DNA of 64,000 bases from Patescibacteria group bacterium (GTDB taxonomy: Bacteria > Patescibacteriota > Patescibacteriia > JAHJFT01), in the NCBI GenBank assembly GCA_028710985.1, contig JAQTTB010000001.1, positions 295,397-359,396 of the forward strand, read 5' to 3'. A program made the position numbers and the translations under genes. The notes below the pieces were generated by a model. That model made no database searches and was not told the origin of the DNA. It was given only the letters and a program-made list of their open reading frames with translations. Of the stretch, positions 1 through 64,000 are shown piece after piece. The number at the start of each line of letters is the position of its first letter. Position 1 is the stretch's first letter.

Positions 1-244
1 TTTCGCGGCCGAAGCCATGCGCCGCATCAAAGCCGCTCTCCTGCTCCGCGTTATCAGCCAAAAAGAAAAAATTGACGTCGAAGAGAAAGACGTTGACCAG
101 GAGATTGACCGCCAGGCTGAAACCTACAAGGATAATGATGACGCGCGCAAACAAATCTTTTCTCCCGAATACCGCGATTACATTTTCGGCGCCCTGCGCA
201 ACCGCAAGGTAATCGAAATGCTGAAAAAAAACATGATCAGGTAA
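1..244 (+). CDS. tig: trigger factor, C-terminal fragment (gene begins upstream of window)
   Basis: The frame is open from the window edge (nt 2) to TAA at 242-244. The translated tail (IDRQAETYKD...RNRKVIEMLKK) resembles the C-terminal arm of trigger factor. The internal ATG at 17 is probably not the true start. Confidence 0.4.
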   Translation, partial: FAAEAMRRIKAALLLRVISQKEKIDVEEKDVDQEIDRQAETYKDNDDARKQIFSPEYRDYIFGALRNRKVIEMLKKNMIR

Positions 245-283
245 TACAAAAGGACGGGCCGAGACCTGTCCTTTTGTGATATA

Positions 284-1081
284 ATGCCGTATATGAAAAC
301 CGACGAAAAACAAATGCTGTCCATGCTCGAGGCGGCCAAAACCGCCGCCCTCTCGGCCGGCCGCGAACTTATGGGCCACTTCCGCCACGCCGGCAACGGC
401 CGCAAATATAAAAAAGACCATGAACTGGTCACCACGGCCGACATCCGCGCCAACGCGATTATAATTAAACTGCTAAAAAAGCGCTTTCCGCATCACAATA
501 TCGTGAGCGAAGAAGGCAAATACCCAATCAATCACTCGGATTTTTGCTGGTACGTTGATCCGCTTGACGGTACGGTGAATTACGATGCCGGCCTGCCGCT
601 TTTCGCCGTAAACATCGGCCTTGCCTACAAAAACAAACCCATTCTCGGTGTAATTTATCTTCCGGCCGCAAATGAAATGTATTCTGCCGTTGCCGGCGCA
701 GGGGCATTTTTTGAAAATCAACGCCTTCATGTTTCCAGAACCGCGCGCCTCGCGGATTCATTCATTCAATTCTGCCACGGCTACAGCCCGGCCGAGATCC
801 GGCGCGGCCGGCGGATTGCCAATCAAATCGCCGCGCACAGCCGCGTCTACCGCCGCCTGGGCTGCGCCGGCCTTGAACACGCGAATGTTGCCGCCGGCCG
901 CGCCGACGCCATCGTGATCGCCGGCTCAAAATCCTGGGACAACTTAGCCGGCAGCGTACTCATCCGCGAAGCCGGCGGCCGCGTTACCGATTCGCGCGGT
1001 ATCGAATGGACCGCGGCGAGCCGCGACCTTGTTGCCACGAATAAAAAAATCCACGCGCAAATTATTAACCACTTAAAATAA
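284..1081 (+). CDS. inositol monophosphatase family protein (SuhB/IMPase-like)
   Basis: 265 aa ORF. WYVDPLDGTVNY matches the DPxDGT metal-binding signature of IMPase/FBPase-fold phosphatases. A downstream WDNLAGSVLIREAGG motif fits the family. Confidence 0.8.
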   Translation: MPYMKTDEKQMLSMLEAAKTAALSAGRELMGHFRHAGNGRKYKKDHELVTTADIRANAIIIKLLKKRFPHHNIVSEEGKYPINHSDFCWYVDPLDGTVNYDAGLPLFAVNIGLAYKNKPILGVIYLPAANEMYSAVAGAGAFFENQRLHVSRTARLADSFIQFCHGYSPAEIRRGRRIANQIAAHSRVYRRLGCAGLEHANVAAGRADAIVIAGSKSWDNLAGSVLIREAGGRVTDSRGIEWTAASRDLVATNKKIHAQIINHLK

Positions 1082-1163
1082 TAAAGATTTTCACCTCGAC
1101 TTACTTTTTAGCGAAAAGGGCGCGGTCGAACTTTTTTCAAAGCAAGAGGAAGAATACGAGACA

Positions 1164-1790
1164 ATGAAAAAATATTTTCCTCCGGGCATGATCGCTGAAT
1201 CTGTATTCGTTGTTCCCAATCGTCTTGAATCAACCTTTGAAAAAGCAAAACTCGATACGAAAAATATTTATCCTTATCATAAATTTTGGCTAATTCAGGC
1301 CAACCGCCGCTTGGCTGGACGCTACGGCCTAGATGAGCGCCATAAAAATCAAGAAAATAAACCCTTCAATAAAATTATTAGCCAGCTGGGCAAGGAAATT
1401 GAAAAATTTAAGGACAAAAAATTTACTGGCGCGGTTATTCAGGAACGTATTCACGGCACGACGTTTTCAAGAGTTCTTTCCAGTCCGGAACTTAAGAGCC
1501 ACCCTAATTACCCCCTCCTTCAGCACTCGGTGCAAACGCTCGTTCACGGGCTACGGGAATTCCACGCGCAGGAACCGCGCGCTGCCTACACCTGGCATAG
1601 CCTGGAAAGCGACAATATCATGGCCGAAATCGATGATAATAACGAGATAACCGGCCGAGTCGTGATAATCGATACAAATTTTTCGCAGCGGCCGGATACG
1701 ATCTACCAAAAATCGGTTCTGAAAAAACTAGAAGAAAAAATTCTTCAACCGCTTGAAGAAAAGTTTGAACTCGCGACACATGAGCAATAA
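1164..1790 (+). CDS. hypothetical protein
   Basis: 208 aa ORF with no recognisable motifs. It sits tightly between two confident genes and its stop overlaps the next start. Confidence 0.4.
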   Translation: MKKYFPPGMIAESVFVVPNRLESTFEKAKLDTKNIYPYHKFWLIQANRRLAGRYGLDERHKNQENKPFNKIISQLGKEIEKFKDKKFTGAVIQERIHGTTFSRVLSSPELKSHPNYPLLQHSVQTLVHGLREFHAQEPRAAYTWHSLESDNIMAEIDDNNEITGRVVIIDTNFSQRPDTIYQKSVLKKLEEKILQPLEEKFELATHEQ

Positions 1791-2010
1791 AATAATTAAA
1801 ATCCGCGTCATCCCGCGCGCCAAACGGCCGGAAATCGTTGAACTTGACGACGGTTCGCTCAAAGTCAAACTCAAATCTCCGCCGCTTGATAATCGCGCGA
1901 ACCAAGAGCTGATTGAAACCCTGTCCAAATATTTCGATGTTCCGAAATCAAAAATCATTATCGCCTCCGGAAAAAAATCGCGCAACAAAATCGTGGAAAT
2001 TAAAAAATAA
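1780..2010 (+). CDS. YggU/DUF167 (UPF0235) family protein
   Basis: Start ATG at 1780 (MSNKIIKIRV) overlaps the upstream stop. The pattern IKIRVIPRAKRPEIV...LKVKLKSPPLDNRANQELIETLSKYFDVPKSKIIIASGKKSRNKIVEI matches the YggU consensus (K...G.LKV.L.APP.DGKAN..L...L...F.V....V.I.SG..SR.K.V.I). Confidence 0.7.
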   Translation: MSNKIIKIRVIPRAKRPEIVELDDGSLKVKLKSPPLDNRANQELIETLSKYFDVPKSKIIIASGKKSRNKIVEIKK

Positions 2011-2070
2011 TTTCATAAAAAATAGACAACCAAACATGATGGTTGTTTTTATAATCAAACTTCCATTGAT

Positions 2071-2239
2071 TGTCATCCTGAGCCACGACTTCCGCAAAGC
2101 GGAATGTCGGGGCGAAGGATCTCGCAGTCTCGGAATGGCTATCCATGGCGCCACATTGGTTTATCCAATATGTGAGATCCTTCGCCTCTCGCTTCGCCTG
2201 CCTTCGCTAAAGCTTCGGCAGGCAGGCTCGGGCTCAGGA
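2071..2239. repeat. ~170 bp palindromic element with 14 bp terminal inverted repeats (TGTCATCCTGAGCC / GGCTCAGGATGACA) and nested internal stems
   Basis: Terminal arms at 2071-2084 and 2226-2239. Internal pairs include CGAAGGATCTC/GAGATCCTTCG and CGCCTGCCTTCG...CTTCGGCAGGCAGG. The region is intergenic between convergent yggU and yidD. The overlapping ORFs are low-complexity and probably spurious. Confidence 0.35.
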
Positions 2240-2316
2240 TGACAATAATGAGCGCGTCAAACTTAACCGAGATAAAAAATATCCGCCGCGCGGATACAAC
2301 AACTTTTAATTTTACA

Positions 2317-2340
2317 CCTGCCTGCCGGTAGGCAGGTTTT
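2317..2340. terminator. REP-like palindrome CCTGCCTGCCGGTAGGCAGG followed by TTTT; bidirectional terminator between convergent genes
   Basis: Perfect 8 bp stem (CCTGCCTG/CAGGCAGG) with a T-run. The same palindrome recurs near 6340, 9385 and 58440. Confidence 0.5.
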
Positions 2341-2353
2341 GAATTTTTAATTG

Positions 2354-2605
2354 TTACGGCAGGTCCAATCCGCCTTTTGAAAACGGATTGCACCTCATCA
2401 CCCGCCAGAGTCCCTTGAACCCGCCCCGGATGATGCCGTATTTTTTTATTGACTCATAAGTATAGTCCGAGCAGGTCGGCTGAAACCGGCAATATCCGCC
2501 CGGAAACATGAAACGAAAAATCCCATGGTCAAAACTCAATGTTTTCTGATACCCCCGGATGGCGAAAAGCGCCGCCTGGCGCGCCATGGCCGTAAAAAAA
2601 CTCAT
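2354..2605 (-). CDS. yidD: membrane protein insertion efficiency factor YidD
   Basis: 83 aa. The conserved YidD core is present (FMFPGGYCRFQPTCSDYTYESIKKYGIIRGGFKGLWRVMRCNPFSKGG). It lies immediately downstream of rnpA with a 4 nt overlap, the classic rpmH-rnpA-yidD order. Confidence 0.85.
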   Translation of the reverse strand: MSFFTAMARQAALFAIRGYQKTLSFDHGIFRFMFPGGYCRFQPTCSDYTYESIKKYGIIRGGFKGLWRVMRCNPFSKGGLDLP

Positions 2606-2940
2606 ACAATCCCCTGCTTTTTAAAAAGTCCGAGCAGTTCTTTTTCCATTTCCCCGAACTTAAGCTGTAAAATCGCGGGTTTGGTCATGACCATGACGTC
2701 ATAACCGGCAGCGATTGCCCCAAGGTGCTTGCGCACGATCTCCCGGAGCTGGCGCCGCACCCGGTTTCTCTTAACCGCGCTTTTTGATACCTTAAGCCCG
2801 GCCACAAAAGCAAAACGCGATACTCCAAGCTGATTTTTCGCTAATCTTACGGAAATATTTGGAGTATACGCGCTTCTTCCCCTCTTCAAAACCGCCTCAA
2901 TGTCCAGCTTTTTTCGTAGTCGGTATTGGGCCGGAAGCAT
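2602..2940 (-). CDS. rnpA: ribonuclease P protein component
   Basis: 112 aa basic protein (RLRKKLDIEAVLKRGRSAYTPNISVRLAKNQLGVSRFAFV...KVSKSAVKRNRVRRQLREIVR). It follows rpmH directly. Confidence 0.85.
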   Translation of the reverse strand: MLPAQYRLRKKLDIEAVLKRGRSAYTPNISVRLAKNQLGVSRFAFVAGLKVSKSAVKRNRVRRQLREIVRKHLGAIAAGYDVMVMTKPAILQLKFGEMEKELLGLFKKQGIV

Positions 2941-2944
2941 ATGA

Positions 2945-3082
2945 TTAATGGCTCAATTTCTTTCGGCCTCGCGCCCGTCGCCGGGCTAGCACCTTGCGGC
3001 CGCCTTTGGTTTTCATGCGGCTGCGGAAGCCTTCTTTTTTGCGGATATAGCTCTTTTTCGGCTGAAATGTTCTCTTTGGCAT
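2945..3082 (-). CDS. rpmH: 50S ribosomal protein L34
   Basis: Translated by hand from the minus strand: [45 protein letters not shown], 45 aa. This matches the L34 consensus (MKRTFQP..RKR...GFR.RM.T..GR.VL..RR.KGR..L). It is missing from the six-frame track because it is short. Confidence 0.85.
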
Positions 3083-3426
3083 ATATTTTATTAGTGGCCC
3101 CGATGGCTATCGGGGCATTTATGCTTAATAAGGTCGGCGGAGCCGACACTTTGTCTAAAAAACCCGCCCAGATGCCCTGCGGCATTGCCGCAGGGACGGG
3201 TTTATGGTATTTAGCAAGCCAATCATACTATACCTTGATTATTTTTTCAAGACGCATTACACTTGGAATACGAGTAATGCACACTGTCCACAGTTTATCA
3301 ACAATTTATTAACTTTTTGGCTTATTTTAGCCAATTTTCAAATCCCCGGCTTTGTGATAATATTGGGTAGCAGCGCCCGGAAAAACGAATCGCCCCCCGG
3401 GCATAAAAAAAATAAAAAATAAACCT

Positions 3427-4803
3427 ATGAACGTCCACGAAATTTGGCAAGCCGCTCTTGGCGAACTGGAGCTTAATCTTAGCAAGGTAAATTTCCGCAC
3501 CTGGTTTAAAAATACTTTTATTGCCGGCATTGAAAACGACAAGGTGATTATTTGCGTGCCAAATACCTTTTCCAAGGCGTGGCTTGAAAAAAAATACAAT
3601 CCCGCGATTATTCAAACCCTGCGCAATGTCACCAATCATCCGGTCAAAGAAATAATCTACAAGGTTGAAATCCGGCCCCAGAACGAAGTGGTGCAGGAAT
3701 ACGCCGACGAAGCGCCGGTCGCCCCGGTCGCCACCGAACCGATCCGCCCCCAGCTTCCCCAGCGCGATCACTGGTGCGAAATTGGCTTAAATTCACGCTA
3801 TACCTTCAAAAATTTTGTGGTCGGCAAGGGCAATGAACTCGCCCATGCCGCGGCTCAGGCCGTGGCGGCCAAACCCGGAGAGGTGTACAACCCTCTTTTT
3901 ATTTATGGCGGTGCCGGACTCGGCAAAACCCACCTCTTGCAGGCCATCGGTCACGAAACCCTGACTACCGCCCCCCATCTTCGCGTACTCTATGTTACCT
4001 GTGAACGCTTTACCAATGATTTTATACAGGCCGTGCGCTCCGGTCATGCCAAAGAATTCAAAGACACTTATCGCAACGTGGATCTTCTTTTGATTGACGA
4101 TATCCAGTTCATCACCGGTAAAGAAGGCACGCAGGAAGAATTTTTTCACACCTTTAACACCCTGCACCAATTCAATAAACAAATCATCATCAGCTCCGAT
4201 CGGCCGCCCAAAGCGATTCCGTCACTTGAGCACCGGCTCCTCACCCGCTTTGAGTGGGGCATGATTGCCGATATTTCCAGCCCTGATTTCGAAACCCGCA
4301 TTGCCATTTTGCAAAACAAGTGCCACGAAAAAAACTACGACCTTGACCGCGAATTTTTAGAGCACATCGCCAATTTGATTCAAAGCAATGTCCGCGAGCT
4401 AGAAGGCGCCTTAAATAAAATCATTGCCTATCACCAGTTCAAAAGTCTGGCGCCCAGCATGGAAACCATTGAATCCGTGCTTGAAAGCTTTTCTCCCATC
4501 CACAGGCGCAAATCCATTTCCCCGCGCCAGCTCATTGAAGTGGTTGGAAATTATTTTGAGATAAAAACACCGGATATTTTAGGCAAAAGCCGCGAAAAAA
4601 AGCTGGCTTTCCCACGCCAAATTATCATGTTTTTGCTGCGTGAAGAAATGAAAGCCTCGTATCCGTCCATCGGCGACGAACTCGGCGGCCGCGACCACAC
4701 CACTGCCATGCATGCGTACGAAAAAATTTCCAATCTTTTGAAGATAGACGAGCAGCTCAAACAGGACCTTGAATTGATCCGCGAAAAACTTTACGGTGTA
4801 TAA
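3427..4803 (+). CDS. dnaA: chromosomal replication initiator protein DnaA
   Basis: 458 aa. Features present: Walker A GGAGLGKTHLLQA, Walker B LLLIDDIQF, sensor SSDRPP, and the C-terminal DnaA-box-binding HTH (ELGGRDHTTAMHAYEKI). It sits directly before dnaN. Confidence 0.95.
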   Translation: MNVHEIWQAALGELELNLSKVNFRTWFKNTFIAGIENDKVIICVPNTFSKAWLEKKYNPAIIQTLRNVTNHPVKEIIYKVEIRPQNEVVQEYADEAPVAPVATEPIRPQLPQRDHWCEIGLNSRYTFKNFVVGKGNELAHAAAQAVAAKPGEVYNPLFIYGGAGLGKTHLLQAIGHETLTTAPHLRVLYVTCERFTNDFIQAVRSGHAKEFKDTYRNVDLLLIDDIQFITGKEGTQEEFFHTFNTLHQFNKQIIISSDRPPKAIPSLEHRLLTRFEWGMIADISSPDFETRIAILQNKCHEKNYDLDREFLEHIANLIQSNVRELEGALNKIIAYHQFKSLAPSMETIESVLESFSPIHRRKSISPRQLIEVVGNYFEIKTPDILGKSREKKLAFPRQIIMFLLREEMKASYPSIGDELGGRDHTTAMHAYEKISNLLKIDEQLKQDLELIREKLYGV

Positions 4804-5044
4804 GCAGTGCAAAAAACCCCACTCCGCCTGTGCTCTGCTTGCGCTCTGCCGGTGCAAAAAAAACTCGATTCTCTCTCCTGGCAATTTCCCTAAAAATCCT
4901 CCACCGCGTAACGCAAACCTTGTCCACCTTCTGACCCCCTAACTTTTTCGCCATTTCTTGCTGCGTTTCCCGGTTTTGCACCCTGTCCACCGCCCTACTA
5001 CTATTACTATATATAAATATATAAAATAACTAATAACAATAATT
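4804..5044. promoter_or_regulatory. candidate oriC / dnaN upstream region: DnaA-box-like TTGTCCACC and CTGTCCACC plus an AT-rich unwinding-element-like tract
   Basis: The dnaA-dnaN intergenic region has two TGTCCAC cores (about 4921 and 4983). A pure A/T stretch follows (TATATATAAATATATAAAATAACTAATAACAATAATT, about 5008-5044), adjacent to the dnaN start. Confidence 0.4.
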
Positions 5045-6181
5045 ATGAAACTCGTGTGCACGCAGGAAAATCTCGCGAGGGGGCTGAATATCGTAAGTCA
5101 CATTACCAGCAAAAATATTAATTTGCCGATTTTAAATAACGTACTCGTTAAAATTGAGGACAAGAGTGTCCGGCTCTCCACCACCAATCTTGAGGTGGCC
5201 ATTAATTGTACGCTTCGCGGCAAAATTGACGAGCCCGGAGAATTTACCCTGCCGTCGCGGCTTTTTAGCGACTATGTGAATCTCCTGCCGGCCGAAGCCG
5301 TGGAAATTGAAACCACGGACACGAACCTCGGCATAAAGTGCGGCAATTACGAAACCAAAATCAAAGGCCTGCCGGCCTCCGAGTTTCCGCTTATTCCGCA
5401 GGTAGTGAAAAAGAAAGTATACAGCTGTTCGGCTTCGGAATTTAAACGTGCGCTTTCCCAGGTAATTTTTGCGGTTTCGCCGAATGAGTCAAAGCCGGAA
5501 TTCGCCGGCATCTGCATGGAAATAAACCGCGAGAATGAGTCTGGACGGCTGGTCCTCGCCGCAACCGACACCTATCGCCTGGGCGAGGCATCGCTTGCCC
5601 TGGAGAAGGGTTCAGGGGCGGAAAACGCTTCCGCAATCGTGCCGGTCCGCACTATGGCCGAAGTTCTGCGCATTCTCTCTGCGTTTAAGGACGATGCCGA
5701 AGCGCCGGAAAACCTGGAAATTGCCTTTTCCGAGAGCCAGATTGTTTTTACCCTGGGGAACGCTGAGCTTATTTCGCGCGTTATCGAGGGCCAATATCCC
5801 GACTACCGTCAGATCGTGCCCGCCGATTTTAAGGTCACGGCCAAACTCTCAAGGGACGAGCTTGCAAAAGCCATCAAAACCACGAGCCTTTTCTCTAAGA
5901 CAGGGCTCTTTGATGTCACGCTTGAATTTGTACCGCCTCGGGGTATTATCATAAGGTCAATTGATTTGCAGACCGGTGAAAACAAAGTTGAACTCGCCGG
6001 CGAAGTAAGCGGCGCGGAGAATAAAATTACATTAAATTACCGCTATCTTCTGGAGGGCTTAAACGCGCTTCCGGGCAGCGAAGTGAGCTTCAGCCTGGTC
6101 GATGCCGCCAACCCCTGCCTCATCCGTTCAATTGGCAATGAAAAGGAATACTTCTACATCGTAATGCCCATAAAACAATAA
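5045..6181 (+). CDS. dnaN: DNA polymerase III beta sliding clamp
   Basis: 378 aa. N-terminus reads MKLVCTQENLARGLNIVSHI...LPILNNVLVKIEDKSVRLSTTNLEVAI, the typical three-domain clamp. It is in the canonical position after dnaA. Confidence 0.95.
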   Translation: MKLVCTQENLARGLNIVSHITSKNINLPILNNVLVKIEDKSVRLSTTNLEVAINCTLRGKIDEPGEFTLPSRLFSDYVNLLPAEAVEIETTDTNLGIKCGNYETKIKGLPASEFPLIPQVVKKKVYSCSASEFKRALSQVIFAVSPNESKPEFAGICMEINRENESGRLVLAATDTYRLGEASLALEKGSGAENASAIVPVRTMAEVLRILSAFKDDAEAPENLEIAFSESQIVFTLGNAELISRVIEGQYPDYRQIVPADFKVTAKLSRDELAKAIKTTSLFSKTGLFDVTLEFVPPRGIIIRSIDLQTGENKVELAGEVSGAENKITLNYRYLLEGLNALPGSEVSFSLVDAANPCLIRSIGNEKEYFYIVMPIKQ

Positions 6182-6269
6182 AAATTAAAAAGCAGGCGCG
6201 ATTGAATAAAGCACCTGTTTTTTTATAAATCCTTTCCCTATCGAAAAAACGTTTTTGTTAGTACCTGGG

Positions 6270-6372
6270 GTTCGGGGTGGCTGCTAAGCGCCGTTTAGAA
6301 ATGCAAAGAGTCGCCTAATGAAATTGAGAGCGCACCTGCCTGCCGGCAGGCAGGTCAGCCACCCCGAAACTT
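6270..6372. repeat. composite palindromic element: 13 bp stem (TTCGGGGTGGCTG / CAGCCACCCCGAA) enclosing REP-like palindrome CCTGCCTGCCGGCAGGCAGG
   Basis: The two 13-mers are perfect reverse complements at 6270-6282 and 6360-6372. The F1 palindrome lies in the enclosed loop. A second hairpin (ACTTTTGG..CAAAAGT) follows at 6375-6400. Confidence 0.45.
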
Positions 6373-6477
6373 TTGCATACTTTTGGTTACAAAAGTAGGT
6401 CCTGCTGAAAGCAAACAACGGAGTATCTAGAAAAATTATCGTCACCCAGGCATGCGCCCCGCGATCGCTAGAAAACA

Positions 6478-6512
6478 AAAAACCGGAATTTTTCAACGCC
6501 GGTTTTTTTGTT
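6478..6512. terminator. intrinsic terminator hairpin AAAAAACCGGAATTTTTCAACGCCGGTTTTTTTG (bidirectional), 3' of PBP1A gene
   Basis: The CCGG..CCGG stem has A-run and T-run flanks. It sits 5 nt beyond the stop of the minus-strand PBP gene. Confidence 0.55.
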
Positions 6513-6516
6513 GCGC

Positions 6517-9363
6517 TTATTCAACTCGGACCACGATCACCTCGCTTTTTGTTCTCTGCCCGTTCAAGTCCTCGGCTTCAAGCCAGAGCCGGTAGCTGCC
6601 CGGCCGCGGCGCGATTCCCCAGGAGACAGTCATTACGTTTTCGCTCGGCGCCACCACTGAGCCGATGAGAGTGCCGTAAAATTCATTCTCACCCCAGTAG
6701 AAATCGATTTTTTTGATGTTTGAAATATCCGAAAGCTCGGCCGTGACCGGTAGCGGAAATTCATTTTGCAGAACCACATCCCCGGCTTCGGGATTTGTGA
6801 AAAGGATTTCAAGCGGAATCTTTTCGGCAAGCAGGTTGATTGTGATTTCATCAACCTCGCTGTTGTCGATGTCGTCAAATGCCCGGGCGCGCAATGCGTG
6901 AAATCCTTTGTCCACGCTGTTCGGTATGAAAAATACGGCGTCCGATCCGCTTCCCCAAGTCGTGCCGATTTTTGTTTCATCGATATAATATTCAATTCTC
7001 GCGACGCCGCGCAGCGCGCTCGCGGTTGCCGCGACATGAACGCGGCGCTCGGTTACGGTCGCGTTATTTTCCGGCGCCGTCATCTGCACAAACGGCCGGT
7101 TCGCGGGTACGTGCAGGTCGTCATATTCGGTTGGCGGCGCGGTCGCGACAAAGCCGGGGTCGTTTTTCTTTACCCATTCCTGCACCGCGGCTTCCCAGCC
7201 CGCAAATTGCGGATCAACCCCGGGATTTGTTGGCGCCGGGCCGCGTGGATTGTCGCGGTCAACGTAATATAAAATGCAGTGCGCCTCGCGGTAAGTCCGT
7301 TCTTCGGTATACGAAGCTGGCGTGTATTCGGTCGCGAGTTTGCCGGACGCGCGGTCAACATTTACTTTTAATTCTTCGGCTGATTTGCCCGCGAGCACCG
7401 GCTTAGCCGCGTCATTTGCCGGCGGCGCGGTAAATTTTTCAATTTCGGTTCCTTCCAGCGCTTCGCGCATAAATCGATTCCAGATCGGTGCGGCGCCAAG
7501 TGAGCCGCCGACGCGCGACATTTCGGAATTGTCATTATTGCCGATCCACACCCCGGCCGCGAGGCTCGGCGTGTAGCCGATTGTCCAGCCGTCGCGATAA
7601 TCATTGGTCGTGCCGGTCTTGGCCGCCACCGGGCGTGCACCGAGTTGGAGATACGACCCGGTGCCAAAAACATAAGCGCGCGCTGCGTTATCGGATAATA
7701 TATTGCTCGTGAGCCGCGCTGCCTCGGCCGGAATCACCTGCTCGCCCTCGGGCTGTTGCCATTCCTCAAGTGTTTTTCCCCACGGGTCTTCCACTTTGAG
7801 AATTGGGTTTATGGGATATTTTTTTCCTTCGGCCGCGAAAATCGCGTACGCTCCGGTGTGCTCCAGGAGTTTTACTTCCCCACCGCCAAGAACCAGTGAA
7901 AGTCCGAAACGCGAGCGGTCAGAAAATGTGGTGTAACCCATTTTTTCCGCTAAATCTAGCACATTATCAATGCCCGCAAGATAAATCATTTTTACGGCCG
8001 GGATATTAAGCGAACCTTGAAGCGCGGTCCGCACGGTCACTGCCCCCCGCTCCCTGAGGTCGTAATTATGCGGAATGTACGGCGTGGTCGCGGTCTTGAA
8101 AGTAGTGAGTACGTCCCAAAGAATCGTTTCCGCGGTGTAGCCTTTCATGAACCCCATAGTATAAACAACCGGTTTAAAAGATGAGCCCGGTTGGCGCGGC
8201 ATGAGGGATACATTCACCTGTCCGTCGATGGTATCGTCAAAAAAATCTTTTGAGCCGACCATTGCGAGCACCTGTCCGGTTTTTGGATCGATTGCGACAA
8301 GCGAACCATTGGAAAATTTTTGGCTCTCGCCGTTTTGTTCAATGTGCTCGCGCACTGCACGATCAGCAATCTCCTGTTTTGTAATATCGAGCGTTGAAAT
8401 TACCTTAAGCCCGCCCTGTTCAACCGTGCGCTCGCCGTATTTTTCCGAGAGTAGCTGCTTTACATAAAAAACAAAATGCGGCGCCTTGATGTTGTCAATC
8501 CGCGGCCGTATTTTAACTTCTTCGGCCTTGGCCGTATCGGCTTCTTCGCGCGTGATGTAGCCGAGTTCGGCCATCTGATCAAGGGCGTAGTCACGCCGGC
8601 CGCGCAAAAGTTCCTGGTCGTTCAGATATTTTGTCGGCGCCTGCGGCAGAGCGGCGAGCACCGCGGCTTCAGAGAGCGTGATGTCTTTTACGTTCTTTCC
8701 GAAATAATTCTGGCTAGCGGCTTCAATGCCGTAGTTGGTTGAGCCGTAGGGAATCTCATTAAAATAAAGCTGGAGAATCTGGTCTTTGGAAAATCTTTGT
8801 TCAAGTTCAATGGAAAGAATTAACTCCTTTAATTTTCGGGTCATTGTTTTTTCCGGACTCAAGATCGAATTCTTCACGAATTGCTGGGTGATGGTGGATC
8901 CGCCGACGCGCGTGCCTTTAATGAAATTGGATAAAACCGATCGGAGAATGCCCCGGAGATTAAAGCCATGGTGTTTGTAAAAATCGCGGTCTTCGAGCAC
9001 GATGGTCGCCCAGATGGCGTATTCAGGGATGTCCTCAATTTTTATAAGCGTGCGGTTTTCTTCTCCGTGAATTTCATACAATAAAATTTCCCCGGTGCGA
9101 TCATAAATTTTCGTACTCTGCGCCACGGTCCGCTCCTGCAGATTGTCCGGATTCGGCAGCTCGCGCGAATACCAGGCAAAAAGCACGGCGGTTACAATAA
9201 ATAGCAAAAGAACGCCGGCGCCGGCGCCGTAAAAAATTTTTCGCAGCAACCCCTTTGTTTTTAGTTTGGGTTTTTTGTTCGGATAAAGCTTTTTCGCGAA
9301 AAATCCGTTTTTTTGTATTAATTGCGGTAGTGGCATGTTTAGAATTATTTTTTTGGAGGCCAC
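6517..9363 (-). CDS. mrcA: penicillin-binding protein 1A (bifunctional transglycosylase/transpeptidase) with about 250 aa C-terminal beta-sandwich extension
   Basis: 948 aa. N-terminal TM anchor. GT51 motifs RDFYKHHGFNLRGI and GGSTITQQFVKN. Transpeptidase SxxK (PGSSFKP), SxN and KTG (KTGTTND) motifs. The extra C-terminal domains run to about 6517-7300. Confidence 0.9.
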   Translation of the reverse strand: MASKKIILNMPLPQLIQKNGFFAKKLYPNKKPKLKTKGLLRKIFYGAGAGVLLLFIVTAVLFAWYSRELPNPDNLQERTVAQSTKIYDRTGEILLYEIHGEENRTLIKIEDIPEYAIWATIVLEDRDFYKHHGFNLRGILRSVLSNFIKGTRVGGSTITQQFVKNSILSPEKTMTRKLKELILSIELEQRFSKDQILQLYFNEIPYGSTNYGIEAASQNYFGKNVKDITLSEAAVLAALPQAPTKYLNDQELLRGRRDYALDQMAELGYITREEADTAKAEEVKIRPRIDNIKAPHFVFYVKQLLSEKYGERTVEQGGLKVISTLDITKQEIADRAVREHIEQNGESQKFSNGSLVAIDPKTGQVLAMVGSKDFFDDTIDGQVNVSLMPRQPGSSFKPVVYTMGFMKGYTAETILWDVLTTFKTATTPYIPHNYDLRERGAVTVRTALQGSLNIPAVKMIYLAGIDNVLDLAEKMGYTTFSDRSRFGLSLVLGGGEVKLLEHTGAYAIFAAEGKKYPINPILKVEDPWGKTLEEWQQPEGEQVIPAEAARLTSNILSDNAARAYVFGTGSYLQLGARPVAAKTGTTNDYRDGWTIGYTPSLAAGVWIGNNDNSEMSRVGGSLGAAPIWNRFMREALEGTEIEKFTAPPANDAAKPVLAGKSAEELKVNVDRASGKLATEYTPASYTEERTYREAHCILYYVDRDNPRGPAPTNPGVDPQFAGWEAAVQEWVKKNDPGFVATAPPTEYDDLHVPANRPFVQMTAPENNATVTERRVHVAATASALRGVARIEYYIDETKIGTTWGSGSDAVFFIPNSVDKGFHALRARAFDDIDNSEVDEITINLLAEKIPLEILFTNPEAGDVVLQNEFPLPVTAELSDISNIKKIDFYWGENEFYGTLIGSVVAPSENVMTVSWGIAPRPGSYRLWLEAEDLNGQRTKSEVIVVRVE

Positions 9364-9700
9364 CTGCCTACGCTCTCGCTGCGCCTGCCTGCCGGCAGGC
9401 AGGCTTGAGCTTCGGCAAGGCGGGCGGTGACACGTCGCTCGCGAGCGACGTGTCGGTGGGAATCGTCCCGATGTTCCGCTGCGCGGAAATCGGGACGATT
9501 CGCGAAACTTAGATCATCATAGATAATCAGGCCACGGCGAGAATTGCACTCGCGCATAGGAGTTTTGCAGACTCCCGCCTTACTGCTTGGCTACGTGGCC
9601 TGATTATCTACGATGTACTTTTAGCTTTTAAAGAAAAGTTTTAGTTTTGCAGATTTACCCGCCGTAGCCCCGATAGCAATCGGGACGAAGGAGGATGGCC
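9361..9700. repeat. palindrome-dense intergenic block (several nested/adjacent inverted repeats) in the divergent PBP1A/polA promoter region
   Basis: Five elements in 340 bp: (1) CCTGCCTGCCGGCAGGCAGG at 9385-9404; (2) 26 nt perfect palindrome GACACGTCGCTCGCGAGCGACGTGTC about 9430-9455; (3) ATCGTCCCGAT..TTCCGCTGCGCGGAA..ATCGGGACGAT about 9458-9497; (4) 17 bp inverted repeat TAGATAATCAGGCCACG / CGTGGCCTGATTATCTA at 9518-9534 and 9596-9612, enclosing two small hairpins; (5) CCCCGATAGCAATCGGGACG about 9672-9691. Confidence 0.6.
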
Positions 9701-9898
9701 ATTCGTTAAAATTTGCTTGTATTGTAGCAAAATTACGCCATGTTTTCAAGAAAATATTCAGTCCGGCACTTTATCGGCTTGGGCATAGCTAAATTATCCG
9801 CCAAACTGTTGATTAAATGGGGAAAAAACATCTAAATTTAGCCAAAAATGCATTTGGCAAAACTTTGAAAATCAGGTAGAATATACATAAATATCTCC

Positions 9899-12565
9899 AT
9901 GAAAGAGCAAAAAAAGAAAACCCTGCTTATTTTGGACGGCAATGCCCTGTTGCATCGCGCCTGGCACGCCTTGCCGCCCCTAACCGACCCCAAGGGCCGG
10001 ATCGTTAACGCGGTTTACGGTTTTATTTCCGTGCTCTTGAAGATGATTAAGGAACAGGCGCCCGAATACATGGCCGTGACTTTCGATAAAGCCGGCCCGA
10101 CTTTCCGGCATGAAGAATTTAAAGAATATAAAGCCACCCGCGTTAAACAGCCGGACGAGCTTTACGCGCAAATCCCCATGGTCAAGGATATTTTGCGTGT
10201 TTTTAATATTCCGGTATTTGAAGCCGCGGGTTATGAAGCCGACGACGTCATCGGTACGCTTTCCCGCATTCTTGATCCGCGTATGGACGTTGATTCAGTC
10301 ATTGTCACCGGCGACATGGATACTCTTCAGCTCGTTGACCGGAACACCCGGGTTCTGGCTTTCGTGAAGGGTTTGAGCCAGGCCACCCTCTATGGCGAGT
10401 CTGAGGTGCGCGAGCGCTACGGCCTCCCGCCCGATCATCTCATTGATTACAAAGCAATTGCCGGCGACGCGTCCGACAATATTCCCGGCGTGCCGGGCAT
10501 TGGTCCAAAGGGCGCCGGTGATTTGATTCGCGAATTTGACAGTCTGGAGAATGTGTATCACGAGGTTAAAGTCCATCCGGAAAAGTTTAAAAAAGGCACT
10601 TTGGAAAAATTACAAAAAGGTGAAAAAATGGCCAAATTAAGTCAAAAACTGTCCAAGATTATTATTGACGTGCCCATTAAGTTCGCGTTGGAAAAATGCG
10701 AGCTTGGCAAGTGGAACCGCGACGAAATGGTTGCCGCGCTTGGTGAATTTGGATTCAAGTCACTTATTGCGAAATTGCCCGGCGCGGAATCGGAAAATAA
10801 GGGAACGATGGAACAAGGGAACAATAGAACAAGCGGGCGGGTAGGCTCTATCCGGGAGATGGAAAAAGCATTGGCCGGAATTGCCAGAGAAAAACAAATC
10901 GCCGTGGCTGCGGAGATTGGGGCGGCCGGGCTTTTCGGTGCGAGCCTTGCCGGTCTGGCGGTTTATTTTCCGGAATCGGGCGCGCAGTTTTTTGATCTTG
11001 CAAGATTATCAAAAACCGATTTAAAAAAATTCGTCGATCTCGCGGCGCCGGTTCTTGAAAATGAAAATATAAAAAAAATCGGCCATGACCTGAAGCGCGA
11101 AGCCGCATTGCTCGCAGGGCAGGGCATCCGCTTGGCTGGTTTTGATTTTGATGTCATGATTGCCGCCTATCTCCTGTCATCCGGCACGCGGAGTTATGAC
11201 CTTGAGTCCGTCATACTGCAGGAATTCGGCGAGGAGATGAAAATCGGAACCGCGGACTCGGCGGCAAATAAGATAAAGCGCATCTGGGATCTTCGGGACG
11301 CGCTTGAGCCGCGTCTTAGCGAGGCCGGCATGGCCAAATTGTTTCAGGAGATCGAAATGCCGCTCGTGCCCGTCCTTGCCGCCATGGAGCAGATCGGCGT
11401 GAAGATTGATTCCGGTTTTTTAAATAAAATGGCAGTAAAAGTAGATGAGAGCATTGAAAAGCTCAGCAAGAAAATTTATAAAATGGCCGGCGGTGAATTC
11501 AATATCAATTCTCCGACCCAGCTCAAGGAAGTGCTTTTCGAAAAACTTGCCATTTCCCCGGCCGGCATCCGCCGCGGCAAGACCGGGCTTTCCACCGCCG
11601 CGCCGGAACTTGAAAAAATGCGTGGTCAGCATGAGATTATTGATTTGATTTTTGAGCACCGCGAACTCGCTAAGCTCAAAAGCACCTATATTGACGCCCT
11701 GCCCCGGCTGGTTGATAACGCGTCCGGCCGCGTACATACGAGTTTCAATCAGACCGTAACTTCAACCGGCCGGCTCTCCTCTTCAAACCCCAACCTGCAA
11801 AACATTCCCATCCGCTCCGAACTTGGCCGTGAAATCCGCAAGGCTTTTATCGCCGAGCCGAAGAATCTTTTGGTTGCGGCCGATTACTCGCAGATTGAAC
11901 TTCGCATTGTTTCCGCCTTGGCCGGCGATGAGCGCATGATCCAGGCGTTCCGCGAGAAACGCGACATTCATACCGCCACGGCGGCGGCCATCTGGGGCGT
12001 TCCGGAAGACAAAGTTGATAAAGATATGCGCCGATCCGCGAAAGCCATAAATTTCGGCATCATTTACGGCCAGGGGCCGCGCGGTCTCGCGCAGTCGGCG
12101 GGCATAAGTTACGCCCAAGCCGAAGAATTTATTCGCAAATATTTTGAGGTTTACTCCGGCGTGGCCGAGTACATGGAGCGTACCCGCGCTCTGGCGCGGG
12201 AGTTTGGTTATGTTGAAACAATTTTTGGCCGGCGGCGTTATCTTCCGGAAATTAATTCCCACGTGGCCCAGCTTCAGGCCGCGGCCGAACGCATGGCCAT
12301 CAACATGCCGGTGCAAGGCGCGGCCGCGGATATCATGAAAATCGCCATGATTAAGATCCACGCCGGCTTGTCCAAGATTTCCCCGAAGTCAAAAATGATT
12401 CTGCAGGTGCATGACGAACTGGTGTTTGAGGTGCCGGAGACTGAGGCGAAAAAAGTTGCGGCTTTCGCGCAGGAAGAAATGGAGAGCGCGGCCAAACTCG
12501 CGGTGCCCATCGTCGTTGAAGTCGAGTCCGGTAAAAATTGGGGGAGCATGGATAAGATTATATAG
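9899..12565 (+). CDS. polA: DNA polymerase I
   Basis: 888 aa. N-terminal 5'-3' exonuclease/FEN domain (LLILDGNALLHRAWHA...GDASDNIPGVPGIGPK). Central 3'-5' exo-like region. C-terminal polymerase motif A (AADYSQIELRI), motif B (RRSAKAINFGIIYGQ) and motif C (LQVHDELVFEV). Confidence 0.95.
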   Translation: MKEQKKKTLLILDGNALLHRAWHALPPLTDPKGRIVNAVYGFISVLLKMIKEQAPEYMAVTFDKAGPTFRHEEFKEYKATRVKQPDELYAQIPMVKDILRVFNIPVFEAAGYEADDVIGTLSRILDPRMDVDSVIVTGDMDTLQLVDRNTRVLAFVKGLSQATLYGESEVRERYGLPPDHLIDYKAIAGDASDNIPGVPGIGPKGAGDLIREFDSLENVYHEVKVHPEKFKKGTLEKLQKGEKMAKLSQKLSKIIIDVPIKFALEKCELGKWNRDEMVAALGEFGFKSLIAKLPGAESENKGTMEQGNNRTSGRVGSIREMEKALAGIAREKQIAVAAEIGAAGLFGASLAGLAVYFPESGAQFFDLARLSKTDLKKFVDLAAPVLENENIKKIGHDLKREAALLAGQGIRLAGFDFDVMIAAYLLSSGTRSYDLESVILQEFGEEMKIGTADSAANKIKRIWDLRDALEPRLSEAGMAKLFQEIEMPLVPVLAAMEQIGVKIDSGFLNKMAVKVDESIEKLSKKIYKMAGGEFNINSPTQLKEVLFEKLAISPAGIRRGKTGLSTAAPELEKMRGQHEIIDLIFEHRELAKLKSTYIDALPRLVDNASGRVHTSFNQTVTSTGRLSSSNPNLQNIPIRSELGREIRKAFIAEPKNLLVAADYSQIELRIVSALAGDERMIQAFREKRDIHTATAAAIWGVPEDKVDKDMRRSAKAINFGIIYGQGPRGLAQSAGISYAQAEEFIRKYFEVYSGVAEYMERTRALAREFGYVETIFGRRRYLPEINSHVAQLQAAAERMAINMPVQGAAADIMKIAMIKIHAGLSKISPKSKMILQVHDELVFEVPETEAKKVAAFAQEEMESAAKLAVPIVVEVESGKNWGSMDKII

Positions 12566-12586
12566 AATATTTCTTTTGTAATATTT

Positions 12587-14668
12587 ATGAAAGATACAAT
12601 CAACGCTAGCGTGACAAGAAGCAGGGTCTCCATATTCTGTACCCACGCGATTGAAATGCTGTGGTTATTTTTGCTCGTGGCCCTGCCGCTGTTTTATTAC
12701 CGTTCACATCAGTCGTTTAACATGCCAAAAATCCAGCTCATGTGCATTACGGTCGCGTTCATGATTGCCATCTGGATTATAAAAAGTATTGAGGGGCGCC
12801 GTTTTACTGTACGCGGCGGAGCCATGCTCTGGCTCATGACCGCTTATTTCGGCGTCATGGCCTTGTCCACGATTTTTAGTTTCTACCCTGCGGCCAGCTG
12901 GTGGGGCACTTACATCCGTTTTGAAGGCATGATTACCTATCTGTTTTATTTTTCCGCTTTTTATTTAATTTTCTGGCATCTCCGGACTTTGACGCAGGCC
13001 TATCGGTTTTTTATGGTGGCAGCGCTCGCCTCTTTGCCGGTTTCGATTTATGGCTTTTTTCAATACTATGGCTATGACTTTTTGAAATTTACAGAGGACG
13101 CGTCCGGTTTTTCGGAAATCATTTCTACTCTGGGAAATTCGCTTTATCTCTCCGATTATCTGATCATGGTACTGCCGCTCGCCTTTGCCCTGGCACTGAT
13201 CGCGAAACGCTGGTATTGCCGCGCCGCTTGGCTCGCGCTTGTATTTACGGATATATATGCCCTGGTGCTCACCGGTAAGCGTTCGGGCTTTGTTGCTCTC
13301 GTCGTCATGGCGGCAATCGGCGGATTCCTTTTGCTCTGGCGTTGGCGCCGGTCAATTGCCATCGCCGTTGGCGCGGTTGGGCTTGCCGCGGTTCTGATGC
13401 TCGCTTTCAATTTCAACACCCTATCGCAATCAGGCCTGGTCCAGAATACACCCTATCTGCGGAGAGTCGCGAGCATTTTTAATTTTGAAGACATTACAAT
13501 CAAAGAGCGTTTAGCGGTTTGGCAGCTTGCGGTCGGTTTTATTATGGATCGCCCGATCATCGGCCACGGCGTGGAAACTTTTGGTTATGTATTTAATGCC
13601 CAATATCCGCCGTCTTTTACCGCAATGCCGGAAACGATTTTTGACCGCGCCCACAATTTATTTCTGGATACCGCATTTAATGTTGGGCTGGTCGGCTTCG
13701 TTATATATCTTGCCATCTTTGGCTTGGCCATATTTCAGAGCTTGAAGATTTTTTTCAGAGAGAAAAATCAATGGTTCTCATATCTCAGCTGGGGAATCTG
13801 CGTGGCGCTCATAGGTTTTGTGGCTCACAACCAGTTTATGTTTGAAAACGCGGCAACGCGATACTTCCTTTTTTCATATTTTGCCGTGGCTGCGGCGATT
13901 CCGCTTGCGATCCAACGTGAACGTAAAATTGCTGCCGTGCCAGCTGAGCCGATCAGGCCGACGGAAAAAATTAAATTCTGGGCATCCCCGGAATACAAAA
14001 TTATTTATTACGCCATACTGATTGCGGCCCTGGCTTATTCGGTAAAATTTCACATCTTTCCAATTTCCGGAGACTTTTTCTATAATAGGGCGTTGAGTTT
14101 CGGCAGTCTGGCGGATAAAAATATGCGGGAAGTTGAATTAGAAAAAGCCATGTACTATATTCCGGATTACCGGTCCGCTGTTTATTATCAGAGAATGGGC
14201 GCTGACTGTTTTATTTATGCACAGAATATAAAAGACGAAACACGCGATGTCAGTTTTGAAAAAAGCATTAACTGGTACAATGAGGCCGCGGAAAAAGATC
14301 CCTGGCGCTACCAAATTTTTCAGGAAGAAGCGCAGGTTTTCATGATTTGGAGCAAATTTACCACCGATGAGGCCGTGGCTCAGGAGAGGCGGGATCAGGC
14401 AAACATACTATTTGAAAAATCGGTCTCTCTAAGTCCCGGTCGTCAATCAATATATTGGGACTGGGGCCGCGCTTTAATCAACATCAAACTTTGGGATAAA
14501 GGCATTATTAAATATCAGCACGCGATCGATATGGATCCTTTGATCGGCCGGTCGTATTTTGAACTGGGCAAGGCATACCGCGATACGAGCGAGCCGGAAA
14601 AAGCGCGGGAAGCGTTCGATAAAGCAATTGAGCTTGGTTACACCGGCGATGAGAGCGATCCACTCTAA
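12587..14668 (+). CDS. O-antigen ligase/Wzy_C-like polytopic membrane protein with C-terminal TPR repeats
   Basis: 693 aa. About 12 hydrophobic helices. A large loop reads ...LVLTGKRSGFVALVVMAAIGG..., consistent with Wzy_C-type proteins. The C-terminal about 200 aa is TPR-like (YYQRMGADCF...FELGKAYRDTSEPEKAREAFDKAIELGY). A paralog lies at 48870-51377. Confidence 0.55.
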   Translation: MKDTINASVTRSRVSIFCTHAIEMLWLFLLVALPLFYYRSHQSFNMPKIQLMCITVAFMIAIWIIKSIEGRRFTVRGGAMLWLMTAYFGVMALSTIFSFYPAASWWGTYIRFEGMITYLFYFSAFYLIFWHLRTLTQAYRFFMVAALASLPVSIYGFFQYYGYDFLKFTEDASGFSEIISTLGNSLYLSDYLIMVLPLAFALALIAKRWYCRAAWLALVFTDIYALVLTGKRSGFVALVVMAAIGGFLLLWRWRRSIAIAVGAVGLAAVLMLAFNFNTLSQSGLVQNTPYLRRVASIFNFEDITIKERLAVWQLAVGFIMDRPIIGHGVETFGYVFNAQYPPSFTAMPETIFDRAHNLFLDTAFNVGLVGFVIYLAIFGLAIFQSLKIFFREKNQWFSYLSWGICVALIGFVAHNQFMFENAATRYFLFSYFAVAAAIPLAIQRERKIAAVPAEPIRPTEKIKFWASPEYKIIYYAILIAALAYSVKFHIFPISGDFFYNRALSFGSLADKNMREVELEKAMYYIPDYRSAVYYQRMGADCFIYAQNIKDETRDVSFEKSINWYNEAAEKDPWRYQIFQEEAQVFMIWSKFTTDEAVAQERRDQANILFEKSVSLSPGRQSIYWDWGRALINIKLWDKGIIKYQHAIDMDPLIGRSYFELGKAYRDTSEPEKAREAFDKAIELGYTGDESDPL

Positions 14669-14670
14669 AC

Positions 14671-14760
14671 GAGAATCTAGTAGCTAGAATCTAGAATCTA
14701 GCCGTTTAAAGCAGGTTTACCCCTCAATAAAAGACTAGATTCTAGATTCTAGATTCTAAG
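14671..14760. repeat. empty hairpin of the TCTAGA-type low-complexity inverted-repeat family (left arm GAGAATCTAGTAGCTAGAATCTAGAATCTAG, 27 nt spacer, right arm AAAAGACTAGATTCTAGATTCTAGATTCTAAG)
   Basis: The arms are reverse complements. It fills the whole gap between the waaL-like stop (14668) and the holA start (14763). The same arm family flanks the four-helix-bundle gene at 23998-24342 and recurs at 27095-27290. Confidence 0.65.
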
Positions 14761-14762
14761 TT

Positions 14763-15704
14763 ATGATAATACTAATTCACGGTCAAGACACCTTCCGCTC
14801 ACGGCAGAAACTACGCGAGCTTATTTTGAGTTTTAAGCAAAAATTTGATACCAATGGTTTGAATTTGATTTCTTTTAAAGAGAGTTCTACCACCGACGAA
14901 CTTTTTCAGGCCGCGGCCACGGCCCCATTTCTCGCGCCCAAAAAAATGGTCATTGCCGAGAATATAAGCCAGCGGGTAAAGGACTGGGACGTCATCGCTC
15001 CGCTCTGGAAGCGTGTTCCGGATGAGACTATTCTCGTGCTTTGGGAAGAGGCGGAAGAGAAAAGTCTGAGCAAGGCCTTTGCGGGCTTGCCGAAGAAAGA
15101 TGTATTTTTTTATGAATATTCCCCACTCTCGCCGGCCGAAACGCGGCGCTGGCTCGTGGACCGCTGCCGCGAAAAAAAGATTTCCATCCGGCCGGCCGTG
15201 CTTGACCTCCTGACCGAAAAAGTCGGATTTGATCTTTGGCGGCTGGATTCCGAACTTGATAAGCTTTCGGCGCGCGCCGCAGGCAAGGAAATCACAAAAC
15301 AGCACATTGACGAGTTGGTTGACACGCGGCTTGAAGATAATATATTTCTTTTTTGCGACGCGTTGGCGCAGAAAAACACCAAGTTGGCGCTGGATTTGCT
15401 TGAGCGATTAATGCGCTCCGGGGTCAATGAGTTTGAACTCTTGGGTAAGCTCATTTGGCAGTTTAGGATATTACTCAAGATGCGTTCATATTTTGATGAT
15501 GATCCGTCGGCCAATTCGGCTCGCGCGGCTAAAGATTTGGGGCTTCACCCGTTCGTGGCGAATAAAAATAGCGCGATTGTCAAAAATTTTAAATCCGCCG
15601 AACTTACTGCTCTGTATAGAAAAGCTCTGGAATTGGAGATCAGCCTCAAGACTGGCCGCGTTGAACCGACTCTCGGGCTGGAGATGCTCGTGGCGGCGAT
15701 ATAG
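14763..15704 (+). CDS. holA: DNA polymerase III delta subunit
   Basis: 313 aa. N-terminus MIILIHGQDTFRSRQKL matches the HolA pattern (IYLLYGEE.F). Overall alpha/beta N-domain, and the length fits. Confidence 0.7.
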   Translation: MIILIHGQDTFRSRQKLRELILSFKQKFDTNGLNLISFKESSTTDELFQAAATAPFLAPKKMVIAENISQRVKDWDVIAPLWKRVPDETILVLWEEAEEKSLSKAFAGLPKKDVFFYEYSPLSPAETRRWLVDRCREKKISIRPAVLDLLTEKVGFDLWRLDSELDKLSARAAGKEITKQHIDELVDTRLEDNIFLFCDALAQKNTKLALDLLERLMRSGVNEFELLGKLIWQFRILLKMRSYFDDDPSANSARAAKDLGLHPFVANKNSAIVKNFKSAELTALYRKALELEISLKTGRVEPTLGLEMLVAAI

Positions 15705-16145
15705 CAATAGAACATCAGAGCAAAAGAACAATGGAACAAAAATATGGCGGATAAGAATGCCTACAGAGAAACTTTAAAGCAAAAGATGGACGAATATGTC
15801 CATCTTGTTTATAAAGTCACTAGAAATTTTCCGGCTGAAGAAAGATTCGGTTCAGCGTCGCAGTTGCGTCGGTCGGCTTTATCGGTAATTTTGAACTATA
15901 TTGAGGGATTCGCTCGCATAAGATTAAATGTAAAATTAAATTTTCTTGAAATCGCTTATGGCTCACTCAAAGAATCAAAATATTTGATATATTTCTCAAT
16001 GAAGGAAGGGTATATATTCAAAGAAGATTACCAGACCCTAATCGGACTTGCCGACAATATCGGGGCCATGCTCTGGTCTGAAATAGCGCAAGGCAGTAAA
16101 AAGCGAGACAAAAATTGACTTGTTCTTTGTTCTGTTGTTCTATTG
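15705..16145 (+). mobile_element. IVS-like cassette A: four-helix-bundle protein gene enclosed by imperfect low-complexity inverted repeats (left CAATAGAACATCAGAGCAAAAGAACAATGGAACAA, right CTTGTTCTTTGTTCTGTTGTTCTATTG)
   Basis: Arms at 15705-15739 and 16119-16145 are reverse-complementary (ttgttc/gaacaa motifs). They abut the start and stop codons of the enclosed ORF. Confidence 0.6.
15744..16118 (+). CDS. four-helix-bundle protein (23S rRNA intervening-sequence protein family, TIGR02436-like)
   Basis: 124 aa. Family hallmarks: ...LVYKVTRNFPAEERFGSASQLRRSALSVILNYIEGFAR...IAYGSLKESKYLIYFSMKEGYI. Three paralogs elsewhere in the window share the SQ(L/M)RR(A/S)AxSIxxNIAEG core. Confidence 0.85.
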   Translation: MADKNAYRETLKQKMDEYVHLVYKVTRNFPAEERFGSASQLRRSALSVILNYIEGFARIRLNVKLNFLEIAYGSLKESKYLIYFSMKEGYIFKEDYQTLIGLADNIGAMLWSEIAQGSKKRDKN

Positions 16146-16210
16146 TTGAAATACCGCAAGAAAACAAAAACCAGCCTAGATTATCTTGGGCCGGTTTTTT
16201 AAATATACTC

Positions 16211-16483
16211 TTACTTGGCTGCGAATTTCCGATTGTACGCCTTGGTGAGCCGCGAAACATTGCGCCGGCTAGTGTTAGCCGGAATGGCATGAGACTTGGC
16301 GGCCTTGGCAGACCTCGTCTGTAATTGTAAGAGAAGTTTTTTTGCATCATCCTTTTTGTCGGAGGCAATCGCCTTAAGGAGATGCTTTTTAATTGTATCC
16401 AATTCACCGGTCAAGGCGGCATTTTTCGCGGTTCGGACCTTGCTTTTCCGGAGCTCCTTGGCCGCGGATTTTTTGATTGGCAT
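16211..16483 (-). CDS. rpsT: 30S ribosomal protein S20
   Basis: 90 aa basic protein (MPIKKSAAKELRKSKVRTAKNAALTGELDTIKKHL...), the S20 signature. Confidence 0.9.
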   Translation of the reverse strand: MPIKKSAAKELRKSKVRTAKNAALTGELDTIKKHLLKAIASDKKDDAKKLLLQLQTRSAKAAKSHAIPANTSRRNVSRLTKAYNRKFAAK

Positions 16484-16521
16484 AAATAAAATTTGATAAA
16501 AATAAATTGATTAATCGTATC

Positions 16522-17562
16522 TTACGATAAATCCGCCGGCTTGTCAAGTTGCTTGGGTTCAACCAAGTCCTCGCTGCCGGTTAGTTTATTCATGTCCTTG
16601 TTAATTTTGGCAAATTCCTTGTAGGCAGAATTATAAGTATTCACCACAGTGCCAAATTGATCGCCAAGTTTAATTAAATAATTATCAAAATTTAGATAGT
16701 GCTTGTTAAGTTTTTGCAGACCGGCGATAACCTCTTTAATATTTTCTTCAACCTTCAAAGCCTTTAAAGCCTGCAAAATCGTCTGCAGATAAGCGATAAA
16801 CGTGGTCGGTGAAACAATGACAACCTTTTTGCTGTTGGCATATTCAATCAGGTTCTGGGAACTGACGTCAACCGCGCCGACGGTCGCAATGAGCAAACTG
16901 TAATATACGCCTTCGGCCGGAATAAACATGAGTGCGAAATCAGTGGTGTTTTCATTTGGCCGGATGTATTTGCTTGTTTCGTCAATGCGTAGTTTTAAGT
17001 CTTGTTTAAATTCGCGTTCAAGCAAATTTCGGCGCACTTTGTCATTTTCTTCCTGGATTAGATTATATTTTTCCAGAGAAAATTTTGCGTCAATGGGGAT
17101 GATTTTGTCGCGGACAAATATTGCGGCATCAACAATTTCGCCGTTTTTGAAAGCGTACTGCATGGTGAAGTGATTGGGGGGCAAAACGTTGGATAAAACC
17201 GATTCAAGAAAGTATTCCCCCAAAATACCACGATGTTTGGGGTTTTTTAGAATATTTTCCAGGCTCTGCAATTGTGATGCAAAATTAACCACCTGTTTGT
17301 TTGTGGCATCAAGTTGTTCAAGTCGGGCAGTAACAGACTGGATTAAGCGGCTGGAGTCGCCGGATTGCTTTTGCAAAAAATCCAGGTTCTTCTCAAGTGA
17401 AGATTTAAGTTCGCTTTGGATTTCCTTGACCTGGGTTTGCAGATCTTTAAGCCCACGGTCCTGATTCGTGTCAGTATTGCGTTTTGAAAAAACAAAATAA
17501 GCCAGCAAAATGATCAAGGCAATAAGCAGTAATAGTAAAAACATTGATAGATAGTTTTGCAT
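16522..17562 (-). CDS. rmuC: DNA recombination protein RmuC
   Basis: N-terminal TM helix, then a long coiled coil (LQTQVKEIQSELKSSLEKNLDFLQKQS...), then the conserved RmuC C-terminal domain (VDAAIFVRDKIIPIDAKFSLEKY...FALMFIPAEGVYY). The start is taken at MQNYLSMFLLLL (17562) rather than the longer ORF start at 17604. Confidence 0.7.
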   Translation of the reverse strand: MQNYLSMFLLLLLIALIILLAYFVFSKRNTDTNQDRGLKDLQTQVKEIQSELKSSLEKNLDFLQKQSGDSSRLIQSVTARLEQLDATNKQVVNFASQLQSLENILKNPKHRGILGEYFLESVLSNVLPPNHFTMQYAFKNGEIVDAAIFVRDKIIPIDAKFSLEKYNLIQEENDKVRRNLLEREFKQDLKLRIDETSKYIRPNENTTDFALMFIPAEGVYYSLLIATVGAVDVSSQNLIEYANSKKVVIVSPTTFIAYLQTILQALKALKVEENIKEVIAGLQKLNKHYLNFDNYLIKLGDQFGTVVNTYNSAYKEFAKINKDMNKLTGSEDLVEPKQLDKPADLS

Positions 17563-18114
17563 ATAACAGTATTTTAGCACGATAAAGCAAGGCAGGCAAG
17601 TCACAAATGACCATATTTTGCGAATCTTATTTTAAAGTAAAATTACACAATATATTAGTATTCATATCCTCGCTTGTCGTGAAACTAGTTGATTTATCGC
17701 AGATTATGCGCGTCAGAGCCGGTTTGACTAAATATGCTACGAAATTCCGTTAAACTGTATCACAATTTGATGCAGTTCGTTGTATTTATAGAGGAAATAT
17801 CGCTTATCTGCTCAGCCGATGAGTAAAAGGAGGTGAGAGTGGAGGCTATCGCAAGGAAGACGAAGTTGAGGAGCTGCGTGGAATTTAAAACAATTGATTG
17901 AAAAATCGCGAGTACATTGGCCGGTCGTGTCCGTCTCTTCAACTCGTGGAGTGGGTGCAAAGAGGAAAAAATAGTTCCTTGAAAATGGTCAAAAAACCGT
18001 CTATGGGATCGTTAACAGGGCTAACGAAGAAAAAGTTCCACATGAAACTATTTTAAAGATAAACATACTAGATGTCTAAGTAAGACTAGACAAAGACTTT
18101 TTAACCCATAAATC

Positions 18115-18194
18115 TGTGGATAAGTTGTCTGAAAAATCAAAAAATAGCTTAAAATCAGGTGATTTAAAAACAATGAACAATTTATTTATCCACA
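18115..18194. promoter_or_regulatory. two perfect consensus DnaA boxes in inverted orientation (TGTGGATAA 18115-18123; TTATCCACA 18186-18194) in a 670 bp AT-rich non-coding region
   Basis: Each is an exact 9-mer match to the canonical DnaA box. The surrounding sequence is strongly AT-rich with A/T tracts. They lie 70-150 bp upstream of the promoter at 18233-18261. Confidence 0.6.
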
Positions 18195-18232
18195 GATAGC
18201 TATTTTTTAGCTAATTTTAGCGAAATTTAGAA

Positions 18233-18261
18233 TTGAAAATAGCCCTAATTCATGCTATAAT
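18233..18261 (+). promoter_or_regulatory. sigma70-type promoter TTGAAA-17-TGcTATAAT driving the surface-protein gene cluster
   Basis: -35 TTGAAA at 18233-18238. 17 nt spacer. Extended -10 TGCTATAAT at 18253-18261. Start codon at 18284. Confidence 0.5.
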
Positions 18262-18283
18262 ATAGAGTGAAAATCTAACAAAC

Positions 18284-19207
18284 ATGACTAAAGAAGAAAA
18301 AATTTTTGGTTTCTTGATTGTTTTTTGTATTACCCTGTTATTCACCGGGTGTATTCAGGCTATGTCCTCCACAAACTACATCATCAACTGGGATTCCTTA
18401 AACATTGGCGGCACGGACTTCAGTTCTTCAACCAACTACTTCATGAGTGACACCCTTGGCGAGATGTCAACCGGCCGCAGTTCAAGTACCAACTACTGGA
18501 TTTACGCCGGTTATCGTCAAGGCGTTACGGACATCCGATTTATCAGCTTTGACATTGGCGCCCAGGCAAACGCTTCGAAAATTGATTATTCGGCTTTCAG
18601 CAATGCGGGTAAGCAAGTGACGGTTTCGAGTGCGGTTGGCTATTCGGTGGGGGATTATATCGTGGCCGTGGAAAATGCCGGAGCAAGCCAGATGATTGCC
18701 ATCGGTAAAATTTCCAGCATTCTGGGAAACAGCCTCACGGTTGATAAGTGGGACGGCGATAATGCGGCCATGAGCGCGGTTCCAGCAGGAGGCAACGATT
18801 GGGTGTATGAATTATCCGGGAATACCGTAGATCTCGGGACACTGCTCACTGCCACGGTGGGTGTCGGCGTGAGCTTCAACGAAGTTAGTACCAACGCGGA
18901 CAATGGGTACACGGTTTCGGTAAAAGATGACGGAAATTTGCGGGACGGATTAAAAGACATTGACGACGTGATTGACGGCGCAGTCACGGCCGGCATTGAA
19001 GAATATGGCATTGAAACAGTTGGGACAAACGCGTCCGGCACCAATGATTTCGCTTTAGAATCTGCATTGGGCCAGTCGATACAAGTATCGACCGCTCCCT
19101 GGAACAGAGACCGCATCGGTGTAATTTATAAAGCCGGAATAAATTATGCGACGCAGGGCGGATCATATTCACACATTGTTTCGTATTATGTGACAGCAAA
19201 TTTTTAG
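18284..19207 (+). CDS. secreted/lipoprotein-like protein of unknown function (paralog 1; C-terminal motif SYSHIVSYYVTANF)
   Basis: 307 aa. N-terminal signal with a lipobox-like LFTGC. Repeated S(S)TNY motifs. Gly/Thr/Ser-rich beta-type composition. Shares its C-terminal motif with the next gene. Confidence 0.5.
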   Translation: MTKEEKIFGFLIVFCITLLFTGCIQAMSSTNYIINWDSLNIGGTDFSSSTNYFMSDTLGEMSTGRSSSTNYWIYAGYRQGVTDIRFISFDIGAQANASKIDYSAFSNAGKQVTVSSAVGYSVGDYIVAVENAGASQMIAIGKISSILGNSLTVDKWDGDNAAMSAVPAGGNDWVYELSGNTVDLGTLLTATVGVGVSFNEVSTNADNGYTVSVKDDGNLRDGLKDIDDVIDGAVTAGIEEYGIETVGTNASGTNDFALESALGQSIQVSTAPWNRDRIGVIYKAGINYATQGGSYSHIVSYYVTANF

Positions 19208-19485
19208 TAAGCAGGGGATTGATGATTGTCCATTTCGTGGACAGTGATTAGTTCCTTCAAAAGGTCGATAGTTTCATGCGATTTTAACTTGGCTTCCTAC
19301 CTTCAAGAACTTGTCTTTGAAGGTTTAGAGCTAAGGTTTTACGCCTGAGACAAAATTTTAAAAACTAAAAATTACTTGAGAGGACGAAATTTATTTCGCG
19401 TTCTTATCCGACTCCTTTCCGCCTGTGCGGCGGCAAAGGGGAAGACAAGAAACGGATAAGGCTCTTCTCAGGGGAAGGAGAAATT

Positions 19486-20532
19486 ATGAACAACTTAATT
19501 AAATTCCTGGTGTTCGTCATGGTATTCACCATGAGTCTTGGATTGTTTACGCCGGTTTACGCGGCCAATGTGGCGTTAAATCTCGGCGTGGATAGCAAGG
19601 TTGATATCTTTGACAGCACATACCCTATTGAAAACCAGTCGTCTGCCGAATTAGCGCTTTCAACGGCCGCGGATCTTTATTTTCAGTACGTAGCGGCAGG
19701 CAACTTTGCAGTAGGTCAGACGATTAGCATCGTGGCAACTACGCCATTGGTTATCGCGTCTTGCGTCGCACCAACAACCGATGCTGACCAGGACGGAACT
19801 CCGGATGGCACCGGTGCAGTTTCCGGAGACAACTATACCTACACCTTCTATGCCCCCACTACTCAAGCCGCCGCTTCAATCACCCTGTGCATCAATGTCG
19901 ATAACAGTATCGCAACTGCTGGCAATTATTCGTTCATCATGGCTGACGACCTCGGTGATTTCGGCGGAGCATTCCTGTACATCGGTACACCTGGGGGAGC
20001 GGCCAACGATGTTTATGTAACCGCGACAGTTACGAGCCAGGAACTTGAGTTCTGGATCCGGAATGCGGCGGATACAGCGGACACCAACGCTTGCGCTCTG
20101 GGAACGCTTAATACCACGTCGGTATCAACGTGCAACTATGCACTAAAGGTTCGCACCACGGCCACAATTGGATATACCATTTCCTGGACCTCGGACGGCG
20201 AACTTGACCGAAGTGGTACTGCGACCATTGATGCAATCGCCATGAACACGGCGGTTGCGGTCGGTGTTGAAGGTTATGGCGTAACGTTCACCCCGGGCGC
20301 TAACACCGACGGCGGTACTTGTACGGCGCAAAATATCTGGACAGCTGCCTACGATGACCCGGTTTCCACCACGGCGCAGAGTCTGGTGGTCTGCAACAAG
20401 GCCAACTTGCCAGCCGCAACCGGCGCAACGACATATATTCACAACATGGATCACCAGGCGGCAATTGATCCGGCTACTCCAGCGGGTAGTTATGATCAGA
20501 TTGTTACCTATTACGTGACCGCGCAATTCTAG
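19486..20532 (+). CDS. secreted protein of unknown function (paralog 2; C-terminal motif SYDQIVTYYVTAQF)
   Basis: 348 aa. Signal peptide MNNLIKFLVFVMVFTMSLGLFTPVYA. RBS GGAAGGAG 8 nt upstream. Thr/Ala/Gly-rich. The C-terminal 14 residues are nearly identical to the previous protein. Confidence 0.5.
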   Translation: MNNLIKFLVFVMVFTMSLGLFTPVYAANVALNLGVDSKVDIFDSTYPIENQSSAELALSTAADLYFQYVAAGNFAVGQTISIVATTPLVIASCVAPTTDADQDGTPDGTGAVSGDNYTYTFYAPTTQAAASITLCINVDNSIATAGNYSFIMADDLGDFGGAFLYIGTPGGAANDVYVTATVTSQELEFWIRNAADTADTNACALGTLNTTSVSTCNYALKVRTTATIGYTISWTSDGELDRSGTATIDAIAMNTAVAVGVEGYGVTFTPGANTDGGTCTAQNIWTAAYDDPVSTTAQSLVVCNKANLPAATGATTYIHNMDHQAAIDPATPAGSYDQIVTYYVTAQF

Positions 20533-20612
20533 GGTTATTGGTGCTCCAGGGCCTCGAAAAAATTTCGGGGCCCAACCAGCGCCATTAATCGACTAAAAAT
20601 TAATCAAAGAAT

Positions 20613-21569
20613 ATGAAGAAAATGTTTATTATGGGGTGTATTGCCTTGCTCATGGCCATGACTCTCGCGTCCGGGGCGCAGGCAATCGGCATCTTGCCGT
20701 TCATTGTGGAGGATGTGAACATCGCACCCGGCGAAATGGCCACTCGGACTTTCACTGTATACAACAATACCGAGAGCGAGCAGACGTATTATTTCGTGAC
20801 GCGAAATTTTACCACCCGGGGTGAGGAGGGAGAGGTCGTGATTACCGAAGAAAAATTCGGTCTTGCCACTTGGATTGAGTTTCCCTTCACTTCGATAACC
20901 ATTCCATCCAGCGAAAACCGGGAGATTGAATTTACCATCATAATTCCGCCGAATGCCGACGCCGGTGGCCATTTCGCCGCAGTGTTTGCTTCCACCAATC
21001 CGCCGGATGTGGAACAAGGAGTTGGCCTCTCTGCCAATGTCGGTACTCTGGTGTTCGTGCGCGTGTCCGGCGACATCATTGATGACGTGCGTTTGTTGAG
21101 TTTCCATACCAAGGGGGACCAGGCGCTGTTTAGTCACCTGCCGGTTAATTTTGAATACCGCATAGAAAATCGCGGAACGGTTCATGCCAAGCCAACCGGA
21201 AGAATTATGATGAGCGGCTGGTTGGGTAAAACCGACATTGACGCCAATCCCAAGGAAAATCGCATTCTGCCGTCATCCATCCGTCGCATTGAAGCGACCT
21301 GGGTAAAAGATTCAGGAGCAATCCGATCCGGAGGCTTTCTGACTGAACTCAAAAACGAATGGAACAATTTCGCCATTGGAAAATATACAGCCGCGCTAGA
21401 TTTGTCTTATGGCGTCGAAGGAAAAAATTTGACTACCGAGACGGCTTTCTGGGTATTTCCATGGCATGTTTGCTTAGCGGCTTTGCTAATTCTGATCGGG
21501 ACAATTGTTGCCATCATTCTCTATAACAAGATGGTTATCGCAACCGCCCGCAAAAGCGGCAAACTCTAG
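20613..21569 (+). CDS. cell-surface protein with signal peptide, beta-sandwich domains and C-terminal TM anchor (DUF916/DUF3324-like architecture)
   Basis: 318 aa. Signal peptide ...ASGAQA. Central beta-rich domains (TFTVYNNTESEQTYYFVTRNF...GGHFAAVFAST...). C-terminal hydrophobic helix FWVFPWHVCLAALLILIGTIVAIILY followed by a basic tail NKMVIATARKSGKL. Confidence 0.45.
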   Translation: MKKMFIMGCIALLMAMTLASGAQAIGILPFIVEDVNIAPGEMATRTFTVYNNTESEQTYYFVTRNFTTRGEEGEVVITEEKFGLATWIEFPFTSITIPSSENREIEFTIIIPPNADAGGHFAAVFASTNPPDVEQGVGLSANVGTLVFVRVSGDIIDDVRLLSFHTKGDQALFSHLPVNFEYRIENRGTVHAKPTGRIMMSGWLGKTDIDANPKENRILPSSIRRIEATWVKDSGAIRSGGFLTELKNEWNNFAIGKYTAALDLSYGVEGKNLTTETAFWVFPWHVCLAALLILIGTIVAIILYNKMVIATARKSGKL

Positions 21570-21582
21570 TTTGACATCGAGT

Positions 21583-23898
21583 ATGGGAAAATGCATTTAT
21601 AAAATAATTTTCATCGCGGTTTTGGTAGGAACCATTCTAGCAAACTCTTTTACATTTGCTGCGGATATGACGCACGTCTCGGTGTCCTTGTCTGCCCAGA
21701 TGATTGGCGAAGCGGCCAATACCACGATTCGTTTTCGTACGCCAACCGGCGTGGACAGTTCAACCGATACGATTGTCATTGCCTGGCCGGCGGAATTTAA
21801 TGTCGCGGGTATTGTTCTTACGGATATGGATTTATCACATGGCGCGGTCTCGGGCTATGAAACCGATCTTACCCTGGCGGCCGTTGCCGGCGCCGGCATC
21901 TGGGGCGCTTCGTGGGTCGGGCATACTCTGACCTTGGCTGCGCCGACCGACGCTGCGGCCGGCGAAATCGGAGTCAACGATTACGTGGTGCTCGAGGTCG
22001 GTACGCACGCATCATTCGGCGGTGCCGGTGCCAACCAGGTGGTGAATGCGGCGACTGCCGGAAGTTATAATTACACCATTAGCGGCACGTTTGGCGATAC
22101 TAAAAATCCGGCTGTCTACGTTGCGGATAACAACACGGTTGCCATCACCGGCACTGTGCTTGGCGATATTGAAACAATTTGCGACAACGGACTTGACGAT
22201 GACGGTGACACATTAATTGACTGCTATGATCCGGACTGCGCCGGCAATTCTTATTGCGTGCCGCCCGGCGGCGGCGGTGATACCACCCCGCCGGCTATCA
22301 CCAATGTAAACTGCATGGATATTACCCCAACCTCGTTTTCCGTGGTCTGGGAAACCAACGAAGCCGCAACCTCCTGCTCCGAATACGGGGAAACTTCGTT
22401 TTACGAACTCGGCATGCTCTGCAATATGTCGCTCGTCTGGTCGCATTCCGTGCCGTTTGTTGGTTTGGCCCAGCTTACGAATTACCATTTCCGTGTGATT
22501 TCCCGCGACGAATATTTCAACACCTCAATTAGCGATGATTATTCCTGCGCCACTTTGGGCGACACCGAAGCGCCGGTTATCAGCAATATCCGCGTGATAA
22601 ATATCACGGCCACGAGCGCGGAAGTTGTTTGGGACACCAATGAGCCAGCCACGTCGCAGGTTGATTACGGTCTGACCGATGTCTATGGTACGGAAACACC
22701 GACAGATTTCGCCTATGTTACCGAGCATCACGTTATTCTCACGGGTTTGACCCCGAACACGGATTATCATTTTCTGGTTCGCAGTTATGATATCGCGGGG
22801 AATGGCGCGGTTTCCGGTGACAATATTTTTCACACGCTCACGAGCGTGGATTCGCCGATTATTACCGATGTGCAGATTGTTGACATCACGGAAACTTCGG
22901 CACGGGTTATTTGGCAGACCAACGAGATTGCCGATTCCGAAGTTGATTACGGCACGACCCTAAGCTACGAGGTCGGCACCGTGGTTGACGGCGCGTTTGT
23001 GGTTGATCATTCAATTGACCTGAACAACCTTTTACCGAACACGCTTTATCATATCCGCGTACACAGCACCGATCCGGAATCCAATGAATCGGTTACTGGC
23101 GACTACACCTTTACCACTCTGCCGGATACCACCCCGCCGGCTAATGTGACAGACTTCACGGCAACAGTAACCGGACCGCTGGAGATTACTCTGACCTGGA
23201 TCAATCCGACCGACGCGGACTTCGCCGGCGTGCGCATTTGCCGCAGTACGGTCGCGTACCCGACCGATCCGTTGACCTGCGATATTATTTTTGAAGGCGC
23301 GGGCACGAGTTTTATTGACACCGACGTGGAGGCAGGCGTGACGTACTATTACACCAACTTTGCTTTTGACACATCCAATAATTTCGCTTCCGGCGCAATC
23401 GCTTCGGCCCGGGTTCCGTTGCCGGTTACTGTGACTTTTCTTGGGCATCCGGAAAAGCGCTGGCCGCGGACCGGCAACTGGAGCACGACTATTGAAATGG
23501 AGCTTCGCGAACCCGGTTCCCTGGCCTCGCTTGAAACAATTTTATTTGACACCAATTCGCTTGGCTATGGCACCTCTACCATGAATCTGTTGGAATACGG
23601 AGAAGCGTACGACTTTACGGCAAAGGGTTTTTCTCACCTGCGGAAAAAAATGAGTTCCGCGACCATCACCGAAACCAGCACTATGCTGGACTTCACTTTT
23701 GGAAACATCTTTAACCTCTATGCCGGTGACTGCCATCCGTCAAAAGACAATTTTGTAAATTCGTTAGACATTTCCACTTTAATTAATGACCTAATGGCTT
23801 CGGAACGGGTTAGCGATCTGAATAATGATAGCCAGGTGAATTCGCTTGATATTACTATTCAGATGGCCAATCTTATGAAGGACCTGGGGGATGATTAG
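21583..23898 (+). CDS. secreted protein with four FN3-like repeats and C-terminal tandem dockerin
   Basis: Start chosen at MGKCIYKIIF (signal peptide); the longer ORF start overlaps the upstream gene. Four repeats of the pattern TTPPAITNV.C.DITPTSFSVVWETNEAATS..EYG / ISNIRVINITATSAEVVWDTNEPATSQVDYG / ITDVQIVDITETSARVIWQTNEIADSEVDYG / NVTDFTATVTGPLEITLTWINPTD. The C-terminus has two dockerin calcium-binding segments (SKDNFVNSLDISTLINDL and DLNNDSQVNSLDITIQMANLM; D1-N3-D5-N9-D12 spacing). Confidence 0.6.
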   Translation: MGKCIYKIIFIAVLVGTILANSFTFAADMTHVSVSLSAQMIGEAANTTIRFRTPTGVDSSTDTIVIAWPAEFNVAGIVLTDMDLSHGAVSGYETDLTLAAVAGAGIWGASWVGHTLTLAAPTDAAAGEIGVNDYVVLEVGTHASFGGAGANQVVNAATAGSYNYTISGTFGDTKNPAVYVADNNTVAITGTVLGDIETICDNGLDDDGDTLIDCYDPDCAGNSYCVPPGGGGDTTPPAITNVNCMDITPTSFSVVWETNEAATSCSEYGETSFYELGMLCNMSLVWSHSVPFVGLAQLTNYHFRVISRDEYFNTSISDDYSCATLGDTEAPVISNIRVINITATSAEVVWDTNEPATSQVDYGLTDVYGTETPTDFAYVTEHHVILTGLTPNTDYHFLVRSYDIAGNGAVSGDNIFHTLTSVDSPIITDVQIVDITETSARVIWQTNEIADSEVDYGTTLSYEVGTVVDGAFVVDHSIDLNNLLPNTLYHIRVHSTDPESNESVTGDYTFTTLPDTTPPANVTDFTATVTGPLEITLTWINPTDADFAGVRICRSTVAYPTDPLTCDIIFEGAGTSFIDTDVEAGVTYYYTNFAFDTSNNFASGAIASARVPLPVTVTFLGHPEKRWPRTGNWSTTIEMELREPGSLASLETILFDTNSLGYGTSTMNLLEYGEAYDFTAKGFSHLRKKMSSATITETSTMLDFTFGNIFNLYAGDCHPSKDNFVNSLDISTLINDLMASERVSDLNNDSQVNSLDITIQMANLMKDLGDD

Positions 23899-23940
23899 GG
23901 GGCGGAGGCTTGGAGAGGAAGGAATTACTGCTTGGGGGCG

Positions 23941-24368
23941 AAGAATCTAGTATCTAGTATCTAGAATCTAGAAGATCAAAAACGAAAATACTTATATATG
24001 CAGACGAAATCATTTAGAGATTTGATTGTTTGGCAGAAGTCGCGCGATTTGGGGGTTGAGATATACAAGTTGACAAAGAGTATGCCCAAAGAGGAACTCT
24101 ACGGCATGGTGAGTCAGATGAGAAGGGCGGCGATCTCCATATCGTCCAATATCGCCGAAGGATATAATCGCGCGCATCCGATAGAGAAGAGGCAGTTTAT
24201 GCGCATCGCCTATGGTTCAGGATCGGAATTAGAAAGCCAGATCGAAGTCGCAAAGATTATATATCCAAAGTTAAGTTATAAGTTATCAGAAAGTTTATTA
24301 CTCGAAGTACTAAAGATCCTAAATAAATTTATCAACCGATAAAAGACTAGATTCTAGATTCTAGATTC
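23941..24368 (+). mobile_element. IVS-like cassette B: four-helix-bundle gene enclosed by TCTAGA-type inverted repeats (left AAGAATCTAGTATCTAGTATCTAGAATCTAGAAG, right AAAAGACTAGATTCTAGATTCTAGATTC)
   Basis: Arms at 23941-23974 and 24341-24368 are reverse-complementary. The right arm starts at the stop codon. Same arm family as 14671-14760 and 27095-27290. Confidence 0.65.
23998..24342 (+). CDS. four-helix-bundle protein (23S rRNA intervening-sequence protein family)
   Basis: 114 aa. MQTKSFRDLIVWQKSRDLGVEIYKLTKSMPKEELYGMVSQMRRAAISISSNIAEGYNR...IAYGSGSELESQIEVAK: the canonical family sequence pattern. Confidence 0.85.
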   Translation: MQTKSFRDLIVWQKSRDLGVEIYKLTKSMPKEELYGMVSQMRRAAISISSNIAEGYNRAHPIEKRQFMRIAYGSGSELESQIEVAKIIYPKLSYKLSESLLLEVLKILNKFINR

Positions 24369-24373
24369 ACCGT

Positions 24374-27112
24374 ATGAAATACGCACGCACAACAATAATA
24401 CTGCTTGCCATAATGGCAGGGCTCGCAATTGCCACGGCCGTCCACGCCGCGCGATTTGAATTATCGCCTGCGAGTGCGGCCCTGAATCAGGGTTGCGACT
24501 CGGTGGTGAACATCGTGCTTAGTACCGAAGGAAGCGAATCCGATGCCGCTAATGTCATTATCCAATACAATCCGGCTGAAGTGGAAATTACGGACACAAA
24601 CCCGGCCATTCCGGGAATCCAGATTGGCCAGGGCAATGCCTATGATATATACGCCGATAATATTGTCGATCCGGCAATCGGCCAGATTCGGTTGACCGGA
24701 TTTTCCATCGGCCATGCCTACAACAGCGGCTTATTGTACGGAGTCTTTGGTTCGATTCCATTCAAGAGCCGGCCCGGGATTGCGGCAGCCACTTTCACAA
24801 TTTTTTATGAGGCTGGGAGCACGCTTGATTCAAATATTGCTGAATACATCACAAGCGACGATCTTCTCACCGGCGTGCGAAACGGATCTTATACATTCGC
24901 GGTTGGCGAGTGCGTGAGCGATGTAACACCGCCCTGGGTTACGAATCCTCAGCCCGCGCCTGGTTCAACCGGCGTGCCGCTTTCAAGCAACACTACTTTT
25001 CACATTCTGGATAACATGTCCGGAGTTGACCTCTCGTCGCTCCGCATCAATGTCCAGGGAATTGAATATAATTATGACGGCGTCAACCGTTTCAGCTATT
25101 CTGGCACGGCGCTCGATTACGCAATCACGATTGATCCGATTGCCGATTTTCCGGACGGCGTTATGGTGCGCGTCGAAGTAAACGGCCGCGATCTTGACGG
25201 CAACACCATGTCACCTTATCGCTGGTATTTTAACGAACCGCCGATTCCGCCGCCGGTCCCGCCAACCTGTACCGAGCTCGGTTGCCCGGAACCTGATGAA
25301 TGTGCTCCGCCGGAAGAACTTCCGGCGTGTGAAGAACCCGAGGTTTTGCCCATCCCCGAACCCACTGTGCCGCCCGGAGAGCAGATAAGTATTGATGCCA
25401 TTGAATTCTTGGCTGCGAACCGCACGGTTCGTTTGTATCCCGACGGAGTCAATGCCGTGCGCGTACTTGTGGGTACTTCGTACAGCGTGCAAATCAGCCA
25501 TGAAAATCTCGCCAAAGAAGTGGGCTCAATCTGGTGGTATTCGGGTGCGTCAACATATCAACTCGCGCAAAGTGCGGCGGGTGATTTCTGGACCGACATC
25601 GGCGCCTATGCTTCAATCACCGCGGTTCCTTCACACATCATTATAAATTACGCAGATGGCACCATTGATGTGCGCGACTTTACGGTGCGGACCGTGCCGC
25701 GAGGCAATGTGTACGAACAAATCGGCGAAAATGAATCCATGGTTTCCGGCGCCAGGGTGACGATTTATCAAGCCGGCACCACGCCTGGAATCTGGAATGC
25801 CGGAACCTACAATCAGATAAATCCGGTATGGACTTCAAATGACGGCCAGTTCGGCTTTTATGTGCCGCAGGGCTATTACTACATTGAGGTGCAAAAGCCG
25901 GGATATGATCTGGCGCGGTCGCTCTCGTTCTATGCGCGCAGTTCCATTGTTAATAATCCCATGCTTCTTACGAAAATTCCCGGACCGGTTACTCCGATTG
26001 ACGCGATTACACAGACCGCAGTACTGGTCGGCGAAACCGTGGCCGATATGGCCGCGCGGACACAGTCCGCGATTGTCGCCGCCATTCCGGCAACTCAGGA
26101 ACAGATTGATTCAGCCGTCGGTATTATCGCGCCCGCCGCCATCGGCCTCGCATTCCTGAATCTCGGTACCGCGATTTCATTCGCTAATCTGATTCCGTTC
26201 TTGTGGGGGCTCTTTACCCAACCGCTGCTCTTGCTCGGCCGGGGCAAAAGAAAAAGATGGGGAGTGGTTTACAATTCACTCACCAAGATACCGATTGATC
26301 TCGCTATCGTCCGCCTGATTGAAGCCCGGACCGGAAAAATAATTCGCACTCGCATCACCGACCGTGAGGGCCGATATTTCTTCATGGCCAAACTGGGAAT
26401 TTACCGCATTGAAGTAAAAAAGCCGGGTTTTCTGTTTCCCACGATAAATTTACGCGATGCCAAGGAGGATTTTCAGTATCTGGATGTTTATCACGGTGAG
26501 ATTATTCAGGTTCGCGAAGAAAGTCGCCAAATTACGGCTAATATTCCGCTTGATCCGATCGCCGGCGCCGAGAAATCAAAATGGCTTATTGTTCGTTCAT
26601 ACTTAAAGAAGGCGCAACAGTACGCGGCTTCACTTTCGGTTATGGTGGCCATCGGACTCTTGGTCGTCAACCCCTCATGGTTTATGCTCGGGTATCTTAT
26701 TCTGCAAATCGCTCTTCTTCTGCTTTTCCGTCGCCTGGCTCAGCCTGCCAAGCCAAAGGGCTGGGGCATAGTTTACGACAAAAAAACCCGCCGGCCGATT
26801 GCCAATGCCATTGTGCGTATCTTTGACCTTGAATTCAGCCGTCTTTTGGAAACCCAGGTCACGGACGGACAGGGCAAGTATTCATTCCTGGTCGGCAGTA
26901 ATCGGTATTTCACCACCTACGAAAAGCCCGGTTTCGTGGTAAAGAAATTAGCGCCAATTGATTATTCAAAAATGAAAGAAAGAACCATGGTGGCTTATGA
27001 TGTGGGGCTGGAGCGGGCCAAGGACATTGCGGCATCAGAGCAGAAAAATGCGGCCAGTGGGTCAGTGCAAGTCGGAGGCGGAGAAGAGTGGAAGAACGAG
27101 AATAGAATCTAG
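24374..27112 (+). CDS. membrane-anchored surface protein: N-terminal cohesin-like domain, Ig-like domain, Pro-rich linker, three CarbopepD_reg-like domains, internal TM helices
   Basis: 912 aa. Signal peptide. Residues about 26-160 (FELSPASAALNQGCDSVVNIVLSTEG...ANVIIQYNPAEVEITD...) resemble the cohesin beta-sandwich pattern. Linker reads EPPIPPPVPPTCTELGCPEPDECAPPEELPACEEPEVLPIPEP. Three G.Y...V.KPG(Y/F) modules (YYYIEVQKPGYDL; GIYRIEVKKPGFLF; YFTTYEKPGFVV) are preceded by TD.(D/E)G.(Y/F) motifs. Two or three hydrophobic helices lie around residues 560-600 and 740-790. Confidence 0.5.
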   Translation: MKYARTTIILLAIMAGLAIATAVHAARFELSPASAALNQGCDSVVNIVLSTEGSESDAANVIIQYNPAEVEITDTNPAIPGIQIGQGNAYDIYADNIVDPAIGQIRLTGFSIGHAYNSGLLYGVFGSIPFKSRPGIAAATFTIFYEAGSTLDSNIAEYITSDDLLTGVRNGSYTFAVGECVSDVTPPWVTNPQPAPGSTGVPLSSNTTFHILDNMSGVDLSSLRINVQGIEYNYDGVNRFSYSGTALDYAITIDPIADFPDGVMVRVEVNGRDLDGNTMSPYRWYFNEPPIPPPVPPTCTELGCPEPDECAPPEELPACEEPEVLPIPEPTVPPGEQISIDAIEFLAANRTVRLYPDGVNAVRVLVGTSYSVQISHENLAKEVGSIWWYSGASTYQLAQSAAGDFWTDIGAYASITAVPSHIIINYADGTIDVRDFTVRTVPRGNVYEQIGENESMVSGARVTIYQAGTTPGIWNAGTYNQINPVWTSNDGQFGFYVPQGYYYIEVQKPGYDLARSLSFYARSSIVNNPMLLTKIPGPVTPIDAITQTAVLVGETVADMAARTQSAIVAAIPATQEQIDSAVGIIAPAAIGLAFLNLGTAISFANLIPFLWGLFTQPLLLLGRGKRKRWGVVYNSLTKIPIDLAIVRLIEARTGKIIRTRITDREGRYFFMAKLGIYRIEVKKPGFLFPTINLRDAKEDFQYLDVYHGEIIQVREESRQITANIPLDPIAGAEKSKWLIVRSYLKKAQQYAASLSVMVAIGLLVVNPSWFMLGYLILQIALLLLFRRLAQPAKPKGWGIVYDKKTRRPIANAIVRIFDLEFSRLLETQVTDGQGKYSFLVGSNRYFTTYEKPGFVVKKLAPIDYSKMKERTMVAYDVGLERAKDIAASEQKNAASGSVQVGGGEEWKNENRI

Positions 27113-27290
27113 AATCTAGTATCTAGAATCTAGGCGTTAAAAGTTTATCAATCTATAAAAAGACTAGATTCTAGATTCTAGCTTCTAGATTCTCCGTAAA
27201 GACTAGATTCTAGATTCTAGCTCCTAGATTCTCCGAAAAGACTAGATTCTAGCTTCTAGATTCTAGATTCTATCTTTTCCGCTCTCGGAC
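27095..27290. repeat. TCTAGA-type inverted-repeat locus: one left arm (overlapping the last codons of the upstream gene) and three tandem right arms (AAAGACTAGATTCTAGATTCTAG(C/T)T(C/T)CTAGATTCTCC)
   Basis: The left arm AGAATCTAGAATCTAGTATCTAGAATCTAGG starts inside codons NENRI-stop. The spacer CGTTAAAAGTTTATCAATCTAT resembles the spacer at 14702-14728. Three near-identical right-arm copies lie at about 27158-27195, 27199-27236 and 27240-27285. Confidence 0.65.
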
Positions 27291-27339
27291 TGAAGTCAGT
27301 GCTCTTGCGCAAAATGAGCCCTAACCTGAGTCCGAAAGT

Positions 27340-30300
27340 ATGAACTCAATCGGAGGAAGACAATTCAAGCGGACTTTAAAGAAAACCATTGTTTTGCAAA
27401 TGGCAGTTTTGATGTTGCTTGTCTGGTTCGGTGCGTTCGTGACTCCGGAAAAAGCCCATGCTGCGATTAATAAATACATCAACTATCAGGGAAAACTGCT
27501 TGATTCTTCCAAAATCCCGGTGGCGGACGGAACCTATGGCATTGAATTCAAGATTTACGATGCCGTCACTGCCGGCAGTGAACTCTGGTCAGATTCCTTT
27601 GATGTTGCTGTTGATGACGGTCTATTCAGCATTTTGCTGGGTTCAAGCGGCACGCTTGACTTGAATTTTGAAGATGAAGCCGGCTACTGGCTGGGTGTTA
27701 ATGTTGAGGCTGATGGCGAAATGACGCCGCGCAAAGAAATTGGCGCCGCGGCTTATGCATTCAACTCGGATTTATTGGACGGATTGCATGCCACGACTAC
27801 CGGCGCAATTTCTTCGGCCGTGGTCGCGCTGACTGCCAACGGCAATCTCACCATTACCGGCGATCCCCAAGGCGGCGCGGTTACACAGGGTTCCCTATAT
27901 ATTAATCCAGCCGCTCCGGCAGCCGATGAAACGCTTTTGGGTATCGCAAATAACGGCTCGCAGCGGCTGCTTTTGGATGCGGAAGGCGATCTGACGGTCG
28001 CCGGATATGTCTCAACCACACAATTATTTATTGATAGTATTGATGTTCAAACCAGCGCTTCCCGGACAACCTCAGGCGCGTATATCATTGGTGTTGCCGA
28101 CAACTTCTCGTGGTCGGCCTCAACCAATGTCCAGTTCGTGCTTGAGGATTTGGATCTCGCAATCACTAACGCCTCATCTTCAGCCAACCTTTGGACCGAT
28201 GCAGGTACATATATATATAACACCCCGGCCGGTGACATTAACCGATTCTATGACAACGGCGATATTAAGTTTGACCAAGTGAGTGATACATTATTTATTG
28301 ATCAAAGCGCGCACAGTATTGGTATCTTTACAACTTCTCCTACGGCCGCGGCACTTGAGGTTGATGCAAATTCACTTGGAACAACTACGGCAAACAAAAT
28401 AATTTTAGCAAACACAACCGCCGCCGGCGCTGGTGCACAACAGGTTTCGCCTGCATTAAATTTTAGAAGTCAAGGTTGGTCACTTGCAGAAAGTGCATCT
28501 CAAGAAGTGGATTGGCAAGTGTATGTCCTACCTCATCAATACGCTGGTCGACAGGCGACCTCAGATTTATATTTTCAGTATAAATTGGGCGGTGAATCAA
28601 GTTATAGAACTGGTATTATTTTTACCGCTCCTTTTGATAGCGGATATGCATCTTTAGCGGCATATAATGGCACTTTTTATAATAGCGTAAGTGTAAGCGC
28701 AGTTCTAAGTGTTAGCACCAATGCTTATCTGGCATATACATCTACTGCCTACAGGGTCGGCATCGGCACCAACAGCCCCGGCTACAAGCTGCATGTTGTT
28801 GGCACGAGCGGTTTTGATGGCAGCCTTGCTGTTTCATCAACCAATCTCATTTTTGACGCCGCCGGTACAGCCTTCGCAAGTTCAACCGACCGAACTCACT
28901 CCGGCGCTTACTACTTGGGTGTTGCCGACAATTTCTCCTGGTCGGCTTCAACCAATGTCCAGTTCGTGCTGGAAGATTTGGACCTTGCGATCACCAACGC
29001 CTCATCATCGGCCAATCTTTGGAAAGCAAACGCTTCATATATATATCCGGCCTCAACCACGGCCAATGTTTTCCCTTCATCAAACAATGCGCAAAGCCTA
29101 GGAGCGTTTGGTAGTGCCTGGAAAGATATTTATGCTTCGGGCACGTCATATTTAACCAACGTAACGGCGGCAAATTATGTTAATGTTTCCGACGCGACAG
29201 TCGGCTATAAAATCGGCGGGAACATAATTTTAAGAAATCCCTATACCCGCAATATACTTCTTGGTCAAAGCGCGGGAGCGGCTCTTAATTCAGATGGCAC
29301 GGACAATATGTTTCTCGGTTATTTGGCCGGAGCTGCAGCCACTTCTTCAGATTACAATACTTTCATCGGCTCTTACGCCGGCTATGCCAACACTGCCGGT
29401 ACTGCCAATGCCTTCATTGGCTATGTCGCCGGCTATGCCAACACCACCGGCGCTAATAATATTTTCATCGGCTCTTACGCCGGCTATACCAACACCATCG
29501 GCGCAAATAACTCCTTCATCGGTTATGCCGCTGGCCGCTACAGCACTACCGGCTCCTACAACTCCTTTATTGGTAATGCCGCCGGCTATTCAAACACCAC
29601 CGGTGCTGCCAATGCTTTCATCGGCTATGGTGCTGGCTACTATAACACCACCGGCGCGAATAACACCGCGATCGGTTCTTATGTTTTATACGCCAACACC
29701 ACAGGCGCGAATAATAGCGCGATCGGTTTTTACGCCTTAAGCGCCAACACCACTGGCGCGAATAACAGCGTGATTGGTTATTTTGCTTCATTTTACAACT
29801 CATCGGCCACGAGCACAGTGGCAATCGGTTATCAGGCGGCTCGAGGAACCGCGGCATACAGCAACCAAAACGGCGTGTACATTGGTTACAATGCCGGGTA
29901 TGCGGCTCAAACAGGGTCGGATAACAATATAATGATTGGTTATCAAGCCGGAGACAGTATAACAACGGGATCTGGCAATTTGCTTATTGGCTATGATGTT
30001 GATAATGCCACAAGCACGGCTTCAACCAATTACATAAATATCGGAAATACCATCCAGGGCTGGATCGGTGGAAAAATCTATCCATACAATCATGGAACAC
30101 AGGATTTGGGCGCATACGGTTATGCCTGGAAAGACATCTGGGCTTCAGGCACGGCCTTCCTCGCGAACGCGAATCTCTCCGGCAATGCTACTGTCCTGGG
30201 CTATGTCTCAACCACCCAAGTTTATATAGATAGTATAGATATAGAAGGCCAGGGTACGGGCAATACCACGGCCGGCGCCTACAAAATCGGCACTTATGAC

Positions 30301-33300
30301 GAATTTGACTGGTCCGCAAGCACCAATGTGCAGGATGTGCTTGATGACCTGGACGCCACTCTGACCACGGTTTCTACCTCGGCCATGCTTTGGACCGACG
30401 CGGGTACATATATATATAATACCCCGGCCGGAGACATTAACCGGTTTTATGATACCGGCAGTGTCAACTTTGATGCCACCAACACCACGCTTTATGTTGA
30501 CGCCATGAACAATCGCGTTGGTGTCGGCACGAATAACGCTTTAAGCGTTTTCCATATTCTTGGCAGCTACCCGCAGTTATTAATTAATGACAGTTCGGTT
30601 CCGAGCTTCCTGTCTTTGAGGGGTGATGCCAATATCTTCTTCAACAATGCCTCCAACTACAGGATCGCTAGCCAGGCTTATGCAAACCGCGGCACGGCCA
30701 CGGGCGATACAGTGAGATTTACCATTCAGGGCTCCAATGGATATGTGGGTATTGCCACTTCAACTCCGCAAGTGATGCTCCATGTGTACGACGGGAGTTT
30801 CCGTCAGCAAGATACAACCGGCGGCAAGACCGGGCAATTGACCATCTCCACCCTCTCTTCTGGTACGCTAATTCAGGAAACCAATAACGGTCGTATTACG
30901 TATAAGGCATATGCTCATACTTGGCAGACTCATGCGGGAACAGAAATTTTCCGAACCAGTGACGGGTTGACCGCAGTTATATTTAATGGAAATATTTTTT
31001 CTTACGGTAATCTTTACACCTCATCTTCAAAATTATTTGTTGGAAGTGACACAACTCTCGCCGAATCAACCGACCGCCTTGATTCCGGCGCCTACAATGT
31101 GGGCGTGGCCGACAACTTCTCGTGGTCGGCTTCAACCAATGTCCAGTTTGTGCTGGAAGATTTGGACCTCGCCATCACCAACGCCTCATCATCGGCCAAT
31201 ATCTGGAAAGCAAACGCTTCATATATATATCCGGCCTCAACCACGGCCAATGTTTTCCCCTCATCAAACAATGCGCAAAGCCTGGGTGCGTTTGGCAGCG
31301 CCTGGAAAGATATTTACGCTTCAGGCACAGCGTATTTAACCAACGTAACGGCGGCAAATTATGTTAATGTTTCCGACGCGACCGTCGGATATAAAATCGG
31401 CGGGAACATTATTTTAAGAAATCCCTATACTCACAATACACTTATCGGGCAAAACGCAGGGGCAAACATCAATTCAGATGGCACGGATAATACTTTTATT
31501 GGTTATTTCGCTGGGTACACAGCCACTTCAACAGATTATAACGTTTTTATCGGTCCTTACGCCGGCCAGAACAATGCTGCCGGCGCTAATAATTCCTTTA
31601 TCGGCTATGCCGCTGGCAAAGACAACACTACTGGCAGTGGCAACTCCTTCATCGGTTATGTCGCCGGCTATGCCAATACCATTGGCAATTATAACTCCTC
31701 CATCGGCTATGCCGCCGGCTATGCCAACACCACCGGCTCTTACAACTCCTTTATCGGCAATGCCGCCGGCCAAACCAACACCACCGGCGCGAATAACACC
31801 GGGGTTGGTTATTCCGCTTTATACTCCAACACCACCGGCGTGAATAACACCGCGGTTGGTTATTCCGCTCTATTCTATAACTCATCGGCCACAAGCACGG
31901 TGACAATTGGTTATCAGGCGGCGCGAGGAACCGCGGCATATAGCAACCAAAATGGCGTGTATATTGGTTACAGAGCGGGGTATGTTGTTCAAACAGGGTC
32001 GGATAACAATATAATGATCGGTTTTCAAGCCGGAAACAGTATCACAACCGGCGCTAATAATATATTGATTGGTTATGATGTTGATACACCGCTCGCAACC
32101 ACATCTAACTACTTAAACATTGGCAATCGGATTTATGGAAGTCTAACGGATGGAATTTTAAATATCCAGCCAAACGGTGATTCCAACAATTATTCCCGAT
32201 TTGCGACGGTTGATGCACAACCCATACTATATTTCGTTTCATCAACCATGACTAACTATTCCGGCTTCCGCTTGAATTCCTCTACCGGCGAAATGGAGTA
32301 TCGCGATGAGGATTCAGCGACGTATACACCATTTGACACAATCGCGGCCGGAGCGGGTATCTGGTCAACCGGCGCTTCATATATATATCCGGCCTCCACC
32401 ACGGCCAATGCTTTCCCCTCATCAAACAATGCGCAAAGCCTGGGTGCGTTTAGCAGCGCCTGGAAAGATTTTTATGCCTCCGGAACTTCATATCTCACCG
32501 GCGTATTGAATTCTGACGGAGCTCTTGGCGCGCCAAGCTACTCTTTCGCCGCAGATTCTGATACAGGTATGTTTTGGGCGGGTACGGGCAATGTTCGTTT
32601 CTCTTCAAACGGAGCGAGCATAGTGACCATGGGCAATTCTGAAGTGGATGTCGGCGGTTCAATTCTGCCAACCGCCAATAATACCCGAGATTTAGGCGCT
32701 TTCTCTTATGCCTGGCGCAATATCTATGCCTCCGGCACGGCATTCTTAACCGGTATTCAAAATTCAGTCGGAGCCGTCGGCACGCCAAGCTACAGTTTTG
32801 CCGGAGATACAAACACAGGAATCTACAGTCCATTATCCGATGCGGTTGCGATCGCTGTAAATGGTGCTCAACGATTCCAGGTAACCGCAACTGGCGCACA
32901 AGTAACCGGAACTGTCTATTCGGACGCAAATAATTCACGGGACATCGGCTACTTTGGAAATGCCTGGAATGATATCTTCGCGTCCGGTACAGCCTTCCTC
33001 GCGGATGCAAATCTCTCCGGCAATGCCACGGTCCTGGGTTATGTCTCTACCACGCAGTTATTTATTGATAGTATTGATGTTCAAACCAGCGCTTCCCGGA
33101 CAACCTCGGGCGCTTATGTCATTGGTGTGGCCGACAATTTCTCCTGGTCCGCCTCAACCAATGTCCAGTTCGTGCTGGAAGATTTGGACCTTGCGATCAC
33201 CAACGCCTCCTCATCCGCCAATATCTGGAAACTCGGGGCTTCATATATATATCCGGCATCCACCACGGCCGATATCCTGGCCGGCGCCGCAACTCCGGAC

Positions 33301-36300
33301 GGTGTCTCGCCGTTCTATGTTGATATTGCCGGCGGCGACAGATTACTTCAGCTGTATAAAGTATATGGCGGCACGCTCGCCGCCGGCGCAGCCAACTATG
33401 GTCTGCACGCCCAGGTTTCAAGCACGGTTGATGTGGCGGATCAAATTTATCAAATGTATGGCGCCTATAGCCAAGCCGAATTCGCCGGCACTTATGATTC
33501 CGGCTCAGGCGGCTCGATTACGGTTACTGGTTCATACTCTGAAGGCCGGTCCGCGACTAATACCATGTATATTTACGGCGCGTATAATTATGGTCTTCAG
33601 GAAGCCGGCGCGACCGCGGATACGGTTTACGGCGCATATAATCGGGCAATTTCCGCTGGGTCAACAAATACCGGCGTTTATGGCACATTTTCCGATGCTC
33701 AAGGCGACGGCATAAGCCGCGCTTATGGCGTATATTCAACAGTAACCGGCGGCACATCCAATTATGGTTTCAGTGCCTCGGTAACCGACGGCGCGGCCGG
33801 ATCAAACTACGGCGTCAATCTTATGGTCTCGGACGGCCTGGGTTCTAACTACGGTATTTCCGCCAGTGTTTCGGGTTCAGCCGGTGGCACAGTGCAATAC
33901 GGCGGCCAATTCACTGTCGGGGGCGCGGCAGGTGATACAAATTACGGCATTGATGCCGAAGTAACCGGATTCGGTGTTGGTGATACGAACTATGGTGTTT
34001 ATGCTAATGTGACCGGCGCGGCGGCTAACTGGGCCGGCTGGTTTGCGGGAGGCGACGTTTATGTGGAAAATAAATTATTTGTTTCAAGCTCGGAGCTTTT
34101 TATCGGCACTGATACCGCTCTCTCCGAATCAACCGGCCGCCTTGATTCCGGCGCCTACAATGTGGGTGTTGCCGACAATTTTGCCTGGTCGGCCTCAACC
34201 AATGTCCAGTTCGTGCTTGAAGATTTGGACGCGGCAATTACCGCCGCTGGAGGCATCTGGACCGACGCAGAAGGTTATATTTATCCGACCGCGGCCGGCG
34301 ATTATTACGACACCGGCGCGCGCATATACGACAACGGCGAAATCAACACCGATTCAAATCTCGTGGTTGATGGCTATGCCGCTTTCGGCACGGCAACTGA
34401 CACCTCAAAAATCGTGAATATTGAAAACACCGCCACGGATAAATACGGTTTGTATTCTCATACCACATCCACTTCTCTTATTCCGGGCGACTGGTATCAA
34501 GTACCTTCGGGCGCGGCCGGATATTTCCTGGCCGATGGCAGCTACGGTGGCGTTCGTACAAATACCGGAATTATGAGCCGGGCGGTGGGCGTTGCATTAT
34601 TTAATTCCGGCAATGTTAGCCATGCGTATAATGCGACAAATTATAATTTCGCGTATTTTGGCACCGCGAGCGGCACAAATTCCTATGTTGTTTATGGCTT
34701 GAATCCGAGCTATGGCACGACCGTTGATGCCTGGGGTGGATATCTTGAAGTGAATACAACGGCAAATGGTGGTACGTCTGATCACGTCGGCATGGAAACC
34801 AAGGTTGGCGGCGCGGATGCTAACTGGGGTTATAAAACAACCACCTCGGCTCCGTCGGGTGAAAAAGCCTATGGTTTTTGGGCCAATGTTGATGTGCAAG
34901 CCGCTTCGGAGTCCTACGGTATATATTTGACACTGGATGATTTAACCGGAGTCAGTACCAACCTTTATGGCTCAAGTATGAGTGTGAAGGGCAACGCAGC
35001 AGGCTATGCCGGTACTATTTACGGCAATAAGATCGTTGCCCAATATGGCGGTACTATTTACGGCCTTGATATTGATATTGATAACATTCATAACTATGGC
35101 TATGGCGTCAATGTATCAGTTGACGGCGCCAGCTATAGCCCCGTGGTCTACTTGGCGGGAAAAAGTTTAAAAAATTTCGGTGTGCGCGGCATGGCGGCTT
35201 CTGACACCGCGGATGTGGTTGGAGTTTACGGTTTGGGTACGGGCAACGGTGGCGACAATAGTATTTTTGGCATGGTCGGTAAAGCCACGGGCGGCATCTC
35301 TCAATATGGCGCTTATCTTGAAGCGGTTGGTGACACTTCGGATGCTACCTATGGCCTTTATTCAAGAACCAATACCGGAGATTCGGCCACAAGTTACGGC
35401 GTGTATTCATATGCGGTCGGCGGCGCCGATTCTACTAACTACGGTGTCTATGCCGTGGCCACGGACGGTGCTTCAACTCCGGTCGTGAACTATGGCATCT
35501 TCGCGTCGTCATCCGCCGCTACAACAAACTGGGCCGGCTGGTTTGGCGCCGGGGATGTTTATGTGGAAAATAAATTATTTGTTTCAAGCTCAGAGCTTTT
35601 TATCGGTACGGATACCGCTCTCTCCGAATCAACCGACCGCCTTGATTCCGGCGCCTACAACGTCGGCGTGGCCGACAATTTCTCCTGGTCCGCCTCAACC
35701 AATGTCCAGTTCGTGCTGGAAGATTTGGATGCCACTCTGACCACGGTTTCCACCTCGGCCATGCTTTGGACCGATGCGGGTACATATATATACAACACTC
35801 CGGCCGGGGACAAGAACCGCTTCTATGATAACGGCGCCGTGCTCTTCGGCCAGTCATGGAATACTTTCTTTGTCAGCGGCACCTCGAACTACGTGGGCAT
35901 TGGCACGGCCACGCCTTCAACCACTCTGCACATCGTTGGAACGTCATATCCTTTTGTACTGGTCGAAGGCAGTTCCATCTCAAAATTTACCGCACTCCGT
36001 GCCGACAGCAAGATTTTCTTTACGAGCACGGAAAATTTTAATATCAGCAGCCAGCCATATGCCAACCGCGGAACCGCCGCGGGTGAGACATTAAGATTTA
36101 CCATCCTGGGCTCTAATGGCTATGTGGGTATCAATACCGCGTCGCCGACTTCCACTCTTCAGGTCACGGGCGGAGATGTGCATTTCCAGGCAACCGGCGG
36201 AGCCCCGGGTACATATTGGGACTACGATACCGGTTATCTGGGCATCGGGACGACCGGGCCAGTGGCGAAATTGAATATTAGTGTTTCTGGTGACGGGACT

Positions 36301-39300
36301 GAAGCTTTGAGATTTTCCACGGAAAGAGCATGGACATTCCGCCAGAGTGGCGTGGGGGGAGCGGCGAAACTGCAACTTAAAGACCTCAGCGGGCAGAAAT
36401 ATTTTGAAATTACCGGATTTGATGATTCTGTTACGGCCTCTTTTTACAATGACTTTGCAACACCTGCGGGTAGCAGGGTTTTGTTGTTACCAGGCGGCGG
36501 CAACGTCGGCATTGGCACAACCGCGCCAAATTATCTCCTGCATGTCTCCGGCACGAGCGCGTTCATGGATAATATGTACGTCTCGTCATCTGAATTATTT
36601 ATCAATACCAGCACTTATCTTTCCGAATCAACGGCAAGAGACGATTCCGGCGCCTACAACGTCGGCGTGGCCGACAATTTCTCCTGGTCGGCTTCAACCA
36701 ATGTCCAGTTTGTGCTGGAAGATTTGGACCTTGCCATCACCAACGCCTCATCGTCGGCCAATATCTGGAAAGCAAACGCTTCTTATATATATCCGGCCTC
36801 AACCACGGCCAATGTTTTCCCTTCATCAAACAATGCGCAAAGCCTAGGAGCGTTTGGTAGTGCCTGGAAAGATATTTACGCTTCAGGCACAGCGTATTTA
36901 ACCAACGTAACGGCGGCAAATTATGTTAATGTTTCCGACGCGACCGTCGGATATAAAATCGGCGGGAACATAATTTTAAGAAATCCCTACACCCGCAATA
37001 CACTTCTTGGGCAAGGCGCGGGAGCAGCGCTTAATTCAGACGGCACGGACAATACTTTTATCGGTCATGGCGCCGGAAATGTTGCCACTTCAACGGATTA
37101 TAATGCCTTCGTTGGTGCTTACGCCGGCTATGCCAATACTATTGGTAATTATAACTCCTTTATTGGCTATGCCGCTGGTTTTTCCAATACCATTGGTGCG
37201 AATAATACCTTTATCGGTAATGCCGCCGGCCAATCCAACACCACCGGCGCGGGTAACATCGCAATCGGTTCGGCTGCTTTATATACCAATTCCACTAGCG
37301 CGAATAATACCGCGATTGGTAATGCTGCTTTACGCTACACCACCGGCGCGAATAATACCGGGGTTGGTTATGCCGCTTTATACACCAATACCACTGGTGC
37401 GGGTAACACCGGGGTTGGTTCTTATACTCTATACGCCAACACCACCGGTACGAATAACACCGCCATCGGTTTATATGCCTTAAGCGCTAACACCACCGGC
37501 TCATATAACACCGCGATCGGTTATTATTCTTCACTCTATAACTCATCGGCCACAAGTACGGTGGCAATTGGTTATCAAGCGGCACGAGGAACCGCGGCAT
37601 ACAGCAACCAAAACGGCGTGTACATTGGTTACAATGCCGGGTATGCGGCTCAGACAGGGTCAAATAACAATATAATGATTGGTTATCAAGCCGGAGATAG
37701 TATAACAACGGGATCTGGCAATTTGCTTATTGGCTATGACGTTGATAATGCCACAAGCACGGCTTCAACCAATTACATAAATATCGGAAATACCCTTCAG
37801 GGCTGGATCGGTGGAAAAATTTATCCATACAACCAGGGAACACAGGATTTGGGCGCATACGGCTATGCCTGGAAAGATATCTTCGCCTCCGGCACGGCCT
37901 TCCTCGCGAACGCGAATCTCTCGGGCAATGCCACGGTCCTGGGTTATGTCTCTACCACGCAGTTATTTATTGATAGTATTGATGTTCAAACCAGCGCTTC
38001 CCGGACAACCTCGGGCGCTTATGTCATTGGTGTTGCCGACAACTTCTCCTGGTCCGCCTCAACCAATGTCCAGTTCGTGCTGGAGGATTTGGATCTCGCG
38101 ATCACCAACGCCTCATCTTCAGCCAACCTTTGGAAAGCAAATGCTTCATATATATATCCGGCCTCAACCACGACTAAAATTTATGTTCCAAAGCAAGCGT
38201 ATCCAATTCCATCCCTGACTTTTTCCGATGATCCGGACACGGGTTTCGGGTCCATAACCGCGAATCAACTAACTTTTTACGCCGGAGGAACCGAATCCTT
38301 CACCGCGAAGGCTTCGGGTATATTAAATTATATAAACTGGAAAGCTCCGGCAACGAATAGCCAATTAAATGTTTTGGGAGCAATCACTACGGGAAGCGGA
38401 AATACGGCCTTTAGAATTGGTAATGAGAATGCTCTTTATGGAACCGACAGAGTTCTGGCAGTTTATTCCGGAAATCTTAACGGCGAACTGCTGACTGTCT
38501 TAGCAAACGGCAGTGTCGGCATGGGTGACACTACGCCGGATTTTGGCTTAGAGGTCGCCACTTCAACCGCGAGCGGTTTTCTGGCGGTTTCTTCAGTTTC
38601 GGGTAATAACGGCGACCTGTTCATGGTGGATGAAGCCGGTCGGGTCGGCATCAACACCACCGATCCCGGTTACAAGCTGCATGTTGTTGGCACGAGCGGC
38701 TTTGACGGCAGTCTTGCTGTTTCATCAACCAATCTTATCTTTGACGCATCGGGTACGGCTATCGCAAGCTCAACCGACCGTCTGCATTCTGGCGCATATT
38801 TCGTCGGCGTTGATTCAGCCAATATTACTCAATCGGCTTCAACCAATGTCCAGTTTGTGCTTGAGGATTTTGACCTTGCCATCGTTTCGGCCGGTTCAAA
38901 ATGGACCGATGCCGCGGGTTATATTTATCCGACCGTGGCCGGCGATTACGGCGGAACCGGCATGAAAATAGCTGACGACGGTGAAATTAGCACCGATGGC
39001 AATCTCACGGTTGACGGTAAGGTTGCAATTGGCACAACTATATTGGGTACGCGGATGTTGAACATTATTCAAGCCGGCACGGGAGTTAGTAACTATGGCA
39101 TCAATGTGACAGCATCGGGCGCGGGCACGAACAATTATGCCATTTACGCAACCGCTACAGGAGGAGCCGCGGCGAATTGGGCCGCCTATTTCGGTGCCGG
39201 TAATGTCGCGGTCCTTAATGGCAATATGTATGTTGGCGCAACCACGGAGACGATTACGGATACGACTTTTAGTATGGCCGGTGATGATTTCTATGATTCA

Positions 39301-42300
39301 GGCATGATTGGCGCGGCGGTGGCTTTATATACAAATGGATATATTTGCGTCGGCGGTGATGGATGCGGAACCGACGCGGGTACAGTATATGTTATTCAAG
39401 CTGGCACGGGAGTTAGTAACTACGGTGTCCATGTAACGGCATCAGGCGCGGGCACGACCAACTATGGCGTTTATGCGACCGTTTCAGGAAGCGCGACAAA
39501 TTATGCATTTTATTCGCCAGACGCCGGCGGCTACTCCTACTTCGGCGACCACGTGGCAATTGAGGATGCGGCGGTTTCGGATAATTACGCGCTTGGTATT
39601 TTGGAAACATTCTCCGGCGCCGGCATCACTGGCTTGCAGACCGGCGTGAGCACCACAGTTGCATTTACCGGCAGCGTTGGCGCCGGAAATTACTATTTTG
39701 GCGCGCAAAGCGATGTGGCGACATGGAGCGGAACCGCCGGCGACGCGAACGATATGCTAATTGGCAATGCGGCGCAAATTTATGTAACAACAACCGGCGG
39801 TAAAACTTTGGAAGATGCCAGAGCATTCTATGGATATTCCCGGGTTTCGGATGGCTATGTGAGTAGTACCTATGGCGTTTATGGTACGAGCAACAACAGT
39901 GGTGGTCTGGTGGATTATGCATACGGCGGCTACTTTAGCGCCGAGGGCACAGCTACGGATAATTATGGTATATATGCCTCTGCGGAAGACGGCCAGCATC
40001 AGATCGGTGGCAATTTTGTAGCAACTGGATCAACGGGCGATTCGACCTATGGAGTAAAAATCGATGTAGCGGGTGGTGATAAAAATTATGGGGTGTACAC
40101 AGTGGTTGGTAGTGCCGACTCGGAATCATATGCAGTATATGGCAGAACGACCGGAGGTATTTATTCAGTAGGCTCAACTTCTTATGGGGGTTACTTTACG
40201 GGCCTAGCAGTCGCTTCGACCACGTATGGCGTGTATGCAAATGCGAGTAACGGCACAACCGCAAGTTATGGCGTATTTGCAAAAGGCACGACCGCCGGGG
40301 TTTATGCGGAAAATCCCGCCGATGCCAATGATTATACTCAGCTCTTAAATGTTAGCGGCGGCACGGTGAATGGGGTAAATACACAAATAATTCATAATGA
40401 CGCAGCCACTGCTTACGGCAGTAAAATTACAGTAACGGGTTCTGCGGGCAACGCTGGAGATTTGCAGGGAGTAAGCGCTACCTTGACCGGAGTCGCCTAT
40501 GATCCGAGTTCATACGCCTATGGCGGGTATTTCAGCGCGGCAGTAACAGCATCTAGCACCTATGGCATTTATGCTAATGCATCCGGAGGGACGCAGCAAA
40601 GCGTTGGCGTCTTCGCAAAGGGTACAAGCGCCGGCGTATTTGCGGAAAACCCGGCCGATGCGAGCGACTATACCAAGCTCATGTATGTGGACGGCGGCAC
40701 AATTCATGGAGTTAGGGTTGACATTCAGCACAATAATGCGGCCGAAGCGCATGGCCTCGACATCGGCGTCACCGGCACCGGAGCAAATCCAGGTGATTTA
40801 TACGGTGCGAAGGTGCAAACATTGGGCACAGTTTATGATGCGGATTCACTTGCCTATGGCGGATATTTTTACAACACGGTCACCGCTTCAACTACCTATG
40901 GCGTTTATGGAAAGGCAGCAAACACATCCGAGGGAAGCACCAGTTATGGACTTTACGGTGAAGCAATCGATGGACCCGGTGTTGGATTGCAAGTTGGCGT
41001 AATGGGTGTTGCCGGTGATGCTCTTTACAGTATGGGCGTGAGAGCGCAATCGCCAAAGATTGCCCTTGCTGCTGAAGATAGTAATGATATAAATAATCAC
41101 TCGGTTTATCTTGCTCATTGGGCAGCCAGTAATGAAGCCGTGGGTGTGACAATAAATAATCTTGCCTCATTAAATATGTCAGATGTTTCAAGGGAAGGTC
41201 TGATAGTAAGTGTCAGCGGTTATCCCGGAAACACACGGAAAGTTACTGGTATTGATGTAGCTGCCAATAAGCTGGGTGGAGTCGGTGATATTTTTGGCAT
41301 AGATGTGGATACAAATTCAAATTCAACTAGTTCAGTTAATGTGTATGGCATCAGATCTATTACAACCGGAGACAACAATAGCGCTGACGGTGAAATATAT
41401 GCCGGATATTTTGACATAACAAGCAGCGATGCATCATCGTCAATTGGCGTTTATGCGAACGCCGCGAGCGGCGACACTAACTGGGCATTCTACGGCGGAG
41501 GAGTAACTGATTCGGCCTTTGGCGGCGATATCTATGTCGGATATGGAAATGCCGGGGATGATGATTATGTGTATTTTGACGGTGGCTCAACCGAGTATCT
41601 TGTATGGGATAATGCAAACGCCCGATTTAGATTTAGCGACGATTTGGTCGCGGATGGCAATGTGTATGTCGGCAATAGCAGCCAGGTTGACGATGATTAT
41701 GTTTATTTTGATCAAGCCGCAGAATGGATTGTTTATGATGAGTCAGTAGACGATAGGTTTGAGATTACCGGCCAAGTATATATTATTACTGACACACAGT
41801 CCACGAATGGTATTTGCGGATCCAATGCCGCAGTGGGTAGTACAGAGCTATATGATTGCAGCGGCACGCCGGGAGATATTGCCGAGTGGTATCCGATCGT
41901 TGAAGATGCGGTTGCCGGTGACATAGTCTATGCGGCAAGCAGTACGATTACATACTCGGAAGTATTATTTGATCCAGTATCAGGCCTCTCAACCAGCAGT
42001 ACGGGAACGTATAATACATCCGTGGTTGACCGCGCTTCTAAACCCTACGACTCAAGAATAATTGGCATCGTTTCAACGAGCCCGGTTCAGAGATTTGGAG
42101 AGAATGTCCGTGAAGTGTCATCAAGCACCGCAGTGATTGCACTCATCGGCCGCGTGCCGACAAGGGTTTCGGATGCCAATGGTCCCATTAAAGCCGGTGA
42201 TCAAATAACTTCCTCTGATATTAGGGGCGTTGGAATGAAATCCACCAAGCCGGGCATGGTCGTGGGCACGGCGCTCGAAGATTGGAGCGGGTCCGGAGAA

Positions 42301-43770
42301 ACAACCATCATGGTATTTGTTAACCCGATGTGGTATTCGGGTGGAGCGATACAAAATAATGGGGACAAATCAACATTTGTTGACAATTTCTCTTTTGAGC
42401 CAGCCTTGTTTGCAACTTCCTCAACTCCGGCCATTGATTCATTCGGCCTCTCGTTCCGCGGTTCGGGTTGGGATACGGTTTCCAGTACCGAAAGAATTTT
42501 GAGCATGACAATTTTGAATGAAGTTTCATCCACTGATGAATTCGGTTTAGCTATTAATAATAGTGATGACGAAAAAGTCGCCTATGTTTCAAATAATGGT
42601 GACTTGATGATTTCCGGCCGGCTGTATCCGTCCGACCGCGGCGTCATGCAGAGCGACAAATATATTTTCTTGGATACAAGCGGCGGATTGGGCGACTACA
42701 TGCGCACCAATGCCGACGGCTGGGCAACCGGTAGCTATGATTATGCCGAAATGTTCTATTCCGATGACGGCCTCACGGCTGGTGAAATCGTGACCGTTGG
42801 CACGGCTGACGAAACCGTGGCGCGCAGCGCGAGCGCTTACCAAAATCCGCTGCTCGGCATCGTCTCAACCAAGCCGGGATTCATTGCCGGTGAATTTGCC
42901 ACTTCAACTCATCCAGTGGCGCTCTCCGGCCGCGTTCCGACCCGTGTGACGAACGTGAATGGCGCTATCGCCATCGGCGATCCGATTACGAGTTCTGACA
43001 TTCCGGGCGTGGGCATGAAAGCCACGGCAAACGGACCGATCGTGGGCTATGCGCTTGAAGCATCAGATTCGGCGGCTGATGAAATTATTCTATATGTTAA
43101 TCCGGGTTGGTGGAACGGCGGTACAACGAGCGCCATTCCGGGCGCCGAAGGGGGCGCTTCCGGATTCCCGGCGGTTCCGGGCGAGGTTACATATATTAAC
43201 GGCGATCTGGATATCACCGGCCATGATCTCTATGGCGTGAAAAAGATTTACGGCAATGGTTACAAATGGGAGATTGACGAAAATGGCGTGGTTATTTCGC
43301 GCGTGGAAACCGGCGGCGGACAAAAAGAAGTCTTTGGCGTCACCGCCACCCAGGCCGAAATTATTGTGAGCGGTTCGGGCATTACGGAAAATGGCGCCGC
43401 AACGGTTGAATTCAGCGCCGAAGTTGTTGCCCTGCTCTCATCCTCCAATTTAAATGTTAAAGTAATCGTTACGCCGACCTCGGCAAATACGGCCGGTCTT
43501 GCAGTAACGGCCAAATCATCGGCCGGATTCACGGTGACCGAACTCAATTCCGGTACTAACGCGGTGACGTTTGATTGGATGCTCATGGCTCCGCGCGCCG
43601 GATACGAAAGAACGCTTGAAGATTACATTGTAAATCCGGCAAGCGCGGCGCCACTGGAAGAATCTTCTTCAACCGAACCAGTCGTGCCTCCGGAAGAGTC
43701 GGGTTCATCAACCGAACCGATTATACCTCCGGAAGAATCTGGTTCTTCAACTGAACCAATAATTCCGTAA
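27340..43770 (+). CDS. giant (5476 aa) secreted repeat protein, adhesin-like (Hep_Hag/YadA-head-like beta-roll repeats, near-identical internal super-repeats, C-terminal tandem PPEESGSSTEPIIP repeats)
   Basis: Single uninterrupted 16,431 nt ORF. Signal peptide (…VLQMAVLMLLVWFGAFVTPEKAHA). Periodic motifs of the form N(T/S)(T/A)(I/V)GxxA(L/G)xxNTTGxxN (for example ANTTGANNSAIGFYALSANTTGANNSVIGY) run through the protein. A unit of about 130 aa (SGAY.VGVADNFSWSASTNVQFVLEDLDLAITNASSSANIWKANASYIYPASTTANVFPSSNNAQSLGAFGSAWKDIYASGT.YLTNVTAANYVNVSDATVGYKIGGNIILRNPYT) recurs at least 8 times with near-identical DNA. A Gly/Tyr-rich xYG(V/I)YA region follows. A duplicated module of about 95 aa lies near the C-terminus, followed by three PPEESGSSTEP(I/V)(I/V)P repeats. 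An intrinsic terminator follows. Confidence 0.7.
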   Translation: MNSIGGRQFKRTLKKTIVLQMAVLMLLVWFGAFVTPEKAHAAINKYINYQGKLLDSSKIPVADGTYGIEFKIYDAVTAGSELWSDSFDVAVDDGLFSILLGSSGTLDLNFEDEAGYWLGVNVEADGEMTPRKEIGAAAYAFNSDLLDGLHATTTGAISSAVVALTANGNLTITGDPQGGAVTQGSLYINPAAPAADETLLGIANNGSQRLLLDAEGDLTVAGYVSTTQLFIDSIDVQTSASRTTSGAYIIGVADNFSWSASTNVQFVLEDLDLAITNASSSANLWTDAGTYIYNTPAGDINRFYDNGDIKFDQVSDTLFIDQSAHSIGIFTTSPTAAALEVDANSLGTTTANKIILANTTAAGAGAQQVSPALNFRSQGWSLAESASQEVDWQVYVLPHQYAGRQATSDLYFQYKLGGESSYRTGIIFTAPFDSGYASLAAYNGTFYNSVSVSAVLSVSTNAYLAYTSTAYRVGIGTNSPGYKLHVVGTSGFDGSLAVSSTNLIFDAAGTAFASSTDRTHSGAYYLGVADNFSWSASTNVQFVLEDLDLAITNASSSANLWKANASYIYPASTTANVFPSSNNAQSLGAFGSAWKDIYASGTSYLTNVTAANYVNVSDATVGYKIGGNIILRNPYTRNILLGQSAGAALNSDGTDNMFLGYLAGAAATSSDYNTFIGSYAGYANTAGTANAFIGYVAGYANTTGANNIFIGSYAGYTNTIGANNSFIGYAAGRYSTTGSYNSFIGNAAGYSNTTGAANAFIGYGAGYYNTTGANNTAIGSYVLYANTTGANNSAIGFYALSANTTGANNSVIGYFASFYNSSATSTVAIGYQAARGTAAYSNQNGVYIGYNAGYAAQTGSDNNIMIGYQAGDSITTGSGNLLIGYDVDNATSTASTNYINIGNTIQGWIGGKIYPYNHGTQDLGAYGYAWKDIWASGTAFLANANLSGNATVLGYVSTTQVYIDSIDIEGQGTGNTTAGAYKIGTYDEFDWSASTNVQDVLDDLDATLTTVSTSAMLWTDAGTYIYNTPAGDINRFYDTGSVNFDATNTTLYVDAMNNRVGVGTNNALSVFHILGSYPQLLINDSSVPSFLSLRGDANIFFNNASNYRIASQAYANRGTATGDTVRFTIQGSNGYVGIATSTPQVMLHVYDGSFRQQDTTGGKTGQLTISTLSSGTLIQETNNGRITYKAYAHTWQTHAGTEIFRTSDGLTAVIFNGNIFSYGNLYTSSSKLFVGSDTTLAESTDRLDSGAYNVGVADNFSWSASTNVQFVLEDLDLAITNASSSANIWKANASYIYPASTTANVFPSSNNAQSLGAFGSAWKDIYASGTAYLTNVTAANYVNVSDATVGYKIGGNIILRNPYTHNTLIGQNAGANINSDGTDNTFIGYFAGYTATSTDYNVFIGPYAGQNNAAGANNSFIGYAAGKDNTTGSGNSFIGYVAGYANTIGNYNSSIGYAAGYANTTGSYNSFIGNAAGQTNTTGANNTGVGYSALYSNTTGVNNTAVGYSALFYNSSATSTVTIGYQAARGTAAYSNQNGVYIGYRAGYVVQTGSDNNIMIGFQAGNSITTGANNILIGYDVDTPLATTSNYLNIGNRIYGSLTDGILNIQPNGDSNNYSRFATVDAQPILYFVSSTMTNYSGFRLNSSTGEMEYRDEDSATYTPFDTIAAGAGIWSTGASYIYPASTTANAFPSSNNAQSLGAFSSAWKDFYASGTSYLTGVLNSDGALGAPSYSFAADSDTGMFWAGTGNVRFSSNGASIVTMGNSEVDVGGSILPTANNTRDLGAFSYAWRNIYASGTAFLTGIQNSVGAVGTPSYSFAGDTNTGIYSPLSDAVAIAVNGAQRFQVTATGAQVTGTVYSDANNSRDIGYFGNAWNDIFASGTAFLADANLSGNATVLGYVSTTQLFIDSIDVQTSASRTTSGAYVIGVADNFSWSASTNVQFVLEDLDLAITNASSSANIWKLGASYIYPASTTADILAGAATPDGVSPFYVDIAGGDRLLQLYKVYGGTLAAGAANYGLHAQVSSTVDVADQIYQMYGAYSQAEFAGTYDSGSGGSITVTGSYSEGRSATNTMYIYGAYNYGLQEAGATADTVYGAYNRAISAGSTNTGVYGTFSDAQGDGISRAYGVYSTVTGGTSNYGFSASVTDGAAGSNYGVNLMVSDGLGSNYGISASVSGSAGGTVQYGGQFTVGGAAGDTNYGIDAEVTGFGVGDTNYGVYANVTGAAANWAGWFAGGDVYVENKLFVSSSELFIGTDTALSESTGRLDSGAYNVGVADNFAWSASTNVQFVLEDLDAAITAAGGIWTDAEGYIYPTAAGDYYDTGARIYDNGEINTDSNLVVDGYAAFGTATDTSKIVNIENTATDKYGLYSHTTSTSLIPGDWYQVPSGAAGYFLADGSYGGVRTNTGIMSRAVGVALFNSGNVSHAYNATNYNFAYFGTASGTNSYVVYGLNPSYGTTVDAWGGYLEVNTTANGGTSDHVGMETKVGGADANWGYKTTTSAPSGEKAYGFWANVDVQAASESYGIYLTLDDLTGVSTNLYGSSMSVKGNAAGYAGTIYGNKIVAQYGGTIYGLDIDIDNIHNYGYGVNVSVDGASYSPVVYLAGKSLKNFGVRGMAASDTADVVGVYGLGTGNGGDNSIFGMVGKATGGISQYGAYLEAVGDTSDATYGLYSRTNTGDSATSYGVYSYAVGGADSTNYGVYAVATDGASTPVVNYGIFASSSAATTNWAGWFGAGDVYVENKLFVSSSELFIGTDTALSESTDRLDSGAYNVGVADNFSWSASTNVQFVLEDLDATLTTVSTSAMLWTDAGTYIYNTPAGDKNRFYDNGAVLFGQSWNTFFVSGTSNYVGIGTATPSTTLHIVGTSYPFVLVEGSSISKFTALRADSKIFFTSTENFNISSQPYANRGTAAGETLRFTILGSNGYVGINTASPTSTLQVTGGDVHFQATGGAPGTYWDYDTGYLGIGTTGPVAKLNISVSGDGTEALRFSTERAWTFRQSGVGGAAKLQLKDLSGQKYFEITGFDDSVTASFYNDFATPAGSRVLLLPGGGNVGIGTTAPNYLLHVSGTSAFMDNMYVSSSELFINTSTYLSESTARDDSGAYNVGVADNFSWSASTNVQFVLEDLDLAITNASSSANIWKANASYIYPASTTANVFPSSNNAQSLGAFGSAWKDIYASGTAYLTNVTAANYVNVSDATVGYKIGGNIILRNPYTRNTLLGQGAGAALNSDGTDNTFIGHGAGNVATSTDYNAFVGAYAGYANTIGNYNSFIGYAAGFSNTIGANNTFIGNAAGQSNTTGAGNIAIGSAALYTNSTSANNTAIGNAALRYTTGANNTGVGYAALYTNTTGAGNTGVGSYTLYANTTGTNNTAIGLYALSANTTGSYNTAIGYYSSLYNSSATSTVAIGYQAARGTAAYSNQNGVYIGYNAGYAAQTGSNNNIMIGYQAGDSITTGSGNLLIGYDVDNATSTASTNYINIGNTLQGWIGGKIYPYNQGTQDLGAYGYAWKDIFASGTAFLANANLSGNATVLGYVSTTQLFIDSIDVQTSASRTTSGAYVIGVADNFSWSASTNVQFVLEDLDLAITNASSSANLWKANASYIYPASTTTKIYVPKQAYPIPSLTFSDDPDTGFGSITANQLTFYAGGTESFTAKASGILNYINWKAPATNSQLNVLGAITTGSGNTAFRIGNENALYGTDRVLAVYSGNLNGELLTVLANGSVGMGDTTPDFGLEVATSTASGFLAVSSVSGNNGDLFMVDEAGRVGINTTDPGYKLHVVGTSGFDGSLAVSSTNLIFDASGTAIASSTDRLHSGAYFVGVDSANITQSASTNVQFVLEDFDLAIVSAGSKWTDAAGYIYPTVAGDYGGTGMKIADDGEISTDGNLTVDGKVAIGTTILGTRMLNIIQAGTGVSNYGINVTASGAGTNNYAIYATATGGAAANWAAYFGAGNVAVLNGNMYVGATTETITDTTFSMAGDDFYDSGMIGAAVALYTNGYICVGGDGCGTDAGTVYVIQAGTGVSNYGVHVTASGAGTTNYGVYATVSGSATNYAFYSPDAGGYSYFGDHVAIEDAAVSDNYALGILETFSGAGITGLQTGVSTTVAFTGSVGAGNYYFGAQSDVATWSGTAGDANDMLIGNAAQIYVTTTGGKTLEDARAFYGYSRVSDGYVSSTYGVYGTSNNSGGLVDYAYGGYFSAEGTATDNYGIYASAEDGQHQIGGNFVATGSTGDSTYGVKIDVAGGDKNYGVYTVVGSADSESYAVYGRTTGGIYSVGSTSYGGYFTGLAVASTTYGVYANASNGTTASYGVFAKGTTAGVYAENPADANDYTQLLNVSGGTVNGVNTQIIHNDAATAYGSKITVTGSAGNAGDLQGVSATLTGVAYDPSSYAYGGYFSAAVTASSTYGIYANASGGTQQSVGVFAKGTSAGVFAENPADASDYTKLMYVDGGTIHGVRVDIQHNNAAEAHGLDIGVTGTGANPGDLYGAKVQTLGTVYDADSLAYGGYFYNTVTASTTYGVYGKAANTSEGSTSYGLYGEAIDGPGVGLQVGVMGVAGDALYSMGVRAQSPKIALAAEDSNDINNHSVYLAHWAASNEAVGVTINNLASLNMSDVSREGLIVSVSGYPGNTRKVTGIDVAANKLGGVGDIFGIDVDTNSNSTSSVNVYGIRSITTGDNNSADGEIYAGYFDITSSDASSSIGVYANAASGDTNWAFYGGGVTDSAFGGDIYVGYGNAGDDDYVYFDGGSTEYLVWDNANARFRFSDDLVADGNVYVGNSSQVDDDYVYFDQAAEWIVYDESVDDRFEITGQVYIITDTQSTNGICGSNAAVGSTELYDCSGTPGDIAEWYPIVEDAVAGDIVYAASSTITYSEVLFDPVSGLSTSSTGTYNTSVVDRASKPYDSRIIGIVSTSPVQRFGENVREVSSSTAVIALIGRVPTRVSDANGPIKAGDQITSSDIRGVGMKSTKPGMVVGTALEDWSGSGETTIMVFVNPMWYSGGAIQNNGDKSTFVDNFSFEPALFATSSTPAIDSFGLSFRGSGWDTVSSTERILSMTILNEVSSTDEFGLAINNSDDEKVAYVSNNGDLMISGRLYPSDRGVMQSDKYIFLDTSGGLGDYMRTNADGWATGSYDYAEMFYSDDGLTAGEIVTVGTADETVARSASAYQNPLLGIVSTKPGFIAGEFATSTHPVALSGRVPTRVTNVNGAIAIGDPITSSDIPGVGMKATANGPIVGYALEASDSAADEIILYVNPGWWNGGTTSAIPGAEGGASGFPAVPGEVTYINGDLDITGHDLYGVKKIYGNGYKWEIDENGVVISRVETGGGQKEVFGVTATQAEIIVSGSGITENGAATVEFSAEVVALLSSSNLNVKVIVTPTSANTAGLAVTAKSSAGFTVTELNSGTNAVTFDWMLMAPRAGYERTLEDYIVNPASAAPLEESSSTEPVVPPEESGSSTEPIIPPEESGSSTEPIIP

Positions 43771-43785
43771 TAATCAAAACAAAAA

Positions 43786-43817
43786 ATCCCCTGAACGAAG
43801 TCGAAGGGGGATTTTTT
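43786..43817 (+). terminator. intrinsic terminator (ATCCCCTGAACGAAGTCGAAGGGGGATTTTTT) after the giant gene
   Basis: Stem ATCCCC/GGGGAT with a T6 run, 16 nt after the stop codon. Confidence 0.6.
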
Positions 43818-43864
43818 AACTGCTTAATTATCTCAATTTTTTTTGGGGTAATTAAGAAGGAATG

Positions 43865-43905
43865 GGAGCGCTTTAGTAAGTTGGCGGCTCCCAGAAGCCA
43901 GAGAA
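43865..43905. repeat. conserved 3'-flank motif GGGAGCGCTTTAGTAAGTTGGCGGCTCCCAGAAGCC (copy 1 of 3) immediately downstream of lipoprotein gene stop
   Basis: Near-identical copies at 45155-45195 and 46505-46545. Each sits just past the stop codon of one of three consecutive minus-strand lipoprotein genes. It contains a short GGGAGC..GCTCCC stem. Confidence 0.55.
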
Positions 43906-43911
43906 GTGGAG

Positions 43912-44970
43912 TTACTCCTGGTAAATGGCGTCGTAGGTTGCTTCGAAGTGTTCCGAGCTATCAAGACCGCTTAGCGCGACTACGCCGGACACGTCGTGTC
44001 CAACCGCCGCATTCACGATCCCGATGAACTCGGGTCCGTAGCAAACCGCTTCGCCATCGGTTAGGAACCAGGAATCGTACACATCGGCGAGGATTTGGCG
44101 CACGCACTCTTGGCCGCAGCCGTGGTAGGCCCACAGCGTGCCAAAAAGCGCGTACCCGATCTGCCGGTCGGGTTGCGAACTCGGCGTGGCGACTTCGGTG
44201 AGTTCAGCGCCGCTGTTGACCGCTTCAACCGCCGTCTTGTAGATGGCGATGTAGATGCGGTCAAAAACGATGATGTCCTCAAGGAATTCAACCAGTCCGT
44301 GATTCCAGATTCCGCCGCAGAAGGGTGACCAGAGGAAGGCATGGGCGAGCTCGTGCGTGGCCGCGGCTTCGAAAGTTCGCGGAACGCCCTCGTCGTCGAG
44401 GTAAGAGACCGTGGGCTCGTTCACGAAACTGTCCTCGTTTACCAGCGCGCCGGACCAGTCGGCATGAACCGTCTGTCCCGAACCCATGGCAAACAGAGCG
44501 AGGTTGAGCGTGCGGTAGCCGGAGTCGTAGTAGCGGTCCACTGCCGTGGGAGGCCGGTATCCGGTCCAGCTGACGAGTTCCGCGTAATAGGGCAGAATCT
44601 CGGTCTGAACCTGGGCAAGTACCTCGTCGCTGACCGTACAGCCGGCGCAGGCCGCGCGAAGTTCCGTACCGGTGGTGCAGGAAGAAATCGGCGTCTCGTC
44701 AATCTCGGCCGGGCAGGTGCCGCCATCCGAATAGACATTGTCGCCGCACCAGTTGTACTTGGTGAGGTTGCTGCATGTCCGGTTGATGAGGCAGAGGTCG
44801 TTCGTGCAGATGGAGCCGTCGTTGCAGTCGTCGTGCGAGCCGCAGAATGGCGGGTTGAACTCCGCCGAAACCGGCGGGTTGGCGAGCGCGACCGGATTGA
44901 TTCCGGCCGGCTCTTGGTAGCAGGCGGGAATCATGATCGCCACGAGGACGATCGCGGCCGTTCGCTTCAT
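43912..44970 (-). CDS. secreted lipoprotein, putative zinc metallopeptidase (HExxH) with N-terminal Cys-rich repeats
   Basis: 352 aa. Signal peptide plus lipobox-like IPAC. Cys-rich module CGSHDDCNDGSICTNDLCLINRTC (C..D.C.DG..CT.D.C pattern). HELAHAF zinc-binding motif. GC content visibly higher than the flanks. Confidence 0.5.
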   Translation of the reverse strand: MKRTAAIVLVAIMIPACYQEPAGINPVALANPPVSAEFNPPFCGSHDDCNDGSICTNDLCLINRTCSNLTKYNWCGDNVYSDGGTCPAEIDETPISSCTTGTELRAACAGCTVSDEVLAQVQTEILPYYAELVSWTGYRPPTAVDRYYDSGYRTLNLALFAMGSGQTVHADWSGALVNEDSFVNEPTVSYLDDEGVPRTFEAAATHELAHAFLWSPFCGGIWNHGLVEFLEDIIVFDRIYIAIYKTAVEAVNSGAELTEVATPSSQPDRQIGYALFGTLWAYHGCGQECVRQILADVYDSWFLTDGEAVCYGPEFIGIVNAAVGHDVSGVVALSGLDSSEHFEATYDAIYQE

Positions 44971-45054
44971 GTGGGTTTCCTCTCAATATTGTAAGGAGCT
45001 TGTTTGTTCAGTCATGAAAGACGGAATTGTCCTTCAATTACATTTTAACATTAA

Positions 45055-45083
45055 ATTATAGCAGATATTAAGAGTTTTGTCAA
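45055..45083 (-). promoter_or_regulatory. consensus sigma70 promoter TTGACA-17-TATAAT for the 43912-44970 gene
   Basis: Read on the minus strand: CCTTGACAAAACTCTTAATATCTGCTATAATTT. Perfect -35 and -10 hexamers with a 17 nt spacer, about 85 nt upstream of the start codon. Confidence 0.6.
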
Positions 45084-45154
45084 GGGTAATAAGGTGATTT
45101 TTTATCTAAAATAAGCAAAATAATATAATATTAGCCAAAATTTGATAAGAAAAA

Positions 45155-45195
45155 AGGGAGCGCTTTGTGGAGGCGGCTCCCAGAAACCTAGGAAG
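45155..45195. repeat. conserved 3'-flank motif (copy 2): GGGAGCGCTTTGTGGAGGCGGCTCCCAGAAACC
   Basis: See 43865-43905. It sits just past the stop of the 45201-46427 gene. Confidence 0.5.
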
Positions 45196-45200
45196 GTGTG

Positions 45201-46427
45201 TTAGTGGCAGTTGAGATTCTTAAATGACAGGCCGGCATTGGTCAGCCAGAGCGCATAGACGTCGTCGCCCACGCGGATGAGTTCGGTGTCGGCGCATCCG
45301 GTGAGATCGAGATCAACCCAGAGTTCGGTTTCCGCGAGGTCGGTCGTGAGCCGGATGACGTGGATGCTGGAAATGCCGGTTTCTAGATCCACACCGCACC
45401 AACTGGCGCGTGCCGGATCATCATCTGACGAATCAATGCCGGCTACGCCCGCGATGTCCCGGTCCAGATCCAGCGCCATGACCGTATCGTCAGGAAGGAC
45501 CCAGCCCGCAGAAAGCTGGTTTATGTCGTCCGCCATGTACCGTTCGTAGAGCACCATCGCCGTACCGCCGGCATTGACCATGGCTCGCGTGGCGAACATG
45601 GTCGGCTCAAGTACGATGGTGGTTACTTCGCCGAATGCGTCAGGCGCCACGAACTCGGTGAGATAAACCGAGTTGTTGGATTCTCCGCGTACCGTGTAGG
45701 CGAGAGACCAGCCGGTTTCGGTTGGTGAAAGTACCGGGCTGCGGCTGTCGGCGCTGATGAGCCGGTGATAGTCGTTGAAACCCGTGCTTGCGGACCAGCG
45801 GCCGAACCAGGCGGTGGCGATTTCCGGATCACGAACTTCAAGGGCCAGACCGTATTCACCATCCAGGCCGAGCTTAACATCGTTGAGCGTGGTCGTGGCT
45901 GGTGATGGGGAGTCCCAGATTTCGCCGCGGTTTATCACTGCGCTCTCGGAGATGCCGTATTCGCCGGTCAACATGATGGCGCTGTCGCTGGAAGTTGCAG
46001 TCCAGAACAGGCGGGGATTCTCGCCGGCGAACCAGAACACGAACGGCTTGCGCAGTTCATTGCCCGGCTCCTCGATTGGAGTAGCCGTGAGTTCCTCGGG
46101 CGGTTCGAGCGGATTGAAGAGAGAGATATTTCCTCGCTCTCCGCTATCGCAGCCGATCCATGCGAGGATGATTCTCTCGTCGTCGCTTGCGGCATCCAGG
46201 CCGCAGCCCAGGGTCGGCAGGTTGATGGTTCTGATCTCGGGATCGCACATCGGTTCCACGCACTCGTCGATCACGTGGCAGAGGTTGTCGGCTCCGCAGT
46301 AGTCCAGCGTGCACTCCACGCCGTCCTCGCACTCGTTGTCCGAGTTGCATTCAGTCTGGCCGTCGAGGTCAACGCGGTAGCAGCTCACGAAACACATGGC
46401 GCAAAGCGCCAGAATCAGCTTCTTCAT
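45201..46427 (-). CDS. secreted lipoprotein with N-terminal Cys-rich repeat module, unknown function
   Basis: 408 aa. Signal plus FVSC lipobox-like. Cys-rich module CNSDNECEDGVECTLDYCGADNLCHVIDECVEPMCDPE. Paralogous in architecture to the 46554-47708 product (shared NP(L/P)E(P/L)P.ELT..P(I/L)E, FW(F/T), SLAYTV segments). Confidence 0.5.
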   Translation of the reverse strand: MKKLILALCAMCFVSCYRVDLDGQTECNSDNECEDGVECTLDYCGADNLCHVIDECVEPMCDPEIRTINLPTLGCGLDAASDDERIILAWIGCDSGERGNISLFNPLEPPEELTATPIEEPGNELRKPFVFWFAGENPRLFWTATSSDSAIMLTGEYGISESAVINRGEIWDSPSPATTTLNDVKLGLDGEYGLALEVRDPEIATAWFGRWSASTGFNDYHRLISADSRSPVLSPTETGWSLAYTVRGESNNSVYLTEFVAPDAFGEVTTIVLEPTMFATRAMVNAGGTAMVLYERYMADDINQLSAGWVLPDDTVMALDLDRDIAGVAGIDSSDDDPARASWCGVDLETGISSIHVIRLTTDLAETELWVDLDLTGCADTELIRVGDDVYALWLTNAGLSFKNLNCH

Positions 46428-46504
46428 TTCAAAACCCTCCTTGGTTTTTTCAAAGTCCGATTTCTACTTTATTGCCCCATACCAATGAGGCAATCAAGAT
46501 GAAA

Positions 46505-46545
46505 TGGGAGCGCTTTAGTAAGTTGGCGGCTCCCGGAAGCCTTTA
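46505..46545. repeat. conserved 3'-flank motif (copy 3): GGGAGCGCTTTAGTAAGTTGGCGGCTCCCGGAAGCC
   Basis: See 43865-43905. It sits just past the stop of the 46554-47708 gene. Confidence 0.5.
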
Positions 46546-46553
46546 GTGAAAGA

Positions 46554-47708
46554 TCAATTGCAGATCTTGCGGTAGGAGAGGTTCTTGCTCGTGGAATCGA
46601 GCCAGAAGATCCAGTCGTTGGTTTCCGTGCCAAGCAGGTGAGTCATCTGGCATCCGCCCGGAAGGCTGATGTCTAGGATGCTTCGTCTTGGAGCCGGACC
46701 AACCAGCTGGACGTGAAGCGAGTCGGCGTCATCTTCGGAACCGCACCAGCTCAATAGCGCCCGGTCATCCCAGAGTGCGCCCAAGCCATGGCTTCCGCTC
46801 GCGTTGCTATCCAGCAGTTCAAGACCGTCGCTTCCGGAGGCGGCGAAGTAGAGTTCACTGTAATCACCGCGGTCCCGGTTAACGAGCAGGAAGTCGTCGG
46901 CCAGAGTCGGCGCGATCGCCGCCGATGAGTATCGTCCGCTTTCCGGGCTGATGAGGACGGCTTCGCCCAGCCCATGAACTAGTGAATAGTCCACGGTCCA
47001 GACATCGCCGTAAGCCGGATCAAGCTCCGGATGAACGGTGTAGGCGAGCGAGTAACCATCCGCTACCGTGTCAACAACTCCATGAGTCGTGAACGGCGCG
47101 TCGCCGAGTTCCTGGATCGTCTTGAGCTCGCCATCGAGCGAGAACCGAGCGAACATTGCCTGCTGGTAACCTACGACTTCATCGTGGTATGCCCAGACCA
47201 AGCCGTATTCGCCCGACGGGTGGAAAACCGCCTCGCCCAGGCTCGAGTAGTAGCCCTGGTCAAAGAGAATCTTTGGCTCGCCCAAGCTTCCCGTTTCTAG
47301 GTCGTACTCGGCCATGACGAGAGTGCCGCGCGAGTCCGAGGCGTGATAGCGGGTCCAGAAGATCTGCGGATTGCCATCGTGCCAGAGAACTCGCGGATTC
47401 CACACCGCGAGATCCTCATCGGTCTCGAGGGGAATGGGAGTGAGTTCGGCGGGAGGGTTCTCGAGTTCGAATACCGCGATGTGACCCTTGCCCATGTCGC
47501 AGCCACGATCGCGCCAGACAAGCGTGGCCAGGCCGTTGCGGCTCGCCACGTCATAGTCTTCCACGCCTTCTGCGAACGAGAAGGCATGGGTCACGGGTAT
47601 GCACATTGGCTCACAGCCGCCGTCCGGGCAGTCGGATTCGGCATATCGCGCTTCGCTCATATAGCAGCCGGTCGCAAAAAGCGCCGTTGCGATTATCAGG
47701 TTTCTCAT
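46554..47708 (-). CDS. secreted lipoprotein, paralog of 45201-46427 product
   Basis: 384 aa. Signal plus ATGC lipobox-like. Cys-rich N-terminus CPDGGCEPMC. Shared sequence blocks with the neighbouring lipoprotein. High GC. Confidence 0.5.
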   Translation of the reverse strand: MRNLIIATALFATGCYMSEARYAESDCPDGGCEPMCIPVTHAFSFAEGVEDYDVASRNGLATLVWRDRGCDMGKGHIAVFELENPPAELTPIPLETDEDLAVWNPRVLWHDGNPQIFWTRYHASDSRGTLVMAEYDLETGSLGEPKILFDQGYYSSLGEAVFHPSGEYGLVWAYHDEVVGYQQAMFARFSLDGELKTIQELGDAPFTTHGVVDTVADGYSLAYTVHPELDPAYGDVWTVDYSLVHGLGEAVLISPESGRYSSAAIAPTLADDFLLVNRDRGDYSELYFAASGSDGLELLDSNASGSHGLGALWDDRALLSWCGSEDDADSLHVQLVGPAPRRSILDISLPGGCQMTHLLGTETNDWIFWLDSTSKNLSYRKICN

Positions 47709-47770
47709 CGGTCCTCTCCTTGTGTTTTATGGTTGGATTTCAATGTCCCATGCTACCATTGTAGCCTGAA

Positions 47771-47799
47771 ATTATAGCATATTTAAGCGGTTTTGTCAA
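47771..47799 (-). promoter_or_regulatory. consensus sigma70 promoter TTGACA-17-TATAAT for the 46554-47708 gene
   Basis: Read on the minus strand: CCTTGACAAAACCGCTTAAATATGCTATAATTT. This is a near-duplicate of the promoter at 45055-45083. Confidence 0.6.
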
Positions 47800-47855
47800 G
47801 GCTCTGTACAGTTAATCTCTAAGGGTGACTAAGGTTAACTATACCGAGGCGCATA

Positions 47856-47884
47856 CAAAAAACCGCCCAAAGGCGGTTTTGATA
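47856..47884. terminator. bidirectional intrinsic terminator AAAAAACCGCCCAAAGGCGGTTTTGA
   Basis: GC stem CCGCC/GGCGG flanked by A and T runs. It lies between divergent/convergent units. Confidence 0.55.
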
Positions 47885-47903
47885 ATTTTTATGATTAATA
47901 TAT

Positions 47904-48257
47904 CTATTCTGCCGGTTTGGGAAAAATCTTAATCTGCCCCAGGCGCTCCAGATCGGCTTGGTCAATTAGCCCGTGGCTTGCCATTATGCTAGTTTGTGTG
48001 TCTATTTTTTCTTCTAATTTTTTGTCCCGGACCACGGTTTCGCCAGATAAATCAGCGATTTTATCGGCCAAATAATCTCGGGTATCCATAATATCCTTTT
48101 TAGTTGCCATGGTTGAACGTATTTCTTTGATTTCTCCCTTAATACCGCCAATCTCTTCTCGCAATTCATCAAACTGCGGAGCAATGGTTTGCTCGTAAAA
48201 ATTGCCAAATTCTGTCCCGATTTTCTTTAAATCTTGGTCATCTAACATATAAAACAA
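47904..48257 (-). CDS. hypothetical coiled-coil protein
   Basis: 117 aa, charged and heptad-like. No motif recognised. Confidence 0.35.
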   Translation of the reverse strand: MFYMLDDQDLKKIGTEFGNFYEQTIAPQFDELREEIGGIKGEIKEIRSTMATKKDIMDTRDYLADKIADLSGETVVRDKKLEEKIDTQTSIMASHGLIDQADLERLGQIKIFPKPAE

Positions 48258-48340
48258 TTATAAACGCAATATTCCATGTCGTCAAATTATGTGTTATAAT
48301 TGCCTTATCAAGGGGAAAGGTTATCCCCAACGTCCGAGAA

Positions 48341-48796
48341 GCTCCAAATTCCAAACACCAAGCTCCAAATAAATTTCAATGGGCGAAATCCCAAAATCCA
48401 AACCCTATAATCTGGAAGAAAGAACCTTTGAATTTTCAAAGCAAGTAGCTGTTTTTTGCAAGAATTTACCCAAAACTCAAAGCAATTATGAGTATACCAG
48501 ACAGGTTATTCGATCTTCCGGATCGGTTGGTGCGAATTACATTGAAGCCAACGAAGCGTTAAGCAGCAAAGATTTCTTGATGAGAATTAAGATTTGCCGC
48601 AAGGAGGCAAAGGAAACCGCATATTGGATTGGCCTAATTATTGCGACAAACGACGCAGACCTCGAAAACGCCAAGCGACTATATGAAGAAGCCATTGAAT
48701 TAAAAAAGATATTTTCATCAATCGCAGAGAAAACAAAAAAAGTTTGAAATTTGGATTTTGGCATTTATTTGTAATTTGGTGCTTGTTATTTGGAGT
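48341..48796 (+). mobile_element. IVS-like cassette C: four-helix-bundle gene enclosed by CCAAA/TTTGG-type inverted repeats
   Basis: Left arm GCTCCAAATTCCAAACACCAAGCTCCAAATAAATTTCA (48341-48378) continues into the first codons (ATGGGCGAAATCCCAAAATCCAAA). Right arm AAATTTGGATTTTGGCATTTATTTGTAATTTGGTGCTTGTTATTTGGAG (48748-48796) is its imperfect reverse complement. Confidence 0.55.
48379..48747 (+). CDS. four-helix-bundle protein (23S rRNA intervening-sequence protein family)
   Basis: 122 aa. ...FEFSKQVAVFCKNLPKTQSNYEYTRQVIRSSGSVGANYIEANEALSSKDFLMRIKICRKEAKETAYWIGLI: the family pattern. Confidence 0.8.
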   Translation: MGEIPKSKPYNLEERTFEFSKQVAVFCKNLPKTQSNYEYTRQVIRSSGSVGANYIEANEALSSKDFLMRIKICRKEAKETAYWIGLIIATNDADLENAKRLYEEAIELKKIFSSIAEKTKKV

Positions 48797-48869
48797 TTAG
48801 AAAGTCAGTTCTTTAAAATAATAAAAAAAGCTCTATTAACAGAGCTTGCTAATTCATAAGAGAAATAAT

Positions 48870-51377
48870 ATGGCATTCCCATATACCCCGGCGGTTCAGG
48901 ATCCATCCTCTGCCGCTCCGGACAAGCCATTTTCGGCTCAGGCGCATGCCTCTGTCGGAATCGGCAAAGTCAAGCCAGCGGGGCAAAAGCGCACGTTAGG
49001 AGAAGCTTCAAGGCTTATCCGATTTTGCGATTTTGTCATCCGCTGGTCAATCTACCTGGCGGTTTTTTTAATTCCGCTCTGGTTTTTACCGTTCACTCAG
49101 GATGCCCTTGAGATAAACAAGCAGACCCTGCTTGTAATTCTCTCGGTTATCGCGCTTCTTGCCTGGTTCGGCCGCATGATGGCCTTGCGCCAGGTTGAGT
49201 TTAAGCGGACCGTCCTGAATCTCATCGTTGCTCTTTATGTTTTGGGTTACGGCATTGTCGCCTGGTTTTCCAGCGACCGGTATTTAAGTTTTGTTGGCAC
49301 CGGTACCCTTGAGCAGTTCAGTTTCTTGTCGGTTCTTGCCTTTGCCGTCATGTACTTTGTTATTTCAAACAACGTACGCGACCTTAAGTTCGTGCGCAAT
49401 ATTCTGTACACACTGGCTGGTGCGTTAACCCTAACCTCGTTCTTCGGCATTCTGCAGATGCTCGGCGCGTATATTTTGCCCTGGGATTTCGCGCGCGTCG
49501 TTACATTCAATACAATCGGCACGATCTATGCCCTGGGCATTTTCCAAGTTATTGGACTCCTCGTGATCAATGCCCTGATTCTCGTAATGTCCGGCGGCGG
49601 CGCGGTCTTTTGTCCGGCTGGGCGCTGCGGCATCGCGAGCAAAGTGCTTTTAATTATTGCCGCGGTCTTAAATCTCATTGGTTTAATACTGCTTGATTTC
49701 TGGATTGTTTGGGTTCTTCTGATTGTGGGATCAATAATCGTACTCGCGTTTGCAATTGTCCGCGCCGGCGAATTCCGGCCCGGCGCGCCGTTCATGCTGC
49801 CCATGCTGACGCTTGTGATCGCAGTCTTGCTTCTAATCGTTAATCTTCCGCTCGGCATCAATCTTCCTGCTGAAATCAGCCCATCAACCGGCGCGAGTTT
49901 TGAAATTGCCAAATCCGCGCTTCAGGAATCGCCGCTCGTTGGTTCGGGCCCCGGCACGTTTGGTTATGACTATACCAAATTTCACTCGTCGGCCGTTAAT
50001 GCCACGATTTTTTGGAATGTGATTTTTGACCGTGCCAACTCCCATGCGCTTACACTCCTTGCGACCACCGGTCTCATTGGTCTGATGCTCTGGCTCGTTT
50101 TGATTGCCGTGGCGGCGGTGCGCGCAATTATCAATTTGTTCCGCGACAACCGTGCGGAAATCTGGCGATATATTTTAGTTATCGGTTCAGTATTTATCAC
50201 GGTGATTGTGTCGCGCTTCCTTTATTCTTCAAACTTCGTCGGTGAATTCATATTTTGGCTGTTCCTCGGCCTCGTCGGCGCCCTGATTTCGCGCGAGTGG
50301 TTTCGCGCCGATTTCAAGATTTCGCCGCGCGCCGCGCTCACCATGAGCTTTGTGTTTATTATTCTCATTGTGGGGTCGGTCTCGTTGATATACCTCGCTT
50401 GTCAGCGCTACGCCGCCGAAGTTATATTTGTTCAGGCAATTAAACTTGATCAAAACCGCGGTTCGATTGATGATGTAATCACAAAACTGAATTCCGCCGT
50501 GCGTCTCAACCGCTACGAGGACACGTATCTCCGGAATCTGTCCAGCGCGGTTACGGCAAAATTTGCAAACGAAGTGAGCGGGCAGGTACCGCAGGAAAAA
50601 GCCACCTACGTGCAATCCCTCATTAATGATATGGTAAGTATCGCCAAGGCCGCGGCCGATTTGAATCCCGCGAACAGCGCCAACTGGGCGAATCTCGGCG
50701 CAACTTACCGTAGTCTCGTGCCGTATGTTCAGGGCTCGGGCGACGCGGCCAAGGTTGCCGAAGAAAAAGTAGTTGAACTCGCGCCGACCAACCCGGTGTC
50801 TTACATTGATCTTGCCATGACGCATATCGCGGTCGCGGATTTGAATTTGGCCCTCACCCAGTCCGAGGATGAAAAGATTGCGGCTGAAGCAAAAACCATT
50901 GTTACCGAAAATCTCGCCAGGGCCGAAGAACTCCTGAATAAAGCGATTGAACTGAAACAGGATTACGCACCGGCTCATTATCAACTCGCGCTTGTCTATG
51001 ACCGTCAGGGAAAACTCGCTGAGGCGATTGTAAAAATGGAGCAAGTTGCGGCCGCTAATACCGATGACGTTGGCGTGGCTTTCCAGCTTGGCATGCTTTA
51101 TCTCCGCAATAACGATAACGACAAGGCGCGGAACGCCCTTGAATACGCGGTCAAGCTTGTGCCGAGTTATTCCAATGCCCGCTGGTTCCTGGCCACGGTT
51201 TACGAAAATCTGAAGGATATACCCAAGGCCATTGAGCAGGTGGAAAAAGTGCTTGAGCTCAATCCGGATAACGCCACCATCAAACAGCGTCTGGATAACC
51301 TGAAGCAATACGGTACTTCTCAACCGCCGTCCATTCCCGAACCCGTGAAAGAAGGCACGGCCGCGCCGCAGCGATAA
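48870..51377 (+). CDS. O-antigen ligase/Wzy_C-like polytopic membrane protein with C-terminal TPR domain (paralog of 12587-14668)
   Basis: The ORF-track start at 48846 is a TTG; the first ATG is at 48870 (MAFPYT). More than 10 TM helices. C-terminal TPR repeats (AHYQLALVYDRQGKLAEAIVKMEQ...ARWFLATVYENLKDIPKAIEQVEKVLELNPDN). The fully overlapping antisense 401 aa ORF at 50229-51434 was rejected. Confidence 0.55.
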   Translation: MAFPYTPAVQDPSSAAPDKPFSAQAHASVGIGKVKPAGQKRTLGEASRLIRFCDFVIRWSIYLAVFLIPLWFLPFTQDALEINKQTLLVILSVIALLAWFGRMMALRQVEFKRTVLNLIVALYVLGYGIVAWFSSDRYLSFVGTGTLEQFSFLSVLAFAVMYFVISNNVRDLKFVRNILYTLAGALTLTSFFGILQMLGAYILPWDFARVVTFNTIGTIYALGIFQVIGLLVINALILVMSGGGAVFCPAGRCGIASKVLLIIAAVLNLIGLILLDFWIVWVLLIVGSIIVLAFAIVRAGEFRPGAPFMLPMLTLVIAVLLLIVNLPLGINLPAEISPSTGASFEIAKSALQESPLVGSGPGTFGYDYTKFHSSAVNATIFWNVIFDRANSHALTLLATTGLIGLMLWLVLIAVAAVRAIINLFRDNRAEIWRYILVIGSVFITVIVSRFLYSSNFVGEFIFWLFLGLVGALISREWFRADFKISPRAALTMSFVFIILIVGSVSLIYLACQRYAAEVIFVQAIKLDQNRGSIDDVITKLNSAVRLNRYEDTYLRNLSSAVTAKFANEVSGQVPQEKATYVQSLINDMVSIAKAAADLNPANSANWANLGATYRSLVPYVQGSGDAAKVAEEKVVELAPTNPVSYIDLAMTHIAVADLNLALTQSEDEKIAAEAKTIVTENLARAEELLNKAIELKQDYAPAHYQLALVYDRQGKLAEAIVKMEQVAAANTDDVGVAFQLGMLYLRNNDNDKARNALEYAVKLVPSYSNARWFLATVYENLKDIPKAIEQVEKVLELNPDNATIKQRLDNLKQYGTSQPPSIPEPVKEGTAAPQR

Positions 51378-51384
51378 AAATAAA

Positions 51385-51421
51385 AAAAGAGAGGCTTTAC
51401 CAAATATTGCCTCTCTTTTTG
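51385..51421 (+). terminator. intrinsic terminator AAAGAGAGGC..GCCTCTCTTTTT
   Basis: 10 bp stem with a T5 run, 8 nt after the stop. Confidence 0.55.
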
Positions 51422-51567
51422 TATTGACAATCAAGGCGCTTTACCCTAAAATACCATACATCACGGGCCGTTAGCTTCCGCCTTCGCTCTCGTTTTACTC
51501 GAGCTACGGCGGACAGGCAGCTGGTGTTCGTCTTGAAGCATATGCTATTAATTATAGTTTAATCAGT

Positions 51568-51640
51568 GGGCTCGTAGCTCAGTTGGTAGAGCGCCTCCAT
51601 GGCATGGAGGAGGTCAGGAGTTCGAGACTCCTCGGGTCCA
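51568..51640 (+). tRNA. tRNA-Ala (anticodon GGC)
   Basis: Folded by hand: acceptor stem GGGCTCG/CGGGTCC with the G3:U70 alanine identity pair; D-arm GCTCAGTTGGTAGAGC; anticodon stem CCTCC/GGAGG with loop ATGGCAT (U33, GGC, A37); T-arm GGAGTTCGAGACTCC; discriminator A. The 3' CCA is not encoded. A flanking inverted repeat AATCAGTG/CACTGATT extends the acceptor stem. Confidence 0.85.
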
Positions 51641-51774
51641 CTGATTAAATTATTTTTTATTCAATATTCGCTGAAGTAGGCATGCCTGTCCGCCGAAGTA
51701 CCGATAGCAATCGGGACGTAGGCGGAGAAGAGGTCACCCCGACATAACGTCGGGGTCGGGACCAAAATAATACT

Positions 51775-52362
51775 ATGCCCATTCCATCGCGCGAACTCGG
51801 CCGCCGTTCCATCCGGTTAAAAGGATATGATTATTCCCGACCCGGATTTTATTTTGTGACGCTTTGCACGTTTCAGAGAGTGTGTTTGTTTGGCGAAATA
51901 GTGGATGATCAGATGATTTTGAACAGGCTTGGTAAAATCATAATTGATGAATGGCGCAATATTCATAAGCGATACAGCGAAGTCGCTTTGGATAAATATA
52001 TTATAATGCCAAATCATATTCATGGAATTATTCAAATTAATGTAGGGGCGACCCTTGCGGTCGCCCCGAATAGGGCGGACCGTTCAGGCGCATGGGTCAG
52101 GGCAGGCGCAAGGCCTGCCCCTACAGCGCACGATATAAGTTTGGGAGATATTATAGGGTCATTCAAATCATTGTGCGTCAATGAATGGATAAAGAATAAT
52201 GCGAATGACCCGATTCGCCAGGCCGCAAATATTTGGCAGCGCAATTATTACGAACGCATTATCCGTACGTTAGCCGAATTATCAGAAACACGCAAATATA
52301 TTCAAGAAAATCCTATAAAATGGCAGGCGGATGACAATCATCCGGACAATTTTAAAAAATAA
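51775..52362 (+). CDS. IS200/IS605-family Y1 (HUH) transposase, REP-associated tyrosine transposase (RAYT)-like, with GC-rich palindromic insert in the HUH-Tyr linker
   Basis: 195 aa. HUH motif MPNHIHGII. Catalytic-Tyr region IWQRNYYERIIRT...YIQENPIKW is typical of TnpA_REP/IS200-like proteins. Residues about 90-120 (VGATLAVAPNRADRSGAWVRAGARPAPTAH) are encoded by two GC-rich hairpins. Confidence 0.65.
   Translation: MPIPSRELGRRSIRLKGYDYSRPGFYFVTLCTFQRVCLFGEIVDDQMILNRLGKIIIDEWRNIHKRYSEVALDKYIIMPNHIHGIIQINVGATLAVAPNRADRSGAWVRAGARPAPTAHDISLGDIIGSFKSLCVNEWIKNNANDPIRQAANIWQRNYYERIIRTLAELSETRKYIQENPIKWQADDNHPDNFKK
52045..52120. repeat. REP-like palindromes inside the RAYT ORF (GGGGCGACCCTTGCGGTCGCCCC at 52045-52067; GGGCAGGCGCAAGGCCTGCCC at 52100-52120)
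   Basis: Both are perfect 8-9 bp stem palindromes. They are much more GC-rich than the surrounding ORF, but they are in frame. Confidence 0.6.
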
Positions 52363-52367
52363 CCGTA

Positions 52368-52407
52368 GGGGCGACCCTTGCGGTCGCCCCGTATAGCGCG
52401 GTCGCCC
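52368..52407. repeat. REP-like palindrome GGGGCGACCCTTGCGGTCGCCCC (second copy) immediately 3' of RAYT stop, followed by partial third copy
   Basis: Identical 23-mer to 52045-52067. It starts 6 nt after the stop codon. GCGCGGTCGCCC follows. Confidence 0.6.
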
Positions 52408-52450
52408 AGATAAAAACATTGCGTCAATTTATTTATAATCACCCCATAAT

Positions 52451-53530
52451 ATGTCTCTCAAGGTCGGCATCGTCGGATTGCCAAATGTCGGAAAATCAAC
52501 CCTTTTCAAAGCGCTCACGCGCAAGAGCGTTGATATTGCGAATTATCCGTTCTGCACCATTGAACCCAATGTCGGGGTGGTTGAGGTGCCGGACGAGCGG
52601 CTCGCTCGCCTTGCCGCGGTTTCCAAGCCGGCGCGCATCGTGCCGGCCGTGATTGAATTCGTTGATATTGCCGGGCTCGTGGCCGGCGCGAGCCGGGGCG
52701 AAGGCCTGGGCAATAAATTTCTTTCGCATATCCGCGAGGTTGACGCCGTCTGCCAGGTGGTGCGCGTTTTCCGCGATCCCAACGTCACGCACGTGCATGA
52801 TAAAATCGATCCCAAGAACGACATTGAAATCATCAATACCGAGCTAATCATGGCGGATCTGGAGACAATAAAGCGCCGCGACGAAACCTTGGCCGCAAAA
52901 GCCAAAGCCGGCTTGAATCCGGCGCTGGAAAAAAGTATCGGTACTATTAAAAAAATAATCTCCGCGCTTGAACGCGGCGAGCTTGCGAATTCACTGGAGC
53001 TTGACGAAGAAGAGCGCGAATCCGTCTACGACCTGCACCTTCTCACCGCCAAGCCGTTTGTCTATGCCGTAAATTGCGACGAGGAGCAGATTAAAAATAA
53101 AAACTGGCAGCATGGACTGCCAGCGGGGCTTGAATACGTTCCATTTTGCGCCAAGCTTGAGGCCGAAATCGCCGATCTTCCGCCCGCCGAAGCCGGGGAT
53201 TTCGTCACTGCCCTGGGGTGGGAACACGGCTGCCTGGATTCATTGATTGTTTCCTGCTACAAAATTTTGGATCTCATTACATTTCTTACCACCGGGCCGG
53301 ATGAAACCCGCGCCTGGACGGTCCGCGCAGGGGCCAAGGCACCGGAAGCCGCCGGAGTGATTCACACGGATTTTGAAAAAGGATTCATCCGCGCCGAAGT
53401 CTGCGATTGGAAAAAATATGTTGAAGCCGGGAGCGAGGCCGCAGCCAAAGCCTCGGGCTGGGTGCGCACCGAAGGCAGAGACTATATCATCCAGGACGGC
53501 GACGTGTGTTATTTTCTCTGCAACAAATAA
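52451..53530 (+). CDS. ychF: ribosome-binding ATPase YchF (Obg-like ATPase)
   Basis: 359 aa. G1 motif GIVGLPNVGKSTLF. G3 DIAGLV. G4 NCDE (YAVNCDE, which is the YchF-specific form). C-terminal TGS domain. Confidence 0.9.
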   Translation: MSLKVGIVGLPNVGKSTLFKALTRKSVDIANYPFCTIEPNVGVVEVPDERLARLAAVSKPARIVPAVIEFVDIAGLVAGASRGEGLGNKFLSHIREVDAVCQVVRVFRDPNVTHVHDKIDPKNDIEIINTELIMADLETIKRRDETLAAKAKAGLNPALEKSIGTIKKIISALERGELANSLELDEEERESVYDLHLLTAKPFVYAVNCDEEQIKNKNWQHGLPAGLEYVPFCAKLEAEIADLPPAEAGDFVTALGWEHGCLDSLIVSCYKILDLITFLTTGPDETRAWTVRAGAKAPEAAGVIHTDFEKGFIRAEVCDWKKYVEAGSEAAAKASGWVRTEGRDYIIQDGDVCYFLCNK

Positions 53531-53531
53531 A

Positions 53532-54719
53532 TTAAATTTTTTTGAGTATCAGTATCTCCCGCCCCACGATTTGTCCGGGGCGAGAGTACAGAATAGTGTG
53601 GCGGATGGTCTGTTCCGGAAAAATTTGTCCATTTTCCACGATCGGGTTCACGATTTCAAAGCCCGATTTTTTTATTTCCCACAGAATATTAATAAAAATA
53701 TTGGTTTTTAGCATAAAGACCGGCGCAACTATGACCGCGCGCCCGGATTTTTTTAATATTTTGGCAAAAACCGAGAACATTTTGGCATAAAGCTTTTCAA
53801 GTTCGTTTTTTATTTTGCGGGCGTCGTTTTCCCGCACGCTCCGGCGAAGCGGGGGGCCGAGATAAGGCTCGGTTACAATAGCGCTGACGGAATTTGGCGC
53901 GATTTGTTTTTCAAGAAGCCGCGCGTCGCACGAAAAAAGCTGGATCTTCGCGTCGCGGGCGAGCATATCCTGGTCTTTGAGCCAGTTAAAATTTTTGCGC
54001 GTGTCTTCTATGGCTTTTTCGCTCACGTCCGAACCGATTACATTAAACCCCATGAGCGCGGCTTCCATGAGAATCGTGCCGGATCCGCAGAATGGATCAA
54101 GCAGTACGCCGGACTTGTCCGCGGCTGCGAGATTAATCATGATTTTCGCAAGCTTTGGCGGCATCATGCCCGCGAGCTCGTCTTTTGCCGGCCGGTCCCA
54201 GTCGCGCCGGGATAATTCTTCAAACGGCTGGCAGGTCACGGTTTTGCCGACGAGGATTGAATCATCAAATTTAAAACAATTCAATTCAACGCCACTCTTG
54301 TTCAAGATTTCTTTTTGGGCGATGACGCTTGAAAGCGCGGGTTCGCGCGAGGCAACGAGTCGCGCGCTCACGCCCGCGGACCGGAGCGCTTTTTTGACAG
54401 CTAGCGCGTCAAATTTAAAGCCGTAATTATTGACGCCAAAATTTAATTTTTTGATGCCCGACGAATCGGAGAGTAACCGCGTGAGATCCTGCGGCAGTGA
54501 GGCCGGATTTGATTCCAAAACAACTTGGCCGATTTTTACCGTACCGCCAAGCTGCTTCTGCAGGCCGGCCGGGTCAAGCGGGGATTGGGTTTCAACAATA
54601 AAAAATCCCGGGCCGTGCCGCCGTCCGGTAATCCGGCCGGCAAGTACGGATTCGATTTCCGCGGTGGATAAGGCCGCGTTCCGTCCGAGCATAAAGAAAT
54701 ATGCATTGGTCGTTTTCAT
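53532..54719 (-). CDS. THUMP-domain/UPF0020-type SAM-dependent RNA (or N6-adenine-type) methyltransferase
   Basis: 395 aa. SAM motif I LLDPFCGSGTILMEAA. Catalytic-loop motif MMPPKLA. The N-terminal ferredoxin-like/THUMP-like region precedes the MTase fold. Confidence 0.55.
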   Translation of the reverse strand: MKTTNAYFFMLGRNAALSTAEIESVLAGRITGRRHGPGFFIVETQSPLDPAGLQKQLGGTVKIGQVVLESNPASLPQDLTRLLSDSSGIKKLNFGVNNYGFKFDALAVKKALRSAGVSARLVASREPALSSVIAQKEILNKSGVELNCFKFDDSILVGKTVTCQPFEELSRRDWDRPAKDELAGMMPPKLAKIMINLAAADKSGVLLDPFCGSGTILMEAALMGFNVIGSDVSEKAIEDTRKNFNWLKDQDMLARDAKIQLFSCDARLLEKQIAPNSVSAIVTEPYLGPPLRRSVRENDARKIKNELEKLYAKMFSVFAKILKKSGRAVIVAPVFMLKTNIFINILWEIKKSGFEIVNPIVENGQIFPEQTIRHTILYSRPGQIVGREILILKKI

Positions 54720-55057
54720 ACTGTTATAAAAATTCTACATCAAATCCGAGTGTTTTGCGAGTTTTTTGCCAAAATGCGTCAAAAATCCGTGGGTCCGGGT
54801 GTCGGGAATAGTCTTCAACATTTGAAATTTGACGCTTATTTTAGCTAAATTTATAATATAATTAGGAATTGGCCAATTCCGAACAAGCGTTCTTTGACAA
54901 GAATTTCACGAGCTTTTGTCCGGCCGGCTCTTGACGGCCGGACATTTCCCCGCTAAAATAAGGTTACTTTATTAATTCTTAAGTCCATAGGGTCCAAAAG
55001 ACTCTTTTCGCGGTTCTCCCGATTGCGATCGGGATCGGGATACGCGGAACAAACACT

Positions 55058-55546
55058 ATGAACTACGAACTACTTTATATTATATCTGCGCAGTATACGG
55101 ACGACGAAGTGGCCGGTCTCAAAGACAAGGTCACCGCGGCGCTCCAGAAATCGCCGATTAATATATTAACCAACGAGAACCTGGGGAAGCTCAAGCTTGC
55201 ATATCCAATCAAGCACGCGCGCCACGGGTTTTATATTTTAGTTGAGTTTGAAACCGAACCCGCCGCGGTCCGCGGCCTTGAGCGCGAAATCCGCCTGATG
55301 CCCGAAGTGCTCCGCCATCAGCTTATTAGTCTCGGCGCAAAGCGTCCGAGCGATGAGGCGAGAAAGGCCATTAGAATGATTTCCTACGAAGAGCCGGAGC
55401 CGGATGCCGTGCGTGAGCCGGCGCCCCGATCCCGATCGCAATCGGGAGGGCCGAGAACCGCTCCGCGCCCCGCTCCGAAGAAAGTAAATCTCGAGGAGTT
55501 GGACAAAAAGCTTGATGAAATTCTTGAGAGCGACGTGAAAATCTAA
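55058..55546 (+). CDS. rpsF: 30S ribosomal protein S6 with C-terminal low-complexity extension
   Basis: [30 protein letters not shown]...[36 protein letters not shown] is the S6 fold pattern. It is first in an rpsF-ssb-rpsR operon. Confidence 0.85.
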
Positions 55547-55563
55547 GAAATCAACCCAAATAT

Positions 55564-55977
55564 ATGAATTTAAATAAAGCAATGATTATCGGGAATCTTA
55601 CCCGCGATCCCGAACTTCGCACCACTCCGAGCGGCGCTTCGGTCACTTCCTTCGGCGTCGCCACCAACCATACCTGGACTGACCAGCAGGGCAACCGCCA
55701 GGAAAAGGCTGAATACCACAACATTGTCGCCTGGGGCAAGCTCGCCGAAATCTGCTCGCAGTATCTTGCCAAGGGGCGCAAGGTTTATATCGAGGGGCGC
55801 CTGCAGACCCGCGACTGGGAAGGCCAGGACGGCGTCAAACGCTACCGCACCGAAATCGTGGCCGAGAACATGATTATGCTTGACCGCGGCCAGGGTCCGC
55901 GCGCGCCGGGCGAAGTTCAGAGTGAAGCGCCGGCCATGCCCGAAGAAGAGGTTAAAAAAGAAGACATTCCGTTTTAA
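55564..55977 (+). CDS. ssb: single-stranded DNA-binding protein
   Basis: 137 aa. OB-fold core [35 protein letters not shown]...[13 protein letters not shown]...[14 protein letters not shown]. Acidic C-terminal tail ending DIPF. Confidence 0.9.
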
Positions 55978-55983
55978 AACAAT

Positions 55984-56211
55984 ATGGCAATCTCACAAAA
56001 ACCAAAAGAAGACCGGCGCTGCTATTTCTGCGCCAACAATTTTCCGGAAATTGATTATAAGGATACGCAGCTCCTGCGCCGTTTTATTTCGTCATATGGC
56101 AAGATTGTGCCGCGCCGCAAGAGTGGAGCTTGCTCCAAGCACCAGCGCCAGCTGGCCACGGCGATTAAACGGGCGAGGATAATGGCGCTCTTGCCTTTTG
56201 TCCCTAAGTAA
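55984..56211 (+). CDS. rpsR: 30S ribosomal protein S18
   Basis: 75 aa. [54 protein letters not shown] is the S18 signature. Confidence 0.9.
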
Positions 56212-56220
56212 TTTTTTCCC

Positions 56221-56250
56221 AAAACCCCGCTTCTAACGAGGCGGGGTTTT
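56221..56250 (+). terminator. intrinsic terminator AAAACCCCGCTTCTAACGAGGCGGGGTTTT after rpsR
   Basis: 8 bp GC-rich stem with a T4 run, 10 nt after the rpsR stop. Confidence 0.6.
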
Positions 56251-56260
56251 GCTGTTATCT

Positions 56261-57337
56261 ATGGCAAACTCAAATTCCATGAAAAATGAATCAGTCCGCG
56301 CGAAATTCGAGTGCCGCGCCGAGATCATTGACGCAATCCGCGCCTTTTTTAAAGGTCGCGGCTATCTTGAGGTGGAAACACCCAAGGTCGTTGCGTTCCC
56401 CGGCCAGGAGCCAAATCTTGTTTCGTTTGAAACCGCGGTTCTGGACGAACGTGGAAAAAGTTTCTCTGGATATCTTATCACCTCACCCGAGTTTTCCATA
56501 AAGAAAATGCTTTCGGCAGGTTTTACCAAGGTTTTTGAAATGGGAAAATGCTTCCGCAACGGCGAGCCCTGGGGTGGTGATCACAATCCGGAATTTACCA
56601 TGCTCGAGTGGTACGCGTGCGGTATGGATTACCGGGGACTCATGGATGAAACCGAAGAGCTGGTTTGCGCCGTTAATCAGAAAATCAATAATTCCGAGAA
56701 AATTCAATATCAGGGACGGACCGTGAATCTCGCGCGGCCCTGGACCCGGATGAGCGTGGCCGAAGCGTTTAAGAAATGGACCAGTATTGATCTTGCGGCG
56801 AATCTTGAAGCCAATCGGCTCGCCGAGCGCGCCCGCGAAATCGGAATTGAGGTAACCGAGAGCGACAGCCTTAGTGACATTTTTTTCAAAATATTCTTAT
56901 CGCGCATTGAAACCGAGTTTCCCAAGGACGCGCCATTGATTCTGTATGATTATCCCACGGCCTTGGGTGCTCTGGCGCGTCGGCGCAGTGATGACCCGCG
57001 TTTTGCCGAGCGGTTTGAAGTGTACATCGCCGGCATGGAGCTTGCGAACGCCTTTTCCGAGCTCACCGATCCGGTTGAACAGAGGCAGAGATTCTTGGCG
57101 GAACAGGAAGAGCGTGGGCGCAACAATCTCCCGGTTTATCCGATTGACGAAGACTTCCTTTCCGCGCTTGCAACCCTTCCGCCGTCCGCCGGCATCGCTC
57201 TCGGCGTCGACCGGCTGGTTATGCTGCTTCTTGACGCCGCGGATATCAATGACGTGATCGCTTTCGGGGCCGGAGACATATTTAGTCAAAAGTCTAAAGT
57301 TAAAAGTCAAGTCCAAAGTCATCGAGTTCAATCTTAA
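56261..57337 (+). CDS. epmA: EF-P lysine beta-lysyltransferase EpmA (class II lysyl-tRNA-synthetase paralog lacking anticodon-binding domain)
   Basis: Class II aaRS motifs: motif 1 region AIRAFFKGRGYLEVETP; motif 2 FEMGKCFRNGE; motif 3 GIALGVDRLVMLL. No N-terminal OB anticodon domain. The start is moved to ATG 56261 because the track start (56249) is a TTG inside the terminator hairpin. The last about 19 codons (SQKSKVKSQVQSHRVQS) are encoded by the left inverted-repeat arm of cassette D. Confidence 0.65.
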   Translation: MANSNSMKNESVRAKFECRAEIIDAIRAFFKGRGYLEVETPKVVAFPGQEPNLVSFETAVLDERGKSFSGYLITSPEFSIKKMLSAGFTKVFEMGKCFRNGEPWGGDHNPEFTMLEWYACGMDYRGLMDETEELVCAVNQKINNSEKIQYQGRTVNLARPWTRMSVAEAFKKWTSIDLAANLEANRLAERAREIGIEVTESDSLSDIFFKIFLSRIETEFPKDAPLILYDYPTALGALARRRSDDPRFAERFEVYIAGMELANAFSELTDPVEQRQRFLAEQEERGRNNLPVYPIDEDFLSALATLPPSAGIALGVDRLVMLLLDAADINDVIAFGAGDIFSQKSKVKSQVQSHRVQS

Positions 57338-57790
57338 ATCCAATATGGCAAGCAATAAGGAATTTAGCGACCAGTTCAAAAGAAGAATATATAAGTTTAT
57401 TCTGGACTTAATAAAATATACCGATACCCTAGCGCAAGATAATTCACTCTGCCGCGTCGCGACCAACCAGCTACTGCGATGCGGAACAAGCGTCGGCGCT
57501 AACTATATAGAAGCCATCGCGAGCGCCTCAAGAAAAGAATTCACCAACTTTTTATCAATTTCGCTGAAATCAGCAAACGAAACAAAATTTTGGCTTGCTC
57601 TCTTACGGGATTCCAATCGGGGAAGCACCGATGAAATAAACAAGCTCTTAAAAGAAATCATGGAAATATCAAACATGCTCGGTTCCAGTATCCGGACATT
57701 GAGAGTAAAGTGATTGGACTAATAAACTTTAAACTTGACTTAAGATTTTTAACTTTTGACTTTAGACTAAACGGGTCGGCTTGACTTTGC
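57281..57790 (+). mobile_element. IVS-like cassette D: four-helix-bundle gene enclosed by AGTC/AAAG-type inverted repeats (left TTTAGTCAAAAGTCTAAAGTTAAAAGTCAAGTCCAAAGTC, right GACTAATAAACTTTAAACTTGACTTAAGATTTTTAACTTTTGACTTTAGACTA)
   Basis: Arms at 57281-57320 (overlapping the epmA 3' end) and 57716-57770 are reverse-complementary low-complexity sequence. The gene start and stop abut the arms. Confidence 0.6.
57345..57713 (+). CDS. four-helix-bundle protein (23S rRNA intervening-sequence protein family)
   Basis: 122 aa. ...YKFILDLIKYTDTLAQDNSLCRVATNQLLRCGTSVGANYIEAIASASRKEFTNFLSISLKSANETKFWLALL matches the 48379-48747 paralog (GSVGANYIEA core). Confidence 0.8.
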   Translation: MASNKEFSDQFKRRIYKFILDLIKYTDTLAQDNSLCRVATNQLLRCGTSVGANYIEAIASASRKEFTNFLSISLKSANETKFWLALLRDSNRGSTDEINKLLKEIMEISNMLGSSIRTLRVK

Positions 57791-57845
57791 ACATGATTGA
57801 TTGTATAACTTTCTTAAATTAATAATATTTCTATATTTTTATCGT

Positions 57846-58412
57846 ATGGCTTCAACCTCGGAAATAAAAAAAGGCGCGGTTCTCAAATTCAAAGACGACC
57901 TTTGGCTTGTTACCGAATTCCAGCATATCAATCCGGGCAAGGGAAGCGCGTTTGTGCGCACGCGGCTCAAAAATATTAAAACCGGAAAAAGCCTGGAGAA
58001 TACTTTTAAAGTCTCCGAATCGGTCGATATCGAGGAGCTCACGCGAAAAAACATGAATTATCTTTATGCCGATGCCGGACAATATAATTTCATGGACCCG
58101 GTATCCTATGAACAGATTTCTTTGGGCGCCGATGTACTCGGGGATACGGCGCGCTTTCTCAAGGAAAATCTCGAGGTCATGATTCTCTACCATAACGACG
58201 CTCCGGTCACGGTTGAGATTCCCAAAAAAATTACCTATAAGATAGTTGAGGCCATGCCGGCCGTGAAGGGCGATACCGCTTCGGGAAATGTTACCAAGGA
58301 AGTTGTTTTGGAAAACGGGCTCAATGTCCAGGCGCCGCTTTTCATCAATCAGGGAGAAAGCATTGTGATAAATACCGACACCGGTGAATACGTTGAACGG
58401 GCTAAGTCGTAA
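57846..58412 (+). CDS. efp: elongation factor P
   Basis: Start at MASTSEIKKG (the longer ORF start at 57801 is an N-terminal artefact). The KOW-like N-domain holds the conserved modification loop NPGKGSAFVRTRLKN. Three-domain length is 188 aa. Confidence 0.9.
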   Translation: MASTSEIKKGAVLKFKDDLWLVTEFQHINPGKGSAFVRTRLKNIKTGKSLENTFKVSESVDIEELTRKNMNYLYADAGQYNFMDPVSYEQISLGADVLGDTARFLKENLEVMILYHNDAPVTVEIPKKITYKIVEAMPAVKGDTASGNVTKEVVLENGLNVQAPLFINQGESIVINTDTGEYVERAKS

Positions 58413-58436
58413 TTCAATATAACAAAAACACCCTGG

Positions 58437-58474
58437 CCTGCCTGCCGGTAGGCAGGTTACCCGGGGTGTTTTTT
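58437..58474. terminator. REP-like palindrome CCTGCCTGCCGGTAGGCAGG plus T-run; bidirectional terminator between efp and recA
   Basis: Same palindrome family as 2317, 6340 and 9385. Followed by GGTGTTTTTTATTTT. Confidence 0.55.
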
Positions 58475-58486
58475 ATTTTATTGTCA

Positions 58487-59515
58487 CTAGTCCTTTTCCG
58501 GTGCCTTTGCTTTCACCTGCTCCCAAATATCTTTTCCAATTTTATCCATAAGTTTCGGGTCGCCCTTGAGAAACAGTTTGGCCGTTTCGCGGCCAACGCC
58601 AAGCTTGATTTCGCCGTAGGCGTAGGAGTTGCCGGATTTTTGAATAATGCCGTAGGCAATGCCTGTGTCCAAGAGATCTCCGGGAATTGAAATACCTTCG
58701 TTGTACATGATATCAAATTCCGTGGCGCGAAACGGCGGCGCGACTTTGTTCTTGACGATTTTTGCTTTGACGCGGTTGCCGATGATTGTTTCGCCCTGCT
58801 TGATCTGCGCGGCGCGCCGCACTTCAATGCGCACCGAGCTGTAAAACTTAAGCGCGTTGCCGCCGGTCGTGGTTTCCGGATTGCCGAACATGACGCCGAT
58901 TTTGTGGCGGATCTGGTTTATAAAAATTACGATTGTCCGGCTCTTTGAAACAATGCCGGCAAGCTTCCGGAGGGCCTGGCTCATGAGGCGGGCCTGCAGT
59001 CCGATGTGTTGATCGCCCATGTCTCCTTCTATTTCCGCTCGCGGAGTGAGCGCCGCCACGGAATCAATCACTATTACATCAACCGCGTTTGAACGCACGA
59101 GCGTCTCAACAATCTCAAGCGCCTGTTCGCCGGTGTCGGGCTGTGAAATCAAAAGATCATTAATTTTTACGCCGATGCGTTTTGCATAATCCGGATCCAG
59201 CGCGTGCTCGGCATCCACGAACGCGGCAATTCCGCCGCGCTTCTGCACTTCGGCGACAATGTGCTGCGCGAGTGTGGTTTTACCCGATGCCTCGGGTCCA
59301 AAGATCTCGATAATGCGGCCATGCGGCACGCCGCCGACACCGAGCGCGATATCGAGCGAAATGCTGCCCGTGGGCACGGTTTCCACCTGCATGCTCTTGG
59401 CCTCACCAAGCTTCATGATCGAGCCTTCGCCGAAACGGCTCTTGATCTGGCTTACCGCCTCCGAAGCGGCGTTTTGTTTTTCATCCTGCCCCTCCCGTTC
59501 CTTGTCTTTAGCCAT
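58487..59515 (-). CDS. recA: recombinase RecA
   Basis: 342 aa. Walker [10 protein letters not shown]. Loop L1/L2 and MAW-equivalent region. Highly canonical ([33 protein letters not shown]). Confidence 0.95.
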
Positions 59516-59531
59516 ACTAATTTATAATTAA

Positions 59532-60224
59532 TTAATCTTCGTTTGATTCCATTATTATTTTTTTGTATACGGTTACGGCGCGGCTATGCCGTTTCCAGGC
59601 TTCAATGGTAACAATATTGAGGCCCCTTTGCAAATCCAGGGTATGGTTGAAGCGGCCTTCGCTGTCCGTGACCACCGCCTGGTCGTTGATTTTTACCAAT
59701 GCCTCGGCGTCGGTTTTGCCCTGAATTTCCGCCTGCGCGCGAACCGTGACAAAATCATCCGGCGGAGCGGTAACGATAAGGGAAGGCGGGCGGAGAAGCG
59801 CGTTGATCTGCCAGCCGAGATATCCGATAATCGCGAGGCCGGCGATGCTTACCAAAAATATTTTTATGAGTCGCGGCGCCACAATCAGATGGCTCGGCCG
59901 CAGCGTGCCAGATGCCGGCCGATGCCCCGTTTTTCCCTGCACCTTTGCCGCGAGATTCCACTCGTGTTCAAATAATGGTATGAATTTTGCTTCCTTAAGG
60001 CCGAGAGCGCGGAGATAGGCGCGCAAATAATTTTTTGAATAAAGTATTTCCGGAAGTTCGGAAAAATCATTTTTTTCAAACGCGACAATAAATTTTTCCT
60101 GAAGGCCGGCGCGTTCGGCGGCTTCGGCCGTCGAGAGTCCGCGCCGTTCACGCCATGACGCGAGCTCCTGGCCGAGCGTCGGCATAACGTCAATAGTTTT
60201 GATGCGAAAAGCCGGCATGGGCAA
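59532..60224 (-). CDS. RodZ-like cytoskeleton protein (N-terminal XRE-type HTH, single TM helix, C-terminal beta domain)
   Basis: 230 aa. HTH region LGQELASWRERRGLSTAEAAERAGLQEKFIVAFE. TM helix IKIFLVSIAGLAIIGYLGW. C-terminal DUF4115-like domain. Confidence 0.5.
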   Translation of the reverse strand: MPMPAFRIKTIDVMPTLGQELASWRERRGLSTAEAAERAGLQEKFIVAFEKNDFSELPEILYSKNYLRAYLRALGLKEAKFIPLFEHEWNLAAKVQGKTGHRPASGTLRPSHLIVAPRLIKIFLVSIAGLAIIGYLGWQINALLRPPSLIVTAPPDDFVTVRAQAEIQGKTDAEALVKINDQAVVTDSEGRFNHTLDLQRGLNIVTIEAWKRHSRAVTVYKKIIMESNED

Positions 60225-60260
60225 AAAAATAAAAAATCAAATCTCAAATCTCAAAAATAT

Positions 60261-62747
60261 TTAATCCTGATCGTTTTTTCGTCCCCAGCCCGTCTCGTCA
60301 TCTGATGGCACATAGGCGCTCGGTTCTTCTTTAGCCTCATCCTCCTCAGCATCCTCCTCGGATTCTCCCGGCTCATTCTCGGCTTCTTCTTCCACTTCTT
60401 TTTCCTCACTTTCCTCTTCCTCCACCTCTTCTTCTTCCGCCTCTTCTTCTTCGGCTTGTTCCGTTGTTCCATTGTTCTGTTGTTCGGTTGCTATATTGTT
60501 CTCTTGTTCTTTCGTTGGCTCATCTTCCGCCGTCTCCTCGGAAACTTCTTCCGAATCCAGCGGCGCGCCGCCTAAGTCTTCAAGATCGTCTAGGGAGTTA
60601 ATCAAAAGTTCGCGCGGTTTTGCGCCGTCGCCCGGGCCGATAATGCCCTGCTCTTCCATGAGATCCAAAAGTCTTGCCGCGCGTGCGTAACCGACTTTGA
60701 GCCGGCGCTGCAGGAGCGAGGCCGAAGCCTTCTTGGCCTGGAAAATCGCTTCAACCGCTTCTGGCATAAGCGGATCACCGTCGCCGTCGCTTGAAAAAAT
60801 CGTGCCGCCGGCGGTGCCTTTTTCGGTTACGGTTTCATCATAAGACGCGGGCGCATATTTTTCTTTGATAAACGACACTACGTTCCTGATTTCCTGGTCC
60901 GTAACAAACGCGCCCTGGAGCCGACGCGGCTTTGATATTTCTGCGGATGTAAAAAGCATGTCGCCGCGGCCGAGAAGTTTTTCCGCGCCCGAGGTGTCCA
61001 GAATGGTGCGTGAATCCATGAGCGATGCTACGGCAAACGCGATGCGCGCCGGAAAGTTGGCCTTGATGAGGCCGGTGATAACATCAACCGACGGACGCTG
61101 GGTCGCGAGAATGAGGTGGATGCCGACCGCGCGCGCCATCTGGGCCAAGCGGATGATGCTCGCCTCAACCTCCGAGGCTGCCGCGGTCATAAGATCCGCG
61201 AGTTCGTCAATGACGATTATAATATACGGCAGTTTTTCCTGATGCCCGGAATTATAAGTTCCGATGTCGCGCGCGCCGCACTTGGAAAGAATATCAAAGC
61301 GTTTTTCCATTTCGCGGATCGCCCATTTGAATGCATTCACGGTTTTATGGACATCGGTGACAACCGGCGTCAAGAGGTGCGGCAATCCGTTATAAACCGG
61401 AAGCTCAACGCGCTTTGGGTCGATCAAAATGAATTTTAATTCATCCGGGCTGTTCTGAAAGAGGAGGCTCATGATGATGGCGTTAAGGCAGACGGTTTTG
61501 CCCGAACCGGTTGAGCCGGCGACTAGAAGATGGGGCATGCGCGCGATGTCGGCCAGGTGCGGCGCGCCGGAAACGTCCTTGCCGAGGGCGATATAGGTGT
61601 TGCTTTTTCGTCCGCGAAATTCGCGTGTATCAAGAATCTGCCGGAGCCGCACGGTGGCGATGCTTTGGTTCGGAACTTCAATGCCGACAAGTGATTTGCC
61701 CGGAATCGGCGCCTCGATGCGGATTGGGTGCGCCGCTAAGGCGAGCGCGAGATCATTAGTGAGCGCGGTAATTCGGGTGAGCTTTACACCCTCCGTCGGT
61801 TTCAGCGTATATTGTGTCACCGTCGGTCCGATCGCGATGTCGCCCATTTCAACCTGCACGCCAAAGTCGGCGAGCGTTTTGCGGATAATTTCCTGCCGTG
61901 CCTTGATGTCCCCGGCCGTGGGTTTGCCGGCTTCGGCCGAAAGAAGATCGAACGGAATATCGATCTTGGCGCGCACGCGCGTCGGCGCGGCCGAAGGCAA
62001 GTGCTCTTCCGGGGGCTTTATTATTCTTTCAATTCTATTTTTAATAATTTTTTTCGCGAATCCGGGATCGTATTCGCCCTGGTCATTGATGACTTCGGGC
62101 GCGCCGATTTCCGATTCGGTTTCATCCGAAAATTTAGCCGTGCGTTCGGAGCGTTTGAAAAGAAAACCGATTGGTTTGAAGATTGAGAAAATTGCGGTGA
62201 ACATCCGGCCCACGATTGTGCCTGCGGCCATGAGATGCTGGATGTAGGTATTCAAAAGGAAAAGAATTGAAACCCCGGTCAAGGCGACGGTTAGTACGAG
62301 CGCGCCCCAAAAGCCGGTGAGTCCGAGAAACGGGCTCGCAACTAAAAGTCCGATCATGCCGCCGGCCGTGGCGAGTTCCTCGGCCGTAAAATCTTCGTTT
62401 CCAAAAACCAGCACATGCACAAGTGCGTTGAAAAATAGGAAAAATAAAACAACGCCCACCCAGTTGGTGGCGTTGACGCGGAGTTTTCCGGGCGCAAATA
62501 TCACATAGGCGATCACGGCCATGATCACGGGTATTAAAATCCGATCCCAGCCAAAGGCGTCACGCAGAAAATCATTGATTTTTACCCCAAAAGAGCCCGC
62601 TAAGTTGAAGATGCTCAGGGCGATAATCAGAGTGGTTGCAAGGAGCGCGATAATCGCGATGCCGCGTCGGGTCTCCGGCGTCAGATGCCAATGAAATTTT
62701 TGGTGCTTTTCGCCCCGGTTTCCGTTGATTTTTTTTCTTTTTTTCAT
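60261..62747 (-). CDS. ftsK: DNA translocase FtsK/SpoIIIE with long acidic C-terminal tail
   Basis: 828 aa. N-terminal 4-5 TM helices. Motor domain: Walker A VAGSTGSGKTV and Walker B IIVIDELADL. Gamma domain LLQRRLKVGYARAARLLDLMEEQGIIG. About 110 aa of Glu-rich low complexity follow (…EQENNIATEQQNNGTTEQAEEEEAEEEEVEEEE…). Confidence 0.9.
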   Translation of the reverse strand: MKKRKKINGNRGEKHQKFHWHLTPETRRGIAIIALLATTLIIALSIFNLAGSFGVKINDFLRDAFGWDRILIPVIMAVIAYVIFAPGKLRVNATNWVGVVLFFLFFNALVHVLVFGNEDFTAEELATAGGMIGLLVASPFLGLTGFWGALVLTVALTGVSILFLLNTYIQHLMAAGTIVGRMFTAIFSIFKPIGFLFKRSERTAKFSDETESEIGAPEVINDQGEYDPGFAKKIIKNRIERIIKPPEEHLPSAAPTRVRAKIDIPFDLLSAEAGKPTAGDIKARQEIIRKTLADFGVQVEMGDIAIGPTVTQYTLKPTEGVKLTRITALTNDLALALAAHPIRIEAPIPGKSLVGIEVPNQSIATVRLRQILDTREFRGRKSNTYIALGKDVSGAPHLADIARMPHLLVAGSTGSGKTVCLNAIIMSLLFQNSPDELKFILIDPKRVELPVYNGLPHLLTPVVTDVHKTVNAFKWAIREMEKRFDILSKCGARDIGTYNSGHQEKLPYIIIVIDELADLMTAAASEVEASIIRLAQMARAVGIHLILATQRPSVDVITGLIKANFPARIAFAVASLMDSRTILDTSGAEKLLGRGDMLFTSAEISKPRRLQGAFVTDQEIRNVVSFIKEKYAPASYDETVTEKGTAGGTIFSSDGDGDPLMPEAVEAIFQAKKASASLLQRRLKVGYARAARLLDLMEEQGIIGPGDGAKPRELLINSLDDLEDLGGAPLDSEEVSEETAEDEPTKEQENNIATEQQNNGTTEQAEEEEAEEEEVEEEESEEKEVEEEAENEPGESEEDAEEDEAKEEPSAYVPSDDETGWGRKNDQD

Positions 62748-62811
62748 GTTATTTTTCGCCTAATTTACCCATAAATTATACCATTTTTTCAACCCTCGGT
62801 CAACGATAAAC

Positions 62812-62840
62812 AAAAAACCAGATAATCTATCTGGTTTTTT
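62812..62840. terminator. bidirectional terminator AAAAAACCAGATAATCTATCTGGTTTTTT
   Basis: 10 bp stem CCAGATAGAT-type palindrome flanked by A6 and T6. Confidence 0.55.
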
Positions 62841-62844
62841 GCGG

Positions 62845-63003
62845 TTCTGCATTTGAAGCTGCGTCACGGGGCCAAGCAAGTTTTGTCGAGTCAAAGGTTG
62901 GAAAGCGTAGAGGAGAGAGATTTATCCCGACAAAGTCAGGATAACGCTTCTAACACTCCGATCTGACAGAAGCTTACCCCGCTTCGCAGCTTTAAAGGCA
63001 GAA
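62845..63003. ncRNA. candidate structured RNA (about 160 nt) closed by a 19 bp terminal stem (TTCTGCATTTGAAGCTGCG / CGCAGCTTTAAAGGCAGAA, 2 mismatches), adjacent to an intrinsic terminator
   Basis: The terminal arms at 62845-62863 and 62985-63003 pair. Internal partial pairings include CGGGGCCAAGC/GCTTACCCCG. No ORF of any length crosses the region. Its class (6S-like, other sRNA, or 3' UTR structure) is undetermined. Confidence 0.25.
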
Positions 63004-63262
63004 CTCGGACTGCGGTTAGTAATATTAATTTAATACAGATTTTGGTCTCTGTCAACCGCGGAATATTCTCACGACAAGCTATATTCAGGATTCAAGATTT
63101 TTGAATGCTGGATATAGCCGGCCTGATGAATTTTTTAGGTTCAACAGGCCGAGAAAGGGTGCGGCCCGGGAGCGGACGGCTCAAGGTCACAATGGCCGAA
63201 CCGTCCGCTCAACCAGGCCAGCGAGGCTCAAAGTCGGCAGAGTTCGCCAACGAGCCTTGCTC

Positions 63263-63553
63263 TCACTCCGGGCTTGCGAGATCTGAATCGCTAATCGCCA
63301 GCCGCGGTTTTGGCCGATATCCGCGGGAAAGATCCCGGTGCTTGATGGCCATCTCCAGGTCCATCAGCCCCTTGTCCCTCTCCACGTTCTCGCAGAGCTC
63401 GCAGACCGGTCGCAAGGACAGTTTCTTTCCGTTGTAGCGAACTAGGTAGGCCTTGCGAATCACCGGCTCGGAGAAGTCCGGGTTTTTCTTCCGTTCATCC
63501 TCAACCGCGAGATCGTGCGTCTCGCAGGTGCAATATATGAGTTCGTCGCACAT
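63263..63553 (-). CDS. hypothetical small zinc-ribbon protein
   Basis: 96 aa. Cys pairs CDELIYCTC and CELCENV suggest a C4 zinc ribbon. No further similarity recognised. Confidence 0.35.
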   Translation of the reverse strand: MCDELIYCTCETHDLAVEDERKKNPDFSEPVIRKAYLVRYNGKKLSLRPVCELCENVERDKGLMDLEMAIKHRDLSRGYRPKPRLAISDSDLASPE

Positions 63554-63566
63554 GGCTAGTACCTCC

Positions 63567-63690
63567 TACTTCTATATGCCAAATGTCAGATGTTAGATGT
63601 CAAATCTTATGTTAAATGTCAAAGCTTAAATTGTAGATTTAAGATTCATCTTTGACATATAACATTTGACATTTGACCTTGAAAAGTTCA
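63567..63690. repeat. iteron-like low-complexity inverted repeat (ATGTCAGATGTTAGATGTCAAATCTTATGTTAAATGTCAAAG ... CTTTGACATATAACATTTGACATTTGAC)
   Basis: The two arms are near-perfect reverse complements built from (A/G)ATGTCA(A/G)A units, separated by about 25 nt. It lies immediately upstream of the minus-strand gene at 63263-63553. It resembles the empty cassette hairpins. Confidence 0.45.
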
Positions 63691-63806
63691 CATCAGCCGC
63701 CGATTTTCATCAGCGTCTAATGATCGGGCACAACTGATTCAGGGGATGAATCATTATGTTGTGCCAAGTTGAAGTGGAAGAACTGTGAACGGTGGGAAGA
63801 ACCGGA

Positions 63807-64000
63807 TCAGGCCGCCGAGCTGGCGGTTTCGGGCTCCTCGATCTCCCCCTGGGCGCCTGCGGCCGCCTTGCGGGCCTTCTTTCCGTTCGGTCGCGGCTGG
63901 CGCGGGTTCCCTCCGGAGGTCCTGTCGAGCTCGGCCTTGGCGAGCGCCTTGGCTACGCGTTCCGCCTTTGCCGCCTTTTTTGCCGCCTTGGTTGCATCGC
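63807..64000 (-). CDS. partial CDS (C-terminal end only): Lys/Ala-rich basic protein tail; gene continues beyond window end
   Basis: The minus-strand frame is open from the window edge to TGA (63807-63809). It translates ...DATKAAKKAAKAERVAKALAKAELDRTSGGNPRQPRPNGKKARKAAAGAQGEIEEPETASSAA. GC-rich. Identity not determinable. Confidence 0.3.
   Translation of the reverse strand, partial: DATKAAKKAAKAERVAKALAKAELDRTSGGNPRQPRPNGKKARKAAAGAQGEIEEPETASSAA

Follow-up and report, generated by a model that had tools for sequence, protein, structure and literature searches.

What do the secreted proteins encoded from position 18284 onwards in the window (the whole stretch of 64,000 nucleotides analysed here) build on the cell surface? 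The original prediction had read four consecutive genes as a WxL-type surface locus, formed by two paralogs with a common C-terminus, a membrane-anchored DUF916-like protein and a large surface protein. We think it quite probable that ORF1-ORF5 form instead a five-gene operon for an usher-less, chaperone-assembled, donor-strand-exchange pilus of the Pam type. It is most likely a divergent operon of an ultrasmall bacterium of the CPR/Patescibacteria, the product of which would be a thin surface filament. The functional unit reaches ORF5 and thus extends past the 18284-23898 span considered before. The four forward-strand reading frames are found where they had been predicted, that of ORF4 in its 21505-23898 reading, and the predicted signal peptides are present.

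Table 1. Features of the locus and its surroundings, with putative roles (positions in the window)
Feature	Position (nt)	Strand	Remarks
Promoter-like site TTGAAA, 17 nt spacer, TG-TATAAT	18233..18261	+	23 nt upstream of ORF1
ORF1, tip-type subunit	18284..19207	+	307 aa
ORF1 C-terminal motif SYSHIVSYYVTANF	19163..19204	+	final beta-strand of acceptor domain
Structured spacer between tip and pilin genes	19208..19485	+	278 nt; fold z-scores -3.8, -2.95
ORF2, major pilin	19486..20532	+	348 aa
ORF2 linker with putative donor strand NDVYVTATV	19999..20037	+	aa 172-184
ORF2 C-terminal motif SYDQIVTYYVTAQF	20488..20529	+	
Very stable stem-loop directly 3' of pilin gene	20533..20590	+	core 20549-20573; without U-tract
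ORF3, membrane-anchored two-Ig chaperone	20613..21569	+	318 aa
ORF3 TM helix	21462..21560	+	aa 284-316
ORF4, terminator/anchor subunit	21583..23898	+	start probably ATG 21583, corrected from TTG 21505; 797 aa in the 21505 reading
ORF4 donor-strand motif NNTVAITGTV	22129..22158	+	aa 209-218 of the 797-aa reading; aligned to pilin linker (hhalign, HMM)
ORF4 dockerin module	23743..23859	+	two Ca-binding repeats
23S-rRNA-IVP / four-helix-bundle gene between split-anchor halves	23998..24342	+	Pfam 23S_rRNA_IVP, E 1e-31
ORF5, membrane protein probably holding pilus base	24374..27112	+	
ORF5 cohesin-family domain	24446..24907	+	aa 25-178
ORF5 TM segments and CarboxypepD_reg domains	25283..27022	+	aa 304-883
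Giant repetitive secreted protein, conserved downstream neighbour	27340..43770	+	5476 aa

No recognisable domain had been seen in ORF1 and ORF2, and the Pfam search was indeed empty for both, the only matches being sub-threshold ones to the NCBIfam models of Pam pili (NF058579, NF058581). ORF1 matches CPR_pilus_PamT with E 2.9e-11 (43 bits, cutoff 240) and CPR_Pam_pilin_C with E 3.2e-11 (43.5 bits, cutoff 55); ORF2 matches the latter with E 1.9e-10, and 27 of 29 members of its family also do so. Since both paralogs match the pilin model and ORF1 that of PamT, the locus is placed with the Pam pilus system of the CPR, and since the scores are far under the curated cutoffs it belongs to a distant subfamily. 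The final 14 residues of the two proteins, predicted to be nearly identical, follow exactly the pattern given for them, with 10 of 14 positions shared. BLASTP extends the similarity to the C-terminal ~148 aa (E 7e-12, 35% identity), so the shared terminus is not due to chance. The motif is also conserved elsewhere, a point that the original prediction had left to be checked: G-x-Y-x-Q-x-V-T-Y-Y-V-T-A-N-F is found in the 28 database homologs, with G334 and Y336 invariant and Y342 conserved in at least 90%, and '...T.aG.Y....tY..T..F' recurs in 125 C-terminal domains (CTDs) of other loci.

In ORF1 a signal peptide and an N-terminal module of ~150 aa with three S-x-N-Y repeats precede the acceptor CTD (aa 178-307), which a CTD HMM matches at aa 177-307 with E 6e-34. 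Neither a pilin N-terminal domain (NTD) nor the V.VTATV donor motif is found in ORF1; the architecture is kept in 29 orthologs from related loci, and the most plausible reading of the protein is that of a tip subunit limited to an acceptor domain. In ORF2 the signal peptide is followed by a beta-sandwich NTD (aa ~30-167), which a linker connects to the CTD (aa 187-348). Its AF2 model (pLDDT 86) consists of two beta domains joined by the linker; in Foldseek it retrieved nothing closer than generic two-Ig adhesins (TM-scores around 0.25). Few parts of the family are as conserved as the linker (consensus 'dd.V.vtAtV'), in which N174, V176, A180 and V182 reach at least 90%. Residues 176-182 are the sole stretch of the mature protein (signal-peptide region excluded) with pLDDT below 50, as expected of a strand that folds only inside the groove of a neighbour. 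By analogy with Pam pilins, ORF2 is best read as a major pilin with a donor linker and an acceptor CTD.

The clusters that inspired the original prediction deserve a close comparison. In Firmicutes and Actinobacteria, WxL clusters encode small and large WxL proteins, a WxLIP (DUF916-DUF3324-TM) and often an LPXTG protein; AF2 predicts that the WxL beta-sandwich is completed by a strand of WxLIP, and the WxL proteins are described as peptidoglycan-bound platforms, the words 'pilus' and 'polymer' being absent from both reports (PMC9772566, PMC10599100). The analogy in gene order holds. In both systems a WxLIP-type protein is paired with at least two secreted proteins of common CTD, of which one is small and one has extra N-terminal domains. 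The terminal strands are also alike, G-x-Y-x-x-T-L-T-W/L-x-L in WxL and G-x-Y-x-Q-x-V-T-Y-Y-V here. Moreover, in two WxL clusters inspected, short LPXTG proteins and their WxL neighbours have a common N-terminal strand motif, which parallels the donor-strand-only anchors described below. Gene order and terminal strands, together with a homology of ORF3 to WxLIP that spans both Ig domains, could suggest a non-polymerising surface complex, with ORF1 and ORF2 as divergent, WxL-like wall binders held at the surface by ORF3 and with ORF4 as a displayed adhesin. We consider this unlikely. As had been noted, the paralogs have no W-x-L motifs, and every sequence test of the proposal that they are divergent WxL partners failed: none of the 29 full-length and none of the 125 CTD sequences matches Pfam WxL at E<=1, the profile-profile scores are not significant, and hhalign pairs the pilin CTDs with WxL in the last ~18-20 columns only (E 0.012-0.04), the strand G-x-Y-x-x-x-V-T-Y-x-V that resembles the distal WxL motif. 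The paralogs match instead the model of Pam pilins, which form filaments seen by cryo-EM. Besides, a donor-type strand is conserved at domain junctions of ORF2 and ORF4, the latter having no acceptor domain, a pattern that fits chain growth and termination rather than a static platform. Sortase and LPXTG protein, for their part, are absent from ORF1-ORF5.

The architecture predicted for ORF3 is borne out by its AF2 model (pLDDT 91), with a signal helix, two beta-sandwich domains, a TM helix and the basic tail ARKSGKL. The proposed kinship with DUF916/DUF3324 proteins is right as a remote homology. Against Pfam WxLIP_PGBD ORF3 scores 15.5 bits (cutoff 27.3), which leaves it under the DUF916 cutoff, and no DUF3324 match was seen for it; 20 of 34 members of its family match WxLIP_PGBD (best E 3e-8). 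In hhalign the family aligns with actinobacterial DUF916 proteins at 99.6% probability (E 1.1e-24, 289 columns), TM helix included, and with Firmicutes DUF916+DUF3324 proteins at 98% (E 1.6e-13, 229 columns). A tblastn search of plasmids gave annotated DUF916 proteins as sole matches, and the best PDB sequence match of the family profile is EfmWxLIP1 (E 1e-3). Foldseek also ranks 'WxLIP from E. faecium' on top of the PDB matches (9i1y and 9i25, E 3e-11). The relation to DUF916, on which the original prediction had staked its case, is thus found. Next in Foldseek come the chaperones CfaA, CsuC, PapD and EcpB, with target-normalised TM-scores of 0.43-0.54, and ORF3 is best read as a PamC/D-like chaperone homologous to WxLIP/DUF916.

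RbmA is found among the same matches (E 8e-10). This is the fold assigned to PamR, the anchor of Pam pili, in which two FnIII domains are likewise combined with a C-terminal TM helix (bioRxiv 10.64898/2026.03.03.709456), so that an anchor role of ORF3 is possible in principle. The subunits would then self-assemble chaperone-free, as in archaeal threads and cannulae, and the window has only one protein of this kind, compared to PamC, PamD and PamR in M. amalyticus. However, RbmA superposes much worse (TM 0.26-0.38, rmsd 15) than the chaperones and WxLIP (TM 0.43-0.54, rmsd 8-9), ORF3 has no V.VTATV-type N-terminal strand, and the terminator and anchor features are already present in ORF4. Furthermore, WxLIP has been solved with its WxL client (PDB 9i25), and AF2 predicts a WxLIP strand to complete the WxL sandwich. 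An anchor role is therefore, in our opinion, quite improbable. Read as a chaperone, ORF3 ties the Pam-type chaperone to the "WxL-interacting" proteins of Gram-positive bacteria.

ORF4 probably starts 14 nt past the ORF3 stop, where the homolog alignments begin. It was proposed to be a large surface protein, but it is more specific than that at its N-terminus: the signal peptide is followed by a pilin NTD and a donor strand, and then by an acidic disulfide repeat (NCBIfam acid_disulf_rpt, E 1.6e-9), four FN3 domains, a beta module and a dockerin. An NTD+linker HMM built from 92 CTD-bearing pilins only matches aa 68-218 with E 1.1e-28, whereas the CTD HMM finds nothing in ORF4. As had been claimed, there are four FN3-like repeats; Pfam fn3 (E 3.4e-19) covers three stretches and the fourth is visible by eye. 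The 'double dockerin' stands as a dockerin but not as a double one, being a single module with two canonical Ca-binding repeats. It is borderline in Pfam Dockerin_1 (22.5 bits for the whole protein and 24.1 for the isolated fragment, cutoff 22.9) and is conserved in two orthologs, those of loci L089 and L090. In other loci, 23 further NTD-only proteins occupy the position of ORF4.

ORF5 has a signal peptide, a cohesin-family domain, a Big_5-like domain and TM segments (called by a crude hydropathy scan) interleaved with CarboxypepD_reg domains. Among 20 proteins closely homologous to the N-terminal domain, 9 match Pfam Cohesin (best E 2e-8), which ORF5 itself does not, and the second and third PDB matches of the N-terminal profile are cellulosome cohesins, at the weak E values of 0.48 and 1.4. 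Six genomes encode single proteins of 1100-1200 aa that correspond to both: the N-terminal half aligns with ORF4 aa 27-635 and the C-terminal half with ORF5 aa 304-883, at E 1e-48 to 1e-100 (1e-80 to 1e-100 for the ORF5 part). What falls outside these alignments is exactly the C-terminal ~160 aa of ORF4, with the dockerin, and the N-terminal ~300 aa of ORF5, with the cohesin. The anchor is thus split here, and its halves are probably rejoined by cohesin-dockerin binding; L089 and L090 conserve the same split, including both modules. As in cellulosome scaffoldins and anchoring proteins, a protein with a C-terminal type-I-like dockerin would meet a cell-bound partner, encoded two genes away, that has a cohesin-family domain at its extracellular N-terminus. 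Unlike there, the pair would reconnect the two halves of a pilus anchor which other genomes encode as one polypeptide, and no enzymes are involved. Could these two modules be the core of a cellulosome-like or S-layer-like scaffold, with the small secreted proteins as cargo or unrelated neighbours? Cohesin-like and dockerin-bearing genes do recur across related loci. Nevertheless, enzyme and carbohydrate-binding domains were not found with Pfam, and the fused orthologs lack dockerin and cohesin yet retain all else, which makes these two modules connectors rather than what the system is for. A scaffold would also leave unexplained why pilin, chaperone and terminator are so tightly linked, as seen in 67 of 68 loci, and we regard it as highly improbable.

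In the donor-strand-exchange pilus that we favour, assembly can be sketched from the cryo-EM-based Pam model and from chaperone-usher and cohesin-dockerin biology. All products of ORF1-ORF5 would be exported by Sec. ORF3, held in the membrane by its C-terminal helix, would cap the incomplete CTD of every subunit with its two Ig-like domains. With an acceptor CTD but lacking a donor strand, ORF1 would start the fibre and finish at its tip. ORF2 subunits would be added successively, the incoming linker strand displacing the chaperone strand from the groove of the preceding subunit, which the conserved C-terminal strand ...VTYYVTA(N/Q)F would line. ORF4, with pilin NTD and donor strand and without CTD, is expected to act as chain terminator, plugging the final groove and offering none itself, so that growth stops. 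The dockerin at the end of its FN3 stalk would probably bind the N-terminal cohesin of the multi-pass ORF5, tying the fibre base to the cell.

Pam pili were described in 2026 from Ca. Mycosynbacter amalyticus (Saccharimonadia), with the pilins PamA/B/E, the tip PamT, the chaperones PamC/D and the anchor PamR; the pilins are composed of an NTD, a linker that is the donated strand and a truncated-Ig CTD, and the usher-less system has a tip that consists of a CTD only, chaperones that resemble PapD and end in a TM helix, and a donor-strand-only membrane anchor (bioRxiv 10.64898/2026.03.03.709456). The locus studied here shares the CPR host, Sec-exported subunits and the lack of an usher. It also shares a pilin with beta-sandwich NTD, conserved linker strand and CTD, a CTD-only, presumably first subunit, a putative two-Ig chaperone held through its C-terminal TM helix, a donor-strand-only protein that would terminate and anchor the fibre, and a giant fibre-like gene nearby. 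It differs in a sequence similarity that is only sub-threshold (E ~1e-10, 41-44 bits) and in having one pilin and one chaperone compared to three and two. Where the Pam anchor combines an N-terminal strand with two FnIII domains and a TM helix, the putative terminator has here the pilin NTD in full, together with four FN3 domains and a dockerin; anchoring would go through a separate cohesin-bearing multi-pass membrane protein. Instead of ATP-synthase, CorB and MFS neighbours, polA, Wzy/TPR, holA, rpsT and rmuC flank the locus. Neither the link of Pam to WxLIP nor a cohesin-dockerin anchor is found in the Pam preprint (bioRxiv 10.64898/2026.03.03.709456) or in the other papers searched.

Chaperone-usher pili (Pap/Fim, CFA/I, Csu, Ecp) offer a second comparison, with a two-Ig chaperone fold (CfaA, CsuC, PapD and EcpB being near ORF3), a donor-less tip, a major subunit with strand and groove, and a terminator. 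The conserved C-terminal strand has here a Gly at position -14 and aromatics close to the end, and Pap subunits have a similar motif of Gly(-14) and penultimate Tyr. Stable hairpins lie 3' of papA and fimA, as one does 3' of the major-pilin gene here. On the other hand, there is here no usher or outer membrane, the chaperone is membrane-tethered, the subunits are two-domain, and the donor strand would be an inter-domain linker and not an N-terminal extension. No sequence homology to these pili is detectable except for faint matches of 2 of 125 CTDs to Pfam 'Fimbrial' (E ~0.01).

Related loci were detected 230 times in species-representative genomes, and gene order was counted in 80 of them (upstream in the 68 with enough sequence there, downstream in 66). 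A CTD gene lies directly upstream of the chaperone in 67/68, an NTD+CTD pilin in that position in 62/68, and a CTD-only gene upstream of the pilin in 59/68. Downstream, an NTD-only protein is found in 19/66 and a dockerin protein of ~300 aa in 29/66, 22 of which begin with a V.VTATV-type strand. The nearest named relatives of the locus are Ca. Uhrbacteria, not Saccharimonadia or Microgenomatia.

Several non-coding elements accompany the genes. The promoter-like site ahead of ORF1 is the best match within 17500-27400 (11/12 positions plus the extended -10 TG); the count of such sites in the region is not above shuffle expectation, and the site is to be taken as a consensus match only. The structured spacer closes with a strong RBS (AAGGAG) ahead of ORF2. 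The stem-loop that follows the pilin gene has a folding energy of -34.6 kcal/mol (z = -7.05), with 0 of 200 shuffles as stable, and a two-tier hairpin with differing stem sequences is found at the same place in L089, L090 and L091. The 23S-rRNA-IVP gene at the anchor split has a copy in L090 and none in L089 and is probably a passenger outside the machine. A conserved 'tail fibre-like protein' has been reported near pam operons (bioRxiv 10.64898/2026.03.03.709456). The giant downstream protein has no match in Pfam, and its N-terminal ~150-220 aa are homologous (E 1e-18 to 1e-25) to proteins of 1.2-1.9 kaa that follow the anchor gene elsewhere.

An attached life on host cells is assumed for Patescibacteria (CPR bacteria), and little is known of the organelles by which they attach. 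We think that ORF1 to ORF5 of the table below quite probably form a divergent, minimal Pam-type pilus operon with a single gene each for tip, pilin, chaperone and terminator. Its terminator/anchor design is new, and its chaperone is homologous to the WxL-interacting protein (WxLIP, DUF916 plus DUF3324). Pam pili were first described in 2026 in one cultured species, Ca. Mycosynbacter amalyticus, of which two filaments were solved by cryo-EM (10.64898/2026.03.03.709456). Their pilins are composed of a nine-strand beta-sandwich N-terminal domain (NTD), a single linker strand and a truncated Ig-like C-terminal domain (CTD), which accepts the linker of the next subunit. PamT is a tip consisting of a CTD only, PamC and PamD are PapD/FimC-like chaperones that retain a C-terminal transmembrane (TM) helix, and PamR, the anchor, is RbmA-like and combines an N-terminal strand with two FnIII domains and a TM helix at the C-terminus. 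Neither an usher nor a trans-envelope assembly machinery is present in this system (10.64898/2026.03.03.709456). For the window locus, we infer the assembly order, the strand exchange and the cohesin-dockerin binding.

Coordinates of the features at the candidate pilus locus (window positions; ORF1 to ORF5 on the forward strand)
Feature	Positions	Remarks
Gene for "23S rRNA intervening sequence protein", first copy	15744-16118	four-helix-bundle protein
ORF1, tip-type subunit	18284-19207	307 aa
Tip-pilin spacer	19208-19485	278 nt, unusually long; fold more stable than in shuffled controls (z -3.8 and -2.95)
ORF2, putative major pilin	19486-20532	348 aa
Hairpin (core 20549-20573)	20533-20590	directly after the pilin gene; two-tier, without U-tract; -34.6 kcal/mol, z -7
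ORF3, putative chaperone	20613-21569	318 aa
ORF4, putative terminator half of the anchor	21583-23898	start at ATG 21583 likelier than at TTG 21505
Acidic double-disulfide repeat (NF033662) in ORF4	22171-22257	E 1.6e-9; 37.3 bits against a cutoff of 41
Gene for "23S rRNA intervening sequence protein", second copy	23998-24342	four-helix-bundle protein; directly between the anchor halves ORF4 and ORF5
ORF5, putative membrane half of the anchor	24374-27112	
Giant secreted protein	27340-43770	5476 aa; seven copies of a module containing NFSWSASTNVQFVLEDLD

The functional unit extends past the four co-directional ORFs of the original prediction, which lie exactly where it had placed them, to take in ORF5. 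As had been proposed, both ORF1 and ORF2 open with a signal-peptide-like hydrophobic segment, neither has a match in Pfam, and their last 14 residues are nearly identical (SYSHIVSYYVTANF and SYDQIVTYYVTAQF). The similarity spans the whole C-terminal ~148 residues of the two proteins (35% identity, E 7e-12). The check that had been proposed for the C-terminal motif, its conservation in homologs elsewhere, was positive, with G334 and Y336 invariant in the close family and the G and Y conserved to at least 90% over 125 CTDs. The NCBIfam model CPR_Pam_pilin_C (NF058581) is matched by ORF1 (43.5 bits, E 3e-11), by ORF2 (41 bits, E 2e-10) and by 27 of the 29 members of the ORF2 family; at the sequence level, the similarity of ORF1 and ORF2 to this model is significant, yet under the naming threshold (curated cutoff 55). 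ORF1 comprises the CTD alone, without NTD and without the V.VTATV motif. It also matches CPR_pilus_PamT (NF058579; E 2.9e-11), and since the score is only 43 bits against a cutoff of 240, it is PamT-like in architecture and not an equivalog. Both models derive from the Pam preprint (10.64898/2026.03.03.709456). Searched as single sequences, ORF1 to ORF3 have no direct sequence match among solved structures. A sortase-type pilus was also considered and dropped, as Pfam finds no sortase, LPXTG signal or sortase-pilin domain in ORF1-ORF5; no usher family is matched in these five proteins either.

The AlphaFold2 (AF2) model of ORF2 (pLDDT 86) has two beta domains, at residues 30-167 and 187-347. 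Apart from the signal-peptide region, pLDDT falls below 50 at residues 176-182 and nowhere else. These residues lie within the linker NDVYVTATV, a segment that ranks with the most conserved in the family (N174, V176, A180 and V182, each at least 90%) and has the consensus "dd.V.vtAtV" over 92 pilins. The C-terminal motif would be the last strand of the acceptor domain and line the donor-strand groove. The conservation of the linker and of this motif matches what is reported for Pam pilins, where conservation peaks in the donated linker and in the site that binds it (10.64898/2026.03.03.709456). ORF2 would fit the description of a Pam pilin, with a putative open CTD fold and a putative insertion of the linker in trans. 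Foldseek comparison of this model with a PDB set that was searched without PamA/PamB retrieved only generic tandem-Ig adhesins with poor TM-scores.

For ORF3, a beta-sandwich body, a TM helix and a basic tail had been proposed, and this is what its AF2 model shows (pLDDT 91), with two Ig-type beta-sandwich domains, a TM helix at 284-316 and a short tail. The best Foldseek matches in the PDB are 9i1y and 9i25, "WxLIP from Enterococcus faecium" (E 3e-11), both released in January 2026, the latter being WxLIP bound to a long WxL protein. They are followed by the chaperones CfaA, CsuC, PapD and EcpB, with target-normalised TM-scores of 0.43-0.54; RbmA is also among the matches, with a much poorer superposition. 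The operon therefore encodes, as Pam operons do, a PapD/FimC-like chaperone with a C-terminal TM helix. Sequence profiles lead to the same family. Pfam WxLIP_PGBD (DUF916) is matched by 20 of the 34 members of the ORF3 family (best E 3e-8), one homolog of ORF3 is named "DUF916 domain-containing protein" by NCBI, and EfmWxLIP1 is the best PDB sequence match of the family profile (E 1e-3). ORF3 alone reaches 15.5 bits against PF06030, under the cutoff of 27.3, and no Pfam match to PF11797 (DUF3324) is listed for it or for its family. In hhalign, the family aligns with three actinobacterial DUF916 proteins across the two domains and the TM helix (99.6% probability, E 1.1e-24, 289 columns), and with four Firmicute "DUF916 and DUF3324" proteins at 98% probability (E 1.6e-13, 229 columns). 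Because structure and sequence evidence agree, the DUF916-like architecture that had been guessed for ORF3 is correct as remote homology. WxL, DUF916 and DUF3324 are absent from the text of the Pam preprint (10.64898/2026.03.03.709456), and in the literature searched the terms "WxL" and "donor strand" are unpaired, except for one 2013 review that contains each term once.

ORF4 had been described as a surface protein with FN3 repeats and a dockerin. Four FN3 repeats are present and the dockerin is borderline (Dockerin_1, 24.1 bits as a fragment and 22.5 in the whole protein, cutoff 22.9), and the protein also carries a pilin NTD and a donor strand. An HMM of NTD plus linker built from 92 CTD-bearing pilins matches ORF4 at 68-218 (E 1.1e-28) and ends in NNTVAITGTV, the counterpart of the donor strand. 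Moreover, hhalign links the pilin NTD to ORF4 (E 0.004), which an NTD HMM from the close homologs of ORF2 alone does not reach. The CTD HMM found nothing in ORF4. With NTD and linker present and CTD absent, ORF4 would be able to donate but not to accept a strand, as expected of a chain terminator. The locus holds no protein built like PamR, whose role seems to fall to ORF4, which has no TM helix, together with ORF5. An acidic double-disulfide repeat sits between the donor strand and the FN3 stalk of ORF4, and a similar segment occurs further downstream in the fused orthologs of two related loci (L019 and L020).

Six related genomes have a single protein of 1100-1200 aa at the position of ORF4. 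Its N-half aligns to ORF4 27-635 (E 1e-48 to 1e-81), and its C-half, with TM segments and CarboxypepD_reg domains, to ORF5 304-883 (E 1e-80 to 1e-100). Two segments fall outside these alignments, the last ~160 aa of ORF4, with the dockerin, and the first ~300 aa of ORF5. Mature ORF5 opens with a widespread module of 155-175 aa that has 800 representatives; 9 of 20 homologs of this module (34-50% identity) match Pfam Cohesin (best E 2e-8), and its profile weakly finds cellulosome cohesins in the PDB. As a single sequence, the ORF5 N-terminus matches neither Pfam Cohesin nor a PDB entry. The split form with dockerin and cohesin is kept in the closest relatives, L089 and L090. From the comparison of split with fused forms, the left-over dockerin and cohesin parts and this conservation, we infer an anchor divided over two genes, whose products would be held together by putative cohesin-dockerin binding. 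Neither "cohesin" nor "dockerin" occurs in the text of the Pam preprint (10.64898/2026.03.03.709456). The window has two genes for "23S rRNA intervening sequence protein"; the one located between ORF4 and ORF5 behaves like a mobile passenger, since a copy is at this site in L090 and absent in L089.

This system is widespread. A scan of species-level genomes (one per species) with a 12-sequence alignment of the ORF3 family gave 230 loci encoding an ORF3 relative, of which 80 were kept for inspection. All 80 are of CPR type, with MAG labels that include Uhrbacteria, Magasanikbacteria, Doudnabacteria, Peregrinibacteria, Gracilibacteria, Paceibacterota, Nomurabacteria and others. The records of seven loci (L009, L018, L019, L022, L026, L029 and L036) are labelled Gammaproteobacteria, Rikenella, Polynucleobacter or Pirellulales; these labels are likely placeholder names or mis-binning, not real occurrence outside CPR. 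Among the 68 loci with enough upstream sequence, a CTD gene lies directly upstream of the chaperone in 67, a pilin with NTD and CTD is upstream in one to four copies in 62, and a CTD-only gene, whose N-terminal part varies from ~130 to more than 2000 aa, in 59. Downstream, an NTD-only terminator like ORF4 is found in 19 of 66 loci, a protein of ~300 aa ending in a dockerin in 29, and other arrangements in 18. In 22 of these 29 dockerin proteins, a V.VTATV-type strand comes right after the signal peptide and is followed by a Gly-rich linker, and cohesin-like, often TM-bearing, proteins are encoded further downstream in the same loci. On these downstream counts, donor-strand-only proteins with interchangeable anchoring are a general feature, and a predicted dockerin-cohesin pair is a common anchoring solution. 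The pilus base would be attached in at least three interchangeable ways, including the cohesin-dockerin joint. Some loci (L023, L030, L046, L049, L058, L059, L066 and L082) have two or three chaperone paralogs, in some cases with a second CTD-only gene between them, an arrangement that recalls the PamC, PamD and PamR set of M. amalyticus.

The original prediction had also raised the possibility that ORF1 and ORF2 are a divergent or new partner family in a WxL-type locus. WxL membership of the two is rejected, as Pfam, hhalign and PDB profile searches match at most the last strand. At E<=1, Pfam WxL (PF13731, dual W-x-L motif) has no match in ORF1, ORF2, 27 homologs or 125 CTDs. The hhalign comparison of the client domains with actinobacterial and Firmicute WxL sets (4, 120 and 7 sequences) gives E 0.012-0.34 over at most 20 columns in the final strand, and the family profile finds nothing beyond that strand in PDB sequences, including the WxL chain of 9i25. 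The negative result is weak evidence of absence, because the control alignment of actinobacterial with Firmicute WxL itself reaches only E 1.9e-4. The hosts differ too: Firmicutes, whose peptidoglycan wall is thick, supply more than 91% of the known WxL sequences, whereas the window and its relatives belong to CPR, and an ORF3 identical to that of the window occurs in a MAG that NCBI lists as "Patescibacteria group bacterium".

A wider reading, which we regard as tentative and somewhat doubtful, is that Pam-type pili and WxL/WxLIP clusters are two branches of one old family of usher-less donor-strand complementation and, in equally speculative terms, that a membrane-tethered chaperone builds surface structures in cells without outer membrane. 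One lead is the homology between ORF3 and WxLIP, which covers the two Ig domains and, in the actinobacterial comparison, also the TM helix. Several leads from few sequences keep the reading alive as well. In published AF2 models, a WxLIP strand completes the WxL sandwich, and the WxL N-terminal strand, via a long unstructured segment, covers the WxL platform. In 105 actinobacterial small WxL proteins (within P0119-P0238), the signal peptide leads straight into a highly conserved "ddVDV.V.I" strand and then a variable linker; the strand resembles the donor motif "dd.V.vtAtV" of CPR. In the two inspected Firmicute clusters with an LPXTG gene, the short LPXTG proteins (Enterococcus, L092 2179-2547; Listeria, L095 3602-3898) share with the neighbouring WxL proteins an N-terminal S-N-G/K-[AG]-x-[IV]-x-F strand, the remainder being linker and sorting signal. 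If the two branches were indeed related, WxL proteins would not be just wall-bound platforms, as they would be chained or tethered by strand donation, with the small WxL as pilin, the large WxL as tip adhesin and the short LPXTG protein as donor-strand-only anchor. Within CPR, one anchoring device would have been exchanged for another: M. amalyticus would use a TM helix, many Uhrbacteria-like genomes a fused multi-pass membrane domain, and the window, like about 29 of 66 other loci, a cohesin-dockerin pair.

Some further observations concern the WxL clusters themselves. That of E. innesii also encodes a class A sortase. A tblastn search of plasmids matched only annotated DUF916 genes of Actinobacteria, and on such plasmids (L001 3795-6843, L002 5196-7038 and L087 433-4581) these genes adjoin small WxL-like proteins. 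The neighbour in Streptomyces is a GH43-ricin-WxL fusion, and GH43 or LamG proteins are encoded near DUF916 genes in Cellulosimicrobium and Clavibacter. Such gene neighbourhoods suggest a possible WxL-type display of glycoside hydrolases outside Firmicutes.

Regarding expression, the most promoter-like sequence of the region is found 23 nt before ORF1, and a strong ribosome-binding site (AAGGAG) closes the spacer that separates the tip gene from the pilin gene. Rfam and tRNA scans of the locus found nothing. Hairpins of the same structure as the very stable one after the pilin gene, with other stem sequences, occur in three related loci (L089 3154-3236, L090 9893-10000 and L091 9902-10000). 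The hairpin may stabilise the mRNA or act as a partial terminator that sets the ratio of pilin to accessory proteins, and may thereby favour pilin output over that of the genes downstream. Beyond ORF5, the giant secreted protein gave nothing usable in Pfam for the ~3,150 of 5476 aa searched. Its N-terminal ~200 aa are homologous to proteins of 1.2-1.9 kaa encoded after the anchor gene in many related loci, and other regions match giant proteins in four of the loci (L007, L009, L041 and L067).

What the first reader, a model, noticed from the sequence alone, without database searches (positions are those of the whole stretch)
21583..27112. Adjacent dockerin-bearing and cohesin-like proteins: a possible cohesin-dockerin surface assembly in a small-genome bacterium
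The 797 aa protein ends in two canonical dockerin calcium-binding repeats (…DNFVNSLDISTLINDL… and …DLNNDSQVNSLDITIQMANLM…). The next large gene (after a four-helix-bundle cassette) encodes a membrane-anchored protein. Its first about 135 mature residues resemble a cohesin beta-sandwich (…VVNIVLSTEG…ANVIIQYNPAEVEITD…). Three carboxypeptidase-regulatory-like domains and TM helices follow. A cohesin on a membrane anchor next to a dockerin on an FN3 stalk would give a modular surface complex. This is upstream of a giant adhesin, and may represent attachment machinery.
Basis: partly seen in the sequence, partly recalled or inferred. Interest (0 to 1): 0.6.

Follow-up and report, generated by a model that had tools for sequence, protein, structure and literature searches.

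The report
Dockerin-cohesin joint anchoring a surface stalk
Two neighbouring genes of a tiny-genome (CPR/Patescibacteria) bacterium encode a secreted stalk protein and a membrane anchor that very probably snap together through a cellulosome-type X-dockerin/cohesin pair. The stalk's head resembles a pilus subunit, so this joint may be how these bacteria fix a surface filament to the cell.

Summary
The 771-aa protein (ATG 21583; the 797-aa figure counts from TTG 21505) ends in a dockerin, which passes Pfam's cut-off narrowly. The first ~165 mature residues of the 912-aa membrane protein get no Pfam Cohesin hit. However, they fold as a cohesin (pLDDT 94; all top 50 PDB matches are cohesins) and are about 40% identical to domains that do score as Cohesin.

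New findings:
- The dockerin follows an Ig-like X module. The pair matches type II X-dockerins by fold and by sequence profile.
- An X-dockerin gene sits beside a cohesin gene in 16 of 17 related loci with enough flanking DNA, whatever the carrier protein.
- At least 19 relatives are single fused proteins, stalk plus anchor, that lack exactly the X-dockerin, the cohesin and the adjacent Ig-like (Big_5) domain. Two that I checked sit in the same chromosomal slot.
- The stalk's head resembles the N-terminal domain plus donor strand of Pam-type CPR pilins and lacks the acceptor domain. Pilin-like and chaperone-like genes lie just upstream.

Best reading: a two-piece surface stalk joined without a covalent bond, probably the base and anchor of a Pam-type pilus. 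This is a new variant of a known kind.

The parts
18284..19207 (+). PamT-like tip-pilin candidate (307 aa)
   Evidence: NCBIfam CPR_pilus_PamT E 2.9e-11 (43 bits, far below the 240-bit cut-off) and CPR_Pam_pilin_C E 3.2e-11 over residues 178-307. Orthologues sit at the same position in L002-L005, L007 and L019.
19486..20532 (+). Pam-type pilin candidate (348 aa): N-terminal domain, linker strand NDVYVTATV, C-terminal acceptor domain
   Evidence: NCBIfam CPR_Pam_pilin_C E 1.9e-10, 41 bits (cut-off 55), model positions 2-148 of 148 over residues 199-348. Similar to pilins in L007 (E 3e-17) and L021 (E 3e-28).
20613..21569 (+). Chaperone-like protein (318 aa) with signal peptide and C-terminal transmembrane helix; positional counterpart of PamC/PamD
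   Evidence: Conserved next to the pilin genes in L002-L005, L007 (two copies), L009, L019 and L021. Only weak sub-threshold WxLIP_PGBD/fn3_5 hits, in 7 of 8 orthologues. The fold was not tested. The architecture matches the description of PamC/D in bioRxiv 10.64898/2026.03.03.709456.
21583..23898 (+). Secreted stalk protein, 771 aa: signal peptide, pilin-like head, Cys repeat, 4 FN3, X module, dockerin
   Evidence: 100% identical to NCBI PHW53_01595.
21661..22167 (+). Head: pilin-like N-terminal domain plus linker (donor-type) strand, residues ~27-195; strand NTVAITGTVLG at 22132-22164
   Evidence: An HMM of this domain hits the N-terminal domain plus linker strand of 362-370-aa pilins in L002-L005 at E 1e-30 to 1e-50. 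The C-terminal halves of those pilins hit CPR_Pam_pilin_C. The pairwise alignment runs through the strand. No acceptor C-terminal domain follows.
22171..22257 (+). Acidic double-disulfide repeat (residues 197-225)
   Evidence: NCBIfam NF033662 E 1.5e-9, 37.4 bits (cut-off 41).
22279..23409 (+). Four tandem FN3 domains (residues ~233-609), the stalk
   Evidence: Pfam fn3 6e-19 and Pur_ac_phosph_N 1e-16, three stretches each. The fourth repeat is read directly from the sequence.
23410..23697 (+). X module: 7-stranded Ig-like domain (residues 610-705) immediately before the dockerin
   Evidence: AF2 model pLDDT 90.8 with strands 4-94. Foldseek top 10 are all type II X-dockerin chains aligned over ~165 columns. 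The profile hit to 4wi0_B at E 2e-5 spans X and the dockerin. X and the dockerin are conserved together as one unit in all carriers.
23725..23898 (+). Dockerin (residues 715-771): Ca-loop 1 at 23725-23769 (variant), Ca-loop 2 at 23815-23850 (canonical), each followed by a helix
   Evidence: Pfam PF00404 24.2 bits against 22.9. Helices at model residues 118-126 and 145-153. PDB profile hits to type II (E 2e-7) and type I (about 1e-3) dockerins.
23998..24342 (+). Four-helix-bundle (23S rRNA IVP family) gene inserted between the two partner genes; probably not part of the system
   Evidence: PF05635 1e-31, TIGR02436 9e-31. Present, partly degraded, at the same place in L019. Absent in L003-L005, where the partner genes abut or overlap.
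24374..27112 (+). Membrane anchor protein, 912 aa: signal peptide, cohesin, Big_5, Pro/Cys-rich linker, beta-sandwich domains, 3 hydrophobic membrane segments
24449..24940 (+). Cohesin domain (residues 26-189)
   Evidence: AF2 pLDDT 94.3. Foldseek PDB top 50 are all cohesins. About 40% identical to the P0039 domains and 39% to the P0066 domain, which score on PF00963. No direct Pfam hit.
24920..25231 (+). Big_5 Ig-like domain (residues 183-286), travels with the cohesin
   Evidence: Pfam PF13205 E 0.012 here, and annotated in many homologues. Missing together with the cohesin in the fused forms.
25238..25384 (+). Pro/Cys/Glu-rich linker (residues 289-337); the fusion point in single-chain relatives
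   Evidence: Read from the sequence. Fused proteins begin to match the anchor at residues ~300-340.
25385..27109 (+). Anchor body: three CarboxypepD_reg-like domains (best stretch residues 798-859) and hydrophobic segments at residues 584-621 and 752-785 (26123-26236, 26627-26728)
   Evidence: Pfam PF13620 63.5 bits, 3 stretches, and SdrD_B 29.3 bits. Hydropathy scan. Topology was not predicted with a dedicated tool.
27340..43770 (+). Giant 5476-aa repetitive surface protein; conserved downstream neighbour (context, function unknown)
   Evidence: ORF. No Pfam or NCBIfam family. Homologous giant genes follow the anchor gene in L003, L004, L007, L017, L018 and L019.

Best explanation
The locus encodes a two-piece cell-surface stalk held together by a type II-like X-dockerin/cohesin joint.

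Shown:
- Both proteins start with Sec-type signal peptides.
- The 912-aa protein has a cohesin and a Big_5 Ig-like domain at its mature N-terminus, on a Pro-rich linker. Beta-sandwich (CarboxypepD_reg-like) domains and three hydrophobic membrane segments follow.
- The 771-aa protein has a pilin-like head, four FN3 domains and a C-terminal X module plus dockerin.

Inferred, strongly:
- The X-dockerin binds the cohesin of the neighbouring gene's product, Ca2+-dependently and without a covalent bond. This tethers the FN3 stalk to the cytoplasmic membrane of a bacterium that has no outer membrane.
- The joint replaces a peptide bond. In many relatives the same stalk and the same anchor are one polypeptide that lacks exactly the X-dockerin, the cohesin and Big_5.

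Inferred, moderately (about 0.45):
- The head is the N-terminal domain plus linker/donor strand of a Pam-type CPR pilin, without the acceptor C-terminal domain. It could therefore donate its strand to the last pilin of a donor-strand-exchange filament but accept none.
- That filament would be built from the PamT-like and pilin genes upstream with the membrane-anchored chaperone-like protein.
- On this reading the 771-aa protein is the terminator/base subunit and the cohesin protein is its membrane anchor. It would be a functional analogue of PamR, with a dockerin-cohesin joint in place of PamR's own transmembrane helix.
For: 1. Dockerin: Pfam above cut-off. The XDoc AF2 model has pLDDT 90.8. 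Its ten best PDB matches are all type II X-dockerin chains over ~165 columns. The XDoc profile hits type II XDoc sequences at E 2e-7 to 1e-4.

2. Cohesin: model pLDDT 94.3. The top 50 PDB matches are all cohesins. There is transitive homology to PF00963-scoring domains.

3. Cognate pairing from gene context: an XDoc-ending gene lies next to the cohesin-starting gene in L002-L012, L014, L015, L019, L020 and L021. These include loci labelled Saccharibacteria and Gracilibacteria, and carriers of 187 to more than 3240 aa that share nothing but the XDoc. Only one dockerin and one cohesin of this type occur in the window.

4. Rosetta-stone fusion: at least 19 proteins of 1070-1330 aa match the 771-aa protein from about residue 10 to about 608, stopping just before X at residue 610. 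They then match the 912-aa protein from about residue 300/336 to 883, and have no XDoc, cohesin or Big_5. The two that I looked up lie in the same slot: polA, holA, rpsT, rmuC(-), the gene, then a giant gene.

5. Pilus link:
- The head HMM hits pilin N-terminal domain plus linker strand at E 1e-30 to 1e-50.
- Those pilins and the window's own carry CPR_Pam_pilin_C.
- There is a graded series of XDoc carriers: strand+XDoc; pilin-like head+strand+XDoc; and the same with 1, 3 or 4 FN3 domains.
- L021 places an XDoc carrier and a cohesin anchor next to a pilin and a chaperone-like gene.
- The donor-strand and PamR model comes from bioRxiv 10.64898/2026.03.03.709456.
Against:
- The cohesin does not score on Pfam directly.
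- Dockerin Ca-loop 1 is non-canonical.
- All Pam family hits are below NCBIfam's curated cut-offs.
- The fold of the chaperone-like protein was not tested.
- The head HMM does not detect the window's own 348-aa pilin head (phmmer E 0.7).
- Fused-form loci L017 and L018, and small-XDoc loci L014 and L015, have no pilin or chaperone genes nearby. The stalk/anchor unit therefore exists without an adjacent pilus operon.
- Only 64 kb of a 744-kb genome was seen, so other cohesins or dockerins may exist.
Confidence: 0.7

Rival explanations
1. A stand-alone surface fibril or adhesin. The X-dockerin/cohesin joint is real, but the stalk is not part of a pilus. The pilin-like head is simply a binding or display domain held about 15-20 nm from the membrane, perhaps contacting host cells or the neighbouring giant protein.
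For: Fused orthologues in L017 and L018, and small XDoc/cohesin pairs in L014 and L015, occur without adjacent pilin or chaperone genes. In L017, L018 and the other loci with enough downstream sequence, the recurring neighbour is the giant protein rather than the pilins. In L018 the head is replaced by a PamT-N-terminus-like segment.
Against: The head keeps the pilin linker strand that serves as donor strand in Pam pili. The commonest carriers, about 205 aa, are little more than a signal peptide, one strand and the XDoc, which makes no sense as adhesins. Pilin and chaperone-like genes flank the pair in the window, L002-L005, L007, L019 and L021.
Confidence: 0.2
2. The dockerin's partner is not the neighbouring cohesin. 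The dockerin-like module binds a cohesin encoded elsewhere, or binds carbohydrate or Ca2+ only. The adjacency would then reflect co-regulation rather than contact.
For: No interface could be computed. Only 64 kb of the genome was examined. Cohesin-dockerin specificity is known to be variable (established knowledge of cellulosomes).
Against: Adjacency is kept in 16 loci across very divergent lineages and carriers. The fused orthologues delete exactly XDoc plus cohesin/Big_5 and join the remaining halves. This is hard to explain unless these modules form the junction.
Confidence: 0.07
3. A miniature cellulosome: the cohesin protein is a scaffoldin that collects dockerin-bearing polysaccharide-degrading enzymes on the cell surface.
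For: The domain families are those of cellulosomes. Dockerin proteins of Saccharibacteria have been discussed in terms of glycan targeting (PMC10633639).
Against: The dockerin carrier has no catalytic or carbohydrate-binding domain, only a pilin-like head and FN3. The anchor has a single cohesin. There is no other dockerin in the window. Among the sampled XDoc carriers, the forms recognised were pilin-like heads, FN3, Cys-rich repeats or nothing.
Confidence: 0.03

Closest known systems
Type II X-dockerin/cohesin anchoring of the Clostridium thermocellum cellulosome (CipA XDoc bound to SdbA, OlpB or Orf2p cohesins; PDB 2b59, 5g5d, 5k39, 5m0y)
   Same: An Ig-like X module fused to a C-terminal two-repeat dockerin, at the end of a long non-catalytic protein. 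The partner cohesin sits on a cell-surface anchoring protein, and the purpose is attachment to the cell rather than enzyme recruitment. The match holds by fold and by sequence profile spanning X and the dockerin.
   Different: The anchor is held by transmembrane segments rather than SLH domains. The cargo is a pilin-like head on FN3 domains rather than a multi-cohesin scaffoldin. There is one cohesin only. Ca-loop 1 carries a two-residue insertion with His/Ser. The organism is a CPR bacterium with no cellulolytic context. The cohesin matches type I structures slightly better than type II. Binding is untested.
PamR, the proposed terminator/anchor of the Pam pilus of Ca. Mycosynbacter amalyticus (bioRxiv 10.64898/2026.03.03.709456)
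   Same: A donor-type strand at the N-terminal end, FN3 domains as spacer, tethering to the cytoplasmic membrane, and a gene inside a cluster with PamT-like, pilin and membrane-anchored chaperone-like genes.
   Different: PamR has two FN3 domains and its own C-terminal transmembrane helix, and only a bare N-terminal strand. Here there is a full pilin-like head plus strand and four FN3 domains. The membrane link is outsourced to a separate polytopic protein through XDoc-cohesin. The preprint mentions neither dockerin nor cohesin.
Non-cellulosomal cohesin and dockerin modules (Peer et al. 2009, FEMS Microbiol Lett, cited in PMC10066038; e.g. Archaeoglobus fulgidus cohesin 2xdh, Clostridium perfringens cohesin-like 2jh2)
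   Same: Cohesin and dockerin folds in organisms that make no cellulosome. Both 2xdh and 2jh2 appear among the structural matches.
   Different: For most of those modules no partner or role is known. Here the partner is indicated by conserved adjacency and by fused orthologues, and a structural role can be proposed.
Terminator/anchor subunits of other pili: PapH of chaperone-usher P pili and the basal pilins of sortase-assembled pili (my own knowledge, not tested here)
   Same: The logic is the same: a last subunit that can join the fibre but cannot be extended, and that fixes the fibre to the envelope.
   Different: These families are unrelated. Anchoring there uses the usher/outer membrane or covalent linkage to peptidoglycan, not a dockerin-cohesin pair.

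Membership tests
Dockerin (Pfam PF00404) | Score at or above the Pfam gathering cut-off | tested here: met
   23.1 bits (whole protein) and 24.2 bits (C-terminal 156 aa) against a cut-off of 22.9; E 4e-5 to 9e-5. The margin is narrow.
Dockerin (Pfam PF00404) | Two tandem Ca-binding loop plus helix repeats (12-residue loop, D/N at positions 1, 3, 5, 9, 12) | tested here: inconclusive
   Repeat 2 (DLNNDSQVNSLD) is fully canonical. Repeat 1 (GDCHPSKDNFVNSLD) is two residues longer, or reads H/S/D/N/D. It is conserved in 29 orthologues and is canonical in the distant relative L010. Both helices are present in the model. Ca binding cannot be tested here.
Type II X-dockerin (XDoc) dyad | Ig-like X module directly N-terminal to the dockerin, forming one structural unit | tested here: met
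   AF2 pLDDT 90.8. Foldseek PDB ranks 1-10 are all type II XDoc chains, about 165 aligned columns, TM 0.57-0.68. Profile hits to 4wi0_B (E 2e-5) and 2b59_B (E 1e-4) span both modules. X and the dockerin co-occur in all 107 family members scanned.
Type II X-dockerin (XDoc) dyad | Tight binding to a cognate cohesin | not testable with these tools
There is no multimer prediction and no experiment.
Cohesin (Pfam PF00963) | Score at or above the Pfam gathering cut-off | tested here: not met
   No Cohesin hit for the isolated domain at E<=10 or for the whole protein at E<=1. Homologous domains in P0039 (40% and 38% identical) and P0066 (39% identical) do pass, with 52.7 and 33.4 bits against 24.1, over the equivalent residues.
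Cohesin (Pfam PF00963) | Nine-stranded beta-sandwich (jelly-roll) cohesin fold | tested here: met
   Model pLDDT 94.3, all-beta. The Foldseek PDB top 50 are all cohesins of types I, II and III, E 3e-8 to 9e-5, probability 1.00, TM by target up to 0.75.
Cellulosome | Dockerin-bearing carbohydrate-active enzymes assembled on a multi-cohesin scaffoldin | tested here: not met
   The carrier has no catalytic domain or CBM. There is a single cohesin on the anchor, and one dockerin in 64 kb. Among the sampled XDoc carriers, the forms recognised were heads, FN3 or Cys-rich repeats.
Pam pilus system (NCBIfam NF058579 PamT, NF058581 Pam_pilin_C) | Pilin with a C-terminal truncated Ig-like acceptor domain scoring on the curated models | tested here: inconclusive
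   The 307-aa and 348-aa proteins hit NF058581 at E 3e-11 and 2e-10 with full model coverage, but at 41-43.5 bits against a cut-off of 55. PamT scores 43 bits against 240. Related loci behave the same way.
Pam pilus system (NCBIfam NF058579 PamT, NF058581 Pam_pilin_C) | Membrane-anchored PapD/FimC-like chaperone (PamC/PamD) | not tested
   The 318-aa protein has the right position, size and C-terminal transmembrane helix. Only weak WxLIP_PGBD/fn3_5 hits were found, and there is no PDB sequence match.
PamR (pilus terminator/anchor) | N-terminal donor strand, two FN3 domains, own C-terminal transmembrane helix | tested here: not met
   The 771-aa protein has a single hydrophobic stretch, its signal peptide, so no C-terminal transmembrane helix. 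It has four FN3 domains and a full pilin-like head. It may work like PamR but is not filed as PamR.
CarboxypepD_reg-like domain (PF13620) | Score above the Pfam cut-off | tested here: met
   63.5 bits against 32.3, three stretches.

The most novel reading that the evidence does not exclude
X-dockerin/cohesin may be the general membrane-anchoring joint of Pam-type donor-strand-exchange pili across the Candidate Phyla Radiation.

The XDoc carriers form a graded series. It runs from about 205-aa proteins that are little more than a signal peptide, one donor-type strand and XDoc, through 'pilin head + strand + XDoc', to the 771-aa stalked form here. All would be terminator pilins that cap the filament base and plug it into a cohesin on a polytopic membrane protein. 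A cellulosome module would then have been recruited, or would have originated, as a load-bearing pilus anchor in bacteria that have neither an outer-membrane usher nor sortase.
Probability: 0.4. Interest if true: 0.82.

Novelty: new variant of a known kind. Interest (0 to 1): 0.68.

Why it matters
Cohesin and dockerin modules are widespread outside cellulosomes, but almost none has a known partner or job. Here the partner is identified by two independent genomic arguments, and a concrete structural role can be proposed.

CPR bacteria live attached to host cells. How their surface filaments are fixed to an envelope with no outer membrane is an open question. The only current model (PamR) rests on predictions in one organism.

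A non-covalent, Ca-dependent and probably mechanically strong joint at the filament base would be directly testable with two small recombinant domains. If confirmed, it would explain:
- why hundreds of small 'hypothetical' XDoc proteins exist in CPR genomes;
- possibly why a dockerin protein is essential in a cultivated Saccharibacterium (PMC10633639), although I did not show that protein to be related.

It would also supply new orthogonal cohesin-dockerin pairs for protein engineering.

Tried and rejected
- Direct Pfam scan of the cohesin-like domain at E<=10 gave no Cohesin hit.
- A 35-sequence profile of that domain against PDB sequences found nothing significant. The best hits were HIV gp120 at E 0.19, which is noise, and cohesin 1g1k at only E 0.52.
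- The search for related loci with the diverse alignment A1 failed for lack of a conserved stretch. It was repeated with the closer set A2.
No interface evidence exists.
- The giant 5476-aa protein and the three unknown minus-strand genes gave no Pfam or NCBIfam family.
- PDB sequence searches with the 348-aa pilin and the 318-aa chaperone-like protein found nothing.
- The strand motif [VI]x[VI]x[AG]x[VIL] occurs in 41 of 76 small XDoc leaders, against about 3 in shuffles. I do not count this as independent evidence. The proteins are homologues, so enrichment over shuffles is expected. The fixed position seven residues before X could also mean an extra strand of the X module.
- The cellulosome reading was rejected: no enzymes and a single cohesin.
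L019 has it too.
- Literature searches for dockerin or cohesin in CPR/Patescibacteria or with pili found no description of this pairing.


Full report
**Setting.** The window is a chromosomal stretch of a Patescibacteria (CPR) genome near the replication origin. It carries dnaA, dnaN, a class A PBP, polA, holA and rmuC. The 771-aa protein is 100% identical to NCBI 'hypothetical protein PHW53_01595 [Patescibacteria group bacterium]' on a 744,538-bp contig, so 'small-genome bacterium' is right.

The genes of interest form one plus-strand run:

| Coordinates | Product |
|---|---|
| 18284-19207 | 307 aa |
| 19486-20532 | 348 aa |
| 20613-21569 | 318 aa |
| 21583-23898 | 771 aa |
| 23998-24342 | 114 aa |
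| 24374-27112 | 912 aa |
| 27340-43770 | 5476 aa |

**The observation: the dockerin.**
- Pfam finds fn3/Pur_ac_phosph_N repeats and, at the C-terminus, Dockerin_1. It scores 23.1 bits on the whole protein and 24.2 bits on the last 156 residues, against a cut-off of 22.9. That is a pass, but a narrow one.
- The second Ca loop (DLNNDSQVNSLD) is textbook.
- The first (GDCHPSKDNFVNSLD) carries two extra residues and has His/Ser where Asp/Asn are usual.
- This variant is conserved in 29 orthologues. A distant relative, L010 (record labelled Gracilibacteria), has the canonical GDVNGDDIVNALD at the aligned position.

**The observation: the cohesin.**
- The first ~165 mature residues of the 912-aa protein get no Pfam Cohesin hit even at E<=10. 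A 35-sequence profile finds nothing significant among PDB sequences.
- This domain is the most widely shared part of the protein family, at 36-64% identity.
- Two homologues are 38-40% identical to it over this domain. They score 52.7 and 33.4 bits on PF00963 exactly over the equivalent residues.
- An AlphaFold2 model built on the 35-sequence alignment has pLDDT 94.3. All of its 50 best PDB matches are cohesins of types I, II and III, including the non-cellulosomal A. fulgidus cohesin. E-values go down to 3e-8 and TM by target up to 0.75.

- The dockerin is preceded by a conserved ~95-residue module. The last 160 residues behave as one unit in every carrier.
- A model of residues 610-771 (pLDDT 90.8) shows a seven-stranded sandwich followed by two helices.
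- Its ten best PDB matches are all type II X-dockerin chains from cohesin complexes of C. thermocellum and relatives (2b59_B, 4wi0_B, 5g5d_B, 5m0y_B, 5k39_B and others). They align over ~165 columns.
- A sequence profile of the unit also hits those chains (E 2e-7 to 1e-4, spanning X and the dockerin), ahead of type I dockerins at about 1e-3.
- Type II X-dockerins are the modules that fasten a cellulosome scaffoldin to cell-surface anchoring proteins (established knowledge).
- On the other protein, a Big_5 Ig-like domain and a Pro/Cys-rich linker follow the cohesin.

**Do the two modules belong together? Gene neighbourhood.**
- This dockerin type and this cohesin type each occur once in the window.
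- A scan of species-representative genomes with the cohesin domain gave 13 loci. In 11 of the 12 with upstream DNA, the neighbouring gene ends in this X-dockerin.
- This holds in loci labelled Saccharibacteria and Gracilibacteria, where the carrier is 255 aa, 291 aa, 463 aa or more than 3240 aa and shares nothing else with the 771-aa protein.
- Look-ups starting from X-dockerin proteins gave the same picture from the other side in L014, L015, L019, L020 and L021.
- In total, 16 loci show adjacency. One is an exception (L013) and one contig is too short to judge (L001).

**Do the two modules belong together? Fused orthologues.**
- At least 19 homologues of 1070-1330 aa match the 771-aa protein from about residue 10 to about 608. 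They stop just before the X module at residue 610.
- They then continue with a match to the 912-aa protein from about residue 300-340 to 883, after the cohesin and Big_5 and within or just after the Pro-rich linker. They contain no X-dockerin, cohesin or Big_5.
- The two fused genes that I looked up sit in the same chromosomal slot as the split pair: polA, holA, rpsT, rmuC on the opposite strand, the gene, then a giant gene (compare for a split relative).
- This is a classical Rosetta-stone pattern. It locates the junction precisely at the XDoc/cohesin modules.
- I could not obtain a predicted interface.

**What the assembly is for: the upstream genes.**
- The upstream genes point to the Pam pilus, a donor-strand-exchange filament recently described in a CPR bacterium (bioRxiv 10.64898/2026.03.03.709456).
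- The 307-aa and 348-aa proteins hit NCBIfam CPR_Pam_pilin_C at E ~1e-10 with full model coverage. The 307-aa protein also hits PamT. All these hits are below the curated cut-offs.
- The 318-aa protein has the position and the C-terminal transmembrane helix of the membrane-anchored chaperones PamC/D. Only weak WxLIP_PGBD-type hits support any fold assignment.

**What the assembly is for: the head of the stalk protein.**
- An HMM of its first ~200 residues hits the N-terminal domain of 362-370-aa pilins in L002-L005 at E 1e-30 to 1e-50. Their C-terminal halves hit Pam_pilin_C.
- The alignment runs through the strand that links the two pilin domains: AVSIIAEDQVTVTATVL in the pilin against AVYVADNNTVAITGTVL here.
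- In Pam pili that linker is the strand donated to the previous subunit's C-terminal domain.
- The 771-aa protein has the head and the strand but no acceptor domain. It could therefore join a filament but not be extended.

**What the assembly is for: other X-dockerin carriers.**
- An exhaustive profile search finds 189 cluster representatives at E<=1e-30 and 587 at E<=1e-10. Among the 150 best-scoring proteins listed, the X-dockerin is always at the extreme C-terminus.
- Most are about 205 aa: a signal peptide, a short strand and XDoc.
- Others are 'pilin-like head + strand + XDoc' (about 330 aa), the same with one FN3 (450 aa), or with three FN3 (649 aa). The window's protein, with four FN3, ends the series.
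- In L021 such a carrier and its cohesin anchor lie beside a pil348-like pilin (E 3e-28) and a chaperone-like gene (E 2e-21).

**Limits of the pilus reading.**
- All Pam assignments are sub-threshold.
- The head does not detectably match the window's own pilin head.
- Fused-form loci and several small-XDoc loci have no pilin genes nearby.
- The strand motif in small carriers could simply be an extra X-module strand.
- I therefore put about 0.8 on the joint itself and about 0.45 on the terminator/anchor role. The overall figure for the statement as worded is 0.7.

**Comparison and novelty.**
- The modules are members of the dockerin/X-dockerin and cohesin folds. The system works like type II cellulosome anchoring and, functionally, like PamR.
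- It is not a cellulosome: there are no enzymes and only one cohesin.
- It is not PamR: it has no transmembrane helix of its own.
- The literature held here does not describe a dockerin-cohesin pair in CPR, or any link to pili. The Pam preprint mentions neither module.
- One cultivated Saccharibacterium has an essential dockerin protein of unknown role (PMC10633639).
- I rate this a new variant of a known kind, of above-average interest because it is cheap to test.

Noticed in passing
window 15744-16118 and 23998-24342; L019 12329-12730: There are two copies of a 23S-rRNA-IVP/four-helix-bundle gene (PF05635, TIGR02436). One is wedged between the dockerin gene and the cohesin gene. A shortened copy (89 + 41 aa) sits at the same place in the 65%-identical relative L019, but none in L003-L005, where the partner genes abut. 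It looks like a small mobile or selfish cassette tolerated inside an operon.
   Followed up: partly
window 27340-43770: The giant 5476-aa ORF has long internal repeats and no Pfam or NCBIfam family. A homologous giant gene follows the anchor gene in L003, L004, L007, L017, L018 and L019, and precedes the pair in L021, in both split and fused forms. It may be the 'tail fibre-like' neighbour mentioned in the Pam preprint. Its relation to the stalk is unknown.
   Followed up: partly
P0189-P0397; e.g. L014 10001-10564, L015 10001-10621: Hundreds of small (~195-255 aa) CPR proteins consist of a signal peptide, one short beta-strand-like segment (often DxVxVSAxV) and the X-dockerin. In L014 and L015 the gene is immediately followed by a cohesin-fronted membrane protein, among housekeeping genes. 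What a cargo-less X-dockerin does is unexplained.
   Followed up: partly
P0308, P0330, P0351, P0383, P0201, P0203; L018 9989-13219; window 18284-18530: A ~60-residue N-terminal segment with three 'SSxNY/F' repeats, as at the start of the 307-aa PamT-like protein, also heads some X-dockerin carriers and one fused stalk-anchor protein. It is often followed by Cys-rich CGNGxxExGExCDDGNxxxGDGCS repeats. The module is shuffled among tip-pilin-like and anchor-type proteins.
   Followed up: no
P0039 (1255 aa): One homologue carries two copies of this cohesin type (residues ~28-188 and ~481-640), each followed by a Big_5 domain. It would be a two-socket anchor, closer to a scaffoldin.
   Followed up: no
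window 43912-47708 (minus strand): Three consecutive genes (352, 408 and 384 aa) have no Pfam or NCBIfam family. They lie in the only part of the window with raised G+C (0.56-0.575 against about 0.49).
   Followed up: no
L004 (OZ246416.1) and L007 (OZ246408.1): These public records are titled 'uncultured Gammaproteobacteria bacterium', yet they are 0.89-1.0-Mb chromosomes carrying the same CPR-type gene cluster. They look taxonomically mislabelled. P0012 and P0094 are similarly labelled Bathyarchaeia.
   Followed up: no
window 20613-21569 and orthologues in L002-L004, L007, L019: The chaperone-like proteins repeatedly give weak, sub-threshold hits to WxLIP_PGBD (PF06030), the N-terminal domain of WxL-interacting proteins of Firmicutes (7 of 8 sequences). 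My own recollection, not checked here, is that those proteins also end in a transmembrane helix. This may be a distant relationship between the two surface-protein systems.
   Followed up: partly
window 24374 vs 24413: The database copy of the anchor protein (P0001, 899 aa) starts 13 codons downstream of the 912-aa ORF start. The longer form gives a more typical signal peptide (MKYARTTIILL...AVHA|ARF).
   Followed up: no
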